In this document: positions 1 to 64,000 of the stretch, in pieces
How positions within the stretch are numbered: the stretch's first letter is position 1
How the letters are laid out: every line of letters starts with the position of its first letter
Source of the DNA: an uncultured Gammaproteobacteria bacterium
Lineage (GTDB): Bacteria; Pseudomonadota; Gammaproteobacteria; CAWCPV01
DNA: 64,000 nucleotides
Assembly: GCA_963797555.1 (NCBI GenBank)
Contig: CAWCPV010000016.1
Span: 1 to 64,000 of the forward strand
Direction of reading: 5' to 3'
Notes under the pieces: model-generated
The model's input: only the letters and a program-made list of their open reading frames with translations
Told to the model about the DNA's origin: nothing
Databases searched by the model: none
Program-made: the position numbers and the translations under genes

Positions 1-7
1 CATGTCG

Positions 8-1342
8 TTATACACATCTCGGGCTCTGTGAGGCCCGTTGTGCGTCCATGGCGAGCACGAAGTCGCGGGTTCGCTGCAGCCCGATCCACAGGCTTTGCGG
101 ACCCGGGAAGCCGTCGCCCTTGCGATTGAGGAAGCCGCCGAAGCTCGCCACCATACGCACCATCGCATCGAGCGAGGGGGGTGTCTCAGGCGGGGGCTGG
201 CGCTTGGTGACGATATACACCGCGCGCCATTCCTCCTCGGCGAACACCACGTTGCAGGGCATCTGCGGGCAGTCGCGCCCGAGCAGGGTGAGGTAGAGCA
301 CCCGCCAGGCGATGATGAGGTAGAAGGCGAGCGCGGGCTCCAGGCGTTCGAGGGTCTCGAGCTGCAGCTTCTCGATGCGGCAGCCGCTTTTGAGGATCTT
401 GAAGAACACCTCGATTTGCCACCGGCAGAGGTACCATTGGAGCTTCTCCAGGGCCTGCTCGGCGGTCTCGACGGGGAGGCTGGTGAGGAGCAGCCACTCG
501 ATGGGCTCCTCGCCCTGGGGCGGGTCCACCTCGCGGGCCAGCACGGCGCTCACCTCGATGTCCGCCAGGGTGCGGTCCGAGCGATGCGGGGCCTTGAAAG
601 TGAGGCGTGCGACGCGCAGTTGCTGGTGGATGCGCCGCGCCGGACGCCTAGCGGTGGCGGGCAGGTCGAATTCGGCCTCGGCCAGCACCGGCGCGCTTGC
701 GAGCCGGGCGCGCTCGGCGCGGATGAGCCACTCGGCGCAGGGCTGCGTGGCGGCGCGTTCCGCGAGCACCTCGTAGATGTCGGCCTCGCGGTCGGCGACA
801 TAGACCAACTGGGTCTCGGGCAGGGACTCGATGAGCTCCGAGACGCGTCGATAACCCTCCAGCCAGCGCAGGCTCTCTTTTTCCTCGATGGGCCGGCGGC
901 CCTGCTCCTTGCCCAGACTGCCCGCCTCGCGGGTCCAGCTCCATAGATCCAATAGCCCCAAGGGCACCCGCTCGGGGGTCACGGCGAGGGTGGGGTGCAG
1001 GTACAATCCACGGCGGGTCTCGTAGTTGAGCGGGCCCAGCCCGACGATGTCGTTCTTGCCGCTATAGTCCCCTTCCGTGGTGTCTTGGATGCACAGCACC
1101 ACCGAGTATTCGCGCATACGCTGCTCGGTGCAGGCGTAATGGGGCTCGAGCACCGCCTGGGCGGTGACCTGGGGATGGTCGAACAGCCGATAAGCCGCCA
1201 AGGTCTCGGCCCAGCCGCCACAGGCGGTGGGAATGCTCTGCATGGGATGGGCTCCCAGCTTCTCCAGGGTGCGTCGCGCCCGGCGGTTGAGGCGCGCATC
1301 ACCCAAGTCGATGGCGGCCAGCTCCTCGGCCAGGGCATTCAT
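8..1342 (-). CDS. IS4 family (IS50/Tn5-like) transposase
   Basis: LGDARLNRR N-terminus; DDE motifs IQDTT, VADREAD and YLCRWQIEVFFKILKSGC; C-terminal GGFLNRKGDGFPG dimerisation motif. Confidence 0.93.
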   Translation of the reverse strand: MNALAEELAAIDLGDARLNRRARRTLEKLGAHPMQSIPTACGGWAETLAAYRLFDHPQVTAQAVLEPHYACTEQRMREYSVVLCIQDTTEGDYSGKNDIVGLGPLNYETRRGLYLHPTLAVTPERVPLGLLDLWSWTREAGSLGKEQGRRPIEEKESLRWLEGYRRVSELIESLPETQLVYVADREADIYEVLAERAATQPCAEWLIRAERARLASAPVLAEAEFDLPATARRPARRIHQQLRVARLTFKAPHRSDRTLADIEVSAVLAREVDPPQGEEPIEWLLLTSLPVETAEQALEKLQWYLCRWQIEVFFKILKSGCRIEKLQLETLERLEPALAFYLIIAWRVLYLTLLGRDCPQMPCNVVFAEEEWRAVYIVTKRQPPPETPPSLDAMVRMVASFGGFLNRKGDGFPGPQSLWIGLQRTRDFVLAMDAQRASQSPRCV

Positions 1343-2211
1343 GCGGCTCCCCCGAGCGCCCGGCGAAAGCGGCCATCGAGCGGATACACATAGACATCCT
1401 TGATGGGCAGCGCCTCACGGTCGAGCTTGCCCCGCCCGGTGGTCTGCCCCAGATGATGCCAGTTGGCCGCCCGGTAGCAGGTGCCCGCGAACCGGCCGGC
1501 CTCGACAAAGGTCTCCAGCAGCACCGGGCGTACCCCGTAGCGCTCTTCGAACTCGCCCGGCACCTGCCGCGCGGCCCGCCCGAGGACCTTGGAGGCCAGG
1601 TTCGCCACCCGCACCCACGGCAGAATGAGAAACCGCGCATGGTTCAGCACCTGCCCCAGGTGCTGCGCACGGCTTGGCGCATCCCAGCCAATCCAGCGGT
1701 CGCGCACGCCCACCTTCCAGGCCGCGGCCCCGAAGCCCATGGCCCCCACCACACCCCCGTCCCAGCGAATCAGATAGCGCAGCTGGGCACCGGGCAGCGG
1801 CCGGTAGCCCAAATAATGGTACCGGTCGATGAGCCCATTCCACAGCGCCGAGTCCGCCGGGTCAGCAACCGGCGCCAAGTGCAGACCCTGCAAATCCCGC
1901 ACTGCGCCCACCACCGGTACCTCAGCGGGCCAATCTTGCGGCTCGCGCGACAGCCCCTTCCCATTGCCGTTACCGTTGCGCGGCGCCGGCAGCTCGATCC
2001 AGCCTGCCCGATGCAGCCGCAGCAGCCCGACTCGACAGCTCATCAGCTTGGGCCTACCGGCTGCATCGGTCCACCCCAGCACCCGACACACCCGCCGCGC
2101 CACCTCGGCTCGCACTCGGGGCTCCGCCAGCCGAGCCTCCCGCCGTATGCTCTCAAGCTCCCCCGCGCTCAGCACGCGCCCACCCAACCACCTCGGCAAC
2201 CCCTTCTCCAT
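1339..2211 (-). CDS. DUF4338 / DruA-like domain protein carried inside the IS
   Basis: Motifs RYHYLGYRPLPGAQLRY, RFLILPWVRVANLAS and LLETFVEAGRFAGTCYRAANW. Stop overlaps the transposase ATG (ATGA). Confidence 0.85.
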   Translation of the reverse strand: MEKGLPRWLGGRVLSAGELESIRREARLAEPRVRAEVARRVCRVLGWTDAAGRPKLMSCRVGLLRLHRAGWIELPAPRNGNGNGKGLSREPQDWPAEVPVVGAVRDLQGLHLAPVADPADSALWNGLIDRYHYLGYRPLPGAQLRYLIRWDGGVVGAMGFGAAAWKVGVRDRWIGWDAPSRAQHLGQVLNHARFLILPWVRVANLASKVLGRAARQVPGEFEERYGVRPVLLETFVEAGRFAGTCYRAANWHHLGQTTGRGKLDREALPIKDVYVYPLDGRFRRALGGAA

Positions 2212-2320
2212 CTGCTCCCCCTCGTCACCTGGTGAACGATGGGGGCATTGAATCAGCTTCCGGGGGCTGTGTCCAGAGGGGCAGCAGCCCTAGCTACGGG
2301 GAGATGTGTATAACGCCATG

Positions 2321-3072
2321 GCTCTGCCGAGCTGCGCCTTGGTTGCCTGGAGCGATTTTATCAGCGCTCGGCGCTCAGGATTGGGAACCATCCGCTCAGG
2401 ATCGGCTGGTTCGGTGGCATAGGTGCTCAAGTGGTCGATGTTGAATTCGTCCTGCAGGTATTTGAAGAAGTTCTCTTGGCGCCAACGGCCGAACATGCGA
2501 TGGGCGATCTCTGCGGCAGGTAAGTCCTGCCGGGTCGTCAGGATCGCGCTCTGATGTCCGTTTTTGCATAAGCGGCGGATCTCGCGCATCCACAAGGCGG
2601 GTTGTTTGCGATTGGCAGCGATGACCTGCACGCTGCACTCGGCCAGACTATAGGTCACAGACTTACCGTGGTGCTCGACGCTTAAGGGGCGGAAGTCCTC
2701 CGGGTCCCAGGGCGTTTGTTTACCCTTGCGATACGTGATGACTTCGGCCCCTTGGCTGTGCCACTGCTGGAAGGACTGGGGGCTCCAAGCCTCACGGTCA
2801 AACACCAAGGTCAGCGTCCGGTCGGGGCCGATCTGCTGGCGCGCCTGGGGAATGACCTCCTGCTCGATCAGCGCCAAGAGGTGTCCATTGAGGGGGCTGG
2901 TGACGAAGAACACCGGCTCGGCCGCTCCGTTATGCACCCAAACATCCGTCGAGGCGGGCAGACACTGGCGGCGTTTCTGCACCAACGTCTTAGGCAGCGG
3001 ATGCTTGCGCCCCGTGTAGGCATGGACGTGACCGTCGACGTACAGTATGCCCAGCTCATCGGGCTCCCCCTG
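2321..3072 (-). pseudogene. Internal fragment of a second DDE transposase, truncated by the IS4 element
   Basis: LYVDGHVHAY, LVFDREAWS and RWRQENFFKY motifs; no N- or C-terminus of its own. Confidence 0.7.
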
Positions 3073-3827
3073 CGCCGTAAGGTCATGGAACAGGCTGATG
3101 TAGTGCTGTCCACGCCGGGCAGCGGTCTCGTCCAGACCGATGGCGCGCACCTGGGAGTGGTCCTCCTGATCGCGGGCCCTGCCCACGTAGTGCTTGAGTA
3201 CCGCCCACAGGCGCTCATCGCCCACGCCCAGGTGCCGAGCCACGGTCGCCACCGGCATGGCCTGGCACAGCGTGACCACCAGCGCCTCCATCAGCGCCGT
3301 GAAGCCACTCTGTGCGCGCGCCCACGGCGCTTCGACCTGGGTCGTCTTGCCGCAGGCCTCGCAGCGCAATCGCGGCAGATGCGCGTGCAGGTACGCCCGT
3401 GACTTAAAGAAGCTCAGGTGCTGCCAACTGCGCTCCCGGGTGTCGTGCACCGGCTGGCCTTGCGCTCCGCAGGCCGGGCAGGCAAAGCGGCTGCCCTTGG
3501 CAAACGCCACATCGAGGTCGATGCGCCCAGCCTCGGGGTCGAACCGCACGTCGGTGACCTCCCAAGGCACCGTCAGGCCCAGTGCCGTGGTAAACAGATG
3601 CGTGGGCTGCACGGTGCTCCCCCCTTGGATGACGGCCTGTGGATTTGTGGACGAGTCCTGCGGAGCGGCCCGCGTCCCAAGGACCGTGTGGACAACCTCC
3701 CGGTTGCCCACACTCGCGGGCCTCTCGCCCACAACCCCACAAGCCCAACCACAAGATGTTGTGATAAGCGACCAGTCAGGGCAGATGCTACTTCACCACC
3801 GCGACCCACACAATTTCCGAAAGAGCC
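3073..3827 (-). mobile_element. ISL3-family element, left end and 5' part of the transposase
   Basis: ISL3-type end GGCTCTTTCGGAAAT at 3827; zinc finger CPACG...CEACG, HTH and IGLDETAARRGQHY. Likely start GTG 3612. Confidence 0.85.
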
Positions 3828-4586
3828 CATTAGGGTCTTCGTCCTCTCCGACCGATATGGTCGCGGGGTCGGATTGTCGACTGTCTGCGCGTTTTCTCCC
3901 GCCAGTTTGCAGATCATGCGTGGCGGCGCGGTGTACAGCTCCGATCTCTCTGGACACGAGGAGAAATAATAGTCGATGTGTCGTGGAGAGGAGATCGGAG
4001 ATCAGAGATGGCCAAGCAGTTCACGTTGAGCGCGGAGCAGTGTTCGCAGCTTTCGCTGCGGGTGTTGAACAAAGCGGAGCCGGCAGCAGATCGCGCGCCG
4101 AGCTGGGGTGTCTGAACAGAGCCGCTGGCGTGACGAGTTTCTCAGCGGCGGCGAGCAGGCGCTGGCCGGGGGCTGGGCGTGACCACCAGGCAGGTCTGCC
4201 GGGAGTTCGAGGCGCTGGCTCACGAGGTGCGACCCCCACTGAGCATTGCTCCCCGTCGGCAGGGGGCGATTCATTCGCTCCGGCTGATGTGTATGTACAT
4301 GGGCGAGCGGTCCAACTGTCAAAGTGGCAAGATTGGCGAAAGCAGCAACAGAGACGCTGAAGCAGATGCTCGGAAACGCTTAGTCTACCCCTCGGGCGCC
4401 GTGGCATCGGTCACCTGATGCCGGTGAGCACTCTTCACAAGATCAGGTCGGACGTGTCCACTTGACTTCGGAGCCAAGACAGCCCATCCACCATCACGCC
4501 TTCGCCGTTTTCGTTCCGGCAGACCACAACAGAGGCAACCAGTTGAGCAGGCTGCGCGGGCTGCCGCAGGTTGCGGTAGCGAAAGT

Positions 4587-4748
4587 GCGACGAGACCTAT
4601 CCAGTGGATAGGCGAGGAGCGACCGAATGGCAGGACAGCCATTCGGCACGTCCGCGGGACGCCCCGAAGGGGTGGTGTACAGGGAGGTACGCCATGAACA
4701 CCGTACAACCCCCCTATCGCGACGCGCAGCAGATTTATTTACAAGCTC
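4587..4748. repeat. Partial copy of the MITE at 26940-27154
   Basis: About 160 bp closely similar to 26995-27154, ending in ...ATTTACAAGCTC followed by TCA. Left terminal repeat not recognisable. Confidence 0.8.
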
Positions 4749-4775
4749 TCAACTCCCAAACGGGGATCAAAGTCT

Positions 4776-6086
4776 ATGCCCGAGCCACCTAATCGGTCGA
4801 AGAGTCCCTCCCATCATGTTCCCCGCGGGCGGTTGCCCCTGCTCTTGGTGGCCGGCCTGGCGCTGCTCGCCGGCGTCCTCCTCCAGCGCGAGGTCCTGAG
4901 CCGCTTGATTCCCTCCAGCGCCATTCCGCCGAGGGCGCGGTCGGACTTCCGGCTGATGGCGCAGGCGTGGAATACGATCGAACATGTCTACGTGGACAGA
5001 GCGGCCGTTCAGCCGCGTCCCATGACATACGGCGCCATCGGCGGGATGGTGGATGCCCTCGGGGACACCGGGCATAGTCGGTTCTTGAGCCCCAAGATGG
5101 CGAAGCTGGAGCAGGACTATTCCGAGGGTCGACTCATCGGGATCGGAGCTGAGCTGCGGGTCCGCGCCGGGCACGTCGTGGTGGTCGCGCCGTTGGACGG
5201 ATCGCCCGCACAGCACGCGGGTCTTCGCCCGGGCGACATCATTGTCAAGGTGGACGGCGAGGACACCGCCGGTCTGCCGCTAGGCGAGGTGGTGGAGCAC
5301 ATCACCGGGCCGGCTGGTACTCAGGTCACCTTGACCATCAGGGATCTGGCCTCCGATGTGCAGCGCGACATCACGCTCCGCAGAGCGCGTATCACCCTGC
5401 ACAACGTGACCTGGCAGCACCTGCCGGACAGTACCCTCGCCCATCTGCGCCTCGCCGCTTTCAGCAAGGGGGTCAGCGATGGCCTGCGCGGCGTGCTGTC
5501 CGAAATCCAAGGCCAGGGCCTGACGGGTATCATCCTGGATCTGCGCAACAACGCCGGCGGACTCCTCGATGAGGCAGTCAGCACGGCAAGCGAGTTTCTT
5601 TCGGGAGGCAACGTGCTCCTCGAGAAAAACGCCGGCGGCGAGATCACCAAGATACCGGTCGCTCGGACGGTGAAGAAGACGACTCTCCCGCTGGTTGTCC
5701 TGGTCAACAGTGGCACGGCGAGCGCGGCGGAGATCGTGGCTGGCGCATTGCAGGATGCTCAACGCGCAGTGCTCGTGGGTCAGACCACCTTCGGGACCGG
5801 GACGGTGCTGGGACAGTTCCGTCTATCCGATGGCTCGATGCTGCTCCTCGCCGTGGAGGAATGGCTGACTCCGACCGGCCACACTATCTGGCACAAGGGC
5901 ATCCAGCCGGATGTCGTCGCGCCGCTGCCGGAGGGTGTCGGCCCGCTCCTCCCGGCCGCCGAGCGGGATATGACAGCCCCCCAGATCCGATCGAGCAGGG
6001 ACACCCAGCTTCTCAGGGCGATGGATCTGCTCACGCTCGGCAAGGGCGCGCGGGCTGCCCCGCCGGCTAAGGCCAGTCGGGACTGA
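4776..6086 (+). CDS. S41 carboxyl-terminal processing protease (CtpA/Prc-like)
   Basis: N-terminal TM, PDZ domain (GIGAEL...GLRPGDII), LDLRNNAGG and TASAAEIVAGALQD motifs. Confidence 0.92.
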   Translation: MPEPPNRSKSPSHHVPRGRLPLLLVAGLALLAGVLLQREVLSRLIPSSAIPPRARSDFRLMAQAWNTIEHVYVDRAAVQPRPMTYGAIGGMVDALGDTGHSRFLSPKMAKLEQDYSEGRLIGIGAELRVRAGHVVVVAPLDGSPAQHAGLRPGDIIVKVDGEDTAGLPLGEVVEHITGPAGTQVTLTIRDLASDVQRDITLRRARITLHNVTWQHLPDSTLAHLRLAAFSKGVSDGLRGVLSEIQGQGLTGIILDLRNNAGGLLDEAVSTASEFLSGGNVLLEKNAGGEITKIPVARTVKKTTLPLVVLVNSGTASAAEIVAGALQDAQRAVLVGQTTFGTGTVLGQFRLSDGSMLLLAVEEWLTPTGHTIWHKGIQPDVVAPLPEGVGPLLPAAERDMTAPQIRSSRDTQLLRAMDLLTLGKGARAAPPAKASRD

Positions 6087-6135
6087 CCGGCACCGCCCGC
6101 AGGCATCTACGCAGCCATGCGGTTCCGGTCACGGG

Positions 6136-6861
6136 TCAACGCGTCTGCCGCTCCGCGCGCGGGGGACGGGGGTATACAGACGCCAGGAGCACCGCCAGGA
6201 CCCCCGCCAGGAATATGCCGTCGAAGGTGCCTGCGCCTCCTATCGACGCGATCGGCGCCTGCAGGCCGGAAATGCCGTCGAGATTCAGGAGATCGGCTCC
6301 CAGCAACGTGCCAAGGCTCCCACAGATGTAGGCCAAGGGCGCCGCGTAACGCCCGGAGAGCAGCAACGCAACGCCCGCTGCGACCAGAGGGGGCACGAAC
6401 ATCGGCACCGCGATTCCGACTCCGCGCACGGGATGCGCCAGCAGGTGCACGACCACTGCCATGACGGCCATGCCCAAGATGGCGCGGCCGAATATGCGGT
6501 TCTTGAACATGAGATACAGCGACAGCAACGTAGGGATCACTGCTCCCCCAACGTTCACCGCGATCACGGTGCGCTGGACGTGGATGGCCGCCGGGATGAC
6601 GTAGCGGATGCCGAAGAAGGACACCTCCTGGGGCGGAACCAGTTGCTCCGAGAACATCTCTGCGACCGGGATGTTCACGTAGCTGCCCAGCAGCGAGAGC
6701 AGCAGGAGGACGTAGATGTACCGCGGATTGACTCCCATGCGCTCATAGGCGTACCCGAGGACCCCCACCTGGATGAAGGCGAGGAGGAATGCAAGCAGAA
6801 ACAACAGGCCAAGCAGGAAAGGCTGCGCCAGGGGAAACACGTGCATGACGGGCGAGTGCAT
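6136..6861 (-). CDS. DUF1614-family membrane protein
   Basis: GSYVNIPV, IAVNVGGAVIP and ASIGGAGTFDGIFL motifs; multiple TM helices. Confidence 0.85.
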   Translation of the reverse strand: MHSPVMHVFPLAQPFLLGLLFLLAFLLAFIQVGVLGYAYERMGVNPRYIYVLLLLSLLGSYVNIPVAEMFSEQLVPPQEVSFFGIRYVIPAAIHVQRTVIAVNVGGAVIPTLLSLYLMFKNRIFGRAILGMAVMAVVVHLLAHPVRGVGIAVPMFVPPLVAAGVALLLSGRYAAPLAYICGSLGTLLGADLLNLDGISGLQAPIASIGGAGTFDGIFLAGVLAVLLASVYPRPPRAERQTR

Positions 6862-7119
6862 GGAAGTCTCCTTGCTGTCTCAAGCAGTCTAGACCAGCGC
6901 CCGCGTTGCCGAACTTATCGGGCCGAAGAAGTCCCCGGCGGAAGCTCGGTACCACGCGCAACGAGCGCCTTTCACGCACCGCTATATCCATGTATACTAA
7001 TCAACTATTATTTGTGGTGAGGGGCCCAGGTTTACCTGGGCCCCTGCCGCGTTCTCAGAGCGTGTCCCGCGATGCCCTCGCTGCGCGCTCGGCTCGTGCC
7101 GCACAGAAGCTCACAAGCC

Positions 7120-8547
7120 ATGGACTTTCTCCCGATCTTCATGAACATGCGCGACCGGCTCGGTGTGGTCGTCGGGGGCGGCGACATTGCCGCCCGCAAA
7201 GTGTCGTTGTTGCTGCAAGCAGGCGCGAAAGTCAAGGTCGTCGCACCCGAGCTGGGCCGCACCCTGAGCCAATGGCTTGAGTCGGGTCGCATCGCCTGTC
7301 GGCTGGGCGCCTTCACGCCGACAGACCTGGACGGCTGTGCGGTGGCGATCGCGGCAACCGACGACCGGAGCGTGAACCGGCAGGTATCGGAGCTCGCACA
7401 GCGGCGACATATCCCGGTCAATGTCGTGGATCAGCCGGATCTCTGCAGCTTCATCATGCCTTCCATCATCGACCGTTCGCCCGTGGTGGTCGCGGTATCC
7501 ACGGGCGGGGCATCGCCGGTCCTGGCGCGCTTGCTCCGCGCCCGCCTCGAGACCATCATCCCGGCGGCATACGGCCGGCTCGCCAGTCTGGTCGAGGCGT
7601 TCCGCGACCGGGTGAAGCGCCGCTTCAGCTCCGGCGAACAGAGGCGAGCCTTCTGGGAGAACGTGTTGCAGGGGCCCATCGCGGAAATGGTGTTCGCCGG
7701 CCAGGACACCGCCGCGCATCATGCCCTGGACGCCGCCTTGACGGACCCGTCGCCCCAGCAGCCGGTGAAAGGGGAGGTGTACCTCGTCGGTGCCGGGCCC
7801 GGAGACCCGGATCTACTGACCTTCCGCGCCCTGCGGCTGATGCAGCAGGCGGACATCGTGGTGTATGACCGTCTGGTAGCCCCGCCCATCCTCGACTTGG
7901 TGCGCCGCGATGCGCAGCGCATATACGCGGGCAAGGAGCGGGACAACCATGCTCTTCCCCAGGAGGACATCAACGAGCTGTTGGTGCGCCTCGCCAAAGA
8001 GGGGAAACGGGTGCTGCGGCTCAAAGGAGGTGACCCGTTCATCTTCGGCCGTGGGGGGGAGGAGATCGCCACCCTGGCGGACGAACGCATCCCGTTCCAG
8101 GTGGTCCCAGGCATTACCGCAGCGTCGGGCTGCGCCGCATACGCCGGTATCCCGCTGACACACCGTGACTACGCCCAGTCCTGCGTGTTCGTCACCGGGC
8201 ACCTCCAGGACGGGACCGTCGACCTCAACTGGCCGGTGCTGGCACAGCCGCGTCAGACGGTGGTGTTCTACATGGGTCTGCACGGCACTGAGATTCTGTG
8301 TCGCGAGCTCGTCAAACACGGACTGCCGGCGGCGACCCCGGCAGCGATGGTACAGCGGGGGACCACTCCGAATCAGCGCATCCTCATCGGCACACTCGAG
8401 ACCTTACCGGGGCTGGTCAAGGCACGCGACGTGCGGCCCCCCACCTTGATCATCGTCGGCGGCGTGGTGAAGCTGCACGAGAAGCTTGCCTGGTTCGAGC
8501 CCGGCCCGGCCGAGGAGCCCGGCTCGCTGCGGCGCATGACCGCCTGA
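7120..8547 (+). CDS. cysG: Siroheme synthase (multifunctional CysG)
   Basis: MDFLPIF start, [11 protein letters not shown] dehydrogenase domain, [15 protein letters not shown] and [16 protein letters not shown] methyltransferase domain. Confidence 0.96.
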
Positions 8548-8559
8548 AGCGCTAACACC

Positions 8560-9024
8560 TCAACGACGCTCGAGCTGCTCGGCCCGCAGCTTGGGTGTAA
8601 AGTAACGCTCCGCCTCCTCCTCGTGTACGCGCCGGCCCCGGTAATCCACGAGGGGCTGCTGGTAGTCGTTCCAACCCCTCAAGCCGGTCTTCAGCGAGCA
8701 CACGCGCTCGAAGCCCAGCTCCTGCATGGTGCGGGCGGCCAGCACGCTGCGGTTGCCCGAGCGGCAGATCACGACGATCTCCCGGTCGCGCCCCGCCGCC
8801 AGCTCCGGGACCGTCTCCTCATACCCATACTCGCAGGCAGTCTCCAGGATGCCTCGCGGCACGTTGAGCGATCCCTCGATGCACATCGCCTGGAACTCGT
8901 ACGGCTCTCGCACGTCGAGCAGCAGCGAGTCGGGCTGCGACTGCTGCAGATCGCAGAGATCCCACGGGAATATCTCCCGCACCAGCGGAAGGCAGGCGTC
9001 AATGAGGTGCTGAAATCGTTTCAT
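8560..9024 (-). CDS. Rhodanese-like sulfurtransferase
   Basis: LLDVREPYEF and active-site loop ICRSGNRS. Confidence 0.9.
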   Translation of the reverse strand: MKRFQHLIDACLPLVREIFPWDLCDLQQSQPDSLLLDVREPYEFQAMCIEGSLNVPRGILETACEYGYEETVPELAAGRDREIVVICRSGNRSVLAARTMQELGFERVCSLKTGLRGWNDYQQPLVDYRGRRVHEEEAERYFTPKLRAEQLERR

Positions 9025-9069
9025 GGCACTGTCGTTGTGCCGCGTCGCCGGCGATCTGCCCGGCCACTC

Positions 9070-9714
9070 CTAGGCTTTCTGGGCGAACCCATGCTCCACG
9101 GCCATGACGGCCGCCGCCACCCGGGAATGGACTCCGAGCTTGCGCAGGATAGCCTTGACGTGGAGCTTGACGGTCCCGTCGGAGATACCCAGCCGGCGGG
9201 CGATCATCTTGTTGCTCTGTCCTTCCGCCAAGTGGTGCAGGATCTCCGTTTCCCGCGGGGTCAAGTCCGCCAGCAGCTTATGCTCTGGGGCAGGCGGTGT
9301 CGCGCCGCGGACGGCGCTCACCAGTGCACGCGTCATGTCCGGCGCCACCACCAGCTTGCCGCCCACGATCTCCTGAAGAGCGCTCACCAGCTCATCGGGC
9401 TCCATGTCCTTGAGCAGATAACCCTGTGCGCCCCTGCGCAGGGCCTCCACCAAGTCCCGCTCGTCGCCGCTGGTGGTGAGCATCACCACGGGCATGCGCA
9501 GGCCACTACGGCGGATGCGCCGTAAAACGTCCAGGCCATCCATCTGGGGCATACGCAGGTCGAGCAGCACCACGTCCGGCGAAGTCTCCCGCGCAAGCTG
9601 CAGACCCTCCTGTCCGCTGCCGACAGCCCCCACCACCTGGATGCCGCGCCGCTCCAGCAGCCCTTGCAACCCGATTCGGAACAGGGCATGGTCATCGACG
9701 ACCAGAATGCGCAC
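9070..9714 (-). CDS. NarL/LuxR-family response regulator
   Basis: REC domain (VDDH, LLDLRMP, GYLLK) plus LuxR HTH (LTPRETEIL...GTVKLHV). Confidence 0.95.
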   Translation of the reverse strand: MRILVVDDHALFRIGLQGLLERRGIQVVGAVGSGQEGLQLARETSPDVVLLDLRMPQMDGLDVLRRIRRSGLRMPVVMLTTSGDERDLVEALRRGAQGYLLKDMEPDELVSALQEIVGGKLVVAPDMTRALVSAVRGATPPAPEHKLLADLTPRETEILHHLAEGQSNKMIARRLGISDGTVKLHVKAILRKLGVHSRVAAAVMAVEHGFAQKA

Positions 9715-9718
9715 CGGC

Positions 9719-11467
9719 CTAGGCCTCTCCGGCGCTCCGTGCGATGCTGGGAGCCTCGATCGGCTGGCTGTCGCCGTGCCGGAAGGTCAATACCACACGG
9801 GTGCCCTCCCCCGGCTCGCTCTCCACGCGCAGCTCCCCCCCCATGCGGCGCGCCCGCTCCTGCATGATGCACAGCCCGATGTGTTCGCCGCGCCGTCCGC
9901 AGTCTGCGCTCATCGCCGGCTGCATGCCCACGCCGTCGTCCTCCACCAACACCCAGTAGTTGCCGACGCCATCGCAACGGAGCAAGACCCTCACCATGCG
10001 CGCCTCGGCATGCTTTCGAGCGTTCGCCAGTGCCTCCTGTACGATGCGCCGCACCTCCATCTCGACGCTGGCAGGAAGGCTGCCGGCGTGCTTGCACTGT
10101 TCCTGAAAAAACGCGGCGATCCCCGTGTCCTTGCGGAACTGAGCAACGAGATCCTCTAGAGCAGGCACTAAACCCCGTCCGTCCACCGGGGCACGGAAAT
10201 GCGCTAGCAGCTCTCGCAGTTCCCTATATGCCTGGTCCAGTCCGCGCATGATCTGGTCCACGTCGCGCCGGGTCTCGGGCTGCCCGGCCTGCAGCGTCTC
10301 ATCCAACACCTTCACTTGGAAACGCAGGCTGGCGAGCGTCTGGGCGAGCGAGTCGTGCAGCTCGTGAGCCATCCGCGTGCGCTCTTGCATGAGGGCCAGG
10401 CTGTGTGCCTCCCGGTCCAGGCGCGTTTTCTCAATAGCCATTCCCAAGTGCCTGCCGATGCTCGTCAACAAGTCATGAAGGTCTTCGCCCTCCTTGGCGA
10501 CCAATCCGGGCTTGTCCACGAACAGGTTGTACACGCCCAGCGTCCGATCGCGGTACTGAAGCGGGACCGCGATCATCTCCAAGTTGTCCTCATCGAACAT
10601 CGGCGTGCCGATGACCGAGTTACACTGGCGCACCGTGGACACGGAGCGAACCTTGCCGTGATGCATGGCGTTGCCGCACAAGCAGCGGTGGGCGGGCAGA
10701 AGGCGTTCCCGCTGCGCCACGTCCTGGGTAAGCCCGACACTCGCCACGAGCTGCATTTGCCCAGTGTCGGTGCGCAGACGCACGGCGCCAGCTCGGGCGT
10801 TCACCACATCCCTGAGGGTGTGCAGCAAACGGCGGAGCAGGTCATTCAGATCCCGCGACACGTTGATGCTGGCAGCGACGTCGTAGAGAACTTGCAGGGA
10901 GTGTGTCTTCTGGGCAAGACGCTCCGTCTGCTTGCGCACCTGGCTGTCCAGATCCAGCGAAAGGCCCTGCAGGGCCTCCCCCAGGCTGTTGATGTCCCGG
11001 GCCAGCTCGGCAAATTCGCCATTCCTCGGGACGGGTATGCGCGCCGCGAGATTGCCGCCCCGCATCCGGAGTGCCCAGTTGCGCAGATAAGCCAAGGGTT
11101 CGAGCAGATGGTGCTGTACTCTGTAGGCCGCCATGGCGATGGCCCCAAGCCCCAGCAGCAGCAGAACTCCTTGCACGACCAGCAAGCTGTGCATGGCTGC
11201 GGGCCACCGCACCGCGCCGATCCCCGCCAAGCCGAGACCGGCCAGGATCGCCAGCAGACTCGCCAATGGCCAAAACAGACGACTCCCCGTCAGCCCGCGC
11301 GACTTCGGACGCCAGCCCGCGGCAGGGGGAATCACGGCCGCCGGCGGCCTCAACTTCTCCGCGGCGCCTCTCGGGTCAGTACTCAGCAATCCCTGGTACC
11401 CTCGACTCCGTGGGCGCGGTCCAGGCTGCGCCTGGCCCGAGCCGGCAGCCCTTTCGCACCCAACCAT
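9719..11467 (-). CDS. NarX-like sensor histidine kinase (2TM-HAMP-GAF-HisKA_3-HATPase)
   Basis: ERTRMAHELHDSLAQ H-box, EALANARKHA N-box, DDGVG and GEGTRV. Start codon uncertain. Confidence 0.92.
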   Translation of the reverse strand: MVGCERAAGSGQAQPGPRPRSRGYQGLLSTDPRGAAEKLRPPAAVIPPAAGWRPKSRGLTGSRLFWPLASLLAILAGLGLAGIGAVRWPAAMHSLLVVQGVLLLLGLGAIAMAAYRVQHHLLEPLAYLRNWALRMRGGNLAARIPVPRNGEFAELARDINSLGEALQGLSLDLDSQVRKQTERLAQKTHSLQVLYDVAASINVSRDLNDLLRRLLHTLRDVVNARAGAVRLRTDTGQMQLVASVGLTQDVAQRERLLPAHRCLCGNAMHHGKVRSVSTVRQCNSVIGTPMFDEDNLEMIAVPLQYRDRTLGVYNLFVDKPGLVAKEGEDLHDLLTSIGRHLGMAIEKTRLDREAHSLALMQERTRMAHELHDSLAQTLASLRFQVKVLDETLQAGQPETRRDVDQIMRGLDQAYRELRELLAHFRAPVDGRGLVPALEDLVAQFRKDTGIAAFFQEQCKHAGSLPASVEMEVRRIVQEALANARKHAEARMVRVLLRCDGVGNYWVLVEDDGVGMQPAMSADCGRRGEHIGLCIMQERARRMGGELRVESEPGEGTRVVLTFRHGDSQPIEAPSIARSAGEA

Positions 11468-11807
11468 CGCTCAAGATGCCGATTCAAAAGCGTATCTATT
11501 TTACCACGTCCCAGTCCGTACAGCGCTGCGAGCGGCTCCGCCCCATGGGCGCCGACCAGCCGCTCGCGACGTGTAAGACTTCCAGCCAGGATGCTGCACC
11601 GGCCCGCAACCGCCCATGGTGAACCCGACCGCCTTCATCAGGGTGGTATCCGTGAGAGCGGCCTGCTGAAGGGTCGCTCCGGTGAGCCAGTCGCTGAAGT
11701 CTTTGGTGCAGATGACGCTTAGGGTAACCTAAACATCGCCTGGAGGCGCCCTTTTGCGGGCGGAGAAAAAACTCCACCGACACCCCAACAAGAAGGAGAC
11801 ACGACCC

Positions 11808-12356
11808 ATGTCCCGCGCACGCCAGCCGATAGGATTCGCCCTGCTCATCTGTGGTTGCCTCGGTTCTCTGGCCGCCGAGGCCGACGGAGTACATATCGCA
11901 GCCGTCGGCGTCCAGAGCTCGGTGTCCGGCACCGTGAACGGCCAGCCCTTCGAACAATACAGTCTGGACTTACGTCTGTCCTTGCCCTGGGCATGGAGCT
12001 TGCCGTTCGGTCTGTCCGTTACACCGGAGGTCGAGTTGACTGGGAGCTACTTGCGCCTGCAGGGCGATTCCGCAGGCGCTGCCTTCGCCGGCGCGGCGGT
12101 GTCTCTCACCAAGAAGCTCATGCCGCAAGTTTCTCTGTTCGCCGAAGTGGGAACCGGGCCGACGCTGATTAGCAACCACCAGTTCGGAACGCTCGACCTC
12201 GGTGGCCCTCTGCAGTTCACGCACCACCTATCGGTAGGGCTCAGGGCCGCGAACGTGGTCCTTGCTTTGCGTTTCCAACACATGTCCAATGCCCATATCT
12301 ACGCGGAAAACCCCGGTGCCGACGTTCGGCTGCTCGAACTCGACTATCGTTTCTGA
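11808..12356 (+). CDS. PagL-like acyloxyacyl hydrolase (outer-membrane beta-barrel)
   Basis: Signal peptide, RFQHMSNA...NPG catalytic motif, C-terminal Phe; RBS AAGGAG. Confidence 0.82.
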   Translation: MSRARQPIGFALLICGCLGSLAAEADGVHIAAVGVQSSVSGTVNGQPFEQYSLDLRLSLPWAWSLPFGLSVTPEVELTGSYLRLQGDSAGAAFAGAAVSLTKKLMPQVSLFAEVGTGPTLISNHQFGTLDLGGPLQFTHHLSVGLRAANVVLALRFQHMSNAHIYAENPGADVRLLELDYRF

Positions 12357-12521
12357 ATCCGTCGGCAAGACGGCTGGACATCCTCCGACGAAGGAGTTGC
12401 CTGCTCCCACCGGCGCTGGTCGGCAGGGCGTCCATACGCTCGACCCCTCGACATCGGTTCCGATATACTCACAGCGCCAGACACCGCCTACCCGCCACGC
12501 TAGCTTTGCACACCCCGCGCC

Positions 12522-14369
12522 GTGCATCACATCAGCCGCATCTCACGCCCGCATCCGGACCGCCAGGACTGGGCTAACCTGGGTTTCGTGGTCCCTTACC
12601 TGTGGGAATATCGCACGCGAGTGCTGCTCGCCGTGGCGACCCTGCTCGTCGCCAAGCTGGCCACCGTGGCGGTCCCCCTGGTGCTGAAGGCCATTGTGGA
12701 TGCATTGAGTCCGAGCACGCACGCCGCCATCGGCCTGCCTCTGGTTCTCCTCGTCGCCTACGGCCTGTTGCGGGTCGTCAGCTCTCTGTTCAACGAGCTG
12801 CGCGATGCCATCTTCGCCAGAGTGCGCTTCCGCGCCATGCGCCGACTATCCGCCAGGGTGCTGGCGCATCTACACGACCTCAGCATGCGCTTCCACCTGG
12901 AACGGCGCACGGGAGCCATCTCCCGGGATCTGGAACGGGGAGCGCGCAGCGTCAGCTCGCTGCTCAACTATATGGTCTTCAATATCCTGCCGACCTTCGT
13001 CGAGTTCACACTGGTGGCCGCTATCCTCCTGGCGCGGTACCAGCCCCGTTTCACCCTGGTCACATTCGCAGCGGTTGCCGTTTACATCGGCTTCACCCTC
13101 TCCCTCACCGAGTGGCGCATGGATTTCCGCCATGCCATGAACGCCCTGGATTCTAACGCCAACAACCAGGCGGTAGACAGTCTGACCAACTACGAGACGG
13201 TGAAGTCCTTCACCAACGAGGGCTTCGAGGTGAGGAGCTACGACGAGACCCTGGCCTCTTGGGAGGATGCGGCCGTCAAGACCCAGACCTCCATGTCGCT
13301 GCTGAACTTCGGCCAGGGCGCCATCATCGCCGCGGCCGTGACACTCATCATGGTGTTCGCGGCCCGGGGCGTCGCCGACGGGAGTCTGACCCTGGGCGAT
13401 CTGGTGCTGGTGAACGCTTTCCTGCTGCAGCTCTTCATGCCGCTCAACATGCTGGGGGTCGTATACCGCCAGATGAAGTATGCCCTGGCCGACATGGACC
13501 TCACCGTCAAGCTGCTCGCGCGGGAAGCGGAGATACGGGACCGCCCCGGTGCGCCCCGCTTGCGCGTCGATCGAGGGGCTATCCGTTTCGAGCACGTGGA
13601 TTTCGCCTACAAGCCGGAACGGGAGATCCTTTTCGACGTGGATTTTTCGGTGTCGCCTGGCAACAAGGTCGCCGTCGTGGGCGCCTCGGGCGCCGGCAAA
13701 TCAACAATCGCCCGCCTGCTTTTCCGCTACTACGACGTGGACGCTGGCCGCATCCTGATCGACGAGCAGGATGTCCGCGACATAACGCAGCGAAGCCTGC
13801 GCCAGGCCATCGGCATCGTCCCCCAGGACACGGTCCTGTTCAACGAGTCCATTTACTACAACATCGCCTACGGCAAGGCTGACGCTCGCCGTCCGGAAGT
13901 AGTCGGCGCCGCGCGCCTCGCGCACATCCACCACTTCATCGAGTCCCTGCCCCAAGGCTATGACACCCTGGTCGGCGAACGGGGGCTCAAGCTGTCCGGC
14001 GGAGAGAAGCAGCGCGTCGCCATTGCCCGCGCCATCCTCAAGAATCCCCGTATCCTGGTGTTCGACGAGGCCACCTCGTCGCTCGACTCCGAGTCCGAGC
14101 AGGCGATCCTGGAGGCCCTCCGTGACGTGGCGGTAAGCCACACGACCCTGGTCATCGCGCATCGGCTTTCCACCGTCGTCGACGCACACCAAATACTGGT
14201 CATGGACCAGGGGCACATCGCGGAGCGGGGTACCCACCGTGAGCTACTGGCGAGCGATGGTCTGTACGCGCGGATGTGGGCGCTGCAACAGGCGGAGCGG
14301 CAGTCCGGGGCTTCAGCACTGCCTCGCGCACCACTCGACTGGATGGCACCGAGCGAAGAACTCCTGTAG
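12522..14369 (+). CDS. ATM1/HMT1-like ABC exporter (fused permease and ATPase)
   Basis: FHLERRTGAISR, NYETVK, Walker A GASGAGKS, LSGGEKQR signature and DEATS. Confidence 0.93.
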   Translation: MHHISRISRPHPDRQDWANLGFVVPYLWEYRTRVLLAVATLLVAKLATVAVPLVLKAIVDALSPSTHAAIGLPLVLLVAYGLLRVVSSLFNELRDAIFARVRFRAMRRLSARVLAHLHDLSMRFHLERRTGAISRDLERGARSVSSLLNYMVFNILPTFVEFTLVAAILLARYQPRFTLVTFAAVAVYIGFTLSLTEWRMDFRHAMNALDSNANNQAVDSLTNYETVKSFTNEGFEVRSYDETLASWEDAAVKTQTSMSLLNFGQGAIIAAAVTLIMVFAARGVADGSLTLGDLVLVNAFLLQLFMPLNMLGVVYRQMKYALADMDLTVKLLAREAEIRDRPGAPRLRVDRGAIRFEHVDFAYKPEREILFDVDFSVSPGNKVAVVGASGAGKSTIARLLFRYYDVDAGRILIDEQDVRDITQRSLRQAIGIVPQDTVLFNESIYYNIAYGKADARRPEVVGAARLAHIHHFIESLPQGYDTLVGERGLKLSGGEKQRVAIARAILKNPRILVFDEATSSLDSESEQAILEALRDVAVSHTTLVIAHRLSTVVDAHQILVMDQGHIAERGTHRELLASDGLYARMWALQQAERQSGASALPRAPLDWMAPSEELL

Positions 14370-14429
14370 CCCCGCCTGCAGCAGCGCTCGACAGCCCCCG
14401 CGAGCGCCGTACGAAACTAGCCGCCCGCA

Positions 14430-14640
14430 GGTTCAACGAAGACGGATTCCTCGAGGACCCGCCGATCTGGAACAGGAGGGCGCACAGCATATCGAGGAAG
14501 AGGGTGGCCTCGAACGCCCGACGCCCACTCACCCGGATGTCATCCATTGCCTCCGGGAGCGCTATCTGCCGTTTGGCTCTTTGCCGCCGATGAGCCGTAT
14601 CTGCCGGCTCGACCACCTCGAAGGGCACTGTCCACCACGG
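14430..14640 (+). pseudogene. Degraded TusE/DsrC/DsvC-family sulfur relay gene
   Basis: FNEDGFLEDPPIWN in one frame continues as ...HPDVIHCLRERYLPFGSLPPMSRICR in another. No clear start or C-terminus. Confidence 0.65.
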
Positions 14641-14768
14641 CCGAAGCAGTGGAATATCGCCGCCGCCCACTCGTCTATACTATGGCGCGGCGCCGTCACC
14701 CTGGTTGCACGTGACAACGGGTCCGGTCCGCAAAGTGCGCAGCACAGCATCGTGTGGGGAGAAGCAAA

Positions 14769-14951
14769 ATGTCGAAGGGCAGGGTTCAGGAGTATCTGGA
14801 AAAGGCCAACGAGCTGGAACAGTTGGCGGCCGAGCTGAGACACGAGGTCAAGGAGATTGTCGAGCAGTTGGCCAAGGCGCGACGAGCTGACGTGAGGCAG
14901 ATAGTGGAGGAAATATTCGGCTCCGACCTCGCGCCGAAGGACGATCGCTGA
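14769..14951 (+). CDS. Small helical hypothetical protein (60 aa)
   Basis: Protein-like, charged coiled-coil composition; GGGGA RBS-like sequence upstream. Confidence 0.55.
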   Translation: MSKGRVQEYLEKANELEQLAAELRHEVKEIVEQLAKARRADVRQIVEEIFGSDLAPKDDR

Positions 14952-15152
14952 GACCTCATCGCCCCCCGCCCCGCGTCGAGCCTTTGGGGGATCTCGACTC
15001 CCACCCATCGGGGTGGGGACAAGTCGAGAGTGCACTGACACGGCAGCCGCCTCCGTGAGCCTCGCGCAGAACGGACGGGACATCCGGCTCATGGCGCCTC
15101 GTGCCTGTGGCCCTGATTCCGCAGACAATGCGATTCCTCCGGCGTCGGAGAT

Positions 15153-16625
15153 TTGGGCAGCGGACAAGAGACTCCGGTCCAAGACCTCGACGGCTCCGGG
15201 CGACCATCACTTCGGCCCGGACCCACACCACAAGCTCGCGATGAAACCCTGTGCGGACAGTATGTCAGCGAGCGAGTCTTGACAGAGCTGGCGGAAAGAC
15301 CGCGCGTCGTCGTCATTGGCGGCGGTTTCGGCGGGTTGGCTGCGGCGTACGAGCTGGCAAGTCGAAGCATCCGTCCGACGGTTGTGGAACAGGATGCCTC
15401 CCTGGGGGGGCTCGCCGGCAGCTTTCAGGTTCAGGGCGCACGCCTGGAGAAGTTCTACCACCATTGGTTCACGAACGACCAGCACGTCGTGCGGCCCCTC
15501 ATGGAAATCAACGCCCAGGACCGCATCGTTTACCGGCACACCGCCACCGGGATGTATTTCACCAACCAATGTTACCGACTGTCGACACCGTTCGACCTCT
15601 TGCGGTTCACGCCGTTGCGTGCCGCGGATCGGGTGCGGCTCGGCCTGTCGACGCTGCGCGCCCGCTCCGTACGACACTGGAGAAGGCTGGAAGGACTCAC
15701 TGCCGCCGAGTGGCTCACGAGTGTGGCTGGCGAGAAGGTGTACCGGTCCGTTTGGGAGCCCCTGCTGCGCGGGAAGTTCGGCCCGTACGCGGAGGAGGTA
15801 TCGGCGGTGTGGTTCTGGAACAAGCTCAAGCTACGGGGCGGCAGCCGCGGAAAGGGCGGGCGCGAGTTGCTCGGATACTACCGCGGCGGATTCGCCGGGC
15901 TGGCCGATAGGATTGCCTCGGAGATCTCGGCTCGTGGCGGTGAGATCCGGACTCAAACGGCTGCCCTCTCTCTGCTCGTCCGCGAAGGCCGGGTGTGTGG
16001 CGTACGGACAAATCGGGGCGACATCGAAGCCGATGCTGTCATCGCCACGCCGGCCCTGCCGGTCATCGCGGACCTTGTCAAGCCGCACGTCTCGCAACAC
16101 TATCTCGACCGGCTTCACAAGATTCGGTACCTCGCCAACCTATGTCTGGTGCTGGAGCTGGACCGAAGCCTCTCCAGCACGTACTGGCTGAATGTCACTG
16201 ACCCGCACTTCCCATTTGTGGCCGTGATCGAGCACACGAACTTCGAACCGGCAGAAACCTATGGGGGACGACATATCGTGTATCTTTCCAAGTACCTGCC
16301 CGATTCCGATCCTTTGTACCGCACCACAGACGACGAGGTGCTGGACTACTGTGTGCCCTATCTGAGCGAGATGTTCCCTGCGCTGCGCGCGGACTGGATT
16401 CGAGCGTACTACGTGTGGCGGGCGCCCTACGCCCAGCCTATCGTGGTCCGACACTACGGCGAGATCATTCCGGAGGTGCAGAGCCCATTAGCCGGGTTTT
16501 ATATTGCGACGATGGCCCAGATCTATCCGGAAGACCGGGGCACGAACTACGCCATACGCGATGGCCGCAGAGCGGCACGTATAGCAGCCACGGTGCTCGC
16601 GGATCGAAGCAGTACGCATCCGTAG
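15153..16625 (+). CDS. FAD-dependent oxidoreductase (amine oxidase / protoporphyrinogen oxidase-like)
   Basis: VVIGGGFGGLAAA Rossmann motif, LEKFYHH and AQIYPEDRGTNYAI. True start probably near 15279. Confidence 0.88.
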   Translation: MGSGQETPVQDLDGSGRPSLRPGPTPQARDETLCGQYVSERVLTELAERPRVVVIGGGFGGLAAAYELASRSIRPTVVEQDASLGGLAGSFQVQGARLEKFYHHWFTNDQHVVRPLMEINAQDRIVYRHTATGMYFTNQCYRLSTPFDLLRFTPLRAADRVRLGLSTLRARSVRHWRRLEGLTAAEWLTSVAGEKVYRSVWEPLLRGKFGPYAEEVSAVWFWNKLKLRGGSRGKGGRELLGYYRGGFAGLADRIASEISARGGEIRTQTAALSLLVREGRVCGVRTNRGDIEADAVIATPALPVIADLVKPHVSQHYLDRLHKIRYLANLCLVLELDRSLSSTYWLNVTDPHFPFVAVIEHTNFEPAETYGGRHIVYLSKYLPDSDPLYRTTDDEVLDYCVPYLSEMFPALRADWIRAYYVWRAPYAQPIVVRHYGEIIPEVQSPLAGFYIATMAQIYPEDRGTNYAIRDGRRAARIAATVLADRSSTHP

Positions 16626-16680
16626 CCGCACACCACGGCCTGCGGCCCGTGGGACGGCCGCTCGCGATAACGACCCACTC

Positions 16681-18276
16681 ATGGGGACCAATCCGCTGAC
16701 GAAGACGTTCTCGCAGGCCTGCGCGGGCCGAGTGGGCAGACACCCGCGCGCCACGCTGCTCATCCTCCTAGGGCTCAGCGTGTTCATCAGCCTCACCCGC
16801 TGGCACACCTACCACGAGCCCCTAGAGCGGGACTTGACGACTTACGCCGTGATCGCCCACGAGATCGTGCACGGTCGGGATCTGTATCAAGACCTTTGGG
16901 ACCACAAGCCACCGGCGATCTACGCGACCTATGCGATGGCGGAGCTCGTCGCCGGATTCGGCCCGGGCAGCGTGTACCTGCTCGGCGTCGCCGCGGCAAT
17001 CCTTACGCTGCTGGGCGTGTATGTCGCTGGTTGCAATGGGGCCGGCACGCGCAGCGCCGGCCTCTGGGCGGCAACGTTTTGGGCACTCAGTTGCGGGGAC
17101 CTCGCCCTGCAGGCTAATCAGCCCAACACGGAAGTGTTCATCAACGCCTGCGTGGTGTGGGGCTTCGCGCTCTGGCTGCGACCGTGGCCACGGCGCCGCT
17201 TGGGCTGGGCGGTAACCATCGGCCTCCTGTTCGGGCTGGGAACCCTTTACAAGCAAGTCGTCGCGGTAATTCCGGCGTCGATCGGCGCGGTCCATGTCAT
17301 GGCCCGGCCGGGGGGGCAGCAGTCTCGAACGCGCGCTCTTGGGGATGTCGCTGTGATCGGGAGCGTAATCGTGCTGAGCTGGGCCACCGTCGCAGTCTAT
17401 TTTGCCAGCACCGGCCACCTGGCGGCATTCTACGAGCAGGTCGTGCTGTACAACCGTGAGTATGCGGGAAACCTGTTATCCAACCTCGTGGAGTCTCTGC
17501 ACCCCAGCCTGCTGCAACCCCCCCTCATGCGTTTCATGCTGCCGCTCTGGGTCGTTGCCCTTCTGGGCGCGGCGCTGTCCGCCAGCCGCAGGCTCGCTCA
17601 GCCGTGGCGTATGTGGCTGGCCCTTTCCCTCGGCACTCAGGTGGCCGTCGCGCTTCCTGGCTATTTTTATCCGCACTACTACCAGCTCTGGCTTCCCGTG
17701 GCCACAGTGGGCGCCGGCTGGGCCATCGCAGGCGGAACCGCCGGGCACACCGAACGCTTTTCATGGCTTCCCGCGGCCGTCGGCGTTCTTCTCTGCGCCT
17801 CCCTGGTACTTCACCAACTCCCCAACTACTGGGCCTCCCCGGAGGAGTGGTCGCAGCGCAAATACGGCAGCCCTCTCTTCGTCGTCTCGAAGCGTCTGGG
17901 GCGCGACATCGATCGACTGTTGGAGCCGGATGAGCGATTCTACGAGTGGGGCAATGAGACGGGGCTGTACTTCTACAGCCGGCGCTCGCCGCCGACGGGC
18001 GTGTTCTACGTCTATCCGTTGATCCGCGGACCGTTCGCCGCAAGGCTGTCTGAACGCGTCGTGTCGGACCTCCACCGTCACCCGCCGGAGGTCTTCATCG
18101 TTGAGCGCGAGGCGCTCGCGATGGCAGCCGGTCACAACCCGGTGCTCGACTGGTTCGCCACGCGCTACGTCCCTATGCGCAAGAACTCCATCGGGGACCC
18201 CTTCGCGCTGTACATACGCCGGGGCGGCGCGCTGGAAGCGCGCCTGCTGGCAAAGTCGAGATCCGGCCATCGCTGA
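16681..18276 (+). CDS. ArnT/PMT-like (GT-C) membrane glycosyltransferase
   Basis: LYQDLWDHKPP and YPHYY motifs; about 11 TM helices. Confidence 0.8.
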   Translation: MGTNPLTKTFSQACAGRVGRHPRATLLILLGLSVFISLTRWHTYHEPLERDLTTYAVIAHEIVHGRDLYQDLWDHKPPAIYATYAMAELVAGFGPGSVYLLGVAAAILTLLGVYVAGCNGAGTRSAGLWAATFWALSCGDLALQANQPNTEVFINACVVWGFALWLRPWPRRRLGWAVTIGLLFGLGTLYKQVVAVIPASIGAVHVMARPGGQQSRTRALGDVAVIGSVIVLSWATVAVYFASTGHLAAFYEQVVLYNREYAGNLLSNLVESLHPSLLQPPLMRFMLPLWVVALLGAALSASRRLAQPWRMWLALSLGTQVAVALPGYFYPHYYQLWLPVATVGAGWAIAGGTAGHTERFSWLPAAVGVLLCASLVLHQLPNYWASPEEWSQRKYGSPLFVVSKRLGRDIDRLLEPDERFYEWGNETGLYFYSRRSPPTGVFYVYPLIRGPFAARLSERVVSDLHRHPPEVFIVEREALAMAAGHNPVLDWFATRYVPMRKNSIGDPFALYIRRGGALEARLLAKSRSGHR

Positions 18277-18662
18277 CAAGCCGCGGAAGATGCCAGGAGT
18301 CGCGCCAACGAGGAGCCGATTCAGGCCGATGGGTCAGCACCGTGCGCTCGACCGGGCCGGCGCCGCCAAGGACCGCGAACCCGCGGAACACCCGCCCGGC
18401 AGTCGCTTACCGCTCGGCCACTCGCGACGCAGCAGCACGGCGCGAGCGGGGACATCTGCAGCATCAGCCTGGCGCGGTGAGGGACGTAGGTGGCCTAAGC
18501 ACTTCTTGGTCCACGGCGGCCGCCAGCCTGCCAGTGATTCCCCGCCGGCAAGTCCGGCAGTGAGCCCTCTCGGCGCGTTGTTGCGCCGTACTGTCATCCT
18601 GTGGATTGCGCCCCGACGTTCTGCTAAGTTTCAAGTTATAGGCGCTCTCGGCGCTGGACAGG

Positions 18663-21396
18663 ATGCCCGCCATGGGAGTGCGCAACCTCGACAAGATCTT
18701 CAAGCCACAGCGCATCGCGCTCATCGGTGCATGCGAGGAGTCGCATAGCCTCGGTACGAGCGTCCTTCGCAACCTGTTTAGCGCCGGCTTCCAGGGCGCC
18801 ATCTACCCAGTCGACCCGGAGCGGGAGTCGATCCAGGGCGTGCAGACGTATGGCGATCTGGTCAGCCTGCCGAGAACGCCCGATCTCGCCGTTATCTGCA
18901 GCCCAGCGGAGAAGGTGCCGGCCATCGTGCAGCAGTGCGGTGAAGCCGGCATACGCGGAATCCTGATTCTCTCGGGCGGGTTTCGCGAGTGCGGCGACCC
19001 GGGCTATGAGCTGGAGCGGCAGATCGCGGCAGTCAGCCGTCGTTTCGAGGACCTGCGCATCGTCGGGCCCAACTCTTTGGGAATCATCGGCCCGGCATTC
19101 GGCCTCAATGCCAGTCATGCCGCGACGATGCCGAAGCCCGGCCACCTCGCGTTCATCTCCCAGTCGCGTGCGCTCTGCAACTCGGTGATCGACTGGGCTG
19201 CCGAGGAGGGTATCGGGTTTTCGTATTTTGTCTCCATCGGCAACACGCTGGAACGTCGGGTGCGGAGACCTCATCGACTACTTCGGCGCCGACCCGAATA
19301 CCCGGGCCATCATCCTCTATCTGCAGTCGGTCGAGCACGCGCGCCAGTTCATGTCCGCCGCGCGGGCATTCGCTTGGAGCAAACCGATCGTCGCTTATAA
19401 GGCCGGGCGCTTCGCGGAGTCCGCCCACGTGGTCGCCTCCCACACCGGCGCACTGGTTGCCGAAGACGCCGTTTACGAAGCCGCCTTCAGACGTGCCGGC
19501 GTGGTGCGCGTCACCGAGCTTGACGACATCTTCGACGTGGCGGATCTCCTCGCGTCCCAGCGTCTGCCCCGTGGCACCAGGCTCGCCATCGTGGGGAACG
19601 CCGGAGGCCCGGCCGTCATCGCCACGGATGCGTTGCTCGCGCGCAACGGGGAGCTGGCCCGGCTCAGCGAAGGTACGTTGGCGCAGTTGAATGCTGCCCT
19701 CCCGCCGGTCGGCTCGCACGCCAATCCGGTCGATCTCCTCGATGGCGCACCGCCCGAGCGTTACGCCCAGGCCATCCCCATCGTGTTGGCGGACCCAAAT
19801 GTCGACGCCGTGCTGGTAATATTTGCCGCGCAACTGGGCAGCGACCCCTGTGGCACCGCCGAAGCCCTGGTGCAGGCCGCCAAACCTTATCGCAAACCCG
19901 TGCTGGCGGCCTGGATGGGCGGGGGCAAGGTGCATGAGGGTATCCGCATCCTCAACCAGGCCAGCATCCCCACCCACGGCACGCCGGAGCAGGCGGTGCG
20001 CGCTTTCATGCACCTCGTCTCCTATGCCCAGAACCGGGTCAGCCTCTACGAGACGCCGCGAGAGGTCCGGACGCACTTCAACGTCAAACGTCACCGGCTG
20101 CGCAAACGTCTAGCGCGGTTGCTCCAGGGGCGTTCCGGAACGCTCACCGAGCACGAGGCCAAGGTCTTGCTCAAGGCCTACGAGATCCCGGTCTGCGACG
20201 GCCGCCGTGCGCGTTCCGCAGAGGAGGCAGTCGAAGTCGCAGAGCGTATTGGCTATCCGGTCGTAGTCAAGGTGCTCTCGCCCAACGTCGTGCACAAGGT
20301 GGACATAGGAGGGGTGGCGCTGGACCTGCAAGGGCCGGAGGAAGTCCGGGCGGCCTACGAGCGGGTGGTGGCCACCGCTGAGGCTCATCTGGATCACGTC
20401 CGGGTGGAGTCGGTGTCAGTGCAGAGCATGGTACATGTCGAGCACGGTGTGGAGCTCATTCTGGGCGCCAAGAAGGACCCGACCTTCGGGATGGTGGTGA
20501 TGGTGGGCATGGGAGGTATCGCCACCGGTGTCTTTCGCGATCGCGCAGTGGACCTGCCGCCGCTCAACGAGCGGCTGGCCCGCCGTATGCTCGAGTCGTT
20601 GCGTTTCTGGCCCTTGCTCCAGGGGTACCGTGGGCGCCCCGGGGTCGACGTCGACCGGCTTATCGAGGTCATGATTCAGTTCTCCCTGCTGGTGGCCGAC
20701 CTCCCGGAGATCCGTGAGTTCGACATCAATCCGCTCCTCGTGTCCAAGGAGCGCATCGTGTGCCTCGACGCTACGGCCATTCTGGAGTCCGACACGACCC
20801 ACCTGGGGGCGGCGTCCCACCCTCATCTGGCCATCCGCCCCTACCCGGAGGAATACGTGCGGCGTGTCAGGCTGGCCGACGGCACGCCTGCCACGTTGCG
20901 CTCGGTCCGTCCGGAGGACGAGCCGCTGTGGCGGAACTTGGTCGGCAGCTCCTCGCCAGAGTCCATCCGGTTTCGATTCCGGTCGCTGTTCAAGCAACCG
21001 ACCCACCAGATGGCCATCGAGCATGTAGCTATCGACTACGAGCGGCAGATTGCCATCGTTGCCGAAACCGACGTGAGCGGCGAACGGCAGCTCATCGGTG
21101 TGGCGCAGCTCGCCTCCGACGCCGACCACGAGACCGCCGAGTATGCCGTACTGGTACCAGACCCCTGGCAGGGCAAGAGGCTCGGCGGCATGCTGCTCGA
21201 TTACTGTCTGGAGCTCGCCCGTGCTTGGGGCATTCGACGGGTGGTCGCCGAGACCGACCCACAAAATACGCGCATGATAGACTCCTTCCTCAAGCGTGGC
21301 TTCACCGCCGATGTCAGGCGCGACGAGGACGTGGTGCTGCTGGAACGCAGGCTCTATGCGGCTCGAGCGAGCGCTGCGGCGTTGCCGGTGGCTTGA
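18663..21396 (+). pseudogene. Pat/Pka-type acetate-CoA ligase-like / GNAT protein acetyltransferase, frameshifted near 19252
   Basis: CoA-binding domain and VGPNSLG in ORF 18663. ASHTGAL, NPVDL, ATP-grasp HKVDIGGV and C-terminal GNAT in ORF 19228. One extra A (CTG GAAC GTC instead of CTG GAC GTC) separates them. Confidence 0.88.
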
Positions 21397-21417
21397 TACC
21401 CAGGACGACTGCCTTTT

Positions 21418-21879
21418 TCAGTCGCAGTAGGCATCGATTTGTTCCTTGGCGGACTCTATTTGTGCCGCCCGCACCTTGTCGTCAAGAAACACCTCCTCAC
21501 CCTTCTCGTTGAGAAAATACACGGGCCGCTGTTGTTGCAAGACATAAAGATTCTGGCGGGCTCGCATGCAACGCCTCTTTCTTTCAGCGGCTACTTGTTG
21601 CTTCTGTGCCTTTGCTTTACGCTGCGTCTCTTCGGACCGCCTCTGGATTTCTTCACCGCGTCTTTGTTGTTCCAAGAGTTGATCCAGACTTTCTTGGGAG
21701 TGTCTCGTTTGTTCTTTGCTAGGTCTTGGTGCTAGCTGAATCTCCTGAGAGTTGCTCTCGGGCGGCGGCGTTTCTCCGTAATGGACCTTGCCCTCGGAGT
21801 CCACCCATTTGTAAATTCCGGCGGCAGAGGCTCCTCCAAGAAGAAAAGACAACGCTAGAGTTGCAAGAAGTTTCACCAT
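21418..21879 (-). CDS. DUF4124-domain secreted protein
   Basis: Signal peptide then IYKWVDSEGKVHYGETPP; two C-terminal Cys. Confidence 0.88.
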   Translation of the reverse strand: MVKLLATLALSFLLGGASAAGIYKWVDSEGKVHYGETPPPESNSQEIQLAPRPSKEQTRHSQESLDQLLEQQRRGEEIQRRSEETQRKAKAQKQQVAAERKRRCMRARQNLYVLQQQRPVYFLNEKGEEVFLDDKVRAAQIESAKEQIDAYCD

Positions 21880-22465
21880 ATGCTGAATCCGTCCAACCTG
21901 GATTGAGGCGATCCCCCATGGGGCGAAGTGCTGAAAGTGGCCACCTTGCCCGAGCAGATGCCTGCTGACACTCGCACTATCTGACCTGACCACGCATGGA
22001 AGACGCTGGCGATATCCGTTGCCCTTCGGAGTCTCCTATGGCTGCCTCGAGGCCGATTACCGGGCTGGCGTTTCACCCGGGCCTATTTTCCGAGACCGGC
22101 CGGCGTGCGGTCAATGACTTCCATCACGCGACGGAAGATATCGCTCTGCTGCAGGTCTCTGCTCTCGACGTTAAGACGCTGACGGTCTCCACGCCTTCGC
22201 CGGCACGGGTGAGGGTGGTGGCGGATTTCTTCAGTGAAGGTTGGTAGAGAGACCCAGTGGACCTCAGGGGGAGTTGGGCGTGCCGGGCCGTGACACCCAT
22301 CTCGTCGTTCCGCGCACAGTGAGCATACCGAATGCCGGAGCAGGGACGCCGAGCTATTCAGTCCGCGGGCCTCTGCCTTCCGGCTTCCGATCCGGAATGA
22401 CCGTATCCGCCACCGCTCACCCGCCAAAGTCGCCTCGCCACCCGCCACGCTGTACAAGGATTTTA

Positions 22466-23697
22466 GGGCACCTCGAATAATTGGTTTTGGCGCCGGTCGG
22501 TCCCTCACGGACGAGAGAATTGGGTCAAAGCGAGTGGATTTTGAGGGGTTTTGGGAGATCTCCCGTCCCCTTCCGACCGCCGGCCGGAGGCTGCGGCGGT
22601 CCTCAGGCCGGCGCCGGCATCGGACCTTTACCGCCTGAGCTGACCAGGTAGCTCAGCCGGGGCATGTTGTAGACGAGATTCATGAGCCCTATCTTGGCCC
22701 TCGCACGCACCCCTCCGATGGTTCGCACGAGCTTGCCGCCTTGCTCGTTGTGCTGGGAGCCGAAGACATGCTCGACGCGCACCCGGATGCTTGAGCGGCG
22801 CCGGTTGAGCGCTTGCTGGTACACGCTGAGCGCCTTGTGGCGGTGACCCCGGCGGTGAATCCGGCTCCTGAGCCCCTTCTTACGCAGCAGCCGCTCGGTC
22901 TCCTCGGAGCGGTAGGCGCTGTCGGCCCAGACCTCGGTGCTGGTGTTGGCGCGATCGAGCAGCGGCTCGAAGACCTACCTGCGCACCCGCTTGTGGGCAG
23001 CGTCCACGCTCACGTGGTTCTTGTACCCGTAATAGCTCTTGCCATGTTTCTTGGTCCAGCGCGCCTCGGTGTCCTTTTGACGAAGCTTGGCGGGCTTGTC
23101 CTTCCAGGCCTCGGGCGTCTCGCCCCGCTTGAGGGCATCGTTCTCTTCCCGGCTGTTGCGCTGCTCGGGGGCCGAGACGATGCTCGCATCGATGATCTGT
23201 CCCTTGCGGGCGATGAACCCCCGCCGCTCGATCTGCTGGTTGAAGGCCCGAAACAGCTCTTGCACGGCGTTCTCCTTCGCCAGCGCCTCGCGAAACAGCC
23301 ACGCCGTGGTAGCATCGGGCACCCGGTCCTCGGGCAACAGCCCCAGGAATCGGCTGAAGGAGTATCGGTCCCGAATCTGGTACTCGACGCTCTCGTCACT
23401 CACGTTGTACAGGTGCTGCAGAACGAGCACCTTGAACATGAGCACAGCATCGTAGGGCTTGCGCCCCGCGTTGCTCTTGCGCGGCCTGTCCCGCAAGCAC
23501 TCAAGCCGGGGGCGAAAACCCTCCCAGTCAACCACCTGCCGGATGTGCACCAGGGGGTCACCGAGCCGGCTCAGACGCTCATAGCGCTCATCGAGGTCGA
23601 AGAATCCGGGCTGGGGCATCGCTCTGTTCCTCATCGGCCACGAACTGGCGCCAGTCTACCGGGCAGCTGCCCGCCGCGCCAATTTTTCGAGGTGCCC
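22466..23697 (-). mobile_element. IS5-family element with disrupted transposase
   Basis: Terminal inverted repeats GGGCACCTCGAA / TTCGAGGTGCCC, with TTTA on both flanks as target duplication. IIDASIV, YGYKNHV and RVRVEHVFG motifs; short internal deletion or frameshift near 22975. Confidence 0.92.
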
Positions 23698-23944
23698 TTT
23701 AGTCCTTGAGAGGACCTTCCTCTTGCTCACCCTGCCTGCACTGCGAGAAACTACCCGCGCATCGGCATCGCAAGGCGGCTCCTTACCCGCTGCAGGGGGC
23801 GAAGTTCGAAAGCCGATGACACTAGGTGAGGAGAGCATCATGAGTTCCCTTTGGAGCCCGCAGTACCGGGAGATACCGCCCCACGGTCGCGGCAAGAGTG
23901 CACGCCACCCTGTGCCCACGTCTGTGTGGGAGGTCCGGAGCACA

Positions 23945-25294
23945 GTGAGAAATCGACCGCGCTCGTTGTTCTCGCGCCTGGTCCGTAAGGGCAAGGCCGT
24001 GCTCCTTCTGGCGTGGCCGCTCGTATCCCAGGGAGCCCTATTCCCGTTGCAGCCCGGGGAGGACGTTGTGGGACGCCTCGGGACGCTGTCCGCGCGTTAC
24101 GACGATACGCTCTCGGACATCGCGCGCCGTTACGATCTTGGCTACGACCAGATCGCGCACCTCAACCCGAATGTCGATCCTTGGCTTCCCGGAAACGGCA
24201 CCAAGATACTTCTGCCGACCGCGTTCGTGCTGCCCGACGCCCCCCGCAGCGGCGTCGTGCTGAACGTTCCGGAGATGCGCCTGTACTACTATCCGCGCTC
24301 GAAAGCCGGGCAGGTGATGCAAGTCTTGACCTACCCAGTCGGGATCGGCCGTGAAGGGTGGAGCACCCCTGTCGGCAATACCCGAATAGTGGCCAAGGTG
24401 CCGAACCCGAGCTGGACTCCGCCCAAGTCCGTGCGAGCGGAGCACGCCGCAGAGGGCGATCCTCTTCCGGAAGTGGTGCCACCCGGCCCGGACAACCCAC
24501 TCGGACAATATGCCCTGCGCTTGGCGCTCCCCGGCGTTCTGATTCACGGCACGAACAAGCCCTATGGGACCGGGATGCGGGTAAGCCACGGCTGCATCCG
24601 CCTTTACCCCGAGGACATTGAGCAACTGTTCCAGCGCGTCCCCGTGAATACCCCGGTGCACATCGTCGATCAACCCTACAAGGCAGGATGGAAAGACGGC
24701 GTTCTCTATCTGGAAGCGCACGCGCCCTTCCAGGAGCACGTGGAAAAGCCGCAGGGCGACACCGACTCGCTGCTGCAGCAGGTTCTGGCTGCAGCCGTCC
24801 GGGGGCGGACCCAAACCGTGGACTGGGACCGCGCCCGCCAAGTCGCAGCGGAGGCCCTTGGCGTCCCCATACCTATCTCCGCAGGGGCGCCGTCCCCCCG
24901 CAAAGTGTTGGCCCAGCCAACCTTACAGATTGCCCAAGCCCCGCCTCAGGCGATGGGAGAAGCCAGCACCCAATGGTGGGTCGAGGCGGGAGAGTTCCGC
25001 GAGAGGGATCCCGCGGAACGAGCAGCCTCGAAGCTGCGTCAACATTTGCCCCCGGTGCCGGCATGGTCCGCCCTGCACGAAGGCGCCTACCGGGTCGCAG
25101 CGGGACCGTTCAACGACAGATCCGAAGCCGACACGGCCGCCCGTCGCATTCGCGAACGGCTGCGAATCAAGACCCGCCTGCTGTTCCGGAAACCGAGGGG
25201 ACCGGTGGTCCTGCCCCCAGCCCAGAGTCCGGCCCGCGCTCCACTGTCAATTACACCAATTACACCGGCACCTTCCACGGCCTTGGCTCGCTGA
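23945..25294 (+). CDS. L,D-transpeptidase (ErfK/YbiS-like) with LysM-like and C-terminal SPOR domains
   Basis: NPNVDPWLP, LIHGTN...VSHGCIRL catalytic motif; C-terminal WVEAGEF...YRVAAGPF. Start codon uncertain. Confidence 0.88.
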   Translation: MRNRPRSLFSRLVRKGKAVLLLAWPLVSQGALFPLQPGEDVVGRLGTLSARYDDTLSDIARRYDLGYDQIAHLNPNVDPWLPGNGTKILLPTAFVLPDAPRSGVVLNVPEMRLYYYPRSKAGQVMQVLTYPVGIGREGWSTPVGNTRIVAKVPNPSWTPPKSVRAEHAAEGDPLPEVVPPGPDNPLGQYALRLALPGVLIHGTNKPYGTGMRVSHGCIRLYPEDIEQLFQRVPVNTPVHIVDQPYKAGWKDGVLYLEAHAPFQEHVEKPQGDTDSLLQQVLAAAVRGRTQTVDWDRARQVAAEALGVPIPISAGAPSPRKVLAQPTLQIAQAPPQAMGEASTQWWVEAGEFRERDPAERAASKLRQHLPPVPAWSALHEGAYRVAAGPFNDRSEADTAARRIRERLRIKTRLLFRKPRGPVVLPPAQSPARAPLSITPITPAPSTALAR

Positions 25295-25467
25295 GACCCT
25301 GATGTGCGGGATGCGGGTTGAGGTCGTAATCATCACAGCGCCTCGCACCAAGTCTTGATCTTCTGGGCATGAGCTTCCGGCGCACCCAGGAAGCCATGAA
25401 CTGGAAATGGGGCCGGCACGCATTGTTCTGTCGCCAGAAATTGAACGTGCGCACCGTCTCTCACCAG

Positions 25468-26115
25468 CTAAGCAGCAAGCTTCTTCTGGATGGCGTCGAT
25501 GACGGCTTCGCTGGACGTCGCGCGGACAGTGACCAGCATCCCTTCCTTTTCATAGAAACCGACGAGAGGCGCGGTCTTCTTGTTGTAGGTCTCGAGGCGA
25601 TGGCTGATGGCCTCTTCGGTTTCGTCTTCGCGTTGGACGACCGGGCTGCCGCACTTGTCGCAGACACCTTCCTTCTTCGGGGGCTGACTCTTGACGTTGT
25701 AGATGGCCTGGCACTCGGGGTTGGAGCAGGTACGGCGGGTGGTGAGGCGGTCGAGGATGACCTCCCGAGCCACGTCGATGTTCACCGCCATATCGAGCTT
25801 GATGCCGAGCCTGGCCAGCAGGGCCTTCAGGGCCACGGCCTGCGGGATGGTGCGGGGGAAGCCGTCGAGGAGGAACCCCTTCTGACAATCGGGCTCCTGC
25901 AGCCGCTTCTCCATGATCCCCATGATGAGGTCATCGGGGACGAGATCCCCGCGCTTCATATACGCCTCGGCCTGCTTCCCGAGATCAGTCCCGGCCTGCA
26001 CGGCACCACGCAGGATGTCTCCCGTCGAGATCTGCACCGAGCCGTCCATCTGCGTCAGTAGCTTGGCCACCGTACCCTTGCCCGCACCCGGGGCTCCCAA
26101 CAGAATCAGCCGCAT
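25468..26115 (-). CDS. adk: Adenylate kinase (four-Cys zinc-type LID)
   Basis: GAPGAGKGT P-loop, STGDILR, LDGFPRT and LID CSNPEC...CDKC. Confidence 0.96.
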   Translation of the reverse strand: MRLILLGAPGAGKGTVAKLLTQMDGSVQISTGDILRGAVQAGTDLGKQAEAYMKRGDLVPDDLIMGIMEKRLQEPDCQKGFLLDGFPRTIPQAVALKALLARLGIKLDMAVNIDVAREVILDRLTTRRTCSNPECQAIYNVKSQPPKKEGVCDKCGSPVVQREDETEEAISHRLETYNKKTAPLVGFYEKEGMLVTVRATSSEAVIDAIQKKLAA

Positions 26116-26385
26116 CGTGTTCCCCTCTCAGGTCAATGGAACAAGCCCGCGTCCGGCGGGAGCTGTTACCCACCAGCCGAAGACCAAAGCCATGTATTTT
26201 GCCCATTGGAAGCCGCGGAGGTCAACGAACAGGTGCGTTTTGCCGCAGCAGCGAAGTAGCTATCGCGCCAAGCCTACGGTGCCGGCCGCATTCGCGGGGA
26301 CCGAGGGGGGACCGCGCAGCCTGCGCTCTGCCCTCATGTGGACATGATCGAGGCCGGTGAGGTTACGCCTCAGATTTAATCCCGC

Positions 26386-26787
26386 CTACGTTAGCTTGAT
26401 CTTACCGCCGCGCGGGATCCCCGCCGCCCCGCCGAGCCCCCCCTGTCGCACGTCCGGGACCACGATAGACGACGCCGCCTGGCGACGCAGTTGATTCAAC
26501 TCCTCGACGGTTCGGTCGACCGCGACCTTGGCCGCCGCGGCGAATTCCTTGAGTGCTTCCTCGAGCGAACGCGCGTCGATTTCAAACGTCAGCGGCACCG
26601 CACCGACTGGCGTGAGGAGCTGGGCCTGACCGACGTAAATCACCTTTCTCCTCACGTCCGTCGAGCCGTCGACCCTGACAGGCGTCAGCCGACGGATTGT
26701 GGCCAGTTTGCGGTCGGTGAAGGTCTCCTCGCGGAACAGGTCCGCGGGATCCATCTTGAGATCTGTCGCCGAGTTGCCGAGATCCAT
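26386..26787 (-). CDS. Conserved hypothetical cytoplasmic protein
   Basis: RBS AGGAGG; protein-like ORF LFREETFTDRK...GGKIKL. Confidence 0.75.
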   Translation of the reverse strand: MDLGNSATDLKMDPADLFREETFTDRKLATIRRLTPVRVDGSTDVRRKVIYVGQAQLLTPVGAVPLTFEIDARSLEEALKEFAAAAKVAVDRTVEELNQLRRQAASSIVVPDVRQGGLGGAAGIPRGGKIKLT

Positions 26788-26939
26788 GCTGTTGTCGCCT
26801 CCTACGCGAGGGTCACTGTATTCCAAGGAGCGCCTCTCCCAGACGTGGACGGCGCTGGACACTGGGCATCCAATGCCTCAGTGTTCGTGTCTTTCGCCCT
26901 CTTGCCGGTTTTCCGACTCAGGGAACAAGAGACGGCTCA

Positions 26940-27154
26940 GAGCTTGTGAAGAAATCGTCGCGAGCGGCCCGAGAGCAAGGCGCACGGAGCGCAGCGACGA
27001 GACATATCAAGTAGATGGGCGAGGAGCGACCGAATGGCAGGAAAGCCATTCGGCACGTCCGCGCGACGCCCCGAAGGGGTGGCGTACAGGAGGTACGCCA
27101 TGAACACCGCGCAACGCAGCTATCGGGACGCGCAGCAGATTTATTCACAAGCTC
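26940..27154. mobile_element. MITE (215 bp), probably IS5-family related
   Basis: 17-bp terminal inverted repeats GAGCTTGTGAAGAAATC / GATTTATTCACAAGCTC, one mismatch; TCA on both flanks; no transposase; second partial copy near 4.6 kb. Confidence 0.85.
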
Positions 27155-27813
27155 TCAGTTTTCCGGACTCCCCCCACAGTATAAAGGCGGTCCGGGCAGA
27201 GGGCACAGCCATGCGAGACCTCCCTCACCCCCCGAGCGTTGCGTCCCTGGGTGGTGGATCGCAGCCGCCGATTTTCCGAGGAGCGCCAAGGGTCAGCGGC
27301 GTCCGTCCCCGGCTTGCGCGGCCAATCCACGGGATACCGCTCGGTCTGCGCCGACGACCTCAGCGAGCATCCTCCAGCCACGAAGGCCACCGATGAACAG
27401 TCCGGGGTGAAGATTCCTGCCGAGGATGGACGCGAGGCATCGAAGGCGGGTGTTGAGTATGCGACAAGTTGTCATCTAAACTTGACAATATGAGCAGAGA
27501 GAGCCGCTACCCATCCGATAAAGACCCCCCGCGTGTGTCTGCGCGTACCCGAAGGCTGCCCGGCGCATCTGCAGGTGGCTGAGAACATGAAGGCGTGGGC
27601 AGAGGAATTGATCCGAACGGTCGAGCGCCTGGATGCGCGACAGGCCGCCCTGAGACCAATCGAGCCGCCGCCGCCGAGCTATGAACAGGCGCTCAAAGCG
27701 TTACCGCAGGGAGTGCAGGAGTGGGTGGCTACCTATGAGCGAGCCCCAGAGAGCAAAACGCGAGGCAGCGAAGATATTCTCGGCCAGGAGGGAGAACGGG
27801 AGGGAAATCGGAC

Positions 27814-28179
27814 GTGAAACGAAGGAAGCCATTCGCGCGGCGGCGCCAAGCGTTGGCGCTGGGGTTTGCCGCGGCCTTTGCATCTTCGGCGCAAGCGGCG
27901 CAATGCCAATTAAATGGCGTCTGGTACGACTATGGCAGTCCGGAATGCAGCGGCTCGCAGCCGGCGATCAATCCAAGCCCCGAGAGGCAGGAAAATGGTG
28001 CCGGGAAAGAAAATGGCGGACTTCGCGTGAATCGCTTTTACGGGAGTCGAGCGGGTATTACCGCACGTCATTTCGACCGACAAGACAACACTAGCGAAAT
28101 GCGTCGTCTACGTGCCGGACGGCGAGCCGGTTGCTGCGCGGGTGTCCAGAATATCGCCCCCGGCTCGAAGACGTCATAA
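27814..28179 (+). CDS. Hypothetical secreted protein, possibly degraded
   Basis: Signal-peptide-like N-terminus followed by CQLNGVWYDYGSPEC. Confidence 0.35.
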   Translation: MKRRKPFARRRQALALGFAAAFASSAQAAQCQLNGVWYDYGSPECSGSQPAINPSPERQENGAGKENGGLRVNRFYGSRAGITARHFDRQDNTSEMRRLRAGRRAGCCAGVQNIAPGSKTS

Positions 28180-28994
28180 TACGAACGACGGTGCCGTCAG
28201 TAGTGCTGGTGCGTTCTTCCCGGCAAGTAAAACGCAGATGAGGGAGGGGCGGGTGTGCCCGCCGAGCCGTCAACAAGCGTTACCGCCGCCCGGTGCGCCG
28301 GTCCCTTGAATCTGCTGACCCGGGCTGCGCCGGCCCCGAGCGCTCACGACGCGAGTGACTAGGTCTCGACCCACGCTCGGGCTCACGTCACTGTGCCATG
28401 ACGCGCTGGAGACCCGACCATCCCGGTAGAGGTTCAGGAGCAGCCACCCTTGAACCGCGTCGCCGCCGACCATCACCCTACGCGGTCTCTGCTGCACAAT
28501 CACGAACGCAGCACGCGCGGTGGTCCAGAACAAGGCCGCGGCGGTCCACGCCGACCAGGCCGGAGAAGCTGCAGTTCCCAGCAGCAATAGCCAGGGCTAC
28601 CAGGCCGCAATCGAGAGCTAAGTACTTCGCCAGGGCCATCGCCGACGAGGTATACCTCAGCGTCGCGGCGGCCGGTAACCGACGCCCGAAGACGGTGGTC
28701 GTGGTTCGGCCCCCGGTGTCAGTTGGCGAGCAATCCCTGAAACAGCGCTGCGCTCTCCCCCGCGCTGAAGGCGTGACGGTACAGCCGCAGCTCACCGTCG
28801 CGTATGTCCAGCCGCTGAACGGAGACCTCGGCCCCCCAATGCTGAAGCCCTCGCGGAGCTGTCGCGGTTTGTCGCAGAGTTCACGTGGATGATCGCCGCG
28901 CGCTCGCATCCGGGACGCCAGGAGGAACCATCATCGGCGTCGCTCACCGCGCCCAGGTCCCATCCGCCGGAGCCGGCATCCCGACAGCCGCGCA

Positions 28995-29900
28995 TCATCC
29001 GGCCCCCAGCATCGCCAGCAGGGGGGTCAGCGTGAGCGGGCTCAGGATCGTGGTGAAGAACACCACCGAGGTCGCGAAGGCGGGTTCCACGTCATACTGC
29101 GTGGCGAGCACGATGCAGACGACCGCGGACGGCATAGCCGACTGGAGGACGGCCGCTTGGTGTGCCGGCCCATCCAGACCCACGAGACGCGCGAGCAGCA
29201 TCCCCCACAGCGGCCCCCCGATGAGACGGATGCCTGCGGCCGCGACGAGCGGAACGAGCGGCGTGCCGAGCCCTTTCCCGTGGAGCTGCATCCCCAGGAT
29301 GATGAGGAAGGCCGGGATGCATGCCTTCCCAAGCAGGTCGACCGTCCGGGCCAGCGGAAACGGCAGGCTCCAGCCCGTTTGGACGGCGACGACCGCAAGG
29401 AGCACCGCCCAGATGGCAGGCACCTTGAAGACGCCTCGCAACGCATCGGCGAGGCTCGCGCGTCCCAGAGACGCGAGAAACACGCCGGCCGTGTACGTCA
29501 CGATCGCAGCGGTGACGAAGAACACGGTAGCTTGAGCGAGCCCTTTCTCCCCAAAGGCGAAGAGGTTTGCCGACAGGCCGATGTTGCCGGCATTGGGAAG
29601 GAGGACGACCAACACCACGGCCGCGGTCAACGGGCGCGGCCAGCGCCGCCACCAGGCGACGATGGCGGCCAGCGCCGCCAGACCGGAAAGGCTTATGAGG
29701 GTGAACACGACCATGCGAAGCACAGCATCCGCCGGCAGAGCGGTGGCGACGATGGCGTCGTAGACCAGGCATGGGGAGAGCACCAAGAACGCCACCTGCG
29801 CGAGCGGGCGCACGTCGACCTGGAGCCTTGCCGCCAATACATAGCCAGCCGCCGCAGCGAGGAAGATGGGCAGCAGATTGTCGGCGAAGACGGTCAGCAT
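28995..29900 (-). CDS. AEC (auxin efflux carrier) family transporter
   Basis: About 10 TM helices; PNAGNIGL and QSAMPSAV motifs. Confidence 0.9.
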   Translation of the reverse strand: MLTVFADNLLPIFLAAAAGYVLAARLQVDVRPLAQVAFLVLSPCLVYDAIVATALPADAVLRMVVFTLISLSGLAALAAIVAWWRRWPRPLTAAVVLVVLLPNAGNIGLSANLFAFGEKGLAQATVFFVTAAIVTYTAGVFLASLGRASLADALRGVFKVPAIWAVLLAVVAVQTGWSLPFPLARTVDLLGKACIPAFLIILGMQLHGKGLGTPLVPLVAAAGIRLIGGPLWGMLLARLVGLDGPAHQAAVLQSAMPSAVVCIVLATQYDVEPAFATSVVFFTTILSPLTLTPLLAMLGAG

Positions 29901-30781
29901 GGAAGCGAATCCGTTCTGTGATGGGCGTGCGGTACACCACACCCTGCCGAGCTGAAGGGGAGGAAGTACCGAGGCTGGTAGAAGAAGTCGAACTGCACAG
30001 GTCCCCATTCTAACTCAGGGAGGTAGCCGCGGTTTTGTCGGGGCTCGCCGAGCTGCGACCGATACAGCGCGGGTCAGCGACGGCCGGAGGTTCGAGACAC
30101 CACCCTGGCCACCCTATCACGGGGAGGGACAGGGTGCGGGTCGAGAGCCGAGGCTTCTCCCAAGCGCTGGGCGGGCTGTTCTCGGCCATGAAAACCGGGG
30201 GCTTCTTCGGGGCCGACTGCGGATAACGCAAACAGACGCTGCCGGTGCAGACCAGCGCTCGCCGACCCCCCATCCGCCGATCCGGCGGGGCACCGGGCTC
30301 AGACAGTGCTCGCCGACGCCCCCCGTGAAGCTGCGCGTCCTCGGCGGCGCACAAGGGACCGGAACGCGCCCGCCGTGGTCCGGCCCCACCTTCTCGCGGC
30401 ACCTGGGCGCCGACGCCTTGTGCTTTATACCGGCATGAGCCGCGTCGGCATCCTGCTCGGTCGCCGCGCGCCGTTTGCAGGCAGGTGCGGCCGCCGGTCC
30501 CCGCTGGCCCGGGCATCGAGCCGCGCCGGCAAACCGCGCACCCGGCTTGACAGCCCGTATCGCGCTCGTCAGACTCTCGCTGGAGAGCCAAGCGCTCCCT
30601 CCGGGGGAGTGCGGGCAAGCCTCCTCCTCGGGAGGGCGGCCGAAGGGTGGCGGACCAGACCACCGGGAGGCACATGGGAGGCCATCGCAGAGGACCAGGC
30701 ACCGTGGCGCGGTCGACGACATCGGACCGCGGTGGGAGGCCGCGTGTTGAGCGGAACGACCTTCCCCGTAAACGCCTGCGA

Positions 30782-30996
30782 GGATAGACGGACAATGTCC
30801 GCCTATCCCCGGAAGGGACGCCTGGCGTGCCGGGCCTCGTCAGTGTCGCGTGTCATGCAAGTGGCTGTTCGTCCAAGCGAATCACTCGCTCGGAAGCGAA
30901 CTGGGGAGTCCGGCGGCCGGGGCCCGGTCCTGCGGGATAGGCGGACAATGTCCGTGTTTAAACACGGACAACGTCCGTCTACTCATATGTTAGGGC
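30782..30996 (+). promoter_or_regulatory. Integron attI-like region
   Basis: Core GTTAGGGC (30989-30996) is complementary to GCCCTAAC at the end of cassette 1. Three CGGACAA(T/C)GTCCG palindromic repeats upstream (30789, 30942, 30965). No attC-like structure before it. Confidence 0.7.
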
Positions 30997-31017
30997 GATC
31001 AAGAGAAGGGACGTAAT

Positions 31018-31623
31018 GTGACAACACTAGATAAAGAACGACCCGCACAAGACATCGATCCCGATCCGCTTTCCGCATTGGTGATCGCACTTGGTGCCGT
31101 CGGATCCATTGCCTCTATCTATGCCGTAGTGGACTCAAGAGTTTCGAAATACAGGCAAGAGCGCCAAGCCAATTGCAATGCTATTCGTGATGCCGTGATG
31201 GGGGTGGAGACATCACTCAATGAGCTACGAGGGTACGTTAAGTCTCTCGAAATCAGCTTCTTGACGGGAACCCAGTCAAGATCGCCTGATCGAAACTCGA
31301 TGTTGTCGATGGCTCAGTTCGGAAGCGTTCGACTCGTTTTTACAAGAGATCGATACGAGAGATGGCGAGAGATCGAAGAGGGAATACTTGTCGCCGTTGG
31401 TAGGATGAATAAACATGTGAACGACTTGATTCGCCATTTTGCCACGTCTGATATTGCTTTACCTAGCGAAATCGCCAGCCGACTACAGAATACAATTGGT
31501 CGCATGAATGAAATACTTTCACGGAATGAGTCAAATGCATTTCGAACGGTTGTTCGGCCTCTTGGAGGCGGTAATGGGAGAATGCATGGAAGTTATGGGC
31601 CGATTCAGAATGACCATATATGA
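31018..31623 (+). CDS. Integron cassette 1: hypothetical protein with N-terminal TM helix
   Basis: Lower GC, lies between the attI-like site and attC1. Possible frameshift near 31520; the alternative frame ends at 31636. Confidence 0.75.
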   Translation: MTTLDKERPAQDIDPDPLSALVIALGAVGSIASIYAVVDSRVSKYRQERQANCNAIRDAVMGVETSLNELRGYVKSLEISFLTGTQSRSPDRNSMLSMAQFGSVRLVFTRDRYERWREIEEGILVAVGRMNKHVNDLIRHFATSDIALPSEIASRLQNTIGRMNEILSRNESNAFRTVVRPLGGGNGRMHGSYGPIQNDHI

Positions 31624-31638
31624 GATCTGCAGATGAAG

Positions 31639-31701
31639 CCCTAACCAGGCGCTCCAGCGGACCGCTCCTAACGTCGCGGCCGCTGAGCTTTATCGTTATG
31701 C
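31639..31701 (+). other. attC site 1
   Basis: CCCTAAC...GCTCCAGCGG...CCGCTGAGC...GTTATGC; imperfect palindrome with an extra-helical base. Confidence 0.9.
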
Positions 31702-31727
31702 TCTAGAGAAGCGCACAGGAACAAGGG

Positions 31728-32372
31728 ATGAACCTCACTGTTGAAGCTCTTAACGTTTTGCTGCTCCTTCTTCCGGGTTTTCTGTCCGGCCAGCTCTTTT
31801 ATTCTCTTTTCCGCCCGGGCGAAGTATCAATTTCTCAACGACTTCTTGACGCGTTGCTCTTTTCCTTCGTGGTGTATCTATTGGTATCATTGCTTGCAGA
31901 TTGGGAACCTCTTGCACAGGTGTCAAGGTCCGGCGGCAAATTGTCTTACCAATTCTCGAGTAACCCAAAGGTCATCCTTATATCTTTAGCTGCCGTAATA
32001 TCTATCCCGGTGTTTGGCGGATTCATCTATTTCAACGATCATCTTCATCGGCTACTTCGCAAGCTAAAGATTACAACGAAAACCTCACGCTCAAATACTT
32101 GGAACGACGCTTTCGTTACGCAAGACCGATACGTCATAGTAACGCTGAAAGACGGGCGTAGAATACGGGGATATCCGACAATGTTTTCAAACGACCCAGA
32201 GGAAGGGTTCGTATATCTTTATAACCCCGCTTGGGTTAATGACGATAAATCTCATGATGAGGAGCCAGATTATTTTGAATCGATTTGTCATGGCTTCCTT
32301 TTGAACAGAGATAACATTGACTTGATCGAGTTTACATTGGATCCTGGAGAAACACTAACTGCCACACAATAG
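31728..32372 (+). CDS. Integron cassette 2 ORF A: DUF6338-like membrane protein
   Basis: LLLLLPGF N-terminus, 3 TM helices, then TWNDAF...YVIVTLKDGRRIRG soluble domain. Confidence 0.78.
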   Translation: MNLTVEALNVLLLLLPGFLSGQLFYSLFRPGEVSISQRLLDALLFSFVVYLLVSLLADWEPLAQVSRSGGKLSYQFSSNPKVILISLAAVISIPVFGGFIYFNDHLHRLLRKLKITTKTSRSNTWNDAFVTQDRYVIVTLKDGRRIRGYPTMFSNDPEEGFVYLYNPAWVNDDKSHDEEPDYFESICHGFLLNRDNIDLIEFTLDPGETLTATQ

Positions 32373-32381
32373 GTGCGTGCT

Positions 32382-32510
32382 ATGAGAGAACGCAAGCCAG
32401 AGAAACCGACTGATCCAAGAGAACATGTAAGAGGCGAGGTAAAGCCTATTCGCTATGAACGGCCGGCGGAGAGACCTAAACCAACGCCGAACCCTCCCAA
32501 GAAAAAGTAG
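32382..32510 (+). CDS. Integron cassette 2 ORF B: 42-aa Pro/Lys/Arg-rich peptide (absent from the ORF track)
   Basis: AGGTG RBS; MRERKPEKPTDPREHVRGEVKPIRYERPAERPKPTPNPPKKK; stop codon 1 nt before attC2. Confidence 0.65.
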   Translation: MRERKPEKPTDPREHVRGEVKPIRYERPAERPKPTPNPPKKK

Positions 32511-32511
32511 C

Positions 32512-32599
32512 GCATAACAAGGCACTACAGCCGACGCGGGAAAGGCTAGCGGTTCTTCTGCTGGCACAGTGGGCGCGCGGCTGAGTTTGGACGTTAGAC
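32512..32599 (+). other. attC site 2
   Basis: GCATAAC (complement of the cassette start GTTATGC)...CAGCCG...CGGCTGAG...GTTAGAC. Confidence 0.9.
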
Positions 32600-32615
32600 G
32601 ACCGGGGGCACTTGT

Positions 32616-33197
32616 ATGTCATGGGAAGATAGCGCACCAATCGAACGACCATGCCCTTGCGGCACAGGGCAGTATGCCGTAATCGGACGCTCCGACGACT
32701 GGAACCGTTATGAGGAGCGATGGGAAATGCACTGCCCATCATGCAAAGAAAAATATGGTTTGTACGCCAGCAACTACAGTCGCAAAGGCATTCCATCCAC
32801 ATATCGCTGTTGGCTTCCGCGCCTACGTCTGAAAGAGTTGTCGGTTGCAGCCGAAGAGCTTGAGCAAGCGAAAAAAGCCCTGTCCGTTTATGCTACGGCA
32901 CACTACCAAGAACACTGGAACACGCACTTCATCGGTAAGGCGAAAAAGGCTATATGGCGCGAGCTTACGGAAGACGGAAAACACTACCCAAGTCTTCCTA
33001 CCTTCTATCTGCACGTCCGCGAGTCGAGCTTGGAACGACAACTTGCGCGATACTTCGACTATCGCGAATTACCAACCGTAGTGCGAGTGCTACAACTGAG
33101 CGCTTCTGAACTACATTCGCGCATCGAGCAGGTTCGTGAATTGGAGCACTTATTGGAAGAGAGTCATAGTAATGCGCGTCAGCAAGCGTTCGTCTAA
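32616..33197 (+). CDS. Integron cassette 3: hypothetical protein with N-terminal zinc-ribbon-like motif
   Basis: CPCG...CPSC; stop TAA lies inside the attC3 GTCTAAC box. Confidence 0.8.
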   Translation: MSWEDSAPIERPCPCGTGQYAVIGRSDDWNRYEERWEMHCPSCKEKYGLYASNYSRKGIPSTYRCWLPRLRLKELSVAAEELEQAKKALSVYATAHYQEHWNTHFIGKAKKAIWRELTEDGKHYPSLPTFYLHVRESSLERQLARYFDYRELPTVVRVLQLSASELHSRIEQVRELEHLLEESHSNARQQAFV

Positions 33198-33254
33198 CCC
33201 TACGCTCAAGCGGGACTGCGCAAAAGCGCGCGGCCCCTTAGCTTCACGTTAGGT
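33192..33254 (+). other. attC site 3
   Basis: GTCTAAC...GCTCAAGCGGG...CCCCTTAGC...GTTAGGT. Confidence 0.9.
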
Positions 33255-33267
33255 GTCTGGAGAACGC

Positions 33268-34113
33268 GTGACGAAAACCAAACTTCTCTTCGTAGACGAC
33301 GAAGCGTATCAATCACGGCTCTACAGCGATGCGCTGCTGGACGGTGGTTTCGACGTGCAGATTGCGGAGTCGGTCGATGAGGCACTCGAACTTGCCCGGT
33401 CCGATTCGTTCGACCTCATCCTGCTTGACGTTATGATGCCTTCTGGGTCGTTCTTCGAGGAGACGGAAACCGCGGGTGGGTTCACGACAGGGAAAGCTCT
33501 GGCACGGGAACTCGCCGAGATTCAGCCAGAGGCGAAGATCGTGGCCTTCACCAATTCGCGTGATCCCGAGATTGATGCGTGGTTCACGAAGGATGACACC
33601 GTTGCGTATATCCAGAAGCAAAACGTCTTGTACGATGAGCTGCCTCGAACTCTTCGCAAGGTCTTGCACCAAGGCGCTGAACCGCCGCAGGTCTTCATCG
33701 TTCATGGTCACGACCGGACAACCTTGCTGGAGTTCAAGAACTTCTTGCAGAACCGGCTAGGCCTGCCTGAGCCGTATATCTTCTCAGAGCAACCGAGTCG
33801 TGGGCTGACATTGATCGAGAAGTTCGAGAAGTACGCCGCAGAAGCGGATCTTGTCTTTGTCCTCCTCACTCCAGACGACCTCGGAGGCCCAGTGGATTCC
33901 GGTACTTCCAGCGCGCGGCCACGCCCAAACGTCGTCTTCGAGTACGGGTACTTCCTTGGGTCTCTTCAACGTCACAGTGGCCGCGTCTTCCTGCTCAAGA
34001 AGGGCGAGCCTGAGGTTCCGTCTGACATCACCGGGATCGTCTACGTGGATATCACGGACGGAATCGAAGCAGCCGCGGAAAGCCTGCGAAGGGAGCTGGA
34101 AGAGTGGCTGTAG
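33268..34113 (+). CDS. Integron cassette 4: receiver domain fused to a CAP12/Pycsar-type TIR domain
   Basis: REC domain (FVDDE, LLDVMMP, AFT, K) then QVFIVHGHD...IEKFE...LLTPDD...RPNVVFEYGYF...PSDITG. Confidence 0.88.
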   Translation: MTKTKLLFVDDEAYQSRLYSDALLDGGFDVQIAESVDEALELARSDSFDLILLDVMMPSGSFFEETETAGGFTTGKALARELAEIQPEAKIVAFTNSRDPEIDAWFTKDDTVAYIQKQNVLYDELPRTLRKVLHQGAEPPQVFIVHGHDRTTLLEFKNFLQNRLGLPEPYIFSEQPSRGLTLIEKFEKYAAEADLVFVLLTPDDLGGPVDSGTSSARPRPNVVFEYGYFLGSLQRHSGRVFLLKKGEPEVPSDITGIVYVDITDGIEAAAESLRRELEEWL

Positions 34114-34189
34114 GCCAGACACCTCTCAAGAAATACACTGCAAGCCGTTGATTTTTAATGGGTGAATTTTGGGTGTGTTTCTTCCATAC

Positions 34190-34690
34190 GCCTCCGCGGT
34201 AGGGACGCCGGTTACCCGGCGCCCCCCGCACAGACCCCGGCGTGCAGTTTTTCCGCACCGGGTTCCTCGGTTGCACTCGCTGGCGCGCAAGGTGCAGCCG
34301 TCAAGCGAACACCCTCCGCCGACTGACCTCGGTGATGCGGGGACGCTCTACCTGCATGCGCTCAAGGGCTTGGACGAAGGTCGCCCAGTGGAAGCTGCGC
34401 CGCTTGCCACCGCGCCGGTTGAGCCACTTGAACGTACAACGGATGGCCCAGTCAAAGAAGCGGTAGAGCGCAGCCGAGTTGCCCCGAACACCATAGTAGT
34501 GGTAGTGCCCCCGTAGCCTGCGGTTCAGGCCGGCGAAGAACTCACGCCCCGGCAGATGCCGGTGGTCCCTGATCCATGTCTTGATGCGCCGGCACGCCGC
34601 CTGCAACTTCTTGCGGGCAGTGCGCCGTTTCACCCGCACCACACCTTGTCGGTCGGGCATCCAGTAGAACTCGAAGCCCAGAATGGTGAA
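34190..34690 (-). mobile_element. 3' fragment of a group II intron (RT/maturase C-terminus, domains V and VI)
   Basis: FTILGFEFYW...LNRRLRGHYHYYG maturase; DV GAACCCGGTGCGGAAAAACTGCACGCCGGGGTC; DVI GGGGCGCCGGGTAACCGGCGTCCCTAC. Confidence 0.9.
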
Positions 34691-34709
34691 ATGGGGTCAG
34701 TCTCCATTT
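34689..34709. repeat. REP-like palindrome
   Basis: AAATGGGGTCAGTCTCCATTT at the junction between the intron and enolase fragments. Confidence 0.5.
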
Positions 34710-35070
34710 ATAGCGAAAAGGATCGCCTCGGCCAGCGTGGGTGCGCCGATGGGCACCACCATGAACTCCTGGATGTCGACGTTGTTCGCCGCGTGCAGCC
34801 CGCCGTTCAGGATGTTCATCATCGGCACCGGCATTTGGAACGGACCCTTCCCGCCCAAATAGGCATACAGCGGCACCCCGGTCTGCAGCGCGGCTGCCCG
34901 GGCGCAGGCCATGGACGCTCCCAGGATCGCGTCGCGCCGAGGCGCTCCTGGTGCTCCGGCGTCCAGCTCCAGCAGCCTACGGTCGATGGATCCTGGTCAG
35001 CCACCTCCGTGCCGACGAGCGCACGCCGTATCTCGCCGCGAATGTGGCCGACCGCCGTCAGCACCCCCCT
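34710..35070 (-). pseudogene. eno: Enolase internal fragment
   Basis: SMACARAAA...PLYAYLGG...[27 protein letters not shown]; frameshifted and truncated at both ends. Confidence 0.85.
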
Positions 35071-35084
35071 GCCGCATCAGCGCA

Positions 35085-35300
35085 CTAATGGGGCTTGAAC
35101 GCCTCCTGGACCTTCTCCGCCCAGAAGGTCATGTCGGGGTGCTGTGCACGCAGATCCTCGGCGCGTTTCTTGGCCTCTCCGTACGTCATCACTTGGTCGT
35201 GGTACTTGCCGGCCTCGAACTGGTACTTGGACCTCCAGGCCACTACGTACCCAGGATCGCTGTCCTGGACGGGCTTCATGCTGTCGTAGACCGCCGTCAT
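35085..35300 (-). CDS. Small hypothetical protein (71 aa)
   Basis: RBS AGGAGA then MTAVYDSMKP...FKPH; host-like codon usage. Confidence 0.7.
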   Translation of the reverse strand: MTAVYDSMKPVQDSDPGYVVAWRSKYQFEAGKYHDQVMTYGEAKKRAEDLRAQHPDMTFWAEKVQEAFKPH

Positions 35301-35791
35301 CGCTCTTCTCCTTTGCCTCGATGAATACCGAGCCGGCCATGGCGATGTTCGCCACGCCGGAACATGAAAACGGTTGCGCCGCCGCGAACCGGCACCCTCA
35401 TCTGACCCGCGGCATCTCTGCACGGTCGTGGAGACGGGAGCGGCTGCTCCATTCCCCACTCTACGGGGAAGGTTTGGGGGAGTCCTCGGGCGAAGGGGAC
35501 AAAGAGCGCCTGCAGCGTTTGCCGCCATGACGACGCCGACCTCGGCGATCGCAGCCCAATCGCACCCCGAACTACACCCACCAAGCTCGTTATTGTAACG
35601 GTCGCCCGAGGCTCGGAAAACACTTCCAGCGCCGCGACCGGACCCCGCTGCGGCCGGACGGCCCCCCGCCACGCGGTTGCACGCCCGTTGGACGAGTCCG
35701 GTATCGAGTCGCGCATCATCGGGGTATCGCCCCCGTTGGAATGGATCAGTAACCCTGGCGGGTCGGGCGCCGGATGAGGCCGGAGCTTGGA

Positions 35792-36784
35792 TCAACGCCC
35801 GGCGATGCGGTCAGACAGGATCCCCGCGGCGGTCGCGAAATAGTCCGAGCGGTTCCACTTGAGCAGAGCGCGGTAGTTGTCATAGACCGCGTAGGCCGCA
35901 CCGTCCGCACCGCCGGGCTGCACTATCGACGTCGGCAGGTCGGCAGGAGGCAGGGCACCCCCGTTGGCTCGGCGCACTCCCAGGGCACGCCATGCATCGA
36001 GGGGCCGGACCTGGTCGCGTCCGATGAGGCCATGATCGAATCCCTTGGGCAGGCGTACTTGGCGTCCCCAGGTCTGATTCGAGCGCCAGCCGAGATGCTT
36101 CAGATAATTGGCTGCGGAAGCGAATACGTCGGCTTTCGTTGCCCAGAGGTCGCGGCGCCCGTCGCCATCTTGGTCCACGGCGTAACGCCGAAAGCTCGAC
36201 GGCATGAACTGCACCTGCCCCATGGCGCCGGCCCACGACCCGGTCATGCGCTCCACCGGAATAGCATCCTCATCGAGGATGTGCAGGGCGTCGAGCAGCT
36301 CGCGCCTGAAGTAGGCGGCCCGCCGCCCGTCGTACGCCAGGGTGACCAGAGCCCCGATCACGGGGAAGCTGCCGGTCAGCCGGCCGTAGTCGCTCTCGAT
36401 CCCCCAGAGGGCCACGATGAACCGGGGCTGAACGCCATACTCCGCGCCGACACGTTCGAGCAGCCCGCGGTTCTCCCGGAGCATCCTGCGCCCGACCTCC
36501 ACTCGGCTGTCCGGGACGACCCGCTGCAGATACTCCTGGAAGGTGAGGGTAAACTCCGGTTGTGCCCGGTCCAGCTCGATGACGCGGGGAACTGGAGAAA
36601 GCCCCGTCAGGGCCGTCTCCAACGTATGAGCCGAGACGCCGGCGCGCAAAGCGTCCTTACGCAGCTCCTGGAGCCAGCCGGCGAACGGCTGCGAGGACGC
36701 CTGTGCCTCCGGTCCCGACGGGGGCAGCGGCAGCATCGCGCAGGCCGCAAGAAATGCACAGAAACGCCGTGCTCCATAAGTCAC
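35792..36784 (-). CDS. Lytic murein transglycosylase (MltB/SLT_2 family)
   Basis: ALWGIESDYG, GSWAGAMGQVQFMPSSF and WNRSDYFA motifs. Confidence 0.93.
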   Translation of the reverse strand: MTYGARRFCAFLAACAMLPLPPSGPEAQASSQPFAGWLQELRKDALRAGVSAHTLETALTGLSPVPRVIELDRAQPEFTLTFQEYLQRVVPDSRVEVGRRMLRENRGLLERVGAEYGVQPRFIVALWGIESDYGRLTGSFPVIGALVTLAYDGRRAAYFRRELLDALHILDEDAIPVERMTGSWAGAMGQVQFMPSSFRRYAVDQDGDGRRDLWATKADVFASAANYLKHLGWRSNQTWGRQVRLPKGFDHGLIGRDQVRPLDAWRALGVRRANGGALPPADLPTSIVQPGGADGAAYAVYDNYRALLKWNRSDYFATAAGILSDRIAGR

Positions 36785-37423
36785 TTTAGCGGTCCCTACC
36801 TTCGCGGCCGCTTATGTTCCCACGCACGCCGCTCCCTGGGTAGGCACCGCAGAACCAGCCACGAGCGGCTTGCGGCACGTGTTGCCTCCCGGCATCATGC
36901 GTATCCGCCATGCCGGCTCTTGGCTAACCGCTGCCGTGCCGAGCGCCTGCCACGCTGCCGGTCGCTGCTCGGTCAGCCGGCGCCCGCACGGGCCGCGGCC
37001 CCCTGTCGTCCTCGCCCAACCTTGACCCCTCCACGGGACCTTTGCCATAGTGCATCGGGGGGAAACACTACACCACACCGAGAGCGGGGAGCGGTCCATG
37101 CACTACATGTCCACTGGACAAGCCGGACTCAGAGGGGCCCGAGCGCCGGACGGCCGAAGGTCAAGGCGCAGCAACAGGTGGCCCGAGCCGCCCCATCTGG
37201 GTCGGTGGCAAGGACCGCAAGGAGGTCGACCTCGATACGTCCGTCCGCGCCCTGGGCCCGCTGAGAGCGCGCGGGCCGAGCTATCCGTCATGGACATGTG
37301 GAATGCCTTTCGCAACTCGCGGGGCGCAATGCCCCTAAAGGCGCGCATCGTGTTCGGCCAGCGGCAACGACCGCTCCTACCTCGAGGGCCAGCGGGGCAA
37401 GTGATGGTCCCTTCGAACCCGTG

Positions 37424-38482
37424 ATGGGCCGGGCGGATAGCGACCCTCTTGGCGGCGGACTCCGCCCGAGGCGGAGCCGGCGTGTCCTGCCTTTGCTAGC
37501 CAAGGGCATGGTGGCCACGGTCGTGGCCACGGGGACCGCTTGGGGGATTCTCGCCCTGTGGTTCGACGGACCCGAGCCGCGCTGGCTGGCGGGCGCTCTC
37601 GCCGGCATCTATGGGGTCGGTACTTTGGCGGTTCTGGCGCTGGTGCGGCCTTTCTGGCGCGCCGCAGCCATAACGGCCGCGGCGCTGCTGGTCCTGATGG
37701 GATGGTGGCTGTCCATTCCGCCGAGCAACGACCGGGCCTGGTACCCGGACGTCGCCCGGCTCGCCACCGCGACCATCAACGGCAATCTCCTCACCGTTCA
37801 CAACGTGCGCGACTTCGACTATCGGTCGGAGACCGACTACGACGAGCATTGGGAGACCAGGACTTACGATCTGAACAAGCTCCTGGGGGTCGACCTGTTC
37901 CTCTCGTACTGGGGCTCGCCCGTCATCGCCCATACCATCGCGAGCTGGGAGTTCGCCGACCAACCACCGCTCGCCATCTCCATCGAGGCGCGCAAGGCCG
38001 TGGGGCAGTCCTACTCGGCCGTGCGCGGATTTTTCAGGCAGTACATGCTCTACTACGTGGTCGCCGACGAGCGCGACGTGATCCGACTGCGCACCAACCA
38101 CCGAGGCGAGGAGGTGTACCTCTACCGGATCAAGATGCCGTTGGACCACGCCCGCGCGCTCCTGCTGCAATATATGTCCGACATCAACCACCTCGCCGAG
38201 CACCCGCGCTGGTACAACGCCCTCACACAGAGCTGCACGACTACCATCCGCTATCACCTCAAGCACATTGGACCAACCAGACCGTGGAACTGGCGCATCC
38301 TGGTGAACGGCTATCTCGACGAGCTGATGTACCAGCGGGCTACTATCGATACCAGCCTCCCCTTCCGGGAGCTACGCGCCCGCAGCGACATCACGGCGAA
38401 GGCGAAGGCCGCCGACCAGGACGCCGGCTTCTCCCGGCGCATCCGGGAGGGGCTTCCGACACCTTGGCCGTTCAAGTCGTGA
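37424..38482 (+). CDS. DUF4105 (Lnb N-terminal-like) membrane protein
   Basis: 3 TM helices; IAHTIASW and WYNALTQSCTT motifs. Start codon uncertain. Confidence 0.82.
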   Translation: MGRADSDPLGGGLRPRRSRRVLPLLAKGMVATVVATGTAWGILALWFDGPEPRWLAGALAGIYGVGTLAVLALVRPFWRAAAITAAALLVLMGWWLSIPPSNDRAWYPDVARLATATINGNLLTVHNVRDFDYRSETDYDEHWETRTYDLNKLLGVDLFLSYWGSPVIAHTIASWEFADQPPLAISIEARKAVGQSYSAVRGFFRQYMLYYVVADERDVIRLRTNHRGEEVYLYRIKMPLDHARALLLQYMSDINHLAEHPRWYNALTQSCTTTIRYHLKHIGPTRPWNWRILVNGYLDELMYQRATIDTSLPFRELRARSDITAKAKAADQDAGFSRRIREGLPTPWPFKS

Positions 38483-38489
38483 GCCGCAA

Positions 38490-38940
38490 CTCGGGCGTGC
38501 GGCCGGCATCGTGCCCGTCGACAGCCCGCAGCCCCACAGTGGGGGCAGACCAGCAGAAACACCTCGTAGATTCTCACCAGCAGCATCGCCCACAGGGATG
38601 AGACGTGCGTTCGGTGCACCGTCTCTGCGGCGCGCTGCACCGAACCGAACCGGTGCAGGAACGAGACAGCTCCAAAACGGCACCGGAACCCGCCCCGGGC
38701 TTGCCTGCCGCAGTGTCTCGTCCACCACTCGCGGAAGAGATGGAGCGCTGCGCTCACCACCGCAGGGTCGTGGTGCAGGACGTATCTCAGCCGCTTGGGA
38801 GCTGACAACACCCACTGTGCGCCGCGGTCTCTACCATGCGCCGCGTCATGCACGAGGGGCAGACACCACACCTCTTGCAGGAGAAGGCGATCAGGAAATC
38901 TGGCCGCACTCCGAGCAGCGCGCTCGGGCAGGCCCCGCAA
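38490..38940 (-). mobile_element. Internally deleted IS91-like transposase remnant
   Basis: QWVLSAPKRLRY, GAVSFLHRFGS and LWAMLLVRIYEVFLLVCPHCG motifs joined across a large deletion. Confidence 0.7.
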
Positions 38941-38947
38941 CCGAGCT

Positions 38948-39349
38948 TCAGAAGTGGATGGCGAGCCCGCCTCTGGCCGACAAGAAGTTCAGCGCGGTGG
39001 CACTGCTGGTGCTCGCCGGATTGGAGATGTCGCTGGTGGTCAGAACTGCATCTAGGCCCGCAAACAAGACGGTATTGTCGGTGAGGTAGAAATCTATGCC
39101 GCCCCCGACGCGCCCCGCGAATCCACTATTGTTTACCTCGAGCCCCAGGCCACCCTTGCCTTTCAGGTTGTAGGTTGCATCCCCAACGCCCACCTTCAGG
39201 AATGGCTGGACGCGTCCCATGGGAGCGTAAACCTTCAGGTTCACGGTATAAACATTGCCATCGACGGTGAGAACGTTCGCGTTGAACAGGTTGACGTTGA
39301 AGCCGGAAACCCACTCGTATTCAAACTCCGTGGACAGGTACGGGGACAC
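38948..39349 (-). pseudogene. Outer-membrane beta-barrel protein, 5'-truncated by IS5
   Basis: Amphipathic strands, RVQPFLKVGVG and GRVGGGIDFY, terminal Phe; no signal peptide. Confidence 0.72.
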
Positions 39350-39854
39350 TGCTCGATCGCGCCAACACCAGCACCGAGGCTGGGCCGACAGCGCCTACCG
39401 CTCCGAGGAGACCGAGCGGCTGCTGCGTAAGAAAGGGCTCAGGAGCCGGATTCACCGTCGCGGTCACCGTCACAAGGCGCTCAGCGTGCACCAGCAAGCG
39501 CTCAACCGGCGCCGCTCAAGCATCCGGGTGCGCGTCGAGCATGTCTTCGGCTCCCAGCACAACGAGCAAGGCGGCAAGCTCGTGCGAACCATCGGAGGGG
39601 TGCGTGCGAGGGCCAAGATAGGGCTCATGAATCTCGTCTACAACATGCCCCGGCTGAGCTACCTGGTCAGCTCAGGCGGTAAAGGTCCGATGCCGGCACC
39701 GGCCTGATCGCCGCCGGAGCCTCCGCCCGGCGCCCGCAAGGCGACGGGAGCCCTCCCAAAACCCCTCAAAAACCACTCGCTTTGACCCAATTCCCTCATC
39801 CGTGACTCGATCAGAGGGACCGACCGGCGCCAAAACCAATTCTTCGAGGTGCCC
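39350..39854 (+). mobile_element. IS5-family element, 3' half only
   Basis: Closely similar to the reverse complement of 22466-22960; ends in TTCGAGGTGCCC. Confidence 0.9.
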
Positions 39855-40091
39855 TGAAGGCAGTGTGCTTCTCATGCTGTGCTCCTTCCGAAGTGGTGAA
39901 GAGTTGTGCCAATGACAGTGCCGCCGGCTGAGCCCCGCGGCGGGTCCCGACTATGCGACGCTACCGACACCGAGTCCTCCGGAAAGCGGACGACCTGGTT
40001 TTCCGAGATATACATCTAATACCAAATTTCGGTTTTTAGTTGCCGATGATTTGGAAATTCTCGGTCAACAGAGAACGCGGACCCTTCAGCA

Positions 40092-40905
40092 TCACTTCGG
40101 GAACATCAGTTGCACCTGGAACCGGAACTGCCAGTCCGCGCCGCCGTCGGGATGCACCACGTTGGAGTACGCGCTGAACTGCGTGTTCACCGGCAGCTTG
40201 CCCAAGTGGAAGATCTTGCCGACGCCGCCGCCGAGCGGCACGGTCCACTTCTGGCCGCTGGCGGCCTTCCAGTCGACGGTCAGGATGGGCGCACTGACGA
40301 GATACAGGCCGCCCTTGAAGTTGTAGTTGACGAACGGCTGGATCAGACCGTTGTTGTAAGAGCCGCCCCGCTCGTTGCTCGACAGCGACCACACATTGTT
40401 GACCAGCGCTCCGTACACCCAAGGATCGCCGTGCTCGACATGCAGCAGCACGGCCGACGGTCCCAGCCCCCAATTCTTGTTGCCGAGCTCCGCGTTGCTG
40501 TCGGTCGGTATCTGTACGACCGGCCCCGCCCCCCATATCCATTTGCCCGGTTTGGCAGGAGACAGGAACGCCGTGAACACCGTATCGCCGATGCCGGTGG
40601 TGGCGCTGTCGCCCGGGCCCAGCGAGGGGTTCGAGATCACGGGCAGGATCGTGCGCGTGATGACATTCCACTCGCTGCTCACGGAGATGGGGATCACCGG
40701 CTGGATGTTGAGGATGTTCTGGGTGCCCTTCTCCGACCCGAAGTTGAAATTCGTATTGTTCTGGAACGGCACGCTGATCAGGTTGCCGACCGGGTTCTGT
40801 GCGAGCTTCGCCAGGTCCTCGGCGCTCATCTCGGCCCGCGCCGGGGCAGTGAGCGCGGCGGCGACGCTGACGGCGAGGAGTGCGCGGGAAAGAATGGTTT
40901 CAAGT
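40092..40905 (-). CDS. Outer-membrane protein of the so-called neuromedin U / transporter-like family
   Basis: LAKLAQNPVGNLISVPFQNN, NIQPVIP, WTVPLGGGVGK and terminal FPK. Probable frameshift just after a TTG start. Confidence 0.82.
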
Positions 40906-41386
40906 TGGTATCCTCTTTCGCCCGACCGGCCGGCGCGCCTCACCGCCGGAAGCCGTGGAAGCTGTCCAAACCACCATGCCAGCCGCCCAAACCGCCACGG
41001 CGACCGCGCAGCCAAAGGAGAGCCCCGTCATGGCGAGCACTGCGACGCCCACTCGGGAGCTGCCAGCTTCAGTTTCACTCTCACTCGCGGACCTCTATCC
41101 ACTCGTTACCGATAAAGCTCCATCGGCACCACACGGGTATATCCGGCTGTCAGCTTCCCATGGATCGGGTGGCGCATTGCCGCTTCGCAGGGGCGCGCAC
41201 TGGACGGTGGATTTATACTGGACCGCATCCGACAGTTCCATTCGGTCGACCACCTAGGCTACGTACGTAGTCGGACAAGGGGTCAGCTCGTCGCGCCCCC
41301 ATCTCTTCTCTCGGCGAGGACCGCATGCAGATCGGCCTGCCGCTCCGCGCCGGACTCGAGGACCAAGTCGGCGGCGTCCGCGTTGC

Positions 41387-41510
41387 TCACGATGGCGCCC
41401 GTGGTTGGTTGATCTCGTGGGCCATCGAGGCGGTGAGCTCGCCGGCCATGGCGAGGCGCGACGCGCGCAGCAGCTCGAAGCGGGTGCCGATAACTCGCCC
41501 GCTTACAGGC
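41387..41510 (-). pseudogene. Histidine kinase H-box fragment
   Basis: RASRLAMAGELTASMAHEINQP in an otherwise broken frame. Confidence 0.65.
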
Positions 41511-42124
41511 GTAATGGGCAAAAAGTCCTGGGCGCGATGTCCGTCTTCCGGCGTTGGCGATTGCAGCAATCGGGATGCAGATGACCATCCAGAGACCGAC
41601 TCTGGCACCTCGGATCGCGGCAGGGTCGGGCCAGGGGACCATTATGTCCTCCTCGCTCGATCTTGGCGCCGCGCTGCTTCACGGGACGCTTGACGCCCCG
41701 CTCCGAGGCCGTGTCTTGGTCGGCAACGAGGCCGGACATTTCGGCCGACCGGTCATCCAGCAGGCACTTATGAGAGGGATGCCCTGCCCCAATTTTGGGG
41801 TTCACTAATCAAGTGCGCCTTTGCCCACCTGCACCAGGCCTCCCGAAACTGGCCGGGATTGACCGGTTTGTTCCCCAGAGCTACGCTGCAAGTATATCCG
41901 AGGCGGTCAGAGTTTCGATTTTTGGGCGGCTTCATGGGGGGGCGGGCGCTCGTGTCCAAGGCCGAAGCAGGGGATTTCCGCCATACCGCCCGAGACGGAG
42001 ACTACCCGAGAATAGTGCTCTCCATCCCAAACAATCTGCTCAACACGCTGATCCAGGCAATCTCGCCGAAGGGCATATCTGAGGTGGTCCGACCCCCATG
42101 TGAGGGCTGAGACCGGGAGGCCGT

Positions 42125-43208
42125 GTGATGATCAGCTTGAAGAAGGCAGCACTGCTCGCCGGCACTTTTCTAGTGAGTGCAAGCTCCTTGGCGCAGCAGC
42201 CTTCCGCGGTCCCGCCCCCAACGCCTGGCCCGACGGAGCAGGTCGAGGCGACTCCTCCTCAGCCAAAGCCGGAGATGGAGCGGCCGACGGTCTGGGGCGA
42301 GCCGACGGAAGTGCACATCGTGATGTACGTCATCGACGTGGACGAAGTGGATTCTGCCAGTCAGAGGTTTTCCGCGAGCGTATACTACCAGGCGACGTGG
42401 AGCATCCCGTCCCTGGTTCACCAGGGTCCGGGACCGGTGGTGCGCGGTCTGACCGAAGTCTGGAATCCGCGGCTCGCTATCGTCAATCAGCAACAGGGAT
42501 GGAACGCCTACCCGGGCTTTGTCGAGATCTCCCCCAACGGCCACGTCGTGTATCGCCAGAAGGTCTGGGGTTGGTTCTCTCAGCCGCTGGACCTGCGTGA
42601 TTTTCCCATGGACCGCCAGACCCTGACAGTGCACCTCGCAGCAGCCGGCATGCTCGAGAAAGATGTCAAGATGATTTCCTTCGAAGGTGCGTATGGCAGG
42701 AAATCCGGCATCGCCAAACAATTCTCCATTCCCGACTTCGACGTTCCTGTCCTGGCGGGCGGGACCGATGCCCTACGTTGCCTACGAGGGAGCGCCGGGT
42801 ACGGCGGGGTACCAGCTTCAGATCGAGGTCCGGCGGAAGGTAGCCTACTATGTGATGAAGATCATCCTTCCGCTCTGCCTCATCGTCCTCATGTCTTGTG
42901 CGCCGCGCTGGATCGACCCGAAGCAGATCGGCACCAATGTCGGCATCTCGACCACGGCGTTCCTGACGCTCGTGGCCTATCTGTTCGCGATCAACGTTCT
43001 GCTGCCGCGGGTGTCGTACGTGACGCGCATGGACCGGTTCATCCTGCTTTCCATGTGCATGGTGTTCGCCGGCTTGCTGCAGACGGTCGCGAACACGGCA
43101 CTGGTCAGGAACGGGAAAACGGCAAAGGCTGTACGCATGGACTGGTGGTCCCGGGGCCTCTATCCGGCAGCGCTCGTCGGTATCCTGGCGGTGTCATTTT
43201 GGTTGTAG
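42125..43208 (+). pseudogene. Prokaryotic pentameric ligand-gated ion channel (GLIC/ELIC-like), frameshifted near 42745
   Basis: Signal peptide, VWNPRL and Pro-loop [22 protein letters not shown] and 4 TM helices follow in the next frame; one extra C. Confidence 0.85.
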
Positions 43209-43217
43209 CGCGGCGGA

Positions 43218-45170
43218 CCCGACTTTGACAGGAGCTACGCACATGGGTGCTGCAACACGAGGCGCGACAAGGGTTTGCCGCATTGCAGCAAAAGAGGCGT
43301 GTATCTAGGTCCTCAGCGCAGATCGAGGACCGGTGGGGGATTCTTGATTCCGAGTGCTTTCAGGCGCTTAGCGGCTGCCGGAGTCGGTTCGGTGACCTGC
43401 CAGACGGTGCCATTGGGGCTCAACAATTGTGCGAGCTTGATGTGCTTGAGGTCATCGCGGAGGTTGCGCCAGGTGTCGGCGCAGGCGTGCTCGGCCACCC
43501 GCTCGAGCAGCAGGGCCAAGACGCTCAGGGCCACGTGGGCATGGATGCGGTGCACCGCCCAGTGGTAGACGGGCCGAAGCTTCAGCCCGCTCTTCAAGGT
43601 GCGCCACGCCTCCTCCACCCGCGCGAGCTGCTTGTAGCCGAGCGCCAGGTCTTCGGGGGAGAGCGTGTCGTCGTTGCTGGTGACCACGAACTTGCCATCC
43701 AAGCGCGCCTCGGCCTTGATCTTGGCGGGGTCGAGCAGGGGATGGCCGGTGGCGCTACGCTTCAAGTAGCGACCGAAGCGCCCACTGTTGAGCAACGCAC
43801 AGGCCCGCTTGCTCTGGCCCTCGCCTGGACTCTCGCGCAGGCTCGCGAGCTCTGCCTCCAGTTCCGTCAAGAGCTCGGCGCGGTGCGCTCGGCTGCGCTC
43901 GGCCTCCTGCGGGTTGTGGCAGACGATGTAGCGTCGGCGCTGCTCGCCGACCACGACCTCCTTCACCCGCAGGTTCTGCGCGACCGGATGGTAGCGCCCG
44001 GGACGGGCGAGCACCTCGCGGGTGACCTCATCGCCGCGGCGCATGGGCACGCACACGATGTACTTGCCCCCACCGCGGGCGAGCGCTTGGAGGTTGGCCT
44101 GCGAGACCATCCCGGCATCGCCCACGAACAGACAGCGCGAGAGCTGCCAGCCCTTGAGATCGCGCTTCACCTGCTCGACGGTGCGGACATCCACCGTGTT
44201 GCCGGGGAACACCCAGTGGCGCACCGGGAAGCCGTCGCGGGTGACCGCGAGCCCGACCACGATTCTCGCGCGCATCGCCGCGCCCGTTCTTGCTGTTGCC
44301 GCGCTTCCTCGGCGCCGCGTACGGCTTGGCCCCTCTGCCGCCGCGGATCCTCGCACAACATCGTCCGGCCCCACCCCTCGGTCCTCCTCATCGACCTCGA
44401 AGTGCAGGCTGGTCGTGTCGTAGAAGACGAGATCGACATCGAGGTTCAAGAGGTCCGCCAAGCGGAAGTAGATGGCCCGCTCGATGGTCGCCTTCTCGGC
44501 TTCCAGGAAGTCCATCGCCCGGTACAGATGCTGCAACTCCAGTCGCTCGGTCTGTCCGATGCGCACCTCCTCGGCTAGCCACTGGCTGAAGCAGTAGAGC
44601 TTGGAGGCCGGAGCACAGGCGCGGTTCGCCACCATCGCGAACAGCGCCCGCTCCACCGAGAAGTCGAAACGGCGTCCTCCGACGACCTCCTCGATCACTT
44701 CGGCGATCCCAAGGCGTGCCCACAGCGCCTCCAGCACGTAGACCTCCCCGTAAGGCCAGGCGTTGACCACCTGCCAGCCCGGGTGCTCGGCCACGATGTC
44801 CTCGGGCGCGGCACGGCGCAGGATGCTCCGAGCGAGCCGGCGCAGCCGCTCGGTGACCTCGGGGGCTTCGGCACGCCCACAGTTATAGACGATGCGCGTC
44901 TCGGAGCGGCCCTTGTCCGGGTTCCAGACGCTCTCGGCGAGCTGCAGGTGGGTGATCACCGAGCCGTCGGCGCGCTTCTGGTGGGTCTCGCGCAAGTACA
45001 TGTGCGCAACTATACATGCATCACTAAGTACACATCAATGACAAGCTAACATTCCATGTATCTATGCATTTGGCGGCATGCGAGCGCCCGCTCACCGCTA
45101 ACCCGTTGATCCGCGGAACCCCGAACTCAACGTCCACCCCATCGATGTATTGGTAACTGTCAAAGTCGGG
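43218..45170 (-). mobile_element. IS1634-family element
   Basis: Terminal inverted repeats CCCGACTTTGACAG / CTGTCAAAGTCGGG; GCGGA duplicated on both flanks. Confidence 0.92.
43313..45001 (-). CDS. IS1634-family transposase
   Basis: VFYDTTSLHFE, VGDAGM and VEEAWRTLKSGLKLRPVYH motifs. Confidence 0.92.
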   Translation of the reverse strand: MYLRETHQKRADGSVITHLQLAESVWNPDKGRSETRIVYNCGRAEAPEVTERLRRLARSILRRAAPEDIVAEHPGWQVVNAWPYGEVYVLEALWARLGIAEVIEEVVGGRRFDFSVERALFAMVANRACAPASKLYCFSQWLAEEVRIGQTERLELQHLYRAMDFLEAEKATIERAIYFRLADLLNLDVDLVFYDTTSLHFEVDEEDRGVGPDDVVRGSAAAEGPSRTRRRGSAATARTGAAMRARIVVGLAVTRDGFPVRHWVFPGNTVDVRTVEQVKRDLKGWQLSRCLFVGDAGMVSQANLQALARGGGKYIVCVPMRRGDEVTREVLARPGRYHPVAQNLRVKEVVVGEQRRRYIVCHNPQEAERSRAHRAELLTELEAELASLRESPGEGQSKRACALLNSGRFGRYLKRSATGHPLLDPAKIKAEARLDGKFVVTSNDDTLSPEDLALGYKQLARVEEAWRTLKSGLKLRPVYHWAVHRIHAHVALSVLALLLERVAEHACADTWRNLRDDLKHIKLAQLLSPNGTVWQVTEPTPAAAKRLKALGIKNPPPVLDLR

Positions 45171-45426
45171 GCGGACTGACCGGTCATATTGGTGTCGGGA
45201 GCAGCGACGGCCTGACTCGCCTCTGCCCAGCCCCGGCAACTCTGGTATCGCGGGCGAAGGAGCAGGATGGCCCCGTTCTCGACCCGCTGTCGGGCACGCT
45301 CTCCAGCCCGTTGCGGGCGAGAGCGGCTTGGGCGTAATTACCCTCGGGGCCCAGCGGGACGGTTTGAGGCCAAGGCGGGTAGCAGGCTTTGGCCTCATCC
45401 GATGTGTTTTCGTAGAGCAAGACGAG

Positions 45427-45794
45427 TCATTCTAATAGACCCCGGACGGTTTCGATGAATCGGGCAGCCTCCGTCAGCGCCCGCTGCACATCGGCTGTGG
45501 GAACCGGCTCCAAGGTGTAATCGGCGACCAAGCGCAGGCTTTCCAGACGGGACAGCACAGCGCCGCTGACCGCATCCAGAGGACCGTCCTTCACGAACAG
45601 GCGTGAAAACTCGGCGATCAGACCATGATGGGTTTTCGGCCGCGGCGAACCGCTCCTCTCGAGCAGTGCCTAGGCGGCGTAATAGACCGAGTGTTAGACC
45701 CGGTCGGCGGCAGTCTCGGTGTCCCGGTCTGCGCGGCGCGGGTCGCCGCTGCCAGCGCGCGTTGCGCTTTTGCCATGAGCGGCTCGGACCTCAC
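45427..45794 (-). pseudogene. HEPN-domain protein (toxin partner), inactivated
   Basis: KTHHGLIAEFSRLFVK...LRLVADY; in-frame TAA and TAG plus a frameshift in the 5' half. Confidence 0.75.
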
Positions 45795-46139
45795 ACCTTC
45801 ACCCCCTCCGCCTCGACCGCATCCAGTAAATGCGCCGCACGGGAGCGGTCAGGATGCTCCGGTGTACCGAGGAATACCCACGGTTGAATAAGCGGTTCAT
45901 GGCTGAAAGACCGCGTAGCTGTCTTCTGCAATATCCATCTGTGCGGCCACTGGGTCATCGACCGCTTCCAGGAACACCACCACGTCGGCATCGCTGTCCG
46001 GGCGATGGTCACCCCTTGCGCGGGAGCCGAACAGCACCAGCCCGCGCAACTTCCCGCCAAACCGGTTCAGGATCCGGGCGCGGAAAGCTTCCAAGGCGGT
46101 TCGTGTGTCATGGTCGAGAGATAAGCTGTCTTGGATCAT
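45791..46139 (-). pseudogene. Minimal nucleotidyltransferase (MNT antitoxin), frameshifted
   Basis: LFGSRARGDHRPDSDADVVV; frame break near 45900. Confidence 0.8.
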
Positions 46140-46659
46140 AGCGTTCCGTTAGCGATGCTCAGGATTATGGGCGGGTTGTGCTGGCGGTTCAAGGATGCGG
46201 CCTTCGGCCTGCATCCGGGCTACCCCTGCTGAACGATGTGCCGCGATACAGCGGCGGTGCATGTCGCATTTCGGTGACGGTCCCCGTGATTGGAGTGGCG
46301 AGTTGGTGCATGAAGGAGCTTATCAAGTGTCCTCCGGAGTTCGAGTTCGGCCTCCTGTCCAAAACCCACCTGCCTGTGACCGCTGCCGAAGGCCAAGGAG
46401 TTGCTCGACAGGTTCGCGCTCACCACCTAGTCCGCCTCCGATTCTCCGGGACGAGCAGATTTCACTGGTACGGTGGCTGGCATCCCCATCTTCGACGCGG
46501 AGAAGATCAAGAGCACCATACGGGTCTAGGGGTAAGGCGCAAGACGGCCGTGTGGACCGGGAAGGGGTCCACGGGCCAGCGAAGCTGGCGCGGTTGTTCT
46601 TTGTCGGCCTGATCGTTATGGGCATCGTCGGGCTGGAGGCGGCCTCGTAGGAGCGGTCC

Positions 46660-47102
46660 GTGTACACCATCGTCATCGGTCTGCTGACCACAGGGGCGTG
46701 TGTCGCGGTTCAGTCCGCCGCGGCCGTGATGGTCGTGGAGGCCCTTCACGGGCTGGAGCGACACGGGGTCACGGTGCGCAACTTCTGGGTCGGAGTCCTG
46801 GTGTTGGAAGTGACGGTGCTCATCCTCGCCGGTTCGTTCCTGGTGCAGATCGGTTTGTGGGCATGGTGTTCTGGGCGTGGGGTGAGTTCCACGACTACGC
46901 CACGGCCTTCTATCACTCGGCGGTCAACTACACGACTCTCGGGTACGGCGACATCGTGATGTCGAAGCCATGGCGACTCCTCGGACCGCTGGAGGCGGCG
47001 AATGGCGTGCTGATGGGCGGGTTGGCGGCGGCCGTACTGTTCGCGGTGTTGTCCCACCTGATGCAAGCAGCTCGGACGCGGCGACAAAGCCGCTCGCGAT
47101 GA
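46660..47102 (+). pseudogene. Small potassium-channel-family (Ion_trans_2) protein, frameshifted near 46865
   Basis: AFYHSAVNYTTLGYGDIV selectivity filter and WRLLGPLEAANG. Confidence 0.85.
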
Positions 47103-47260
47103 GACGCTTCCACGCTGTCCGCGGGGGATGCCGCGGGGGCGCCCGGTCGCTCTCTCTGCCCGTCGAATGCAGCCTGTTTGAGTCCGGGCGCTCCCGATCG
47201 ATCTGGTGGATGTCCCCGGATTCCGAAATAATCCACTGAGGCGAATGTTGGAGCGGCGGG

Positions 47261-49648
47261 ATGGTACCGAAGATGAAGCCATGGATGCCTCGGTCGAGAA
47301 ACGTCCGCGGAATGCTCGGGATTTCCGCATCTCTTGCTGCGCAAAACGCGGCTCTCTTGATGGTTCTCGTTCTGGCGCTGTGGTCGCCGCTCCCTGCCGG
47401 GGCAGCATCGGCGCCCGGATTCGTGGGAAGCGCGCGGTGCGGCCAGTGCCACCAGGCGGAGTTCAAGTCCTGGCAGGGATCCGATCACGAGCACGCCATG
47501 ACCGAGGCGAGCCCGAAAACGGTGCTCGGCGACTTCGACGACGCCGAGTTCAGCGCCCACGGCGTCACTTCCCGCTTTTACAAGAAGGACGGCCAGTTCT
47601 TCGTCCGCACCGACGGGCCGGACGGCAAGCTGCACGACTACCCGATCCGCTACACCTTTGGCTGGTATCCGTTGCAGCAGTACCTCATCAAGTTCCCGCG
47701 CGGTCGCTTGCAGAGCCTGGGGATTGCCTGGGACAGCCGACCGAAGGAGGCCGGCGGGCAGCGCTGGTTTCACCTGTACCCGGCCGAGGACCTCAAGCCC
47801 GGCGATCCGCTGCACTGGACCGGCCGCGACCAGACATGGAACTACCAGTGCGCCGAGTGTCATTCCACCCATCTGAAGAAGAACTACGATCTCGCCACCG
47901 ACAGCTACCAGACCACCTGGGCCGAGATCGACGTCGCCTGCGAGGCCTGTCATGGCCCCGGCTCCGAGCACGTGGCGCACGCGGAGGCGGCGCGTCGGGG
48001 CGAGCTGCCGAGCACCGCCGCTCGTGAGGGCCTGGTGGTGGACCTTGCCGACCGGGACGGCGCGACTTGGGTCACCGACGAGACCCGCGGCAAGCCGCAC
48101 CGCACCAAGCCCCGGAAGTCCCACACCCAGATCGATCTCTGCGCCCGCTGCCACTCCCGCCGCGGCCAGATCTGGGACGACTATCAGTACGGCAAGCCCC
48201 TGCACCAGACCCATCGGCTGGCTCTGCTGGAGGACCAACTGTATTTCCCGGACGGGCAGATCAAGGACGAGGTCTATGTGTACGGCTCCTTTCTCCAGAG
48301 CCGCATGTACCGGGCAGGCGTGACCTGCAGCGACTGCCACGATCCCCACAGCCTGAAGCGGCGGGCCCAGGGCAACGCGCTGTGCGTGCGCTGCCACCAA
48401 CCCGCTCGCTACGACTCGACGGCCCATCATCACCATCCCAAAGACTCGCCGGGGGCCGCCTGCACCGCCTGTCACATGCCGAAGCGCACGTACATGGTGG
48501 TGGACCAGCGGGCCGACCACAGCCTACGGGTGCCGCGCCCCGATCTCAGCCTCGCCCTGGGGGTGCCGAACGCCTGCAACGGCTGCCACACCGACCGGTC
48601 GGTGCAATGGGCAGCGGATACCGTGAACCGGTGGTATCCGGACAGCACCCACCGCGGCCCGCACTTCGGTCAGGCGCTGCACGCCGCGCAGATCGGGGCA
48701 CCGGACGCGGGGGCGCGCCTGCTGGCCCTGGCCGGAGATCCCGCCCAGCCGGCGATCGCCCGCGCGACTGCGCTCGAACGGCTGAGAGACGAGGCTCGGC
48801 CCGAGCAATTGTTTACGGTGCGGCGGCTGCTGGCGGACGAGGATGCGTTGGTGCGTGCCGCCGCGGTGCGCTATCTGGAGGCCACGGATCTCCGCACCCG
48901 GGTGGATCTGGGGTGGCCGCTGCTCAACGACCCGGCCCGCACCGTGCGCCTGGAGGCGGCCCGGGTGCTGGCGCCGCTGATGCGCCAGGACCTACCCGAC
49001 GCGTATCGGGACAAGCTCTCGCAGGCTTTGGAGGAGTATGCGGCCGCCCAGGCGGTGACGGCGGAGCGCCCCGAGTCTCACGTCAACCTGGGCCTGATAG
49101 CCTTGGCGCGGGGGGCTCCGGACCAGGCAGAAACCGAGTACCGGACAGCGTTGCGGCTCGACCCGTCCTTTGCCCCAGCTTACGTCAATCTGGCCGACCT
49201 GGACCGGCAGACGGGCCGGGACCAGGAAGGCGAGGCGATCCTGCGTGCTGGCATCGAAAAAATTGCCGGGGCCGCCGATCTGCACTATTCCCTCGGGCTT
49301 CTTCTGGTGCGCGCCAAACGGCGCGAGGAGGCGGCTCGGGAACTCGAGCGTGCGTGGCGGCAGGCTCCCGCGAATGCCCGTTACGGCTACGTCTACGGGC
49401 TTGCGCTGCAGAGCCTGGGTCGGCAGGCGGAGGCGTTGGCGGTGCTGCAGCAGACATTGGAGCGGGACCCCGGCAACCGCGAGGTGCTGGTCGCGCTGGC
49501 GACCCTGTCGCGGGACGCCGGTGATCTGAAGGCCGCGCGCGGCTACGCGGCCCGGCTGGCGGAAAGGTATCCCGACGATCCCGATGCTCAGGCCCTGTTG
49601 CAGACCTTGAAAGGTGCCGATACGGGCGGCAAAACCCAGTCCCACTAG
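47261..49648 (+). CDS. Octaheme c-type cytochrome with HEAT and TPR repeats
   Basis: Eight CxxCH motifs (CGQCH, CAECH, CEACH, CARCH, CSDCH, CVRCH, CTACH, CNGCH), signal peptide and C-terminal TPRs. Confidence 0.92.
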   Translation: MVPKMKPWMPRSRNVRGMLGISASLAAQNAALLMVLVLALWSPLPAGAASAPGFVGSARCGQCHQAEFKSWQGSDHEHAMTEASPKTVLGDFDDAEFSAHGVTSRFYKKDGQFFVRTDGPDGKLHDYPIRYTFGWYPLQQYLIKFPRGRLQSLGIAWDSRPKEAGGQRWFHLYPAEDLKPGDPLHWTGRDQTWNYQCAECHSTHLKKNYDLATDSYQTTWAEIDVACEACHGPGSEHVAHAEAARRGELPSTAAREGLVVDLADRDGATWVTDETRGKPHRTKPRKSHTQIDLCARCHSRRGQIWDDYQYGKPLHQTHRLALLEDQLYFPDGQIKDEVYVYGSFLQSRMYRAGVTCSDCHDPHSLKRRAQGNALCVRCHQPARYDSTAHHHHPKDSPGAACTACHMPKRTYMVVDQRADHSLRVPRPDLSLALGVPNACNGCHTDRSVQWAADTVNRWYPDSTHRGPHFGQALHAAQIGAPDAGARLLALAGDPAQPAIARATALERLRDEARPEQLFTVRRLLADEDALVRAAAVRYLEATDLRTRVDLGWPLLNDPARTVRLEAARVLAPLMRQDLPDAYRDKLSQALEEYAAAQAVTAERPESHVNLGLIALARGAPDQAETEYRTALRLDPSFAPAYVNLADLDRQTGRDQEGEAILRAGIEKIAGAADLHYSLGLLLVRAKRREEAARELERAWRQAPANARYGYVYGLALQSLGRQAEALAVLQQTLERDPGNREVLVALATLSRDAGDLKAARGYAARLAERYPDDPDAQALLQTLKGADTGGKTQSH

Positions 49649-49771
49649 CGTCGGCGAGGACGAAAACGGCAGCAACGCGCGGTCAGGAAGGGATTGCCAG
49701 CAGTGAGCATGGCAGACGCAGCGCCGACATGGAAAGCTGCCTTTTCAACAACTTCATAAAGGTGCATCGAG

Positions 49772-50569
49772 ATGACCAGCGGCAGGCTATTCGACGTGAT
49801 TCCTTTCTGGGCGATCGGGGTGGGAACGGTACTGCTTGTTTCGTGCTCCATGCTAGTGGGAGTTGTCATCGCCCGGAGGCGGCAGCGGCGCTTTGAAGAC
49901 GGTGAAGATACGCCTGTCGGTACGGTGGTGGGTGCGACATTGGGTCTGCTGGCGTTCATTCTGGCGTTTACCTTCGGGATGACCGCATCACGCTTCGATA
50001 CTCGAAAAGAGGCGCTCTTCGACGAGGTCAACGCGATCGAGACCACATTCCTACCGACCGGCCTGATTCCGGAACCCCACCGCAGCGAGGTTCGTGCACT
50101 GCTGTGACGCTACGTCGACATTCGGGTCGATCTGGCTCGAAACCCCGCAAAGACCGAGCAGGCCGTCAGGGAATCGGAAGCAATCCACGGGCAACTGTGG
50201 CCGCACGCCACGGTCCTCGCGGACCTCGATCTCAAGAATGCCGTCATCGTGGCGCTCTTCATCCAATCGCTCAACGAGATGTTCGATCTCCAGACGAAGC
50301 GCGTCACGGTCGGGCTTTATCACCGCGTACCGACGGTCATCTGGCTCGCGCTTCTCGGTATTACGATTCTGGCGATGGTGCAAGTGGGATATTTGGTGGG
50401 GCGTTCGACCAAGGCCAACTGGCTTTCGGTTGTTACGCTCTCGCTCGCGTTCTCATCCGTCGTGGTGCTTATCGCGGACCTCGATCTCTCGGGAGCCGGT
50501 GCCACCGGCGCGATCAGGCTTAACCAACAACCGGTCATGGATCTCCAAAAACGCACGCGCGACGAATGA
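49772..50569 (+). pseudogene. DUF4239 / bestrophin-like membrane protein with internal TGA
   Basis: LGLLAFILAFTF...EVNAIET...IADLD; ORFs 49772 and 50249 are in the same frame across TGA 50105-50107. Confidence 0.78.
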
Positions 50570-50836
50570 ACTGGTTGGGCTGATGAGCAAGCTAGCGCAC
50601 GCGCCGGGCTCGACAACAGATGCCCCGCGTCGCCGCCCAGCCGTCCCCAAGAGGACGCCGGGACGCCTTCGAGCGCCCAAACCCGCCCTCCCCGTCTGTC
50701 CCAATGCGCGGAGACGCGTACGTCAAGTCGATCAGCGATGGCCGCTACACCGTGGTTTCTCCGATGGGTCAAGGATCGAAGTTCGACACCGGCCCTTCCG
50801 TCGGGCTTCTGATCGAAGGCGTGGACGTGGCGGTAA

Positions 50837-51070
50837 TCAGCGGGACCATGCAACCCTTCGACGCCGGAGCGCTTGGACCTCTTTGCGCAGCGGCTGCAGC
50901 GCCTTCTTCTGTTCCGCGAGCTGCGCCTCCTGGGCATCGAGGCGTCGCTGCTGTTCTTCGATAATGCGGAGCAGGCGCTGCGACTTGCTCGTCTCCTGCG
51001 CGACGCCCGGCGGCGCCACCATGCTCTGTGCCACAAGAAGCAGCAGAGCGGCAATGGCAGACGGGCGCAT
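50837..51070 (-). pseudogene. Signal peptide and coiled-coil N-terminal fragment of an outer-membrane (DcaP-like) protein
   Basis: Signal peptide then IIEEQQRRLDAQEAQLAEQ; the rest is missing. Confidence 0.45.
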
Positions 51071-51132
51071 GCTCACGCTCCTCCGTCAATGGTTCGGGAC
51101 TTCCGCGCCGGCAGGGTTCTTCCAGCCCTTGG

Positions 51133-51771
51133 CTATCGGTGCATGTCGATGGCGCCGAAAACACCCGTAATCAGCATTTGCACGCCGATCACCGCTAGGA
51201 TCAGGCCCATGATGCGCGTGGTCACGTTCAAGCCGGCCTGCCCGAGAAAGGACGTCAGACGTTCGCCGGACACGAAAAATCCGTAGGTGATCAAACAGAG
51301 GACTCCGAACCCCACGATGGTAACGACCATGTCGCCAATGCTGCCGGCAGACGCAAAGTTCATGGCCGTCGCGATGGTACCCGGCCCGGCGAGAATTGGC
51401 ATCGCGAGCGGCGTCACGGCAATGCCCAGCGCGGCCTCCAGGCTGGCCTTTTGGTCCGCGGGGGTTGGCTGGTGCACCGCCGATTGGTCACCGTGCAGCA
51501 TCTGGTAACCGATCAGGGCCACCAGGACGCCGCCCATGACTCGAAACGCCGGCAAGGTAATCCCGAAAAGGCTGAAGATCACTTTACCCAACAGCGTGAA
51601 GGTGACAATCAGGAGGAAGGCGAGCAGCACGGCCTTCGCCGCTACCTGCTTCTTGACGTGCGCCGGGTCCTCGGCGGTCAACCCGAGGAAGATCGGCGTG
51701 TTGGCGATGGGATTCATGATGGCGAAGAATCCCATGAACACCGACAGGGCGTGTCCGATTGCTTCTTTCAT
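51133..51771 (-). CDS. MarC-family membrane protein
   Basis: FAIMNPIAN, PLAMPILAGPGTI and TRIMGLILAVIGVQM motifs. Confidence 0.93.
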   Translation of the reverse strand: MKEAIGHALSVFMGFFAIMNPIANTPIFLGLTAEDPAHVKKQVAAKAVLLAFLLIVTFTLLGKVIFSLFGITLPAFRVMGGVLVALIGYQMLHGDQSAVHQPTPADQKASLEAALGIAVTPLAMPILAGPGTIATAMNFASAGSIGDMVVTIVGFGVLCLITYGFFVSGERLTSFLGQAGLNVTTRIMGLILAVIGVQMLITGVFGAIDMHR

Positions 51772-52469
51772 AAATGGCCCTCATCGAAAGGAGATTGGCG
51801 TCAACGACTAGGATCCCGAATTCCGTCCCAGACCCCGCCGAGTCCAAGCAACCAACGGCTGGTGACCCCCACCGCTCCGGAAGACAAGGGGCTCTCGCAG
51901 CCGAAAGGGCACTGGTCGAGTCTAGCGAACTGGTGTCTCTCCCTCGGACATCGCCGCAATGGGAGATTGCATTCTTAGCGTTCACCCAGCTCATCTAAGG
52001 CCGTGTCTTGCACTTTACGACTTTCCGGCGCCATCGTGCAGTACCGCGAGAGCCGTGACCGAAACCGGCAAAGGGCGCCGCGGAGCTTCGAGTCGTGACG
52101 CTTCTTGCGGGGCGTTGTGGCCTATGTCATCGTCACCCGCGATTACGACATTTGGACTGTGTGGACCGATCTCTTTGCCGGGATCCGGCGGGGACCTTCC
52201 CAACCGACCTGTGGTCGACTTCCTCAACTGCATGCGGACCGCCCAGATTTCCGTGGAGGCCAGGTTGAGTGATACTTGGCCTGTTCCTTACGGAGCCCCC
52301 GACGATGGGCCGGAGATTCGGCATTGCTTGGTGGGGAGCCGCTGGCGCCGCTCCGGCGATGGGGCAGGTTCTCGGAGCAACCCTCTACCAGCCGGCTCAG
52401 GGTTACTCGAAGTGTTCATAGCCAGACTTCTGTGCGGGCCTCCGGTATGACCATGTATGGTCTCTATAT

Positions 52470-52625
52470 ACGAGACGTTGCTTCGGCGTGGCCGCGCTCT
52501 CGGTCTCCCAGCGCACTTGCACTCGGCCACTGGCCGTCTGCACCGCGGCACACGACGGAACCATTTCTTGCGATCCCCACTTCAGCCTCGACTCCCCCAT
52601 CGGGTGACCCCCGTAATAGAGCATG
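52470..52625 (-). mobile_element. Short 5' remnant of an IS1380-like transposase
   Basis: GHPMGE...GRVQVRWETESAATP N-terminal motif, then truncated. Confidence 0.5.
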
Positions 52626-52947
52626 TCTGACAAGTGGAAATCGTCGACGGGCTTTGTGTGCCCATCCTGCCGGCGCTAACCATGACTACCATCGGTCGGC
52701 GGGGTCTCTCGCCCAACGCTTGTATTTCCTTGGCCAACCGGCCAACGTTGTCTGCTTTCCCCGAGGCGCTTGTGATCGCGTTGGTCGTCGTCGAGAGGCC
52801 CGAAATCGCGAGGTCCGCTCTGAGGGCGGTAAAGCGGGACCGAGGGCGGAGCCTGACCGCCTGGCTGGGCCACCCCGCCGGGGGCTTACCCGGTGTGGCC
52901 TTGACAACCGGTGCGCACCCACCGTCGGTCCCAAATTGCCATGTCCG

Positions 52948-53364
52948 CTATCCGAGATGAATCAGGACCTCCTTTTGACCATGCCTCGGCACCTCTACGG
53001 AACGCGTGTACTGCGTGCCAGCTTGCGGTATCGCCACGGTGTAGCGACCGGGGGGCAGCTCCGCATAGAACCAAGGCCCTCGAGAGGTGGCGTGCAAGAC
53101 GACGATGCCATGGCCATCCTCGATCATTACCGGAACGTCGGCGAGATAATCGCCATCGTGCTCGGCAAACACCAGCTTGAGGTCAAAGTCGCTGGCCGTC
53201 TCTTCGAGCCGCTGGCGGTCTTCGAGACCGACACCCCCACTCAGGTGGCGGAAGCCGGTGACCTCATTGACTGCGGGCGAGCACGCCGCCGTGGCGGACA
53301 GGCTAGGACCGAGCCCTGCCAGGCCCGCGGCCAAAATAGCGACTGCCACGTGTTTCGCATCCAT
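52948..53364 (-). CDS. Secreted protein with carboxypeptidase-regulatory-like (transthyretin-like) domain
   Basis: Signal peptide; LSGGVGLEDRQ...LKLVFA...GPWFYAELPPGRY; RBS GGAGG. Confidence 0.8.
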   Translation of the reverse strand: MDAKHVAVAILAAGLAGLGPSLSATAACSPAVNEVTGFRHLSGGVGLEDRQRLEETASDFDLKLVFAEHDGDYLADVPVMIEDGHGIVVLHATSRGPWFYAELPPGRYTVAIPQAGTQYTRSVEVPRHGQKEVLIHLG

Positions 53365-53571
53365 GGTGTATCCCTCCATCCAGGTATAGGCGGGCAAGCC
53401 CACCTACCCACCCACCCCGGCCGCGCATCGGCCGGGGAACTTCCCACCTCGGTGGTCAGCACGTGCACCAGCGCTGTGCTTTCAACTACAAAGAACTGCT
53501 GACTGGACCGATGGGTCCCTCGTGGAAGTTGGCGCCTCGCTAACGGCATTTGGCGCCTCAAAAGAGGGTCG

Positions 53572-54207
53572 TTAACACGAGCGACCACGGCTATCCCACG
53601 TGCCGTCGTCGCACCGATACTGGTATCCGTTCTGGCAGGAGATGCTGCCGTCCGAATAAGCCGTTGACGAATAGGGGCAGCTTCGAAGCATGCCTATCGG
53701 TTTCTCGACGACGATTTCTCTGGTCATCGTCGGCGTTTCCACAACGGTCTCTTTGGAGACCAGCGGCCTTTCCACGAAGACCTCCTGTTGATGAATCAGA
53801 ACCTCCTTTTGGCCATGCCTCGGCACCTCTACCGAACGCGCATACCGCTGGCCACCTTGCGGTGCTATTACCGTGTAATGACCCGGGGGCAGCTCCGCAT
53901 AGAACCAAGGCCCTTGTGAGGTGGCCCGCAAGATGGCGTTGCCATGGCTGTCCTCGATCACGACCGGAAGGTCGGCGAGGTACTCGCCATGAGGCTCGGC
54001 AAACACCAGCTTGAGGTCAAAGTCGCTGGCCATCTCTTCGAGCCGCTGGCGGTCTTCGAGACCGATTCCCCCGCTCAGGTAGCGGATGCCGGTGCTCTCA
54101 TCGGCCACCGTGACCATCGGAGACCCCGCCGCAGTTGCGGGCACCGCAGAGCCAAGCCCGGTCAAGCCGACAGCCAAAGTTGCTATTGCCAAGTCTCTGA
54201 ATTGCAT
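53572..54207 (-). CDS. Paralogue of 52948-53364 with an added C-terminal Cys-rich (DUF1496-like) domain
   Basis: Same core domain plus CPYSSTAYSDGSISCQNGYQYRCDDGTW; RBS GGAGGAGG. Confidence 0.8.
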   Translation of the reverse strand: MQFRDLAIATLAVGLTGLGSAVPATAAGSPMVTVADESTGIRYLSGGIGLEDRQRLEEMASDFDLKLVFAEPHGEYLADLPVVIEDSHGNAILRATSQGPWFYAELPPGHYTVIAPQGGQRYARSVEVPRHGQKEVLIHQQEVFVERPLVSKETVVETPTMTREIVVEKPIGMLRSCPYSSTAYSDGSISCQNGYQYRCDDGTWDSRGRSC

Positions 54208-54368
54208 GATCGTCCTCCTCCGTAGATTTCCCGCCCGACGCACGGGCGGGGAAGGTCCGGTGTTGCTCGGCGAACACCCCGACACGGGGGTGTCGGGGAA
54301 CCTCCCGCGCCGTTGGTCAGGGCGTGCACCACCGACGCGCTGGGAGGGTCCACAGGGCGGGTGACGCA

Positions 54369-54611
54369 TCAGTAGCGGTGGTAGTACCGGTGGTTGTTCG
54401 GGCTCGTGATTGCCCCGACAGCGGCCCCCGCGGCCCCACCAACGATTGCTCCGGCCGTCGGGCTTCCGCCCGTGACACCGCCGAGCAACGCGCCACCCGC
54501 CGCACCAATGGCACCGCCACTCAGGGCCCGCTGTTGCTGCGTCGTCATGTTCGAGCACGCGGCCATGGACGACAGCGCCAAGACGATGATGAGAGACAAT
54601 GCGCGTTTCAT
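54369..54611 (-). CDS. Glycine-zipper lipoprotein
   Basis: Lipobox MAAC; GGAIGAAGGALLG...GAAGAAVG. Confidence 0.85.
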   Translation of the reverse strand: MKRALSLIIVLALSSMAACSNMTTQQQRALSGGAIGAAGGALLGGVTGGSPTAGAIVGGAAGAAVGAITSPNNHRYYHRY

Positions 54612-54664
54612 CGGGACATCCCTCCTTCAATTGGCCACTTGTTTGTGCGTGACCCTTTGCGAAC

Positions 54665-54997
54665 TCACGGCTGACACGTCAGGTCCTGGAAATCCCAGGT
54701 CCCGTCGTCACACCGGTACTGGTAGCCGTTCTGGCAGGCGATACTGCCGTGGGAATAAGCCGTCGACAAATAGCTGCAGCTTCGCAGCGCGGGCACCGTC
54801 TTTTCCACGACGATTTCCCGGTTCAGGCTCGGCTGTTCAACGATCGTTTCCTTGGTCACCGTCGGCGGTACCACCACAGTTGCGGTGGACGGCACCGGCT
54901 TTTCCACCACGGTTTCCTTGGTTTCCTTCACAGTCTCGCTGCCGCAGCCGGCAACGGACAATGCAAATACCGGAACGAGTAAGGTGGCTAGCTTCAT
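54665..54997 (-). CDS. Lipoprotein with V/E/T/K-rich linker and Cys-rich (DUF1496-like) domain
   Basis: Lipobox VAGC, KETVVEKP repeats and CSYLSTAYSHGSIACQNGYQYRCDDGTW. Confidence 0.78.
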   Translation of the reverse strand: MKLATLLVPVFALSVAGCGSETVKETKETVVEKPVPSTATVVVPPTVTKETIVEQPSLNREIVVEKTVPALRSCSYLSTAYSHGSIACQNGYQYRCDDGTWDFQDLTCQP

Positions 54998-55685
54998 GTC
55001 CTGTTCCTCCGAATCACTGCCGACAGCAAAACGTCGAACAGTCCTCCTGATTAGAGACTGGGGTTTGCCTCGCCGATCTCCGGCGAGGCGTCGTCTAGAC
55101 TCGACCCGAGGCCGCATTCTCTCGCGCCGCAACGCCTCCAGCCCACTTCCCCGCTCAGCGTGTGCGACGCGCTGTTGCGAGGACTGCGGCCGTGGGGCCA
55201 CGGTTAAGTATCAGCAACGCCCGTGCCATGCCAGGTTTCTTTCGTGTGAACAAAGGCTTGCCGAGTTATCTCGAACGGTGAGGGGGGTGGCCGAACTCTG
55301 GCGGGCCGCCAAGCTGTCGTTGAGGTCCGACACTTTACGAGGCAGAACCGCAAGGGGTTGACTAGATGAGGAAATGTCGTCGTTCGAGGGCGACAGCCGG
55401 CGCATGGTTAGGGTAGCGGATTGCCACTGCAGTGGAGCCCGACAACCCACGGCTCTTGCGCCCGCCGGCCCCGCCCTGGCGTTTGAGGCTGAACACCCGG
55501 TCTCTAGAACGTGAGGCGTCCGATCATGTATATCGAATCGGCGGTAGCGGCGACGCACACCGGAGCCCGCGGCAAGCGGCGCCAAACGACCAACCGACGG
55601 TCTCGACGGACCTTGGTCCTTCGAGCGGCGGGCCAACGTCGAGTATGGCCCGGTCGATCGCCGTCCGGCAGCCGCCGCTGCGGCG

Positions 55686-56099
55686 TCACCCGCAGTCCTT
55701 CCGCACCCGCTCGATCTCGATCGCGCAGTACCGCAGCCGCTCATCGATGCTGTGCGCTAGGCCGTCAACTCCGTCTGACAGGCCCGGGGATCTCAGTGCG
55801 ACCGTCGTGCTGTGCTCCAGACGGCTCGGCGATGTCAGCTCCACGAGACTGCCATGGATCCAGCCTTCCTTGTCGCTGCCGAGGGCTCGGACACCCAGCC
55901 AGTTGCCCTCCCGCTCCAACTCGATCAGTGTGTCGCCTCGCCTGAGCTGGGTCTGTACGACCGTCCTTTCGGAGGGGCCTGCGCGGAGATTTGCGCGCGG
56001 AGCGGTCACCCGGTGAATGTCGCCGGGAGCCGCCAACCCCACCGAACCGATGCCTACGATGAGAACAAGGGCACCTAGGCCTTTCACTAACTTTTGCAT
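55686..56099 (-). CDS. Bacterial SH3-domain secreted protein
   Basis: Signal peptide; ANLRAGPS...GNWLGV...EGWIHGSLV. Confidence 0.78.
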   Translation of the reverse strand: MQKLVKGLGALVLIVGIGSVGLAAPGDIHRVTAPRANLRAGPSERTVVQTQLRRGDTLIELEREGNWLGVRALGSDKEGWIHGSLVELTSPSRLEHSTTVALRSPGLSDGVDGLAHSIDERLRYCAIEIERVRKDCG

Positions 56100-56179
56100 A
56101 ACTCTACCCTCCGCGTGATGTGGGTCCTGACTATCCGACAGTCTCGACCGATTTCGAAGTCAGCCCCTCTCTGGGGTGG

Positions 56180-56735
56180 CTACGAGGGGATCGGCCGAAC
56201 ACATCGGAACCTTTCACGGCCGCGACCGGAGATCGCCAGCCGGGTCTGTGCGGCACTTGCCCCGGGTCCCACCGACCACGGCGGGCCGGGCTGGCCCTGG
56301 TCTGGTGTCAAGAACGGTCCAAAAACGTTCACGATGGCTTCCTCCTTCCTCCAGTCGAGGGCAGTATCGCCCTGCGGCCTCGAAAGGCTTCGGGCAACGC
56401 CTGTGCCAAGGGCGGCGCGCTGACCAATGCGAACATATTGGATTGTCCTGCGCTCGAAGTTGCCGTCGAGCCGCAGCTCAATACCAGCGCGCCCCACAGG
56501 CCCGGCAACGCCGGTGGTCCCGTTGCAGGACCACGTGGTGGTAGACCCGACCTTCCCGGTACTCGGTGCCAAGGTGCCGGTAGCCACGAAGCCCCAGAGT
56601 GTGGTACAGAAAACTCGTCGTCGCCATGGTTGCCTCCTCCGTCCAGACTCCAACCCAGACAGAGGATCCGCCCCTTGGCGACGACTCCGCAACCTCAACC
56701 CACTCCCCATGAGCCATCCTTTTGCCGGATGAACC
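56180..56735 (-). mobile_element. ISL3-family remnant (left end and 5' transposase, frameshifted)
   Basis: End GGTTCATCCGG at 56735; MATTSFLYHTLG...CRACG zinc finger. Confidence 0.7.
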
Positions 56736-56808
56736 ATTTTTCCCTGCGCATCCTCGTCCGGAGATCTTCGGCCGTGTTACGCTAGCTGCGAGGAGGACGG
56801 AGCAGGCG

Positions 56809-59100
56809 ATGCACACGAAGCTGATGACCAGGGCGGTATTATGGCTCGGGGCGTTTCTGGCGGTTCCGGCGTGGGCCGTCGAGACCGCCCTCGACCTCTA
56901 CGTGGCCAAGCCCGATTCGGCCTATAGCTACCAGCACTATGCCACTGACGACGCCCTCGTCTACACGACCTACTTCCTCGAGATGGTGTCCCAGCAGTGG
57001 CGCACGGCCGCCGAAGTGGACCGCCCGGTGTGGGAGCATGAGCTGGCCATCACGGTACCTGCCGTGCTGACCTCGCCCAGCAGGCGCACCGCACTGCTGC
57101 TGGTCGACGGCGGCTCGAACGGGCATCAGCCGCCCACCCGGACCGACAACCTGATCAGCGCTCTGGCCCTGGCGACTGGCTCGGTGGTTGCGACGGTCGG
57201 TCAAGTGCCCAATGAGCCACTGTACTTCGCCGACGAAGGGGGCCGTGCGCGCAACGAAGATGCGATTCTCGCTTACAGCCTGGACAAGTACCTGGACACC
57301 GGCGACCCGGAGTGGGCGGTCCACCTGCCCATGACCAAGGCGGTAGTGCGGGCCATGGACACCATTCAGCAGTTTCTCGCGACCGAGTCCGTTCCGGTGG
57401 ACGACTTCATCGTGGTAGGCGGCTCCAAGCGCGGCTGGGCCACGTGGCTGACGGCGGCTGTCGACCACCGGGTCAAGGCCATCGTTCCGATCTCCATCGA
57501 CCTGCTGAACCTGGGCGAGCAGTTCGTCCATCACTGGGAAGCGTACGGCTTCTACACCCCTACTGTCGGAGACTACGTCGAGTTCGACCTCCCCTGCCGG
57601 GTGCAGTCCAAGCGGGGCAGGGACCTGCTGGACATCATCGACCCTTACTCTTACCGCGACCGATACACCATGCCCAAGCTGATCATCAACTCCGCGGGCG
57701 ATCAGTTCTTCACGTCCGATTCCTCTCAGTTCTACTTCAAGGACCTGCCGGGTCCGAAGCTGATGCGCTACACCTTCAACACCGATCATAAACAGGGGGA
57801 AGACACGCAGGACATCGCGAATCTGGTGACCTCGGCGCTTCTCTGGGTCGACGATGTCAATCACGGCCGCAGCGGCCCGCAGTTTTCCTGGACGTTCGAA
57901 GAGGACGGCGCGATCCGCGTCGAGACCGGCAACCCGCGGCCGAACCGCGTGTACCTCTGGCGGGCGACCAATCCCAACGCGCGCGACTTCCGTCTGGAAT
58001 CGCTCGGTCCGGCGTGGGCCCGCAGCAGGCTGTCCGACAGCGGCGACGGGGTTTACATCGGCAACGTATCTTCCCCCGCCCGAGGGTTCACCGCTTACGC
58101 GGTCGAGCTGCAATATGACGATGATCTGATCCCGGGCATACTCGCGCTGACTCAGATCTATACGACCGATGTGCGGGTGACTCCCGACATCCTGCCCTTC
58201 GCCGGAACCTCTTGCCCGGCGATCTCTCCGGGTGTTCTGGAGAATCCCGCGGCCAGCTCGTTCCAGAGCGGCATCGCCGTCATTCGCGGCTGGGTCTGCG
58301 GCGCCAGGGCAGTGGATGTGCAGATCGACGGCGCGAGCTTCTACGAGACCGCTTACGGCACTGTGCGGGAAGATACCGCAGGGGTCTGCGGCGGCACCGA
58401 TAACGGTTTCGGACTGCTTTTCAACATGAACCGGTTGGGCGACGGGACGCACTCGCTGCGGGCACTCGCTGACGGCCGGGAGATCGGCGCGGCGACGTTT
58501 AGCGTCAAGACCTTCGGCGTCGAGTTCCTGCGCGGAGCGAGCGGCACCTACGTGCTACCCGGCTTCCCCAGCACGGGCCGCAACGTCTCGGTGACCTGGC
58601 AGGAGAGTCTGCAGAACTTCTCTATCACAGCGGCCGATGGAGGTCCAAGCGTCGCGTCGATGCCGCCTCCTCGAGGACCGGCCCCGGGCGTCAAGGGTAA
58701 TCTGGAGAACCCGCAGCCCTATTCGGGGCAGAGCGGGATCGCGGTCATCTCCGGCTGGGTCTGCGAGGCCGACTACGTGGACATCGAGATCGACGGCGCC
58801 GTCCGGGTGCGGGCCGGCTATGGCACGTCGCGGCCGGACACCGTGGGGGTCTGCGGCGACGACAATAATGGCTTCGGCCTGCTGTACAACACGAATCGGC
58901 TGGGCGACGGCGTGCATACCATCCGCGCGCTGGTAAACGGTGTCCAGGAGATCGGTGTGGCGAGCTTCAGCGTCACCACGCTCGGCGAGGAGTACCTGAG
59001 GGGAGCGAGCGGCAGCTACTCGATCAGCGACTTTCCGTTCCCGGGCCAGGACGTGATCCTGCAGTGGCAGGAGAGCCAGCAGAACTTTGCGATCCGTTGA
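56809..59100 (+). CDS. PqaA-type (PhoPQ-activated pathogenicity-related) alpha/beta-hydrolase with two C-terminal repeats
   Basis: GGSKRGWATW nucleophile motif, IDPYSY and GDQFF; two roughly 130-aa repeats LENP...SGIAVIxGWVC...WQESxQNF. Confidence 0.88.
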   Translation: MHTKLMTRAVLWLGAFLAVPAWAVETALDLYVAKPDSAYSYQHYATDDALVYTTYFLEMVSQQWRTAAEVDRPVWEHELAITVPAVLTSPSRRTALLLVDGGSNGHQPPTRTDNLISALALATGSVVATVGQVPNEPLYFADEGGRARNEDAILAYSLDKYLDTGDPEWAVHLPMTKAVVRAMDTIQQFLATESVPVDDFIVVGGSKRGWATWLTAAVDHRVKAIVPISIDLLNLGEQFVHHWEAYGFYTPTVGDYVEFDLPCRVQSKRGRDLLDIIDPYSYRDRYTMPKLIINSAGDQFFTSDSSQFYFKDLPGPKLMRYTFNTDHKQGEDTQDIANLVTSALLWVDDVNHGRSGPQFSWTFEEDGAIRVETGNPRPNRVYLWRATNPNARDFRLESLGPAWARSRLSDSGDGVYIGNVSSPARGFTAYAVELQYDDDLIPGILALTQIYTTDVRVTPDILPFAGTSCPAISPGVLENPAASSFQSGIAVIRGWVCGARAVDVQIDGASFYETAYGTVREDTAGVCGGTDNGFGLLFNMNRLGDGTHSLRALADGREIGAATFSVKTFGVEFLRGASGTYVLPGFPSTGRNVSVTWQESLQNFSITAADGGPSVASMPPPRGPAPGVKGNLENPQPYSGQSGIAVISGWVCEADYVDIEIDGAVRVRAGYGTSRPDTVGVCGDDNNGFGLLYNTNRLGDGVHTIRALVNGVQEIGVASFSVTTLGEEYLRGASGSYSISDFPFPGQDVILQWQESQQNFAIR

Positions 59101-59373
59101 GGCGCGCTCTGGCTGCCTGGAGGCAGCCGACGCTGCGCGACAGCGTTCCCGGACGCCGCGCGGCTCGCTGAGGGGCGGTCTGCGCACCCGGCACCCGGCC
59201 CAACGGGGGTCGCCGCGCGCGGACGGCTATGCAAGGTGGCCTCCACGATGGCCGCCACCTTCTGCGGGCTGATCCGCAAGCGTGCGGCAATCTCGGCATT
59301 CGGCATCCCCGTGCGCCGCACGGCACTGTACCAGCAGGCCGATGATACGTAAAGTTAGTTATGAGACACTACA

Positions 59374-59809
59374 CTAGAAGAATTCGCCGGTCTGCCCAGG
59401 GAAGAACTCCAACTCCTCCATTGTCTTCCCCTGGGCGAGCAGAGCCACCAGCCACCCAGGCTTTCGGCCTCGGCCGGCCCACGTCTGCTCGGGGTTGTCT
59501 GGGTTGCGGTACTTCGCCTGGGCCGGCGCGCTGGCGCGGCGGCTCTTCTTTGGTGCCGTGCCCAGAACCTCCTCTACAGTGAAACCGTAGGAAGCCGCAA
59601 GCTCTCGTATCTCCCGCAGCGCGTTCTTCCGGTCCTTGACCCGCCGCCGGTTGAGTTCTTGCTCGAACGTCCCGGGCGAGCTGCCGCAGTTCCTGGGTGG
59701 AGAACCCCGCCAGTTTGATCTCCCCTGCAGTCGGCGGCTCCGCTTCCTTCCTCTTCGGCTCCGCCACTTCCGCTTTCCCCGCCGTTTTCTTCGCTGCCGT
59801 TGCCATCAT
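59374..59809 (-). pseudogene. hns: H-NS family nucleoid protein, frameshifted near 59668
   Basis: The second frame reads AKYRNPDNPEQTWAGRGRKPGW (H-NS DNA-binding motif); one extra T (GACGTTCGAG). Confidence 0.82.
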
Positions 59810-60227
59810 CCCTCCTCATCCCGTACACAGTGCTCGAGTATTGTTTCTGGCGCCGAGCAAGATACCTCGCTGGCTCTCCAGGAAGGTCCAGGTGTAATCG
59901 GCCACTTTCCACATCCACTAAAGCAGAGCGCCCTGCTGTCTCCTGCCTGGGAGCGCCTGGCAGCAAGGTAGACACCGTGCTCCATCAGCACTACCTTGCC
60001 CTTCGACAACCTCTCGAAATCGCCCATAAGCTCAGTCAACGCAATGCCGCATCCCGCATACCTGTTACACTGAAACCCGTACCCGACGCTATCGCTATTC
60101 CGGTCGGGACGACGACGGGCTACGCGGGGAGTTGCGCGCCGCGGTGGACCACTTCTTCGTCGGCGGGATCGAGACGCTCCGTTACTGACACGCCAGTCGA
60201 GCATTCACTCGGAGGCCGAGCGGACCT

Positions 60228-61925
60228 TTATGCAGGCTTTGCGCTTCCATACTGCTGCTGGTAGGCATCGACCGCCTGTCGCAGGTTGAAAAACATCCTT
60301 TCGCGACCCAAGACGCGGCCGAGCGGAGCGCGTTGGACGATCCGCAGCACCTCCGGATTGAGCGCCGCGAGCCATAGCTCCATGCCCGCCTTGCGCAGCC
60401 GCTCCTCGCCCTCGCTAAGCATCTTGAGTGCCGTGTACTCGATGTCGCTCACGGCGCTGCAGTCGAGCACCACCACCTTCGGTGCGGCCTCGTTCATCAG
60501 CGGTGACATCTTGTCGGCGATGCGCTGGGCGTTGGCGAAGTAGACGCGCCCCTCGGTACGCAGCAGCAGGAGGCCGGGGAAGGTCTCGTCATCGGAGCGC
60601 TTCCTGGACAGGGGCCTGAACGCGTCGGTGCCCCGCTTGCGCCCGAGCGCGTAAACGGGTGGATTATTGGTCTGGTGCGCCAGGGCAAGCAGTGACAGGA
60701 CCACCGCCACGAGGATTCCCTTGAGCGTGCCGAGCAGCACGACGCCCGCGAACGCGACCAGCGCCCAGCGAAACTCGACGCGGCGGACCCGACGGATGTC
60801 GCTAAACTCCACTGGGCTGATGAGGCCGACGGAGTACGCCACAACCACCGCGGCGAGCGCCGCCTGCGGCATCCATCCGATGACCGGTGCCAGGAACAGC
60901 AGCGTCGCCACGGCAGCGGCCGCGGTCACCAGCTCGGCGAGCTGGCTGCGCGCACCCGCCCTGCGGTTGACCGCGGTCTGCGTGGTGCCGCCGCCGGCGG
61001 GCATGGCGCCGAAGAGGCCGCCGACGATGTTGCTCGCCCCGAGCGCCACCAGTTCCTGATTCGGCGCTGGCCGCGGCTCGCCCGCCTGACCGAAGGCGCG
61101 CCCGGCGGCGATGGTCTCGGTGAAGCTCATCAGGGCGATGCCCAGCGCGGCCGGCCATAGCTGTGCGACCAAGGACAGGTCGGGGGCGGTGAAGCCCGGG
61201 AGGCCCCGCGGGATGTGGCCCACGGTCTGCACGCCGAGCTGTGCGAGCCCCAGCAGAGCCGAGGCGGCGATGGCGGCGCCGACGGCCAGGAGCGGGGCGG
61301 GTAGCCGTGGCGCGAAGCGCTCCACGGCGACGATCGACGCCAGGGTGGCGAGTGCGACCGCGAGCGTCGGCAGCGAGGTCTGGGGCAGGTGCTGGACGAT
61401 GGAGGCGAGGTTGTGGAAGAACGGTCCCTTGTCAAAGTGAACGCCCAGGACCTTGGGGATCTGGTCGACGACGATCACGAGGCCGATGCCGGCCTTGAAC
61501 CCGGTCAACACCGGCTCTGAGATGAAGTTGGCGACGAAGCCGAGCCGCAACAGCGCAGCGAGCACAAGGACAGTCCCGACCATCACGGCGAGCGTGGCGG
61601 CGGCGATCATCAGCTCGGCCGCCTGGCCGCCCGGCGCAATCTCGCCCAGCGCGGCGGCCGTGAGGATGGCGATGGTCGTCGTCGTGCTGACGCTGAGCGG
61701 CCGCGAGCTGCCCAACAGGGCATAGATGACCATCGGGACGAAGGCCGTGTAGAGGCCGACCTCCACCGGCAGACCCGCGATCGTGGCGTAGGCCATCGCC
61801 TTGGGGATGACCACTGCGGCCGTGGTGAGCCCGGCAATAAGGTCGGGTCGCAGCCAATCTCGTGGATACTCCGCGAACCGACCGAGGATGGTCCCTCTGC
61901 TGCCAGGGGTTGTGATGCTCTCCAT
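60228..61925 (-). CDS. SulP-family anion transporter with STAS domain
   Basis: DLIAGLT...IPKAMAYA, NQELVALGASN and VYFANA motifs. Confidence 0.94.
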   Translation of the reverse strand: MESITTPGSRGTILGRFAEYPRDWLRPDLIAGLTTAAVVIPKAMAYATIAGLPVEVGLYTAFVPMVIYALLGSSRPLSVSTTTTIAILTAAALGEIAPGGQAAELMIAAATLAVMVGTVLVLAALLRLGFVANFISEPVLTGFKAGIGLVIVVDQIPKVLGVHFDKGPFFHNLASIVQHLPQTSLPTLAVALATLASIVAVERFAPRLPAPLLAVGAAIAASALLGLAQLGVQTVGHIPRGLPGFTAPDLSLVAQLWPAALGIALMSFTETIAAGRAFGQAGEPRPAPNQELVALGASNIVGGLFGAMPAGGGTTQTAVNRRAGARSQLAELVTAAAAVATLLFLAPVIGWMPQAALAAVVVAYSVGLISPVEFSDIRRVRRVEFRWALVAFAGVVLLGTLKGILVAVVLSLLALAHQTNNPPVYALGRKRGTDAFRPLSRKRSDDETFPGLLLLRTEGRVYFANAQRIADKMSPLMNEAAPKVVVLDCSAVSDIEYTALKMLSEGEERLRKAGMELWLAALNPEVLRIVQRAPLGRVLGRERMFFNLRQAVDAYQQQYGSAKPA

Positions 61926-61977
61926 CGCTTGCTCCGCTCGGTTAGACGTGCCTCGGTTGCTGGACCCACACGCTGCG

Positions 61978-62290
61978 CTATGCCAGCGTGAGACTCACGT
62001 GCACCGCGCCGTCGGCGCGGGACTGCGTCATCGGCAGGCCGCTGCGGGCGAATACCCGCAGCATCGCGGTATTCTGCGGCAGGCCTTCGGCGGCGAGTTC
62101 GGCTATGTTGCGCTCGCGGCCGATGCGGACGAGGTGCTCGAGGAGGCGGTCGGCGATGCCGACGCCCTGGTAGTCCTCCTCGACGGTGAAGGCCACCTCC
62201 GCCCGTCGCCCGGCGATGTCGCTACGATGCAGCGCCCCGCCAGCGACCATCGCGTCTCCGTCCTGCGTGGCGCCGTGTACGTGCACTGCC
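61978..62290 (-). pseudogene. GNAT acetyltransferase C-terminal fragment
   Basis: AEVAFTVEEDYQGVGIA...NTAMLRVF; N-terminus degraded. Confidence 0.65.
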
Positions 62291-62575
62291 TGGCGAGGGG
62301 GTTTAGCCGCAGGGCGCACCCGCTCGGGTCCCGCGCGAAGAGTGCAGCATGGGGCGCTCACGGCGGGTAGAAGAGCATACCCTATACCACCCTTGCGTCG
62401 ACACGCCGCGGCCGAAACGGAGCGGCCCAGCGCCACCCGCGCCACCTCACGCCTACGAAATATCGGGTGAGGCACCGAAATGCCGGGGGTTCCGGTTAAA
62501 CGAGCCGCGCAGGAGTCGGACCGCAGGCGGTGATGCTGGCCGCGGCGGTGCGCGAGGGGAAGTAACGCTCAACCT

Positions 62576-63697
62576 TCAATGCGGACCGCCCGTCGGGTCA
62601 GCGTCCTTGCCTAGCGGCGGTCCAGCGTATTCCGTCTGGTAGATCTCCAGGAAGGCTGCCAGTGCCGTGACGATCAATGGACCGATCAAGATGCCCAGGA
62701 ACCCGTAGACCGCGAGCCCCCCGAGCAGGCCCAGAAAAAGGAAGAAGGTCGGCAGCCTCGTTCGGCTGCCGATGAGCAAGGGTTTGAGGAAGTTGTCCGG
62801 GAGGCTCACCAACAGCCCTGACCAGATCGCCAGCCCTGTCGCAGCCCCGGTGTGGCCGTGGAAATAGAGCCACGCGACTGCCGGGAGCCAGACCCCGGCC
62901 GCACCGATCATCGGCAGCAAGGCCATCACGAAGGTGACGGCGCCCCACGCGATTGAATAGGGCACGCCGAACAGCGCGAAGCCGATGCCGGCCATGACGC
63001 CTTGCAGCAGCGCCACCAGGAACACGCCATTCACGATGGCGGAAAAGGTGAGTCGCAGCCGCTCCGCGATCGACACCTTCTGAGCCTGGGGAAAGGGCAA
63101 AACGTCCATCAACCCCCGGTAGTAGTCCTGCCCATCCCGGTATAGGAAAAACAGCGAGAACAGCATGATGACGAGGTTCACAGCGAAGACGAGCGCGTCG
63201 CGCAGCAGTCCGCCCAACTGACCTGCGACCGAGGCGGTCATGTTGCGGATACCCTGGGTAATCATGGCACGAAGATCCAGACCGGCGAGCAGCGGGGAAG
63301 CGAGGGCGCGCCCCACGGGCGATGCCTGCAACCGCCCCTGCAGCTCGGTCCACCGCCCAGATTGCACGAACGCCAATGTCGCGTGCCCCAGGTCTATGAG
63401 CTGGGCGACGAGGGCCGTGAGCATCAGTACCGCGGGAATGACGATGAGCACGAAGGCGGCGAGCGTCATCAGCGCCGCCGCAAGACCCGAGCGCCCACCC
63501 AGCAGCCCGCGCAGCCTGCGGTAAAGCGGGTACGTGATGAGGGCAATGATGCCGGCCCACGCCAGGGCACTGACGAACGGGGCGAGGAGCGCCCCGGTCT
63601 GGTACAGGAGGAACAGCAGAACGACAAGAAAAGCCGCGACGACGACCTGTCGGGGCAGTGCCGCGGATACCTCCGCCTGCGGGCTTGGCTCGCTCAC
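62576..63697 (-). CDS. AI-2E family transporter
   Basis: DNFLKPLLIG and GFLGILIGP motifs; multiple TM helices. Start codon uncertain. Confidence 0.92.
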   Translation of the reverse strand: MSEPSPQAEVSAALPRQVVVAAFLVVLLFLLYQTGALLAPFVSALAWAGIIALITYPLYRRLRGLLGGRSGLAAALMTLAAFVLIVIPAVLMLTALVAQLIDLGHATLAFVQSGRWTELQGRLQASPVGRALASPLLAGLDLRAMITQGIRNMTASVAGQLGGLLRDALVFAVNLVIMLFSLFFLYRDGQDYYRGLMDVLPFPQAQKVSIAERLRLTFSAIVNGVFLVALLQGVMAGIGFALFGVPYSIAWGAVTFVMALLPMIGAAGVWLPAVAWLYFHGHTGAATGLAIWSGLLVSLPDNFLKPLLIGSRTRLPTFFLFLGLLGGLAVYGFLGILIGPLIVTALAAFLEIYQTEYAGPPLGKDADPTGGPH

Positions 63698-64000
63698 TTC
63701 GACCACCGTGCTGTTTCCCGTCGTCCGTTGAACACTTCGCAGGGCTATGCCCAGGCACCGGTCGGCCCGGCTCCCCACGACCCCGCCCTGCCGATGCGGC
63801 GAATCCCCTGCGAGGGGCGTGATGCGCTCGAGCCGGCAGGGCAGCATACCTCGTGCCACCCCCGTTAGGACAGAGGTGGTGAAAGCGCGGTCGGGCGAGC
63901 GACCCGTTAGGTTCTGGACCTCAGGTCGAGAAAACGCAGTCAGCTCGCCGCATCCCGCACTGTATCAACCGGGTATCAGCCGGAGCGAGGTTGCGTCGGC

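Follow-up and report, generated by a model that had tools for sequence, protein, structure and literature searches.

Can a response regulator that carries an effector be useful, or even safe, when its kinase is missing, and are such half-systems passed from host to host by integrons? Both questions are posed by one gene in the window (the whole 64,000-nucleotide stretch of DNA analysed here), which encodes a receiver (REC) domain fused to a CAP12/Pycsar-type TIR domain. The gene is the last (fourth) unit of an integrase-less attC array and was captured as a single cassette, without kinase or buffer receiver (Table 1). We favour, at a rough probability of 0.55, the reading that its product is a response regulator with a CAP12-type TIR NAD+ glycohydrolase as output, from a large family that normally operates in a dedicated phosphorelay with a small, cytoplasmic and sensor-less kinase and defends by growth arrest. 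NADase activity, activation by phosphorylation, a role in defence and expression are what we infer for this protein, and the simplest account of its two domains is a TIR NADase governed by phosphorylation.

Table 1. Features of the cassette array and its flanks, in order along the window
Feature	Position	Strand	Basis or detail
Left flank of cassette array	30253..30988	+	GC-rich repeat, no convincing ORF; strong palindrome just 5′ of cassette 1
GTTAGGG junction, R′-type core, start of cassette 1	30989..30995	+	Sequence
Cassette 1 ORF, 201 aa, no family match	31018..31623	+	Pfam, PADLOC, NCBIfam
attC site 1	31638..31702	+	Model R1, 44.3 bits, E 3.6e-10
Cassette 2 ORF, 214 aa, DUF6338	31728..32372	+	PF19865, E 2.8e-20
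attC site 2	32511..32599	+	Model R1, 47.2 bits, E 5.4e-11
Cassette 3 ORF, 193 aa	32616..33197	+	Weak CapR-like match PF21817, E 0.003, 18.1 bits, below the cut-off of 24.2
attC site 3; R′ core GTTAGGT is the start of the REC-TIR cassette	33191..33255	+	Model R1, 30.9 bits, E 2.5e-06
REC-TIR gene, 281 aa	33268..34113	+	GTG start, 6 nt 3′ of GGAGAA; RBS-like
Receiver (REC) domain	33286..33621	+	PF00072; codon of phospho-acceptor D54 at 33427-33429
CAP12/Pycsar-type TIR domain	33688..34053	+	PF10137; codon of catalytic E225 at 33940-33942; also R219, N221, D253
Group II intron remnant: conserved 3′ RNA end and C-terminal maturase fragment, 119 aa	34189..34660	-	GIIM PF08388, E 3.8e-06
Enolase gene fragment, rearrangement scar	34697..34912	-	PF00113 positions 3-42 of 296, E 2.3e-15

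The open frame ends at 34113 on the + strand and can be opened at 33253 or 33268; the public gene call (P0001) uses the GTG at 33268 and gives 281 aa. Residues are numbered here on this 281-aa protein and Pfam ranges on the 286-aa form. The gene has a GC content of 0.567 and the window one of 0.641. The preliminary description had seen an intact receiver joined to a CAP12-type TIR with its glutamate, and profile searches bear this out. Response_reg (PF00072) matches residues 12-123 (E 1e-10, 42.2 bits, above the cut-off of 30.2), and CAP12-PCTIR_TIR (PF10137) matches residues 146-267 (E 1e-29, 103.4 bits, above the cut-off of 24.7) over profile positions 1-117 of 119. All the named motifs are present: FVDDEAY (D10, D11), LLDVMMP (D54), AFTNS (T95) and YIQK (K117) supply the full D-D-D-T-K active-site set of a receiver, and RPNVVFE in the TIR contains E225. 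Across 108 relatives D54 and E225 are both invariant (108/108); position 10 is acidic in 104, D11 is kept in 102, Thr or Ser occupies position 95 in 106, and K117 is found in 100 with Arg in 7 more. An ETAGGF motif lies in the beta3-alpha3 loop of the receiver, which is long and conserved in loop alignments. In the TIR, R219 and N221 are each kept in 107 of the same relatives and D253 in 105. Aligned through the Cap12 chain 7un8, R219, N221 and E225 correspond to R78, N80 and E84 of SfSTING and D253 to D110, which are the reference TIR residues in the sections at hand of the SfSTING report; D110 there completes the active site of the partner subunit in trans (PMC9402430).

The TIR family is thus the one found in CBASS Cap12 proteins (TIR-STING, TIR-SAVED) and in Pycsar PycTIR: PF10137 is shared, 7un8 and 9lmq are matched directly in sequence, and the equivalents of the SfSTING Arg, Asn and Glu and of its trans-acting Asp are conserved. 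Unlike those effectors, however, the REC-TIR protein lacks any STING, SAVED or cyclic-nucleotide-binding domain, and its array contains no cyclase gene; the regulatory domain of the protein is a phospho-receiver. In PADLOC the TIR half matches PDC-S35, CBASS TIR effectors and PycTIR. The best match is to PDC-S35, which we take to be a single-gene candidate (E 1.7e-41; query 140-284 against model positions 114-252 of 264). Four of its five models align with the TIR half only (query 135-284), leaving the N-terminal part of the candidate unmatched, and the fifth, PDLC05007, aligns query 91-283 with model positions 80-266 of 278. The name PDC-S35 was not found in the literature searched.

Predicted structures agree with these assignments. 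The AlphaFold2 monomer model (mean pLDDT 90.5, pTM 0.76) is matched by Foldseek to response regulators and CheY-like receivers, such as 3crn_B (TM-score by target 0.84), and to the TIR-STING 9lmq_B. A homodimer model scored 0.71, compared with 0.01 for the best of three controls; among proteins of solved structure, 20 of 30 one-chain pairs and 1 of 23 single chains come up to the mark for this score. Contacts agree to at least 92% between homodimer runs, with a partner pLDDT of at least 80. The predicted interface is made by the TIR domains only (residues 148, 181-190, 202-235 and 249-257) and pairs them through helix alpha-C, as in Cap12. It is centred on residues 224-232 of both chains, and residue 253 contacts the partner chain at 224 and 183. 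This predicted dimer resembles the solved TIR-STING dimer, and its pass may come from that likeness. Since the receiver makes no contacts in the model, the dimer is uninformative on how phosphorylation would act.

The REC-TIR architecture is common, not rare. Both domains are present in 106 of 120 near-length homologues among the matches listed. A profile search gave 4,483 matches, and 140 of the 150 best cluster representatives span the whole profile. The survey of such architectures and their contexts that had been proposed could be made on 26 full-length genomic loci of relatives. A gene of histidine-kinase type (HATPase_c or HisKA) lies at most 2.6 kb away in 17 of these loci, and in 10 of them a small kinase, a stand-alone REC and REC-TIR occur together. 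The stand-alone (buffer) receivers have the same long beta3-alpha3 loop as REC-TIR, and the partner kinases are proteins of ~260-310 aa with a short coiled stretch before the H-box.

This three-gene unit mirrors DtcA, DtcB and DtcC of the Detocs system, and the fusion of REC to TIR in the window matches the DtcC plan of a receiver joined to a cell-stopping effector. According to the available part of the Detocs report, defence requires both the His of the kinase and the Asp that accepts the phosphoryl group, and the effector is switched on by phosphotransfer; the proposed task of the spare receiver is to absorb stray phosphorylation, and this buffer prevents autoimmunity (10.1101/2023.01.24.525353). 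The family logic looks like that of Detocs (kinase, buffer receiver, receiver-effector), by analogy, with a TIR replacing the ATP nucleosidase. The two differ in more than the effector. DtcA carries TPRs, whereas the small REC-TIR partner kinases have no sensor domain in Pfam, and the window copy has neither a DtcA-type kinase in its array nor a DtcB-type buffer receiver. The alternative effectors named in the main-text parts of the Detocs report, Table S5 aside, are PNP, REase, TOPRIM and a transmembrane hydrolase, with no TIR among them (10.1101/2023.01.24.525353). PADLOC gave no Detocs-named match for the relatives' partner genes. The preliminary description would be refuted if a described system already had this architecture, and here the answer is divided: the layout parallels Detocs, and the TIR effector is absent from those parts of the Detocs text. 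No description of a receiver-TIR protein or of its kinase module was found in the literature searched (openly accessible papers, with the Detocs and TIR-survey preprints taken without their supplements).

Under the favoured reading, unphosphorylated REC-TIR would be inactive. Phosphorylation of D54 would alter the packing of the receiver and free the TIR domains to pack together; the alpha-C helices would then pair, and D253 of one subunit would reach the E225 site of the other to complete a shared NADase site. Cleavage of NAD+ would halt growth before the phage cycle is complete. If the family is indeed a phosphorylation-gated NADase, the TIR would join the effectors of defensive two-component systems, and a TIR enzyme would gain a simple in-vitro switch, with BeF3- or acetyl-phosphate in place of a cyclic nucleotide. 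Because the exchange of effector modules is an accepted theme by now, such a result would be a moderate surprise. A bolder extension, which we regard as rather doubtful, is that kinase, spare receiver and receiver-TIR form a widespread and so far undescribed counterpart of Detocs, armed with a TIR. The orphans would then be one-gene abortive-infection switches that read small phosphodonors or stray kinases (acetyl-phosphate and non-cognate kinases, or HPr in other hosts), and the thing guarded would be the phosphotransfer network.

Because a kinase is usual in relatives, the orphan (kinase-less) state of the window copy is derived. Orphans, seen in 9 of the 26 loci, are scattered over the tree. 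These scattered orphans fit an unphosphorylated form that would be harmless. The preliminary description had placed the gene alone on a cassette with no kinase or cyclase, and this stands, with attC site 3 ending 13 bases 5′ of the start codon and no kinase, cyclase, STING, SAVED or cNMP-binding match in any of the four cassette proteins (Pfam, PADLOC, NCBIfam). It had also offered host kinase cross-talk, acetyl-phosphate or a phage protein as activators of a stand-alone design. With a kinase near most relatives, stand-alone by design does not hold for the family. For the orphan copy, cross-talk or acetyl-phosphate is still a live idea, since genes for both acetate kinase and phosphotransacetylase are found in the genome (2 acetate kinases plus 3 PTA_PTB matches, two of them paired). 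In the assembly, which is 84.6% complete, no cognate kinase, buffer receiver or HPr was found: with the partner-kinase profile the best match reaches 78.6 bits, where family members score 399-440, and for the buffer receiver the best match reaches 50.7 bits, where family members score 117-206. In this genome any phosphorylation of D54 would thus have to come from a non-cognate kinase or acetyl-phosphate, to judge from gene content.

The attC sites were found with a covariance model, R1, built from integrase-linked attC sites of the same genome and run on the 64-kb window. It gave three matches there, the next best scoring 9.6 bits, and nothing after 34113, 3′ of the REC-TIR gene. The model was used instead of folding: the putative attC bottom strands folded as DNA gave uninformative z values of -0.5 to -1.3, and a genome scan for attC-like hairpins by regular expression plus folding was too noisy. 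The intron remnant sits where the cassette's own attC would be. It is 94.8% identical (34191-34690) to C4:300986-301486, adjoining an RVT_1 ORF, and its ~100-bp end is repeated on contigs C3, C4, C7, C9 and C14; Rfam, run over 26000-42000 with E values of 1 or less allowed, gave no group II intron and no other family near the gene, the sole match being a sub-threshold, PtaRNA1-like one at 27022-27092. The enolase fragment beyond it is 92.9% identical to C4:459416-459779. On the other side, the left flank is 85% identical to C4:573867-574576, a copy upstream of a unit in which a Phage_integrase gene is combined with one for an IS91 Y2 transposase, and BLASTN found shorter copies on C4, C7 and C9; its hairpin (30930-31010 folded) has a z of -4.88 against shuffles. 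Cassette 1 (31000-31700) has a 99.7% identical copy at C7:293364-294062. A TIGR02249 search of the genome found no integron integrase in the window or on its contig, C16; matches above the cut-off occur only at C7:47556-48500, with a truncated copy on C3.

Matching reads are carried by four DNA sequencing runs, in small shares each, and no RNA run is among those listed. From the four, contigs were placed on all of cassette 1, on portions of cassettes 2 and 3, on attC site 3 and on the intron end; within the REC-TIR gene they reach a short, conserved receiver stretch (33405-33440) and nothing else. A contig of run X4 has cassette 1 from 30987 and dissimilar letters 5′ of that point, the match of an X1 contig starts at 32591 after dissimilar letters, and the same 59-bp site of attC 3 recurs in contigs of runs X1, X3 and X4 with dissimilar flanks. 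A functional link between REC-TIR and the upstream 193-aa cassette protein was considered and rejected. A contig of run X1 has other sequence after that cassette, and no relatives' neighbour with a Pfam match shares CapR, the sole, weak family match of that protein.

Standing fourth in the array, with no recognisable promoter, integrase or attC of its own, the cassette is perhaps silent, an observation that speaks against the main explanation. The gene might then be a stored or decaying orphan, a kinase-less remnant at the end of a degraded array that would stay inert in this host until a move placed it behind a promoter or a kinase joined it again. The missing integrase, the missing 3′ attC, the intron remnant and enolase fragment directly downstream and the host's lack of cognate kinase, buffer receiver and HPr all point this way, as does the number of promoter-like sites in the array, 2 against 1.8 expected and none significant. 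A cassette at a distance from the promoter can be present without being expressed, as stated in the available part of a study of mobile-integron cassettes (10.1101/2024.07.02.601719). On the other hand, the frame is intact and all conserved catalytic and receiver residues are kept, an RBS-like GGAGAA precedes the start codon, and kinase-less copies recur among the relatives. We consider storage or decay unlikely overall. The same part of that study describes phage defence on integron cassettes, and its main text mentions homologues of the Thoeris sensor ThsB, with no TIR or response regulator (10.1101/2024.07.02.601719). Like the phage-defence integron cassettes termed BRiCs, the window has a compact gene of a defence-type family directly after an attC in a cassette array; it differs from them in that the array has no integrase and the REC-TIR cassette no attC of its own.

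The logic of the switch could also be inverted, with phosphorylation by a constitutive, sensor-less kinase or by acetyl-phosphate holding the TIR off and its loss on infection or energy collapse turning the TIR on. The sensor-less partner kinases and the ability of this genome to make acetyl-phosphate suit such a guard. However, kinase-less copies would be constitutively toxic unless acetyl-phosphate suffices, and a buffer receiver makes little sense where phosphorylation is the safe state. In Detocs, the closest layout, it is phosphotransfer that activates the effector, by the part of its report cited above (10.1101/2023.01.24.525353). An inverted switch is improbable, and activation by phosphorylation is kept.

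TIR domains can also produce signalling nucleotides, not only deplete NAD+. REC-TIR might serve metabolism or signalling, as a response regulator that tunes NAD+ or makes an ADP-ribose-derived signal according to carbon or energy status. Some relatives lie in conserved, housekeeping-looking neighbourhoods and not in defence islands, which is likewise an observation against the main explanation. An HPr-type phosphocarrier gene with the active-site His motif is found 22 bp 3′ of the REC-TIR gene in locus L019 and 12 bp 5′ of it in L039, which also has pyruvate kinase; enolase and phosphoglycerate mutase are neighbours in L020, and a PEP-utilising enzyme and NAD synthase adjoin some relatives. 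Three loci (L012, L013 and L017) neighbour uvrC and a TPR gene, the uvrC synteny being kept in three Acidobacteriota genomes. Fusions among the 13 long relatives scanned include HPr+REC+TIR, a second REC before the TIR, and NB-ARC+REC+TIR. The HPr arrangements and the glycolytic and NAD-related neighbours would suit a metabolic role, as would the uvrC synteny, whereas the NB-ARC fusion, the transposase or integrase genes adjoining L011, L021, L032 and L049 and the position of the TIR in the clade of CBASS and Pycsar effectors and PADLOC's PDC-S35 speak for defence. The window gene itself lies on an integron cassette, in a genome in which no HPr was found. A purely metabolic or signalling function is, like the inverted switch, quite improbable, and the HPr and NB-ARC fusions suggest one REC-TIR unit wired to several inputs, in keeping with the favoured phosphorelay effector. 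The idea that the N-terminal domain is instead a cRec-type enzyme domain, processing cyclic phosphates of ADP-ribose products, has a precedent in the divergent receiver-like domain tied to NAD+/ADP-ribose enzymes, but that domain is defined, in the parts of the cRec reports at hand, as never occurring with histidine kinases (PMC7824862, PMC9503650), and the idea was rejected as hardly credible on the kinase genes near 17 of the 26 relatives, the Response_reg score above its cut-off and the complete D-D-D-T-K set.

The taxonomic order of the window, when searched for relatives, contained this genome alone. Among 401 sampled genomes of the phylum the sole full-length match was the window's own genome, and seven other matches covered the TIR part only. 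A metagenome scan for close relatives with flanks returned 2 partial loci only and no context for proteins 60-89% identical. The attC model, tuned to this genome's sites, found none flanking REC-TIR in 28 relatives' loci; its one match there (L016:2285-2346, 22.6 bits) lies away from the gene. Elsewhere in the genome that holds the window, a TIR_2 gene follows an attC.

The preliminary description read this gene as a receiver (REC)-TIR fusion, and that fusion is real; every motif it named was found. The + strand frame is open over 33253-34113, and the GTG at 33268, the start chosen both there and in the public gene call (P0001), gives a protein of 281 aa, whose numbering we use throughout; GGAGAA stands 6 nt ahead of this GTG. 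Both Pfam domains lie above their cut-offs: the receiver PF00072 (E 1e-10, 42.2 bits, cut-off 30.2) and the CAP12/Pycsar TIR domain PF10137 (E 1e-29, 103.4 bits, cut-off 24.7). NCBIfam and a PDB sequence search agree on both halves, returning many response regulators and CD-NTase-associated protein 12 (7un8, 9lmq), and a confident AlphaFold2 model (108-row alignment, mean pLDDT 90.5, pTM 0.76) has Foldseek matches to response regulators and TIR-STING. Among 108 relatives the receiver residues are kept as follows: an acidic residue at position 10 in 104, D11 in 102, D54 in 108, T/S95 in 106 and K117 in 100 (Arg in 7 more). In the TIR half the counts are 107 for R219, 107 for N221, 108 for E225 and 105 for D253. 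By HMMER alignment to Cap12, read against the available sections of PMC9402430, these four correspond to SfSTING R78, N80, E84 and D110, the last of which extends into the partner subunit's active site (PMC9402430). Judged by all the sequence features that can be tested, the protein belongs to both the receiver and the CAP12/Pycsar TIR families.

Solved CAP12-type TIRs complete their active site across a TIR-TIR contact, and activity arises once a sensor domain drives assembly (PMC9402430, available sections). We put at roughly 0.55 the probability that TIR-TIR packing is promoted or re-oriented once D54 is phosphorylated, and that this packing would switch on a putative NAD+ cleavage. Modelled as a homodimer, REC-TIR reached a score of 0.71, the highest of three controls being 0.01. 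Of proteins solved as one-chain pairs, 20 of 30 attain the homodimer mark, as does 1 of the 23 solved as single chains. At least 92% of contacts are common to the runs, with a partner pLDDT of at least 80. The predicted interface is formed by the TIR only, with no receiver contacts; residues 224-232 of the two chains form its centre, and residue 253 of one chain lies next to residues 183 and 224 of its partner. The published TIR-STING dimer has a matching interface, so reaching the mark may stem from resemblance to structures already solved.

The suggested survey of REC plus CAP12-type TIR architectures and their contexts was run. A word-indexed protein search gave 341 proteins at E <=0.001, and 106 of the 120 matches listed carry both Pfam domains; source names include "predicted nucleotide-binding protein", "CheY-like chemotaxis protein" and "TIR domain-containing protein". 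Across 1.84 billion cluster representatives, an exhaustive profile search found 4,483 proteins with E <=1e-30, and 140 of the best 150 of these span the whole profile. Among 401 sampled genomes of the phylum, only the window's own has a full-length REC-TIR, the seven other matches covering the TIR part only. This lone copy, together with the low GC of the surrounding 3.2 kb (0.47-0.57 per cassette vs 0.641 for the window), points to horizontal acquisition. The N-terminal regions of 37 TIR-only relatives were scanned and had no Pfam match.

Neighbourhoods were compared at 26 loci, those among 80 retained from the genome collection where the match spans the two domains; 154 of the 173 neighbouring ORFs were scanned against Pfam, the 19 outermost being left out. 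A HATPase_c gene, mostly with HisKA, lies within 2.6 kb and is usually adjacent in 17 of the 26. Ten loci (L012, L020, L021, L022, L025, L026, L027, L030, L032, L037) combine kinase, stand-alone receiver (128-159 aa, mostly ~138) and REC-TIR; no kinase was found at nine (L011, L016, L017, L018, L019, L023, L039, L045, L049), three of them with short flanks. The recurrent kinases are highly alike, with 256-310 aa and H-, N- and G-boxes, and have no sensor domain, only a short coiled stretch before the boxes. Except in L012, the REC-TIR receiver and the stand-alone receivers share an unusually long strand 3-helix 3 loop, which suggests that the same kinase serves both. In three Acidobacteriota genomes (L012, L013, L017) the REC-TIR neighbours are constant (a TPR protein, uvrC and a metallophosphoesterase), a conserved synteny unlike a variable defence island.

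The three-gene units have the layout of Detocs, a known defence system of kinase, spare receiver and receiver-effector. There the kinase phosphorylates the effector and the spare receiver is thought to absorb stray phosphate (10.1101/2023.01.24.525353, main text in part). The same text names a restriction-type nuclease, TOPRIM and a membrane hydrolase as alternative effectors; TIR is not named in the portion covered, Table S5 being outside its scope. PADLOC gave no Detocs name to the relatives' partner proteins. By analogy, REC-TIR would work as a Detocs-like effector with the enzyme swapped. The window's copy is not Detocs as it stands, since it has neither kinase nor buffer receiver, and not a CBASS or Pycsar component, since it has neither cyclase nor nucleotide sensor. 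Its TIR half has the PADLOC candidate PDC-S35 as best match (E 1.7e-41), but that model aligns to this half only. In the literature available to us in part, including two recent TIR surveys and a paper on defence in mobile integrons (10.1101/2024.07.02.601719), we saw neither a receiver-TIR protein nor its kinase module described. The idea that defensive two-component systems exchange their effectors has been published before; the orphan state on a cassette is an added twist with a putative function.

The low-GC stretch holds four ORFs on the same strand. An attC covariance model was built from seven aligned integrase-flanking sites of the same genome (8 of 18 pairs in the consensus structure with compensatory change). 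Searched with filters off, the 64-kb window gave three matches, all +, and the remainder scored at most 9.6 bits.

Features of the cassette array and its 3' flank
Feature	Position	Strand	Detail
attC 1	31638-31702	+	44.3 bits, covariance model
attC 2	32511-32599	+	47.2 bits, covariance model
attC 3	33191-33255	+	30.9 bits, covariance model
REC-TIR gene	33268-34113	+	281 aa
Group II intron remnant	34189-34912, together with the abutting enolase fragment	opposite to REC-TIR	3' end and maturase fragment, 3' of the REC-TIR stop

The sites exactly separate the cassette ORFs, the third ending 13 bases before the REC-TIR start codon. The earlier claim of a lone cassette gene, accompanied by neither kinase nor cyclase, is correct. 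A second copy of cassette 1 at C7:293364-294062 is 99.7% identical to window 31000-31700, with left flanks only 85% identical, and public contigs join cassette 1, the start of cassette 3 and attC 3 to unlike sequence at attC-defined boundaries; these are independent support that the cassettes are mobile. The cassette 1 product (201 aa) has no family match, and a contig of sequencing run X4 carries this cassette with other flanks.

Contig C16, of which the window is positions 1-64000, has no integron integrase, so the array is an integrase-less attC cluster, and the covariance model found no attC 3' of the REC-TIR stop codon in the window. The enolase fragment directly abuts the intron remnant and is a copy derived from another place in the genome. 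On its left the array is flanked by a member of a ~700-bp repeat family, whose copy on contig C4 precedes a tyrosine recombinase and IS91 transposase unit. The REC-TIR cassette is stranded in a decayed, mosaic locus, and no outstanding promoter was seen in the array (2 promoter-like sites vs 1.8 expected). That it is a silent stored remnant is a lesser possibility.

The window's copy is an orphan. In this genome, from an assembly 84.6% complete, the partner-kinase profile reaches at best 78.6 bits vs 399-440 in the family and the spare-receiver profile 50.7 vs 117-206, and neither a REC-TIR paralogue nor HPr was found. The genome has two acetate kinase matches and three phosphotransacetylase-type genes, two beside an acetate kinase, so acetyl-phosphate is available as a donor. 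A 26-protein tree pairs the window's protein with the orphan L011 (support 89/80, below the tree tool's well-supported thresholds). On this tree the three-gene units cluster (4 changes, as few in 1 of 500 shuffles) and the orphans are scattered (7 changes, as few in 191 of 500); kinase loss is therefore repeated. Under D54-driven activation the unphosphorylated protein would be off, a state assumed because kinase-less copies persist; the inverse logic, in which phosphate holds the enzyme off, we regard as improbable.

About equally improbable is that the protein serves metabolism or signalling, with ties to HPr and glycolysis, and not defence. Relatives show other wirings of the REC-TIR unit. 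The phosphocarrier genes at L019:6880-7263 and L039:5548-5967 are of HPr type, carry the active-site His motif and lie 12-22 bp from REC-TIR genes that have no kinase; fusions seen among 13 long relatives scanned include HPr+REC+TIR (P0176), NB-ARC+REC+TIR and forms with a second REC before the TIR. The HPr genes and the HPr fusion suggest a possible connection with the PEP phosphotransfer system. P0147 (719 aa; NB-ARC, winged-helix, REC, TIR) is an NLR-like form of the unit. A cRec-type enzymatic N-domain is very improbable and was rejected, as cRec is defined as never co-occurring with kinases (PMC7824862, PMC9503650, available portions).

The genome's one complete integron integrase (C7:47556-48500) and a truncated one on C3 are both flanked by attC-type hairpin sites. 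The complete integron (C7:43754-48500; integrase 502.5 bits) has at least five attC sites and the truncated locus (C3:989422-993501) three; one site, scoring 88.6 bits in both arrays, is identical between them. A second TIR protein (TIR_2, PF13676, 435 aa) is encoded outside the window on C4 (L101:737-2147), directly 3' of an attC match (32.5 bits) in another integrase-less array; nearby are two identical units of tyrosine recombinase and IS91 Y2 transposase.

The ~100-bp intron end, which Rfam did not recognise at window 34189-34912, is repeated on five contigs and has very high depth in four of four metagenome runs. Just 5' of cassette 1, repeated GGACAATGTCC-type palindromes (30786-30812 and 30943-30985) could be an element end or regulatory site; a hairpin folded from 30930-31010 has z -4.88 vs shuffles. 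A weak PtaRNA1-like match lies at 27022-27092 (-) (E 0.033; its 28.7 bits fall short of the gathering score, 47). The product of the ORF at 42125-43228 (+) matches the ligand-binding domain of Cys-loop ion channels (PF02931, E 7.4e-12), which makes it a relative of bacterial pentameric channels.
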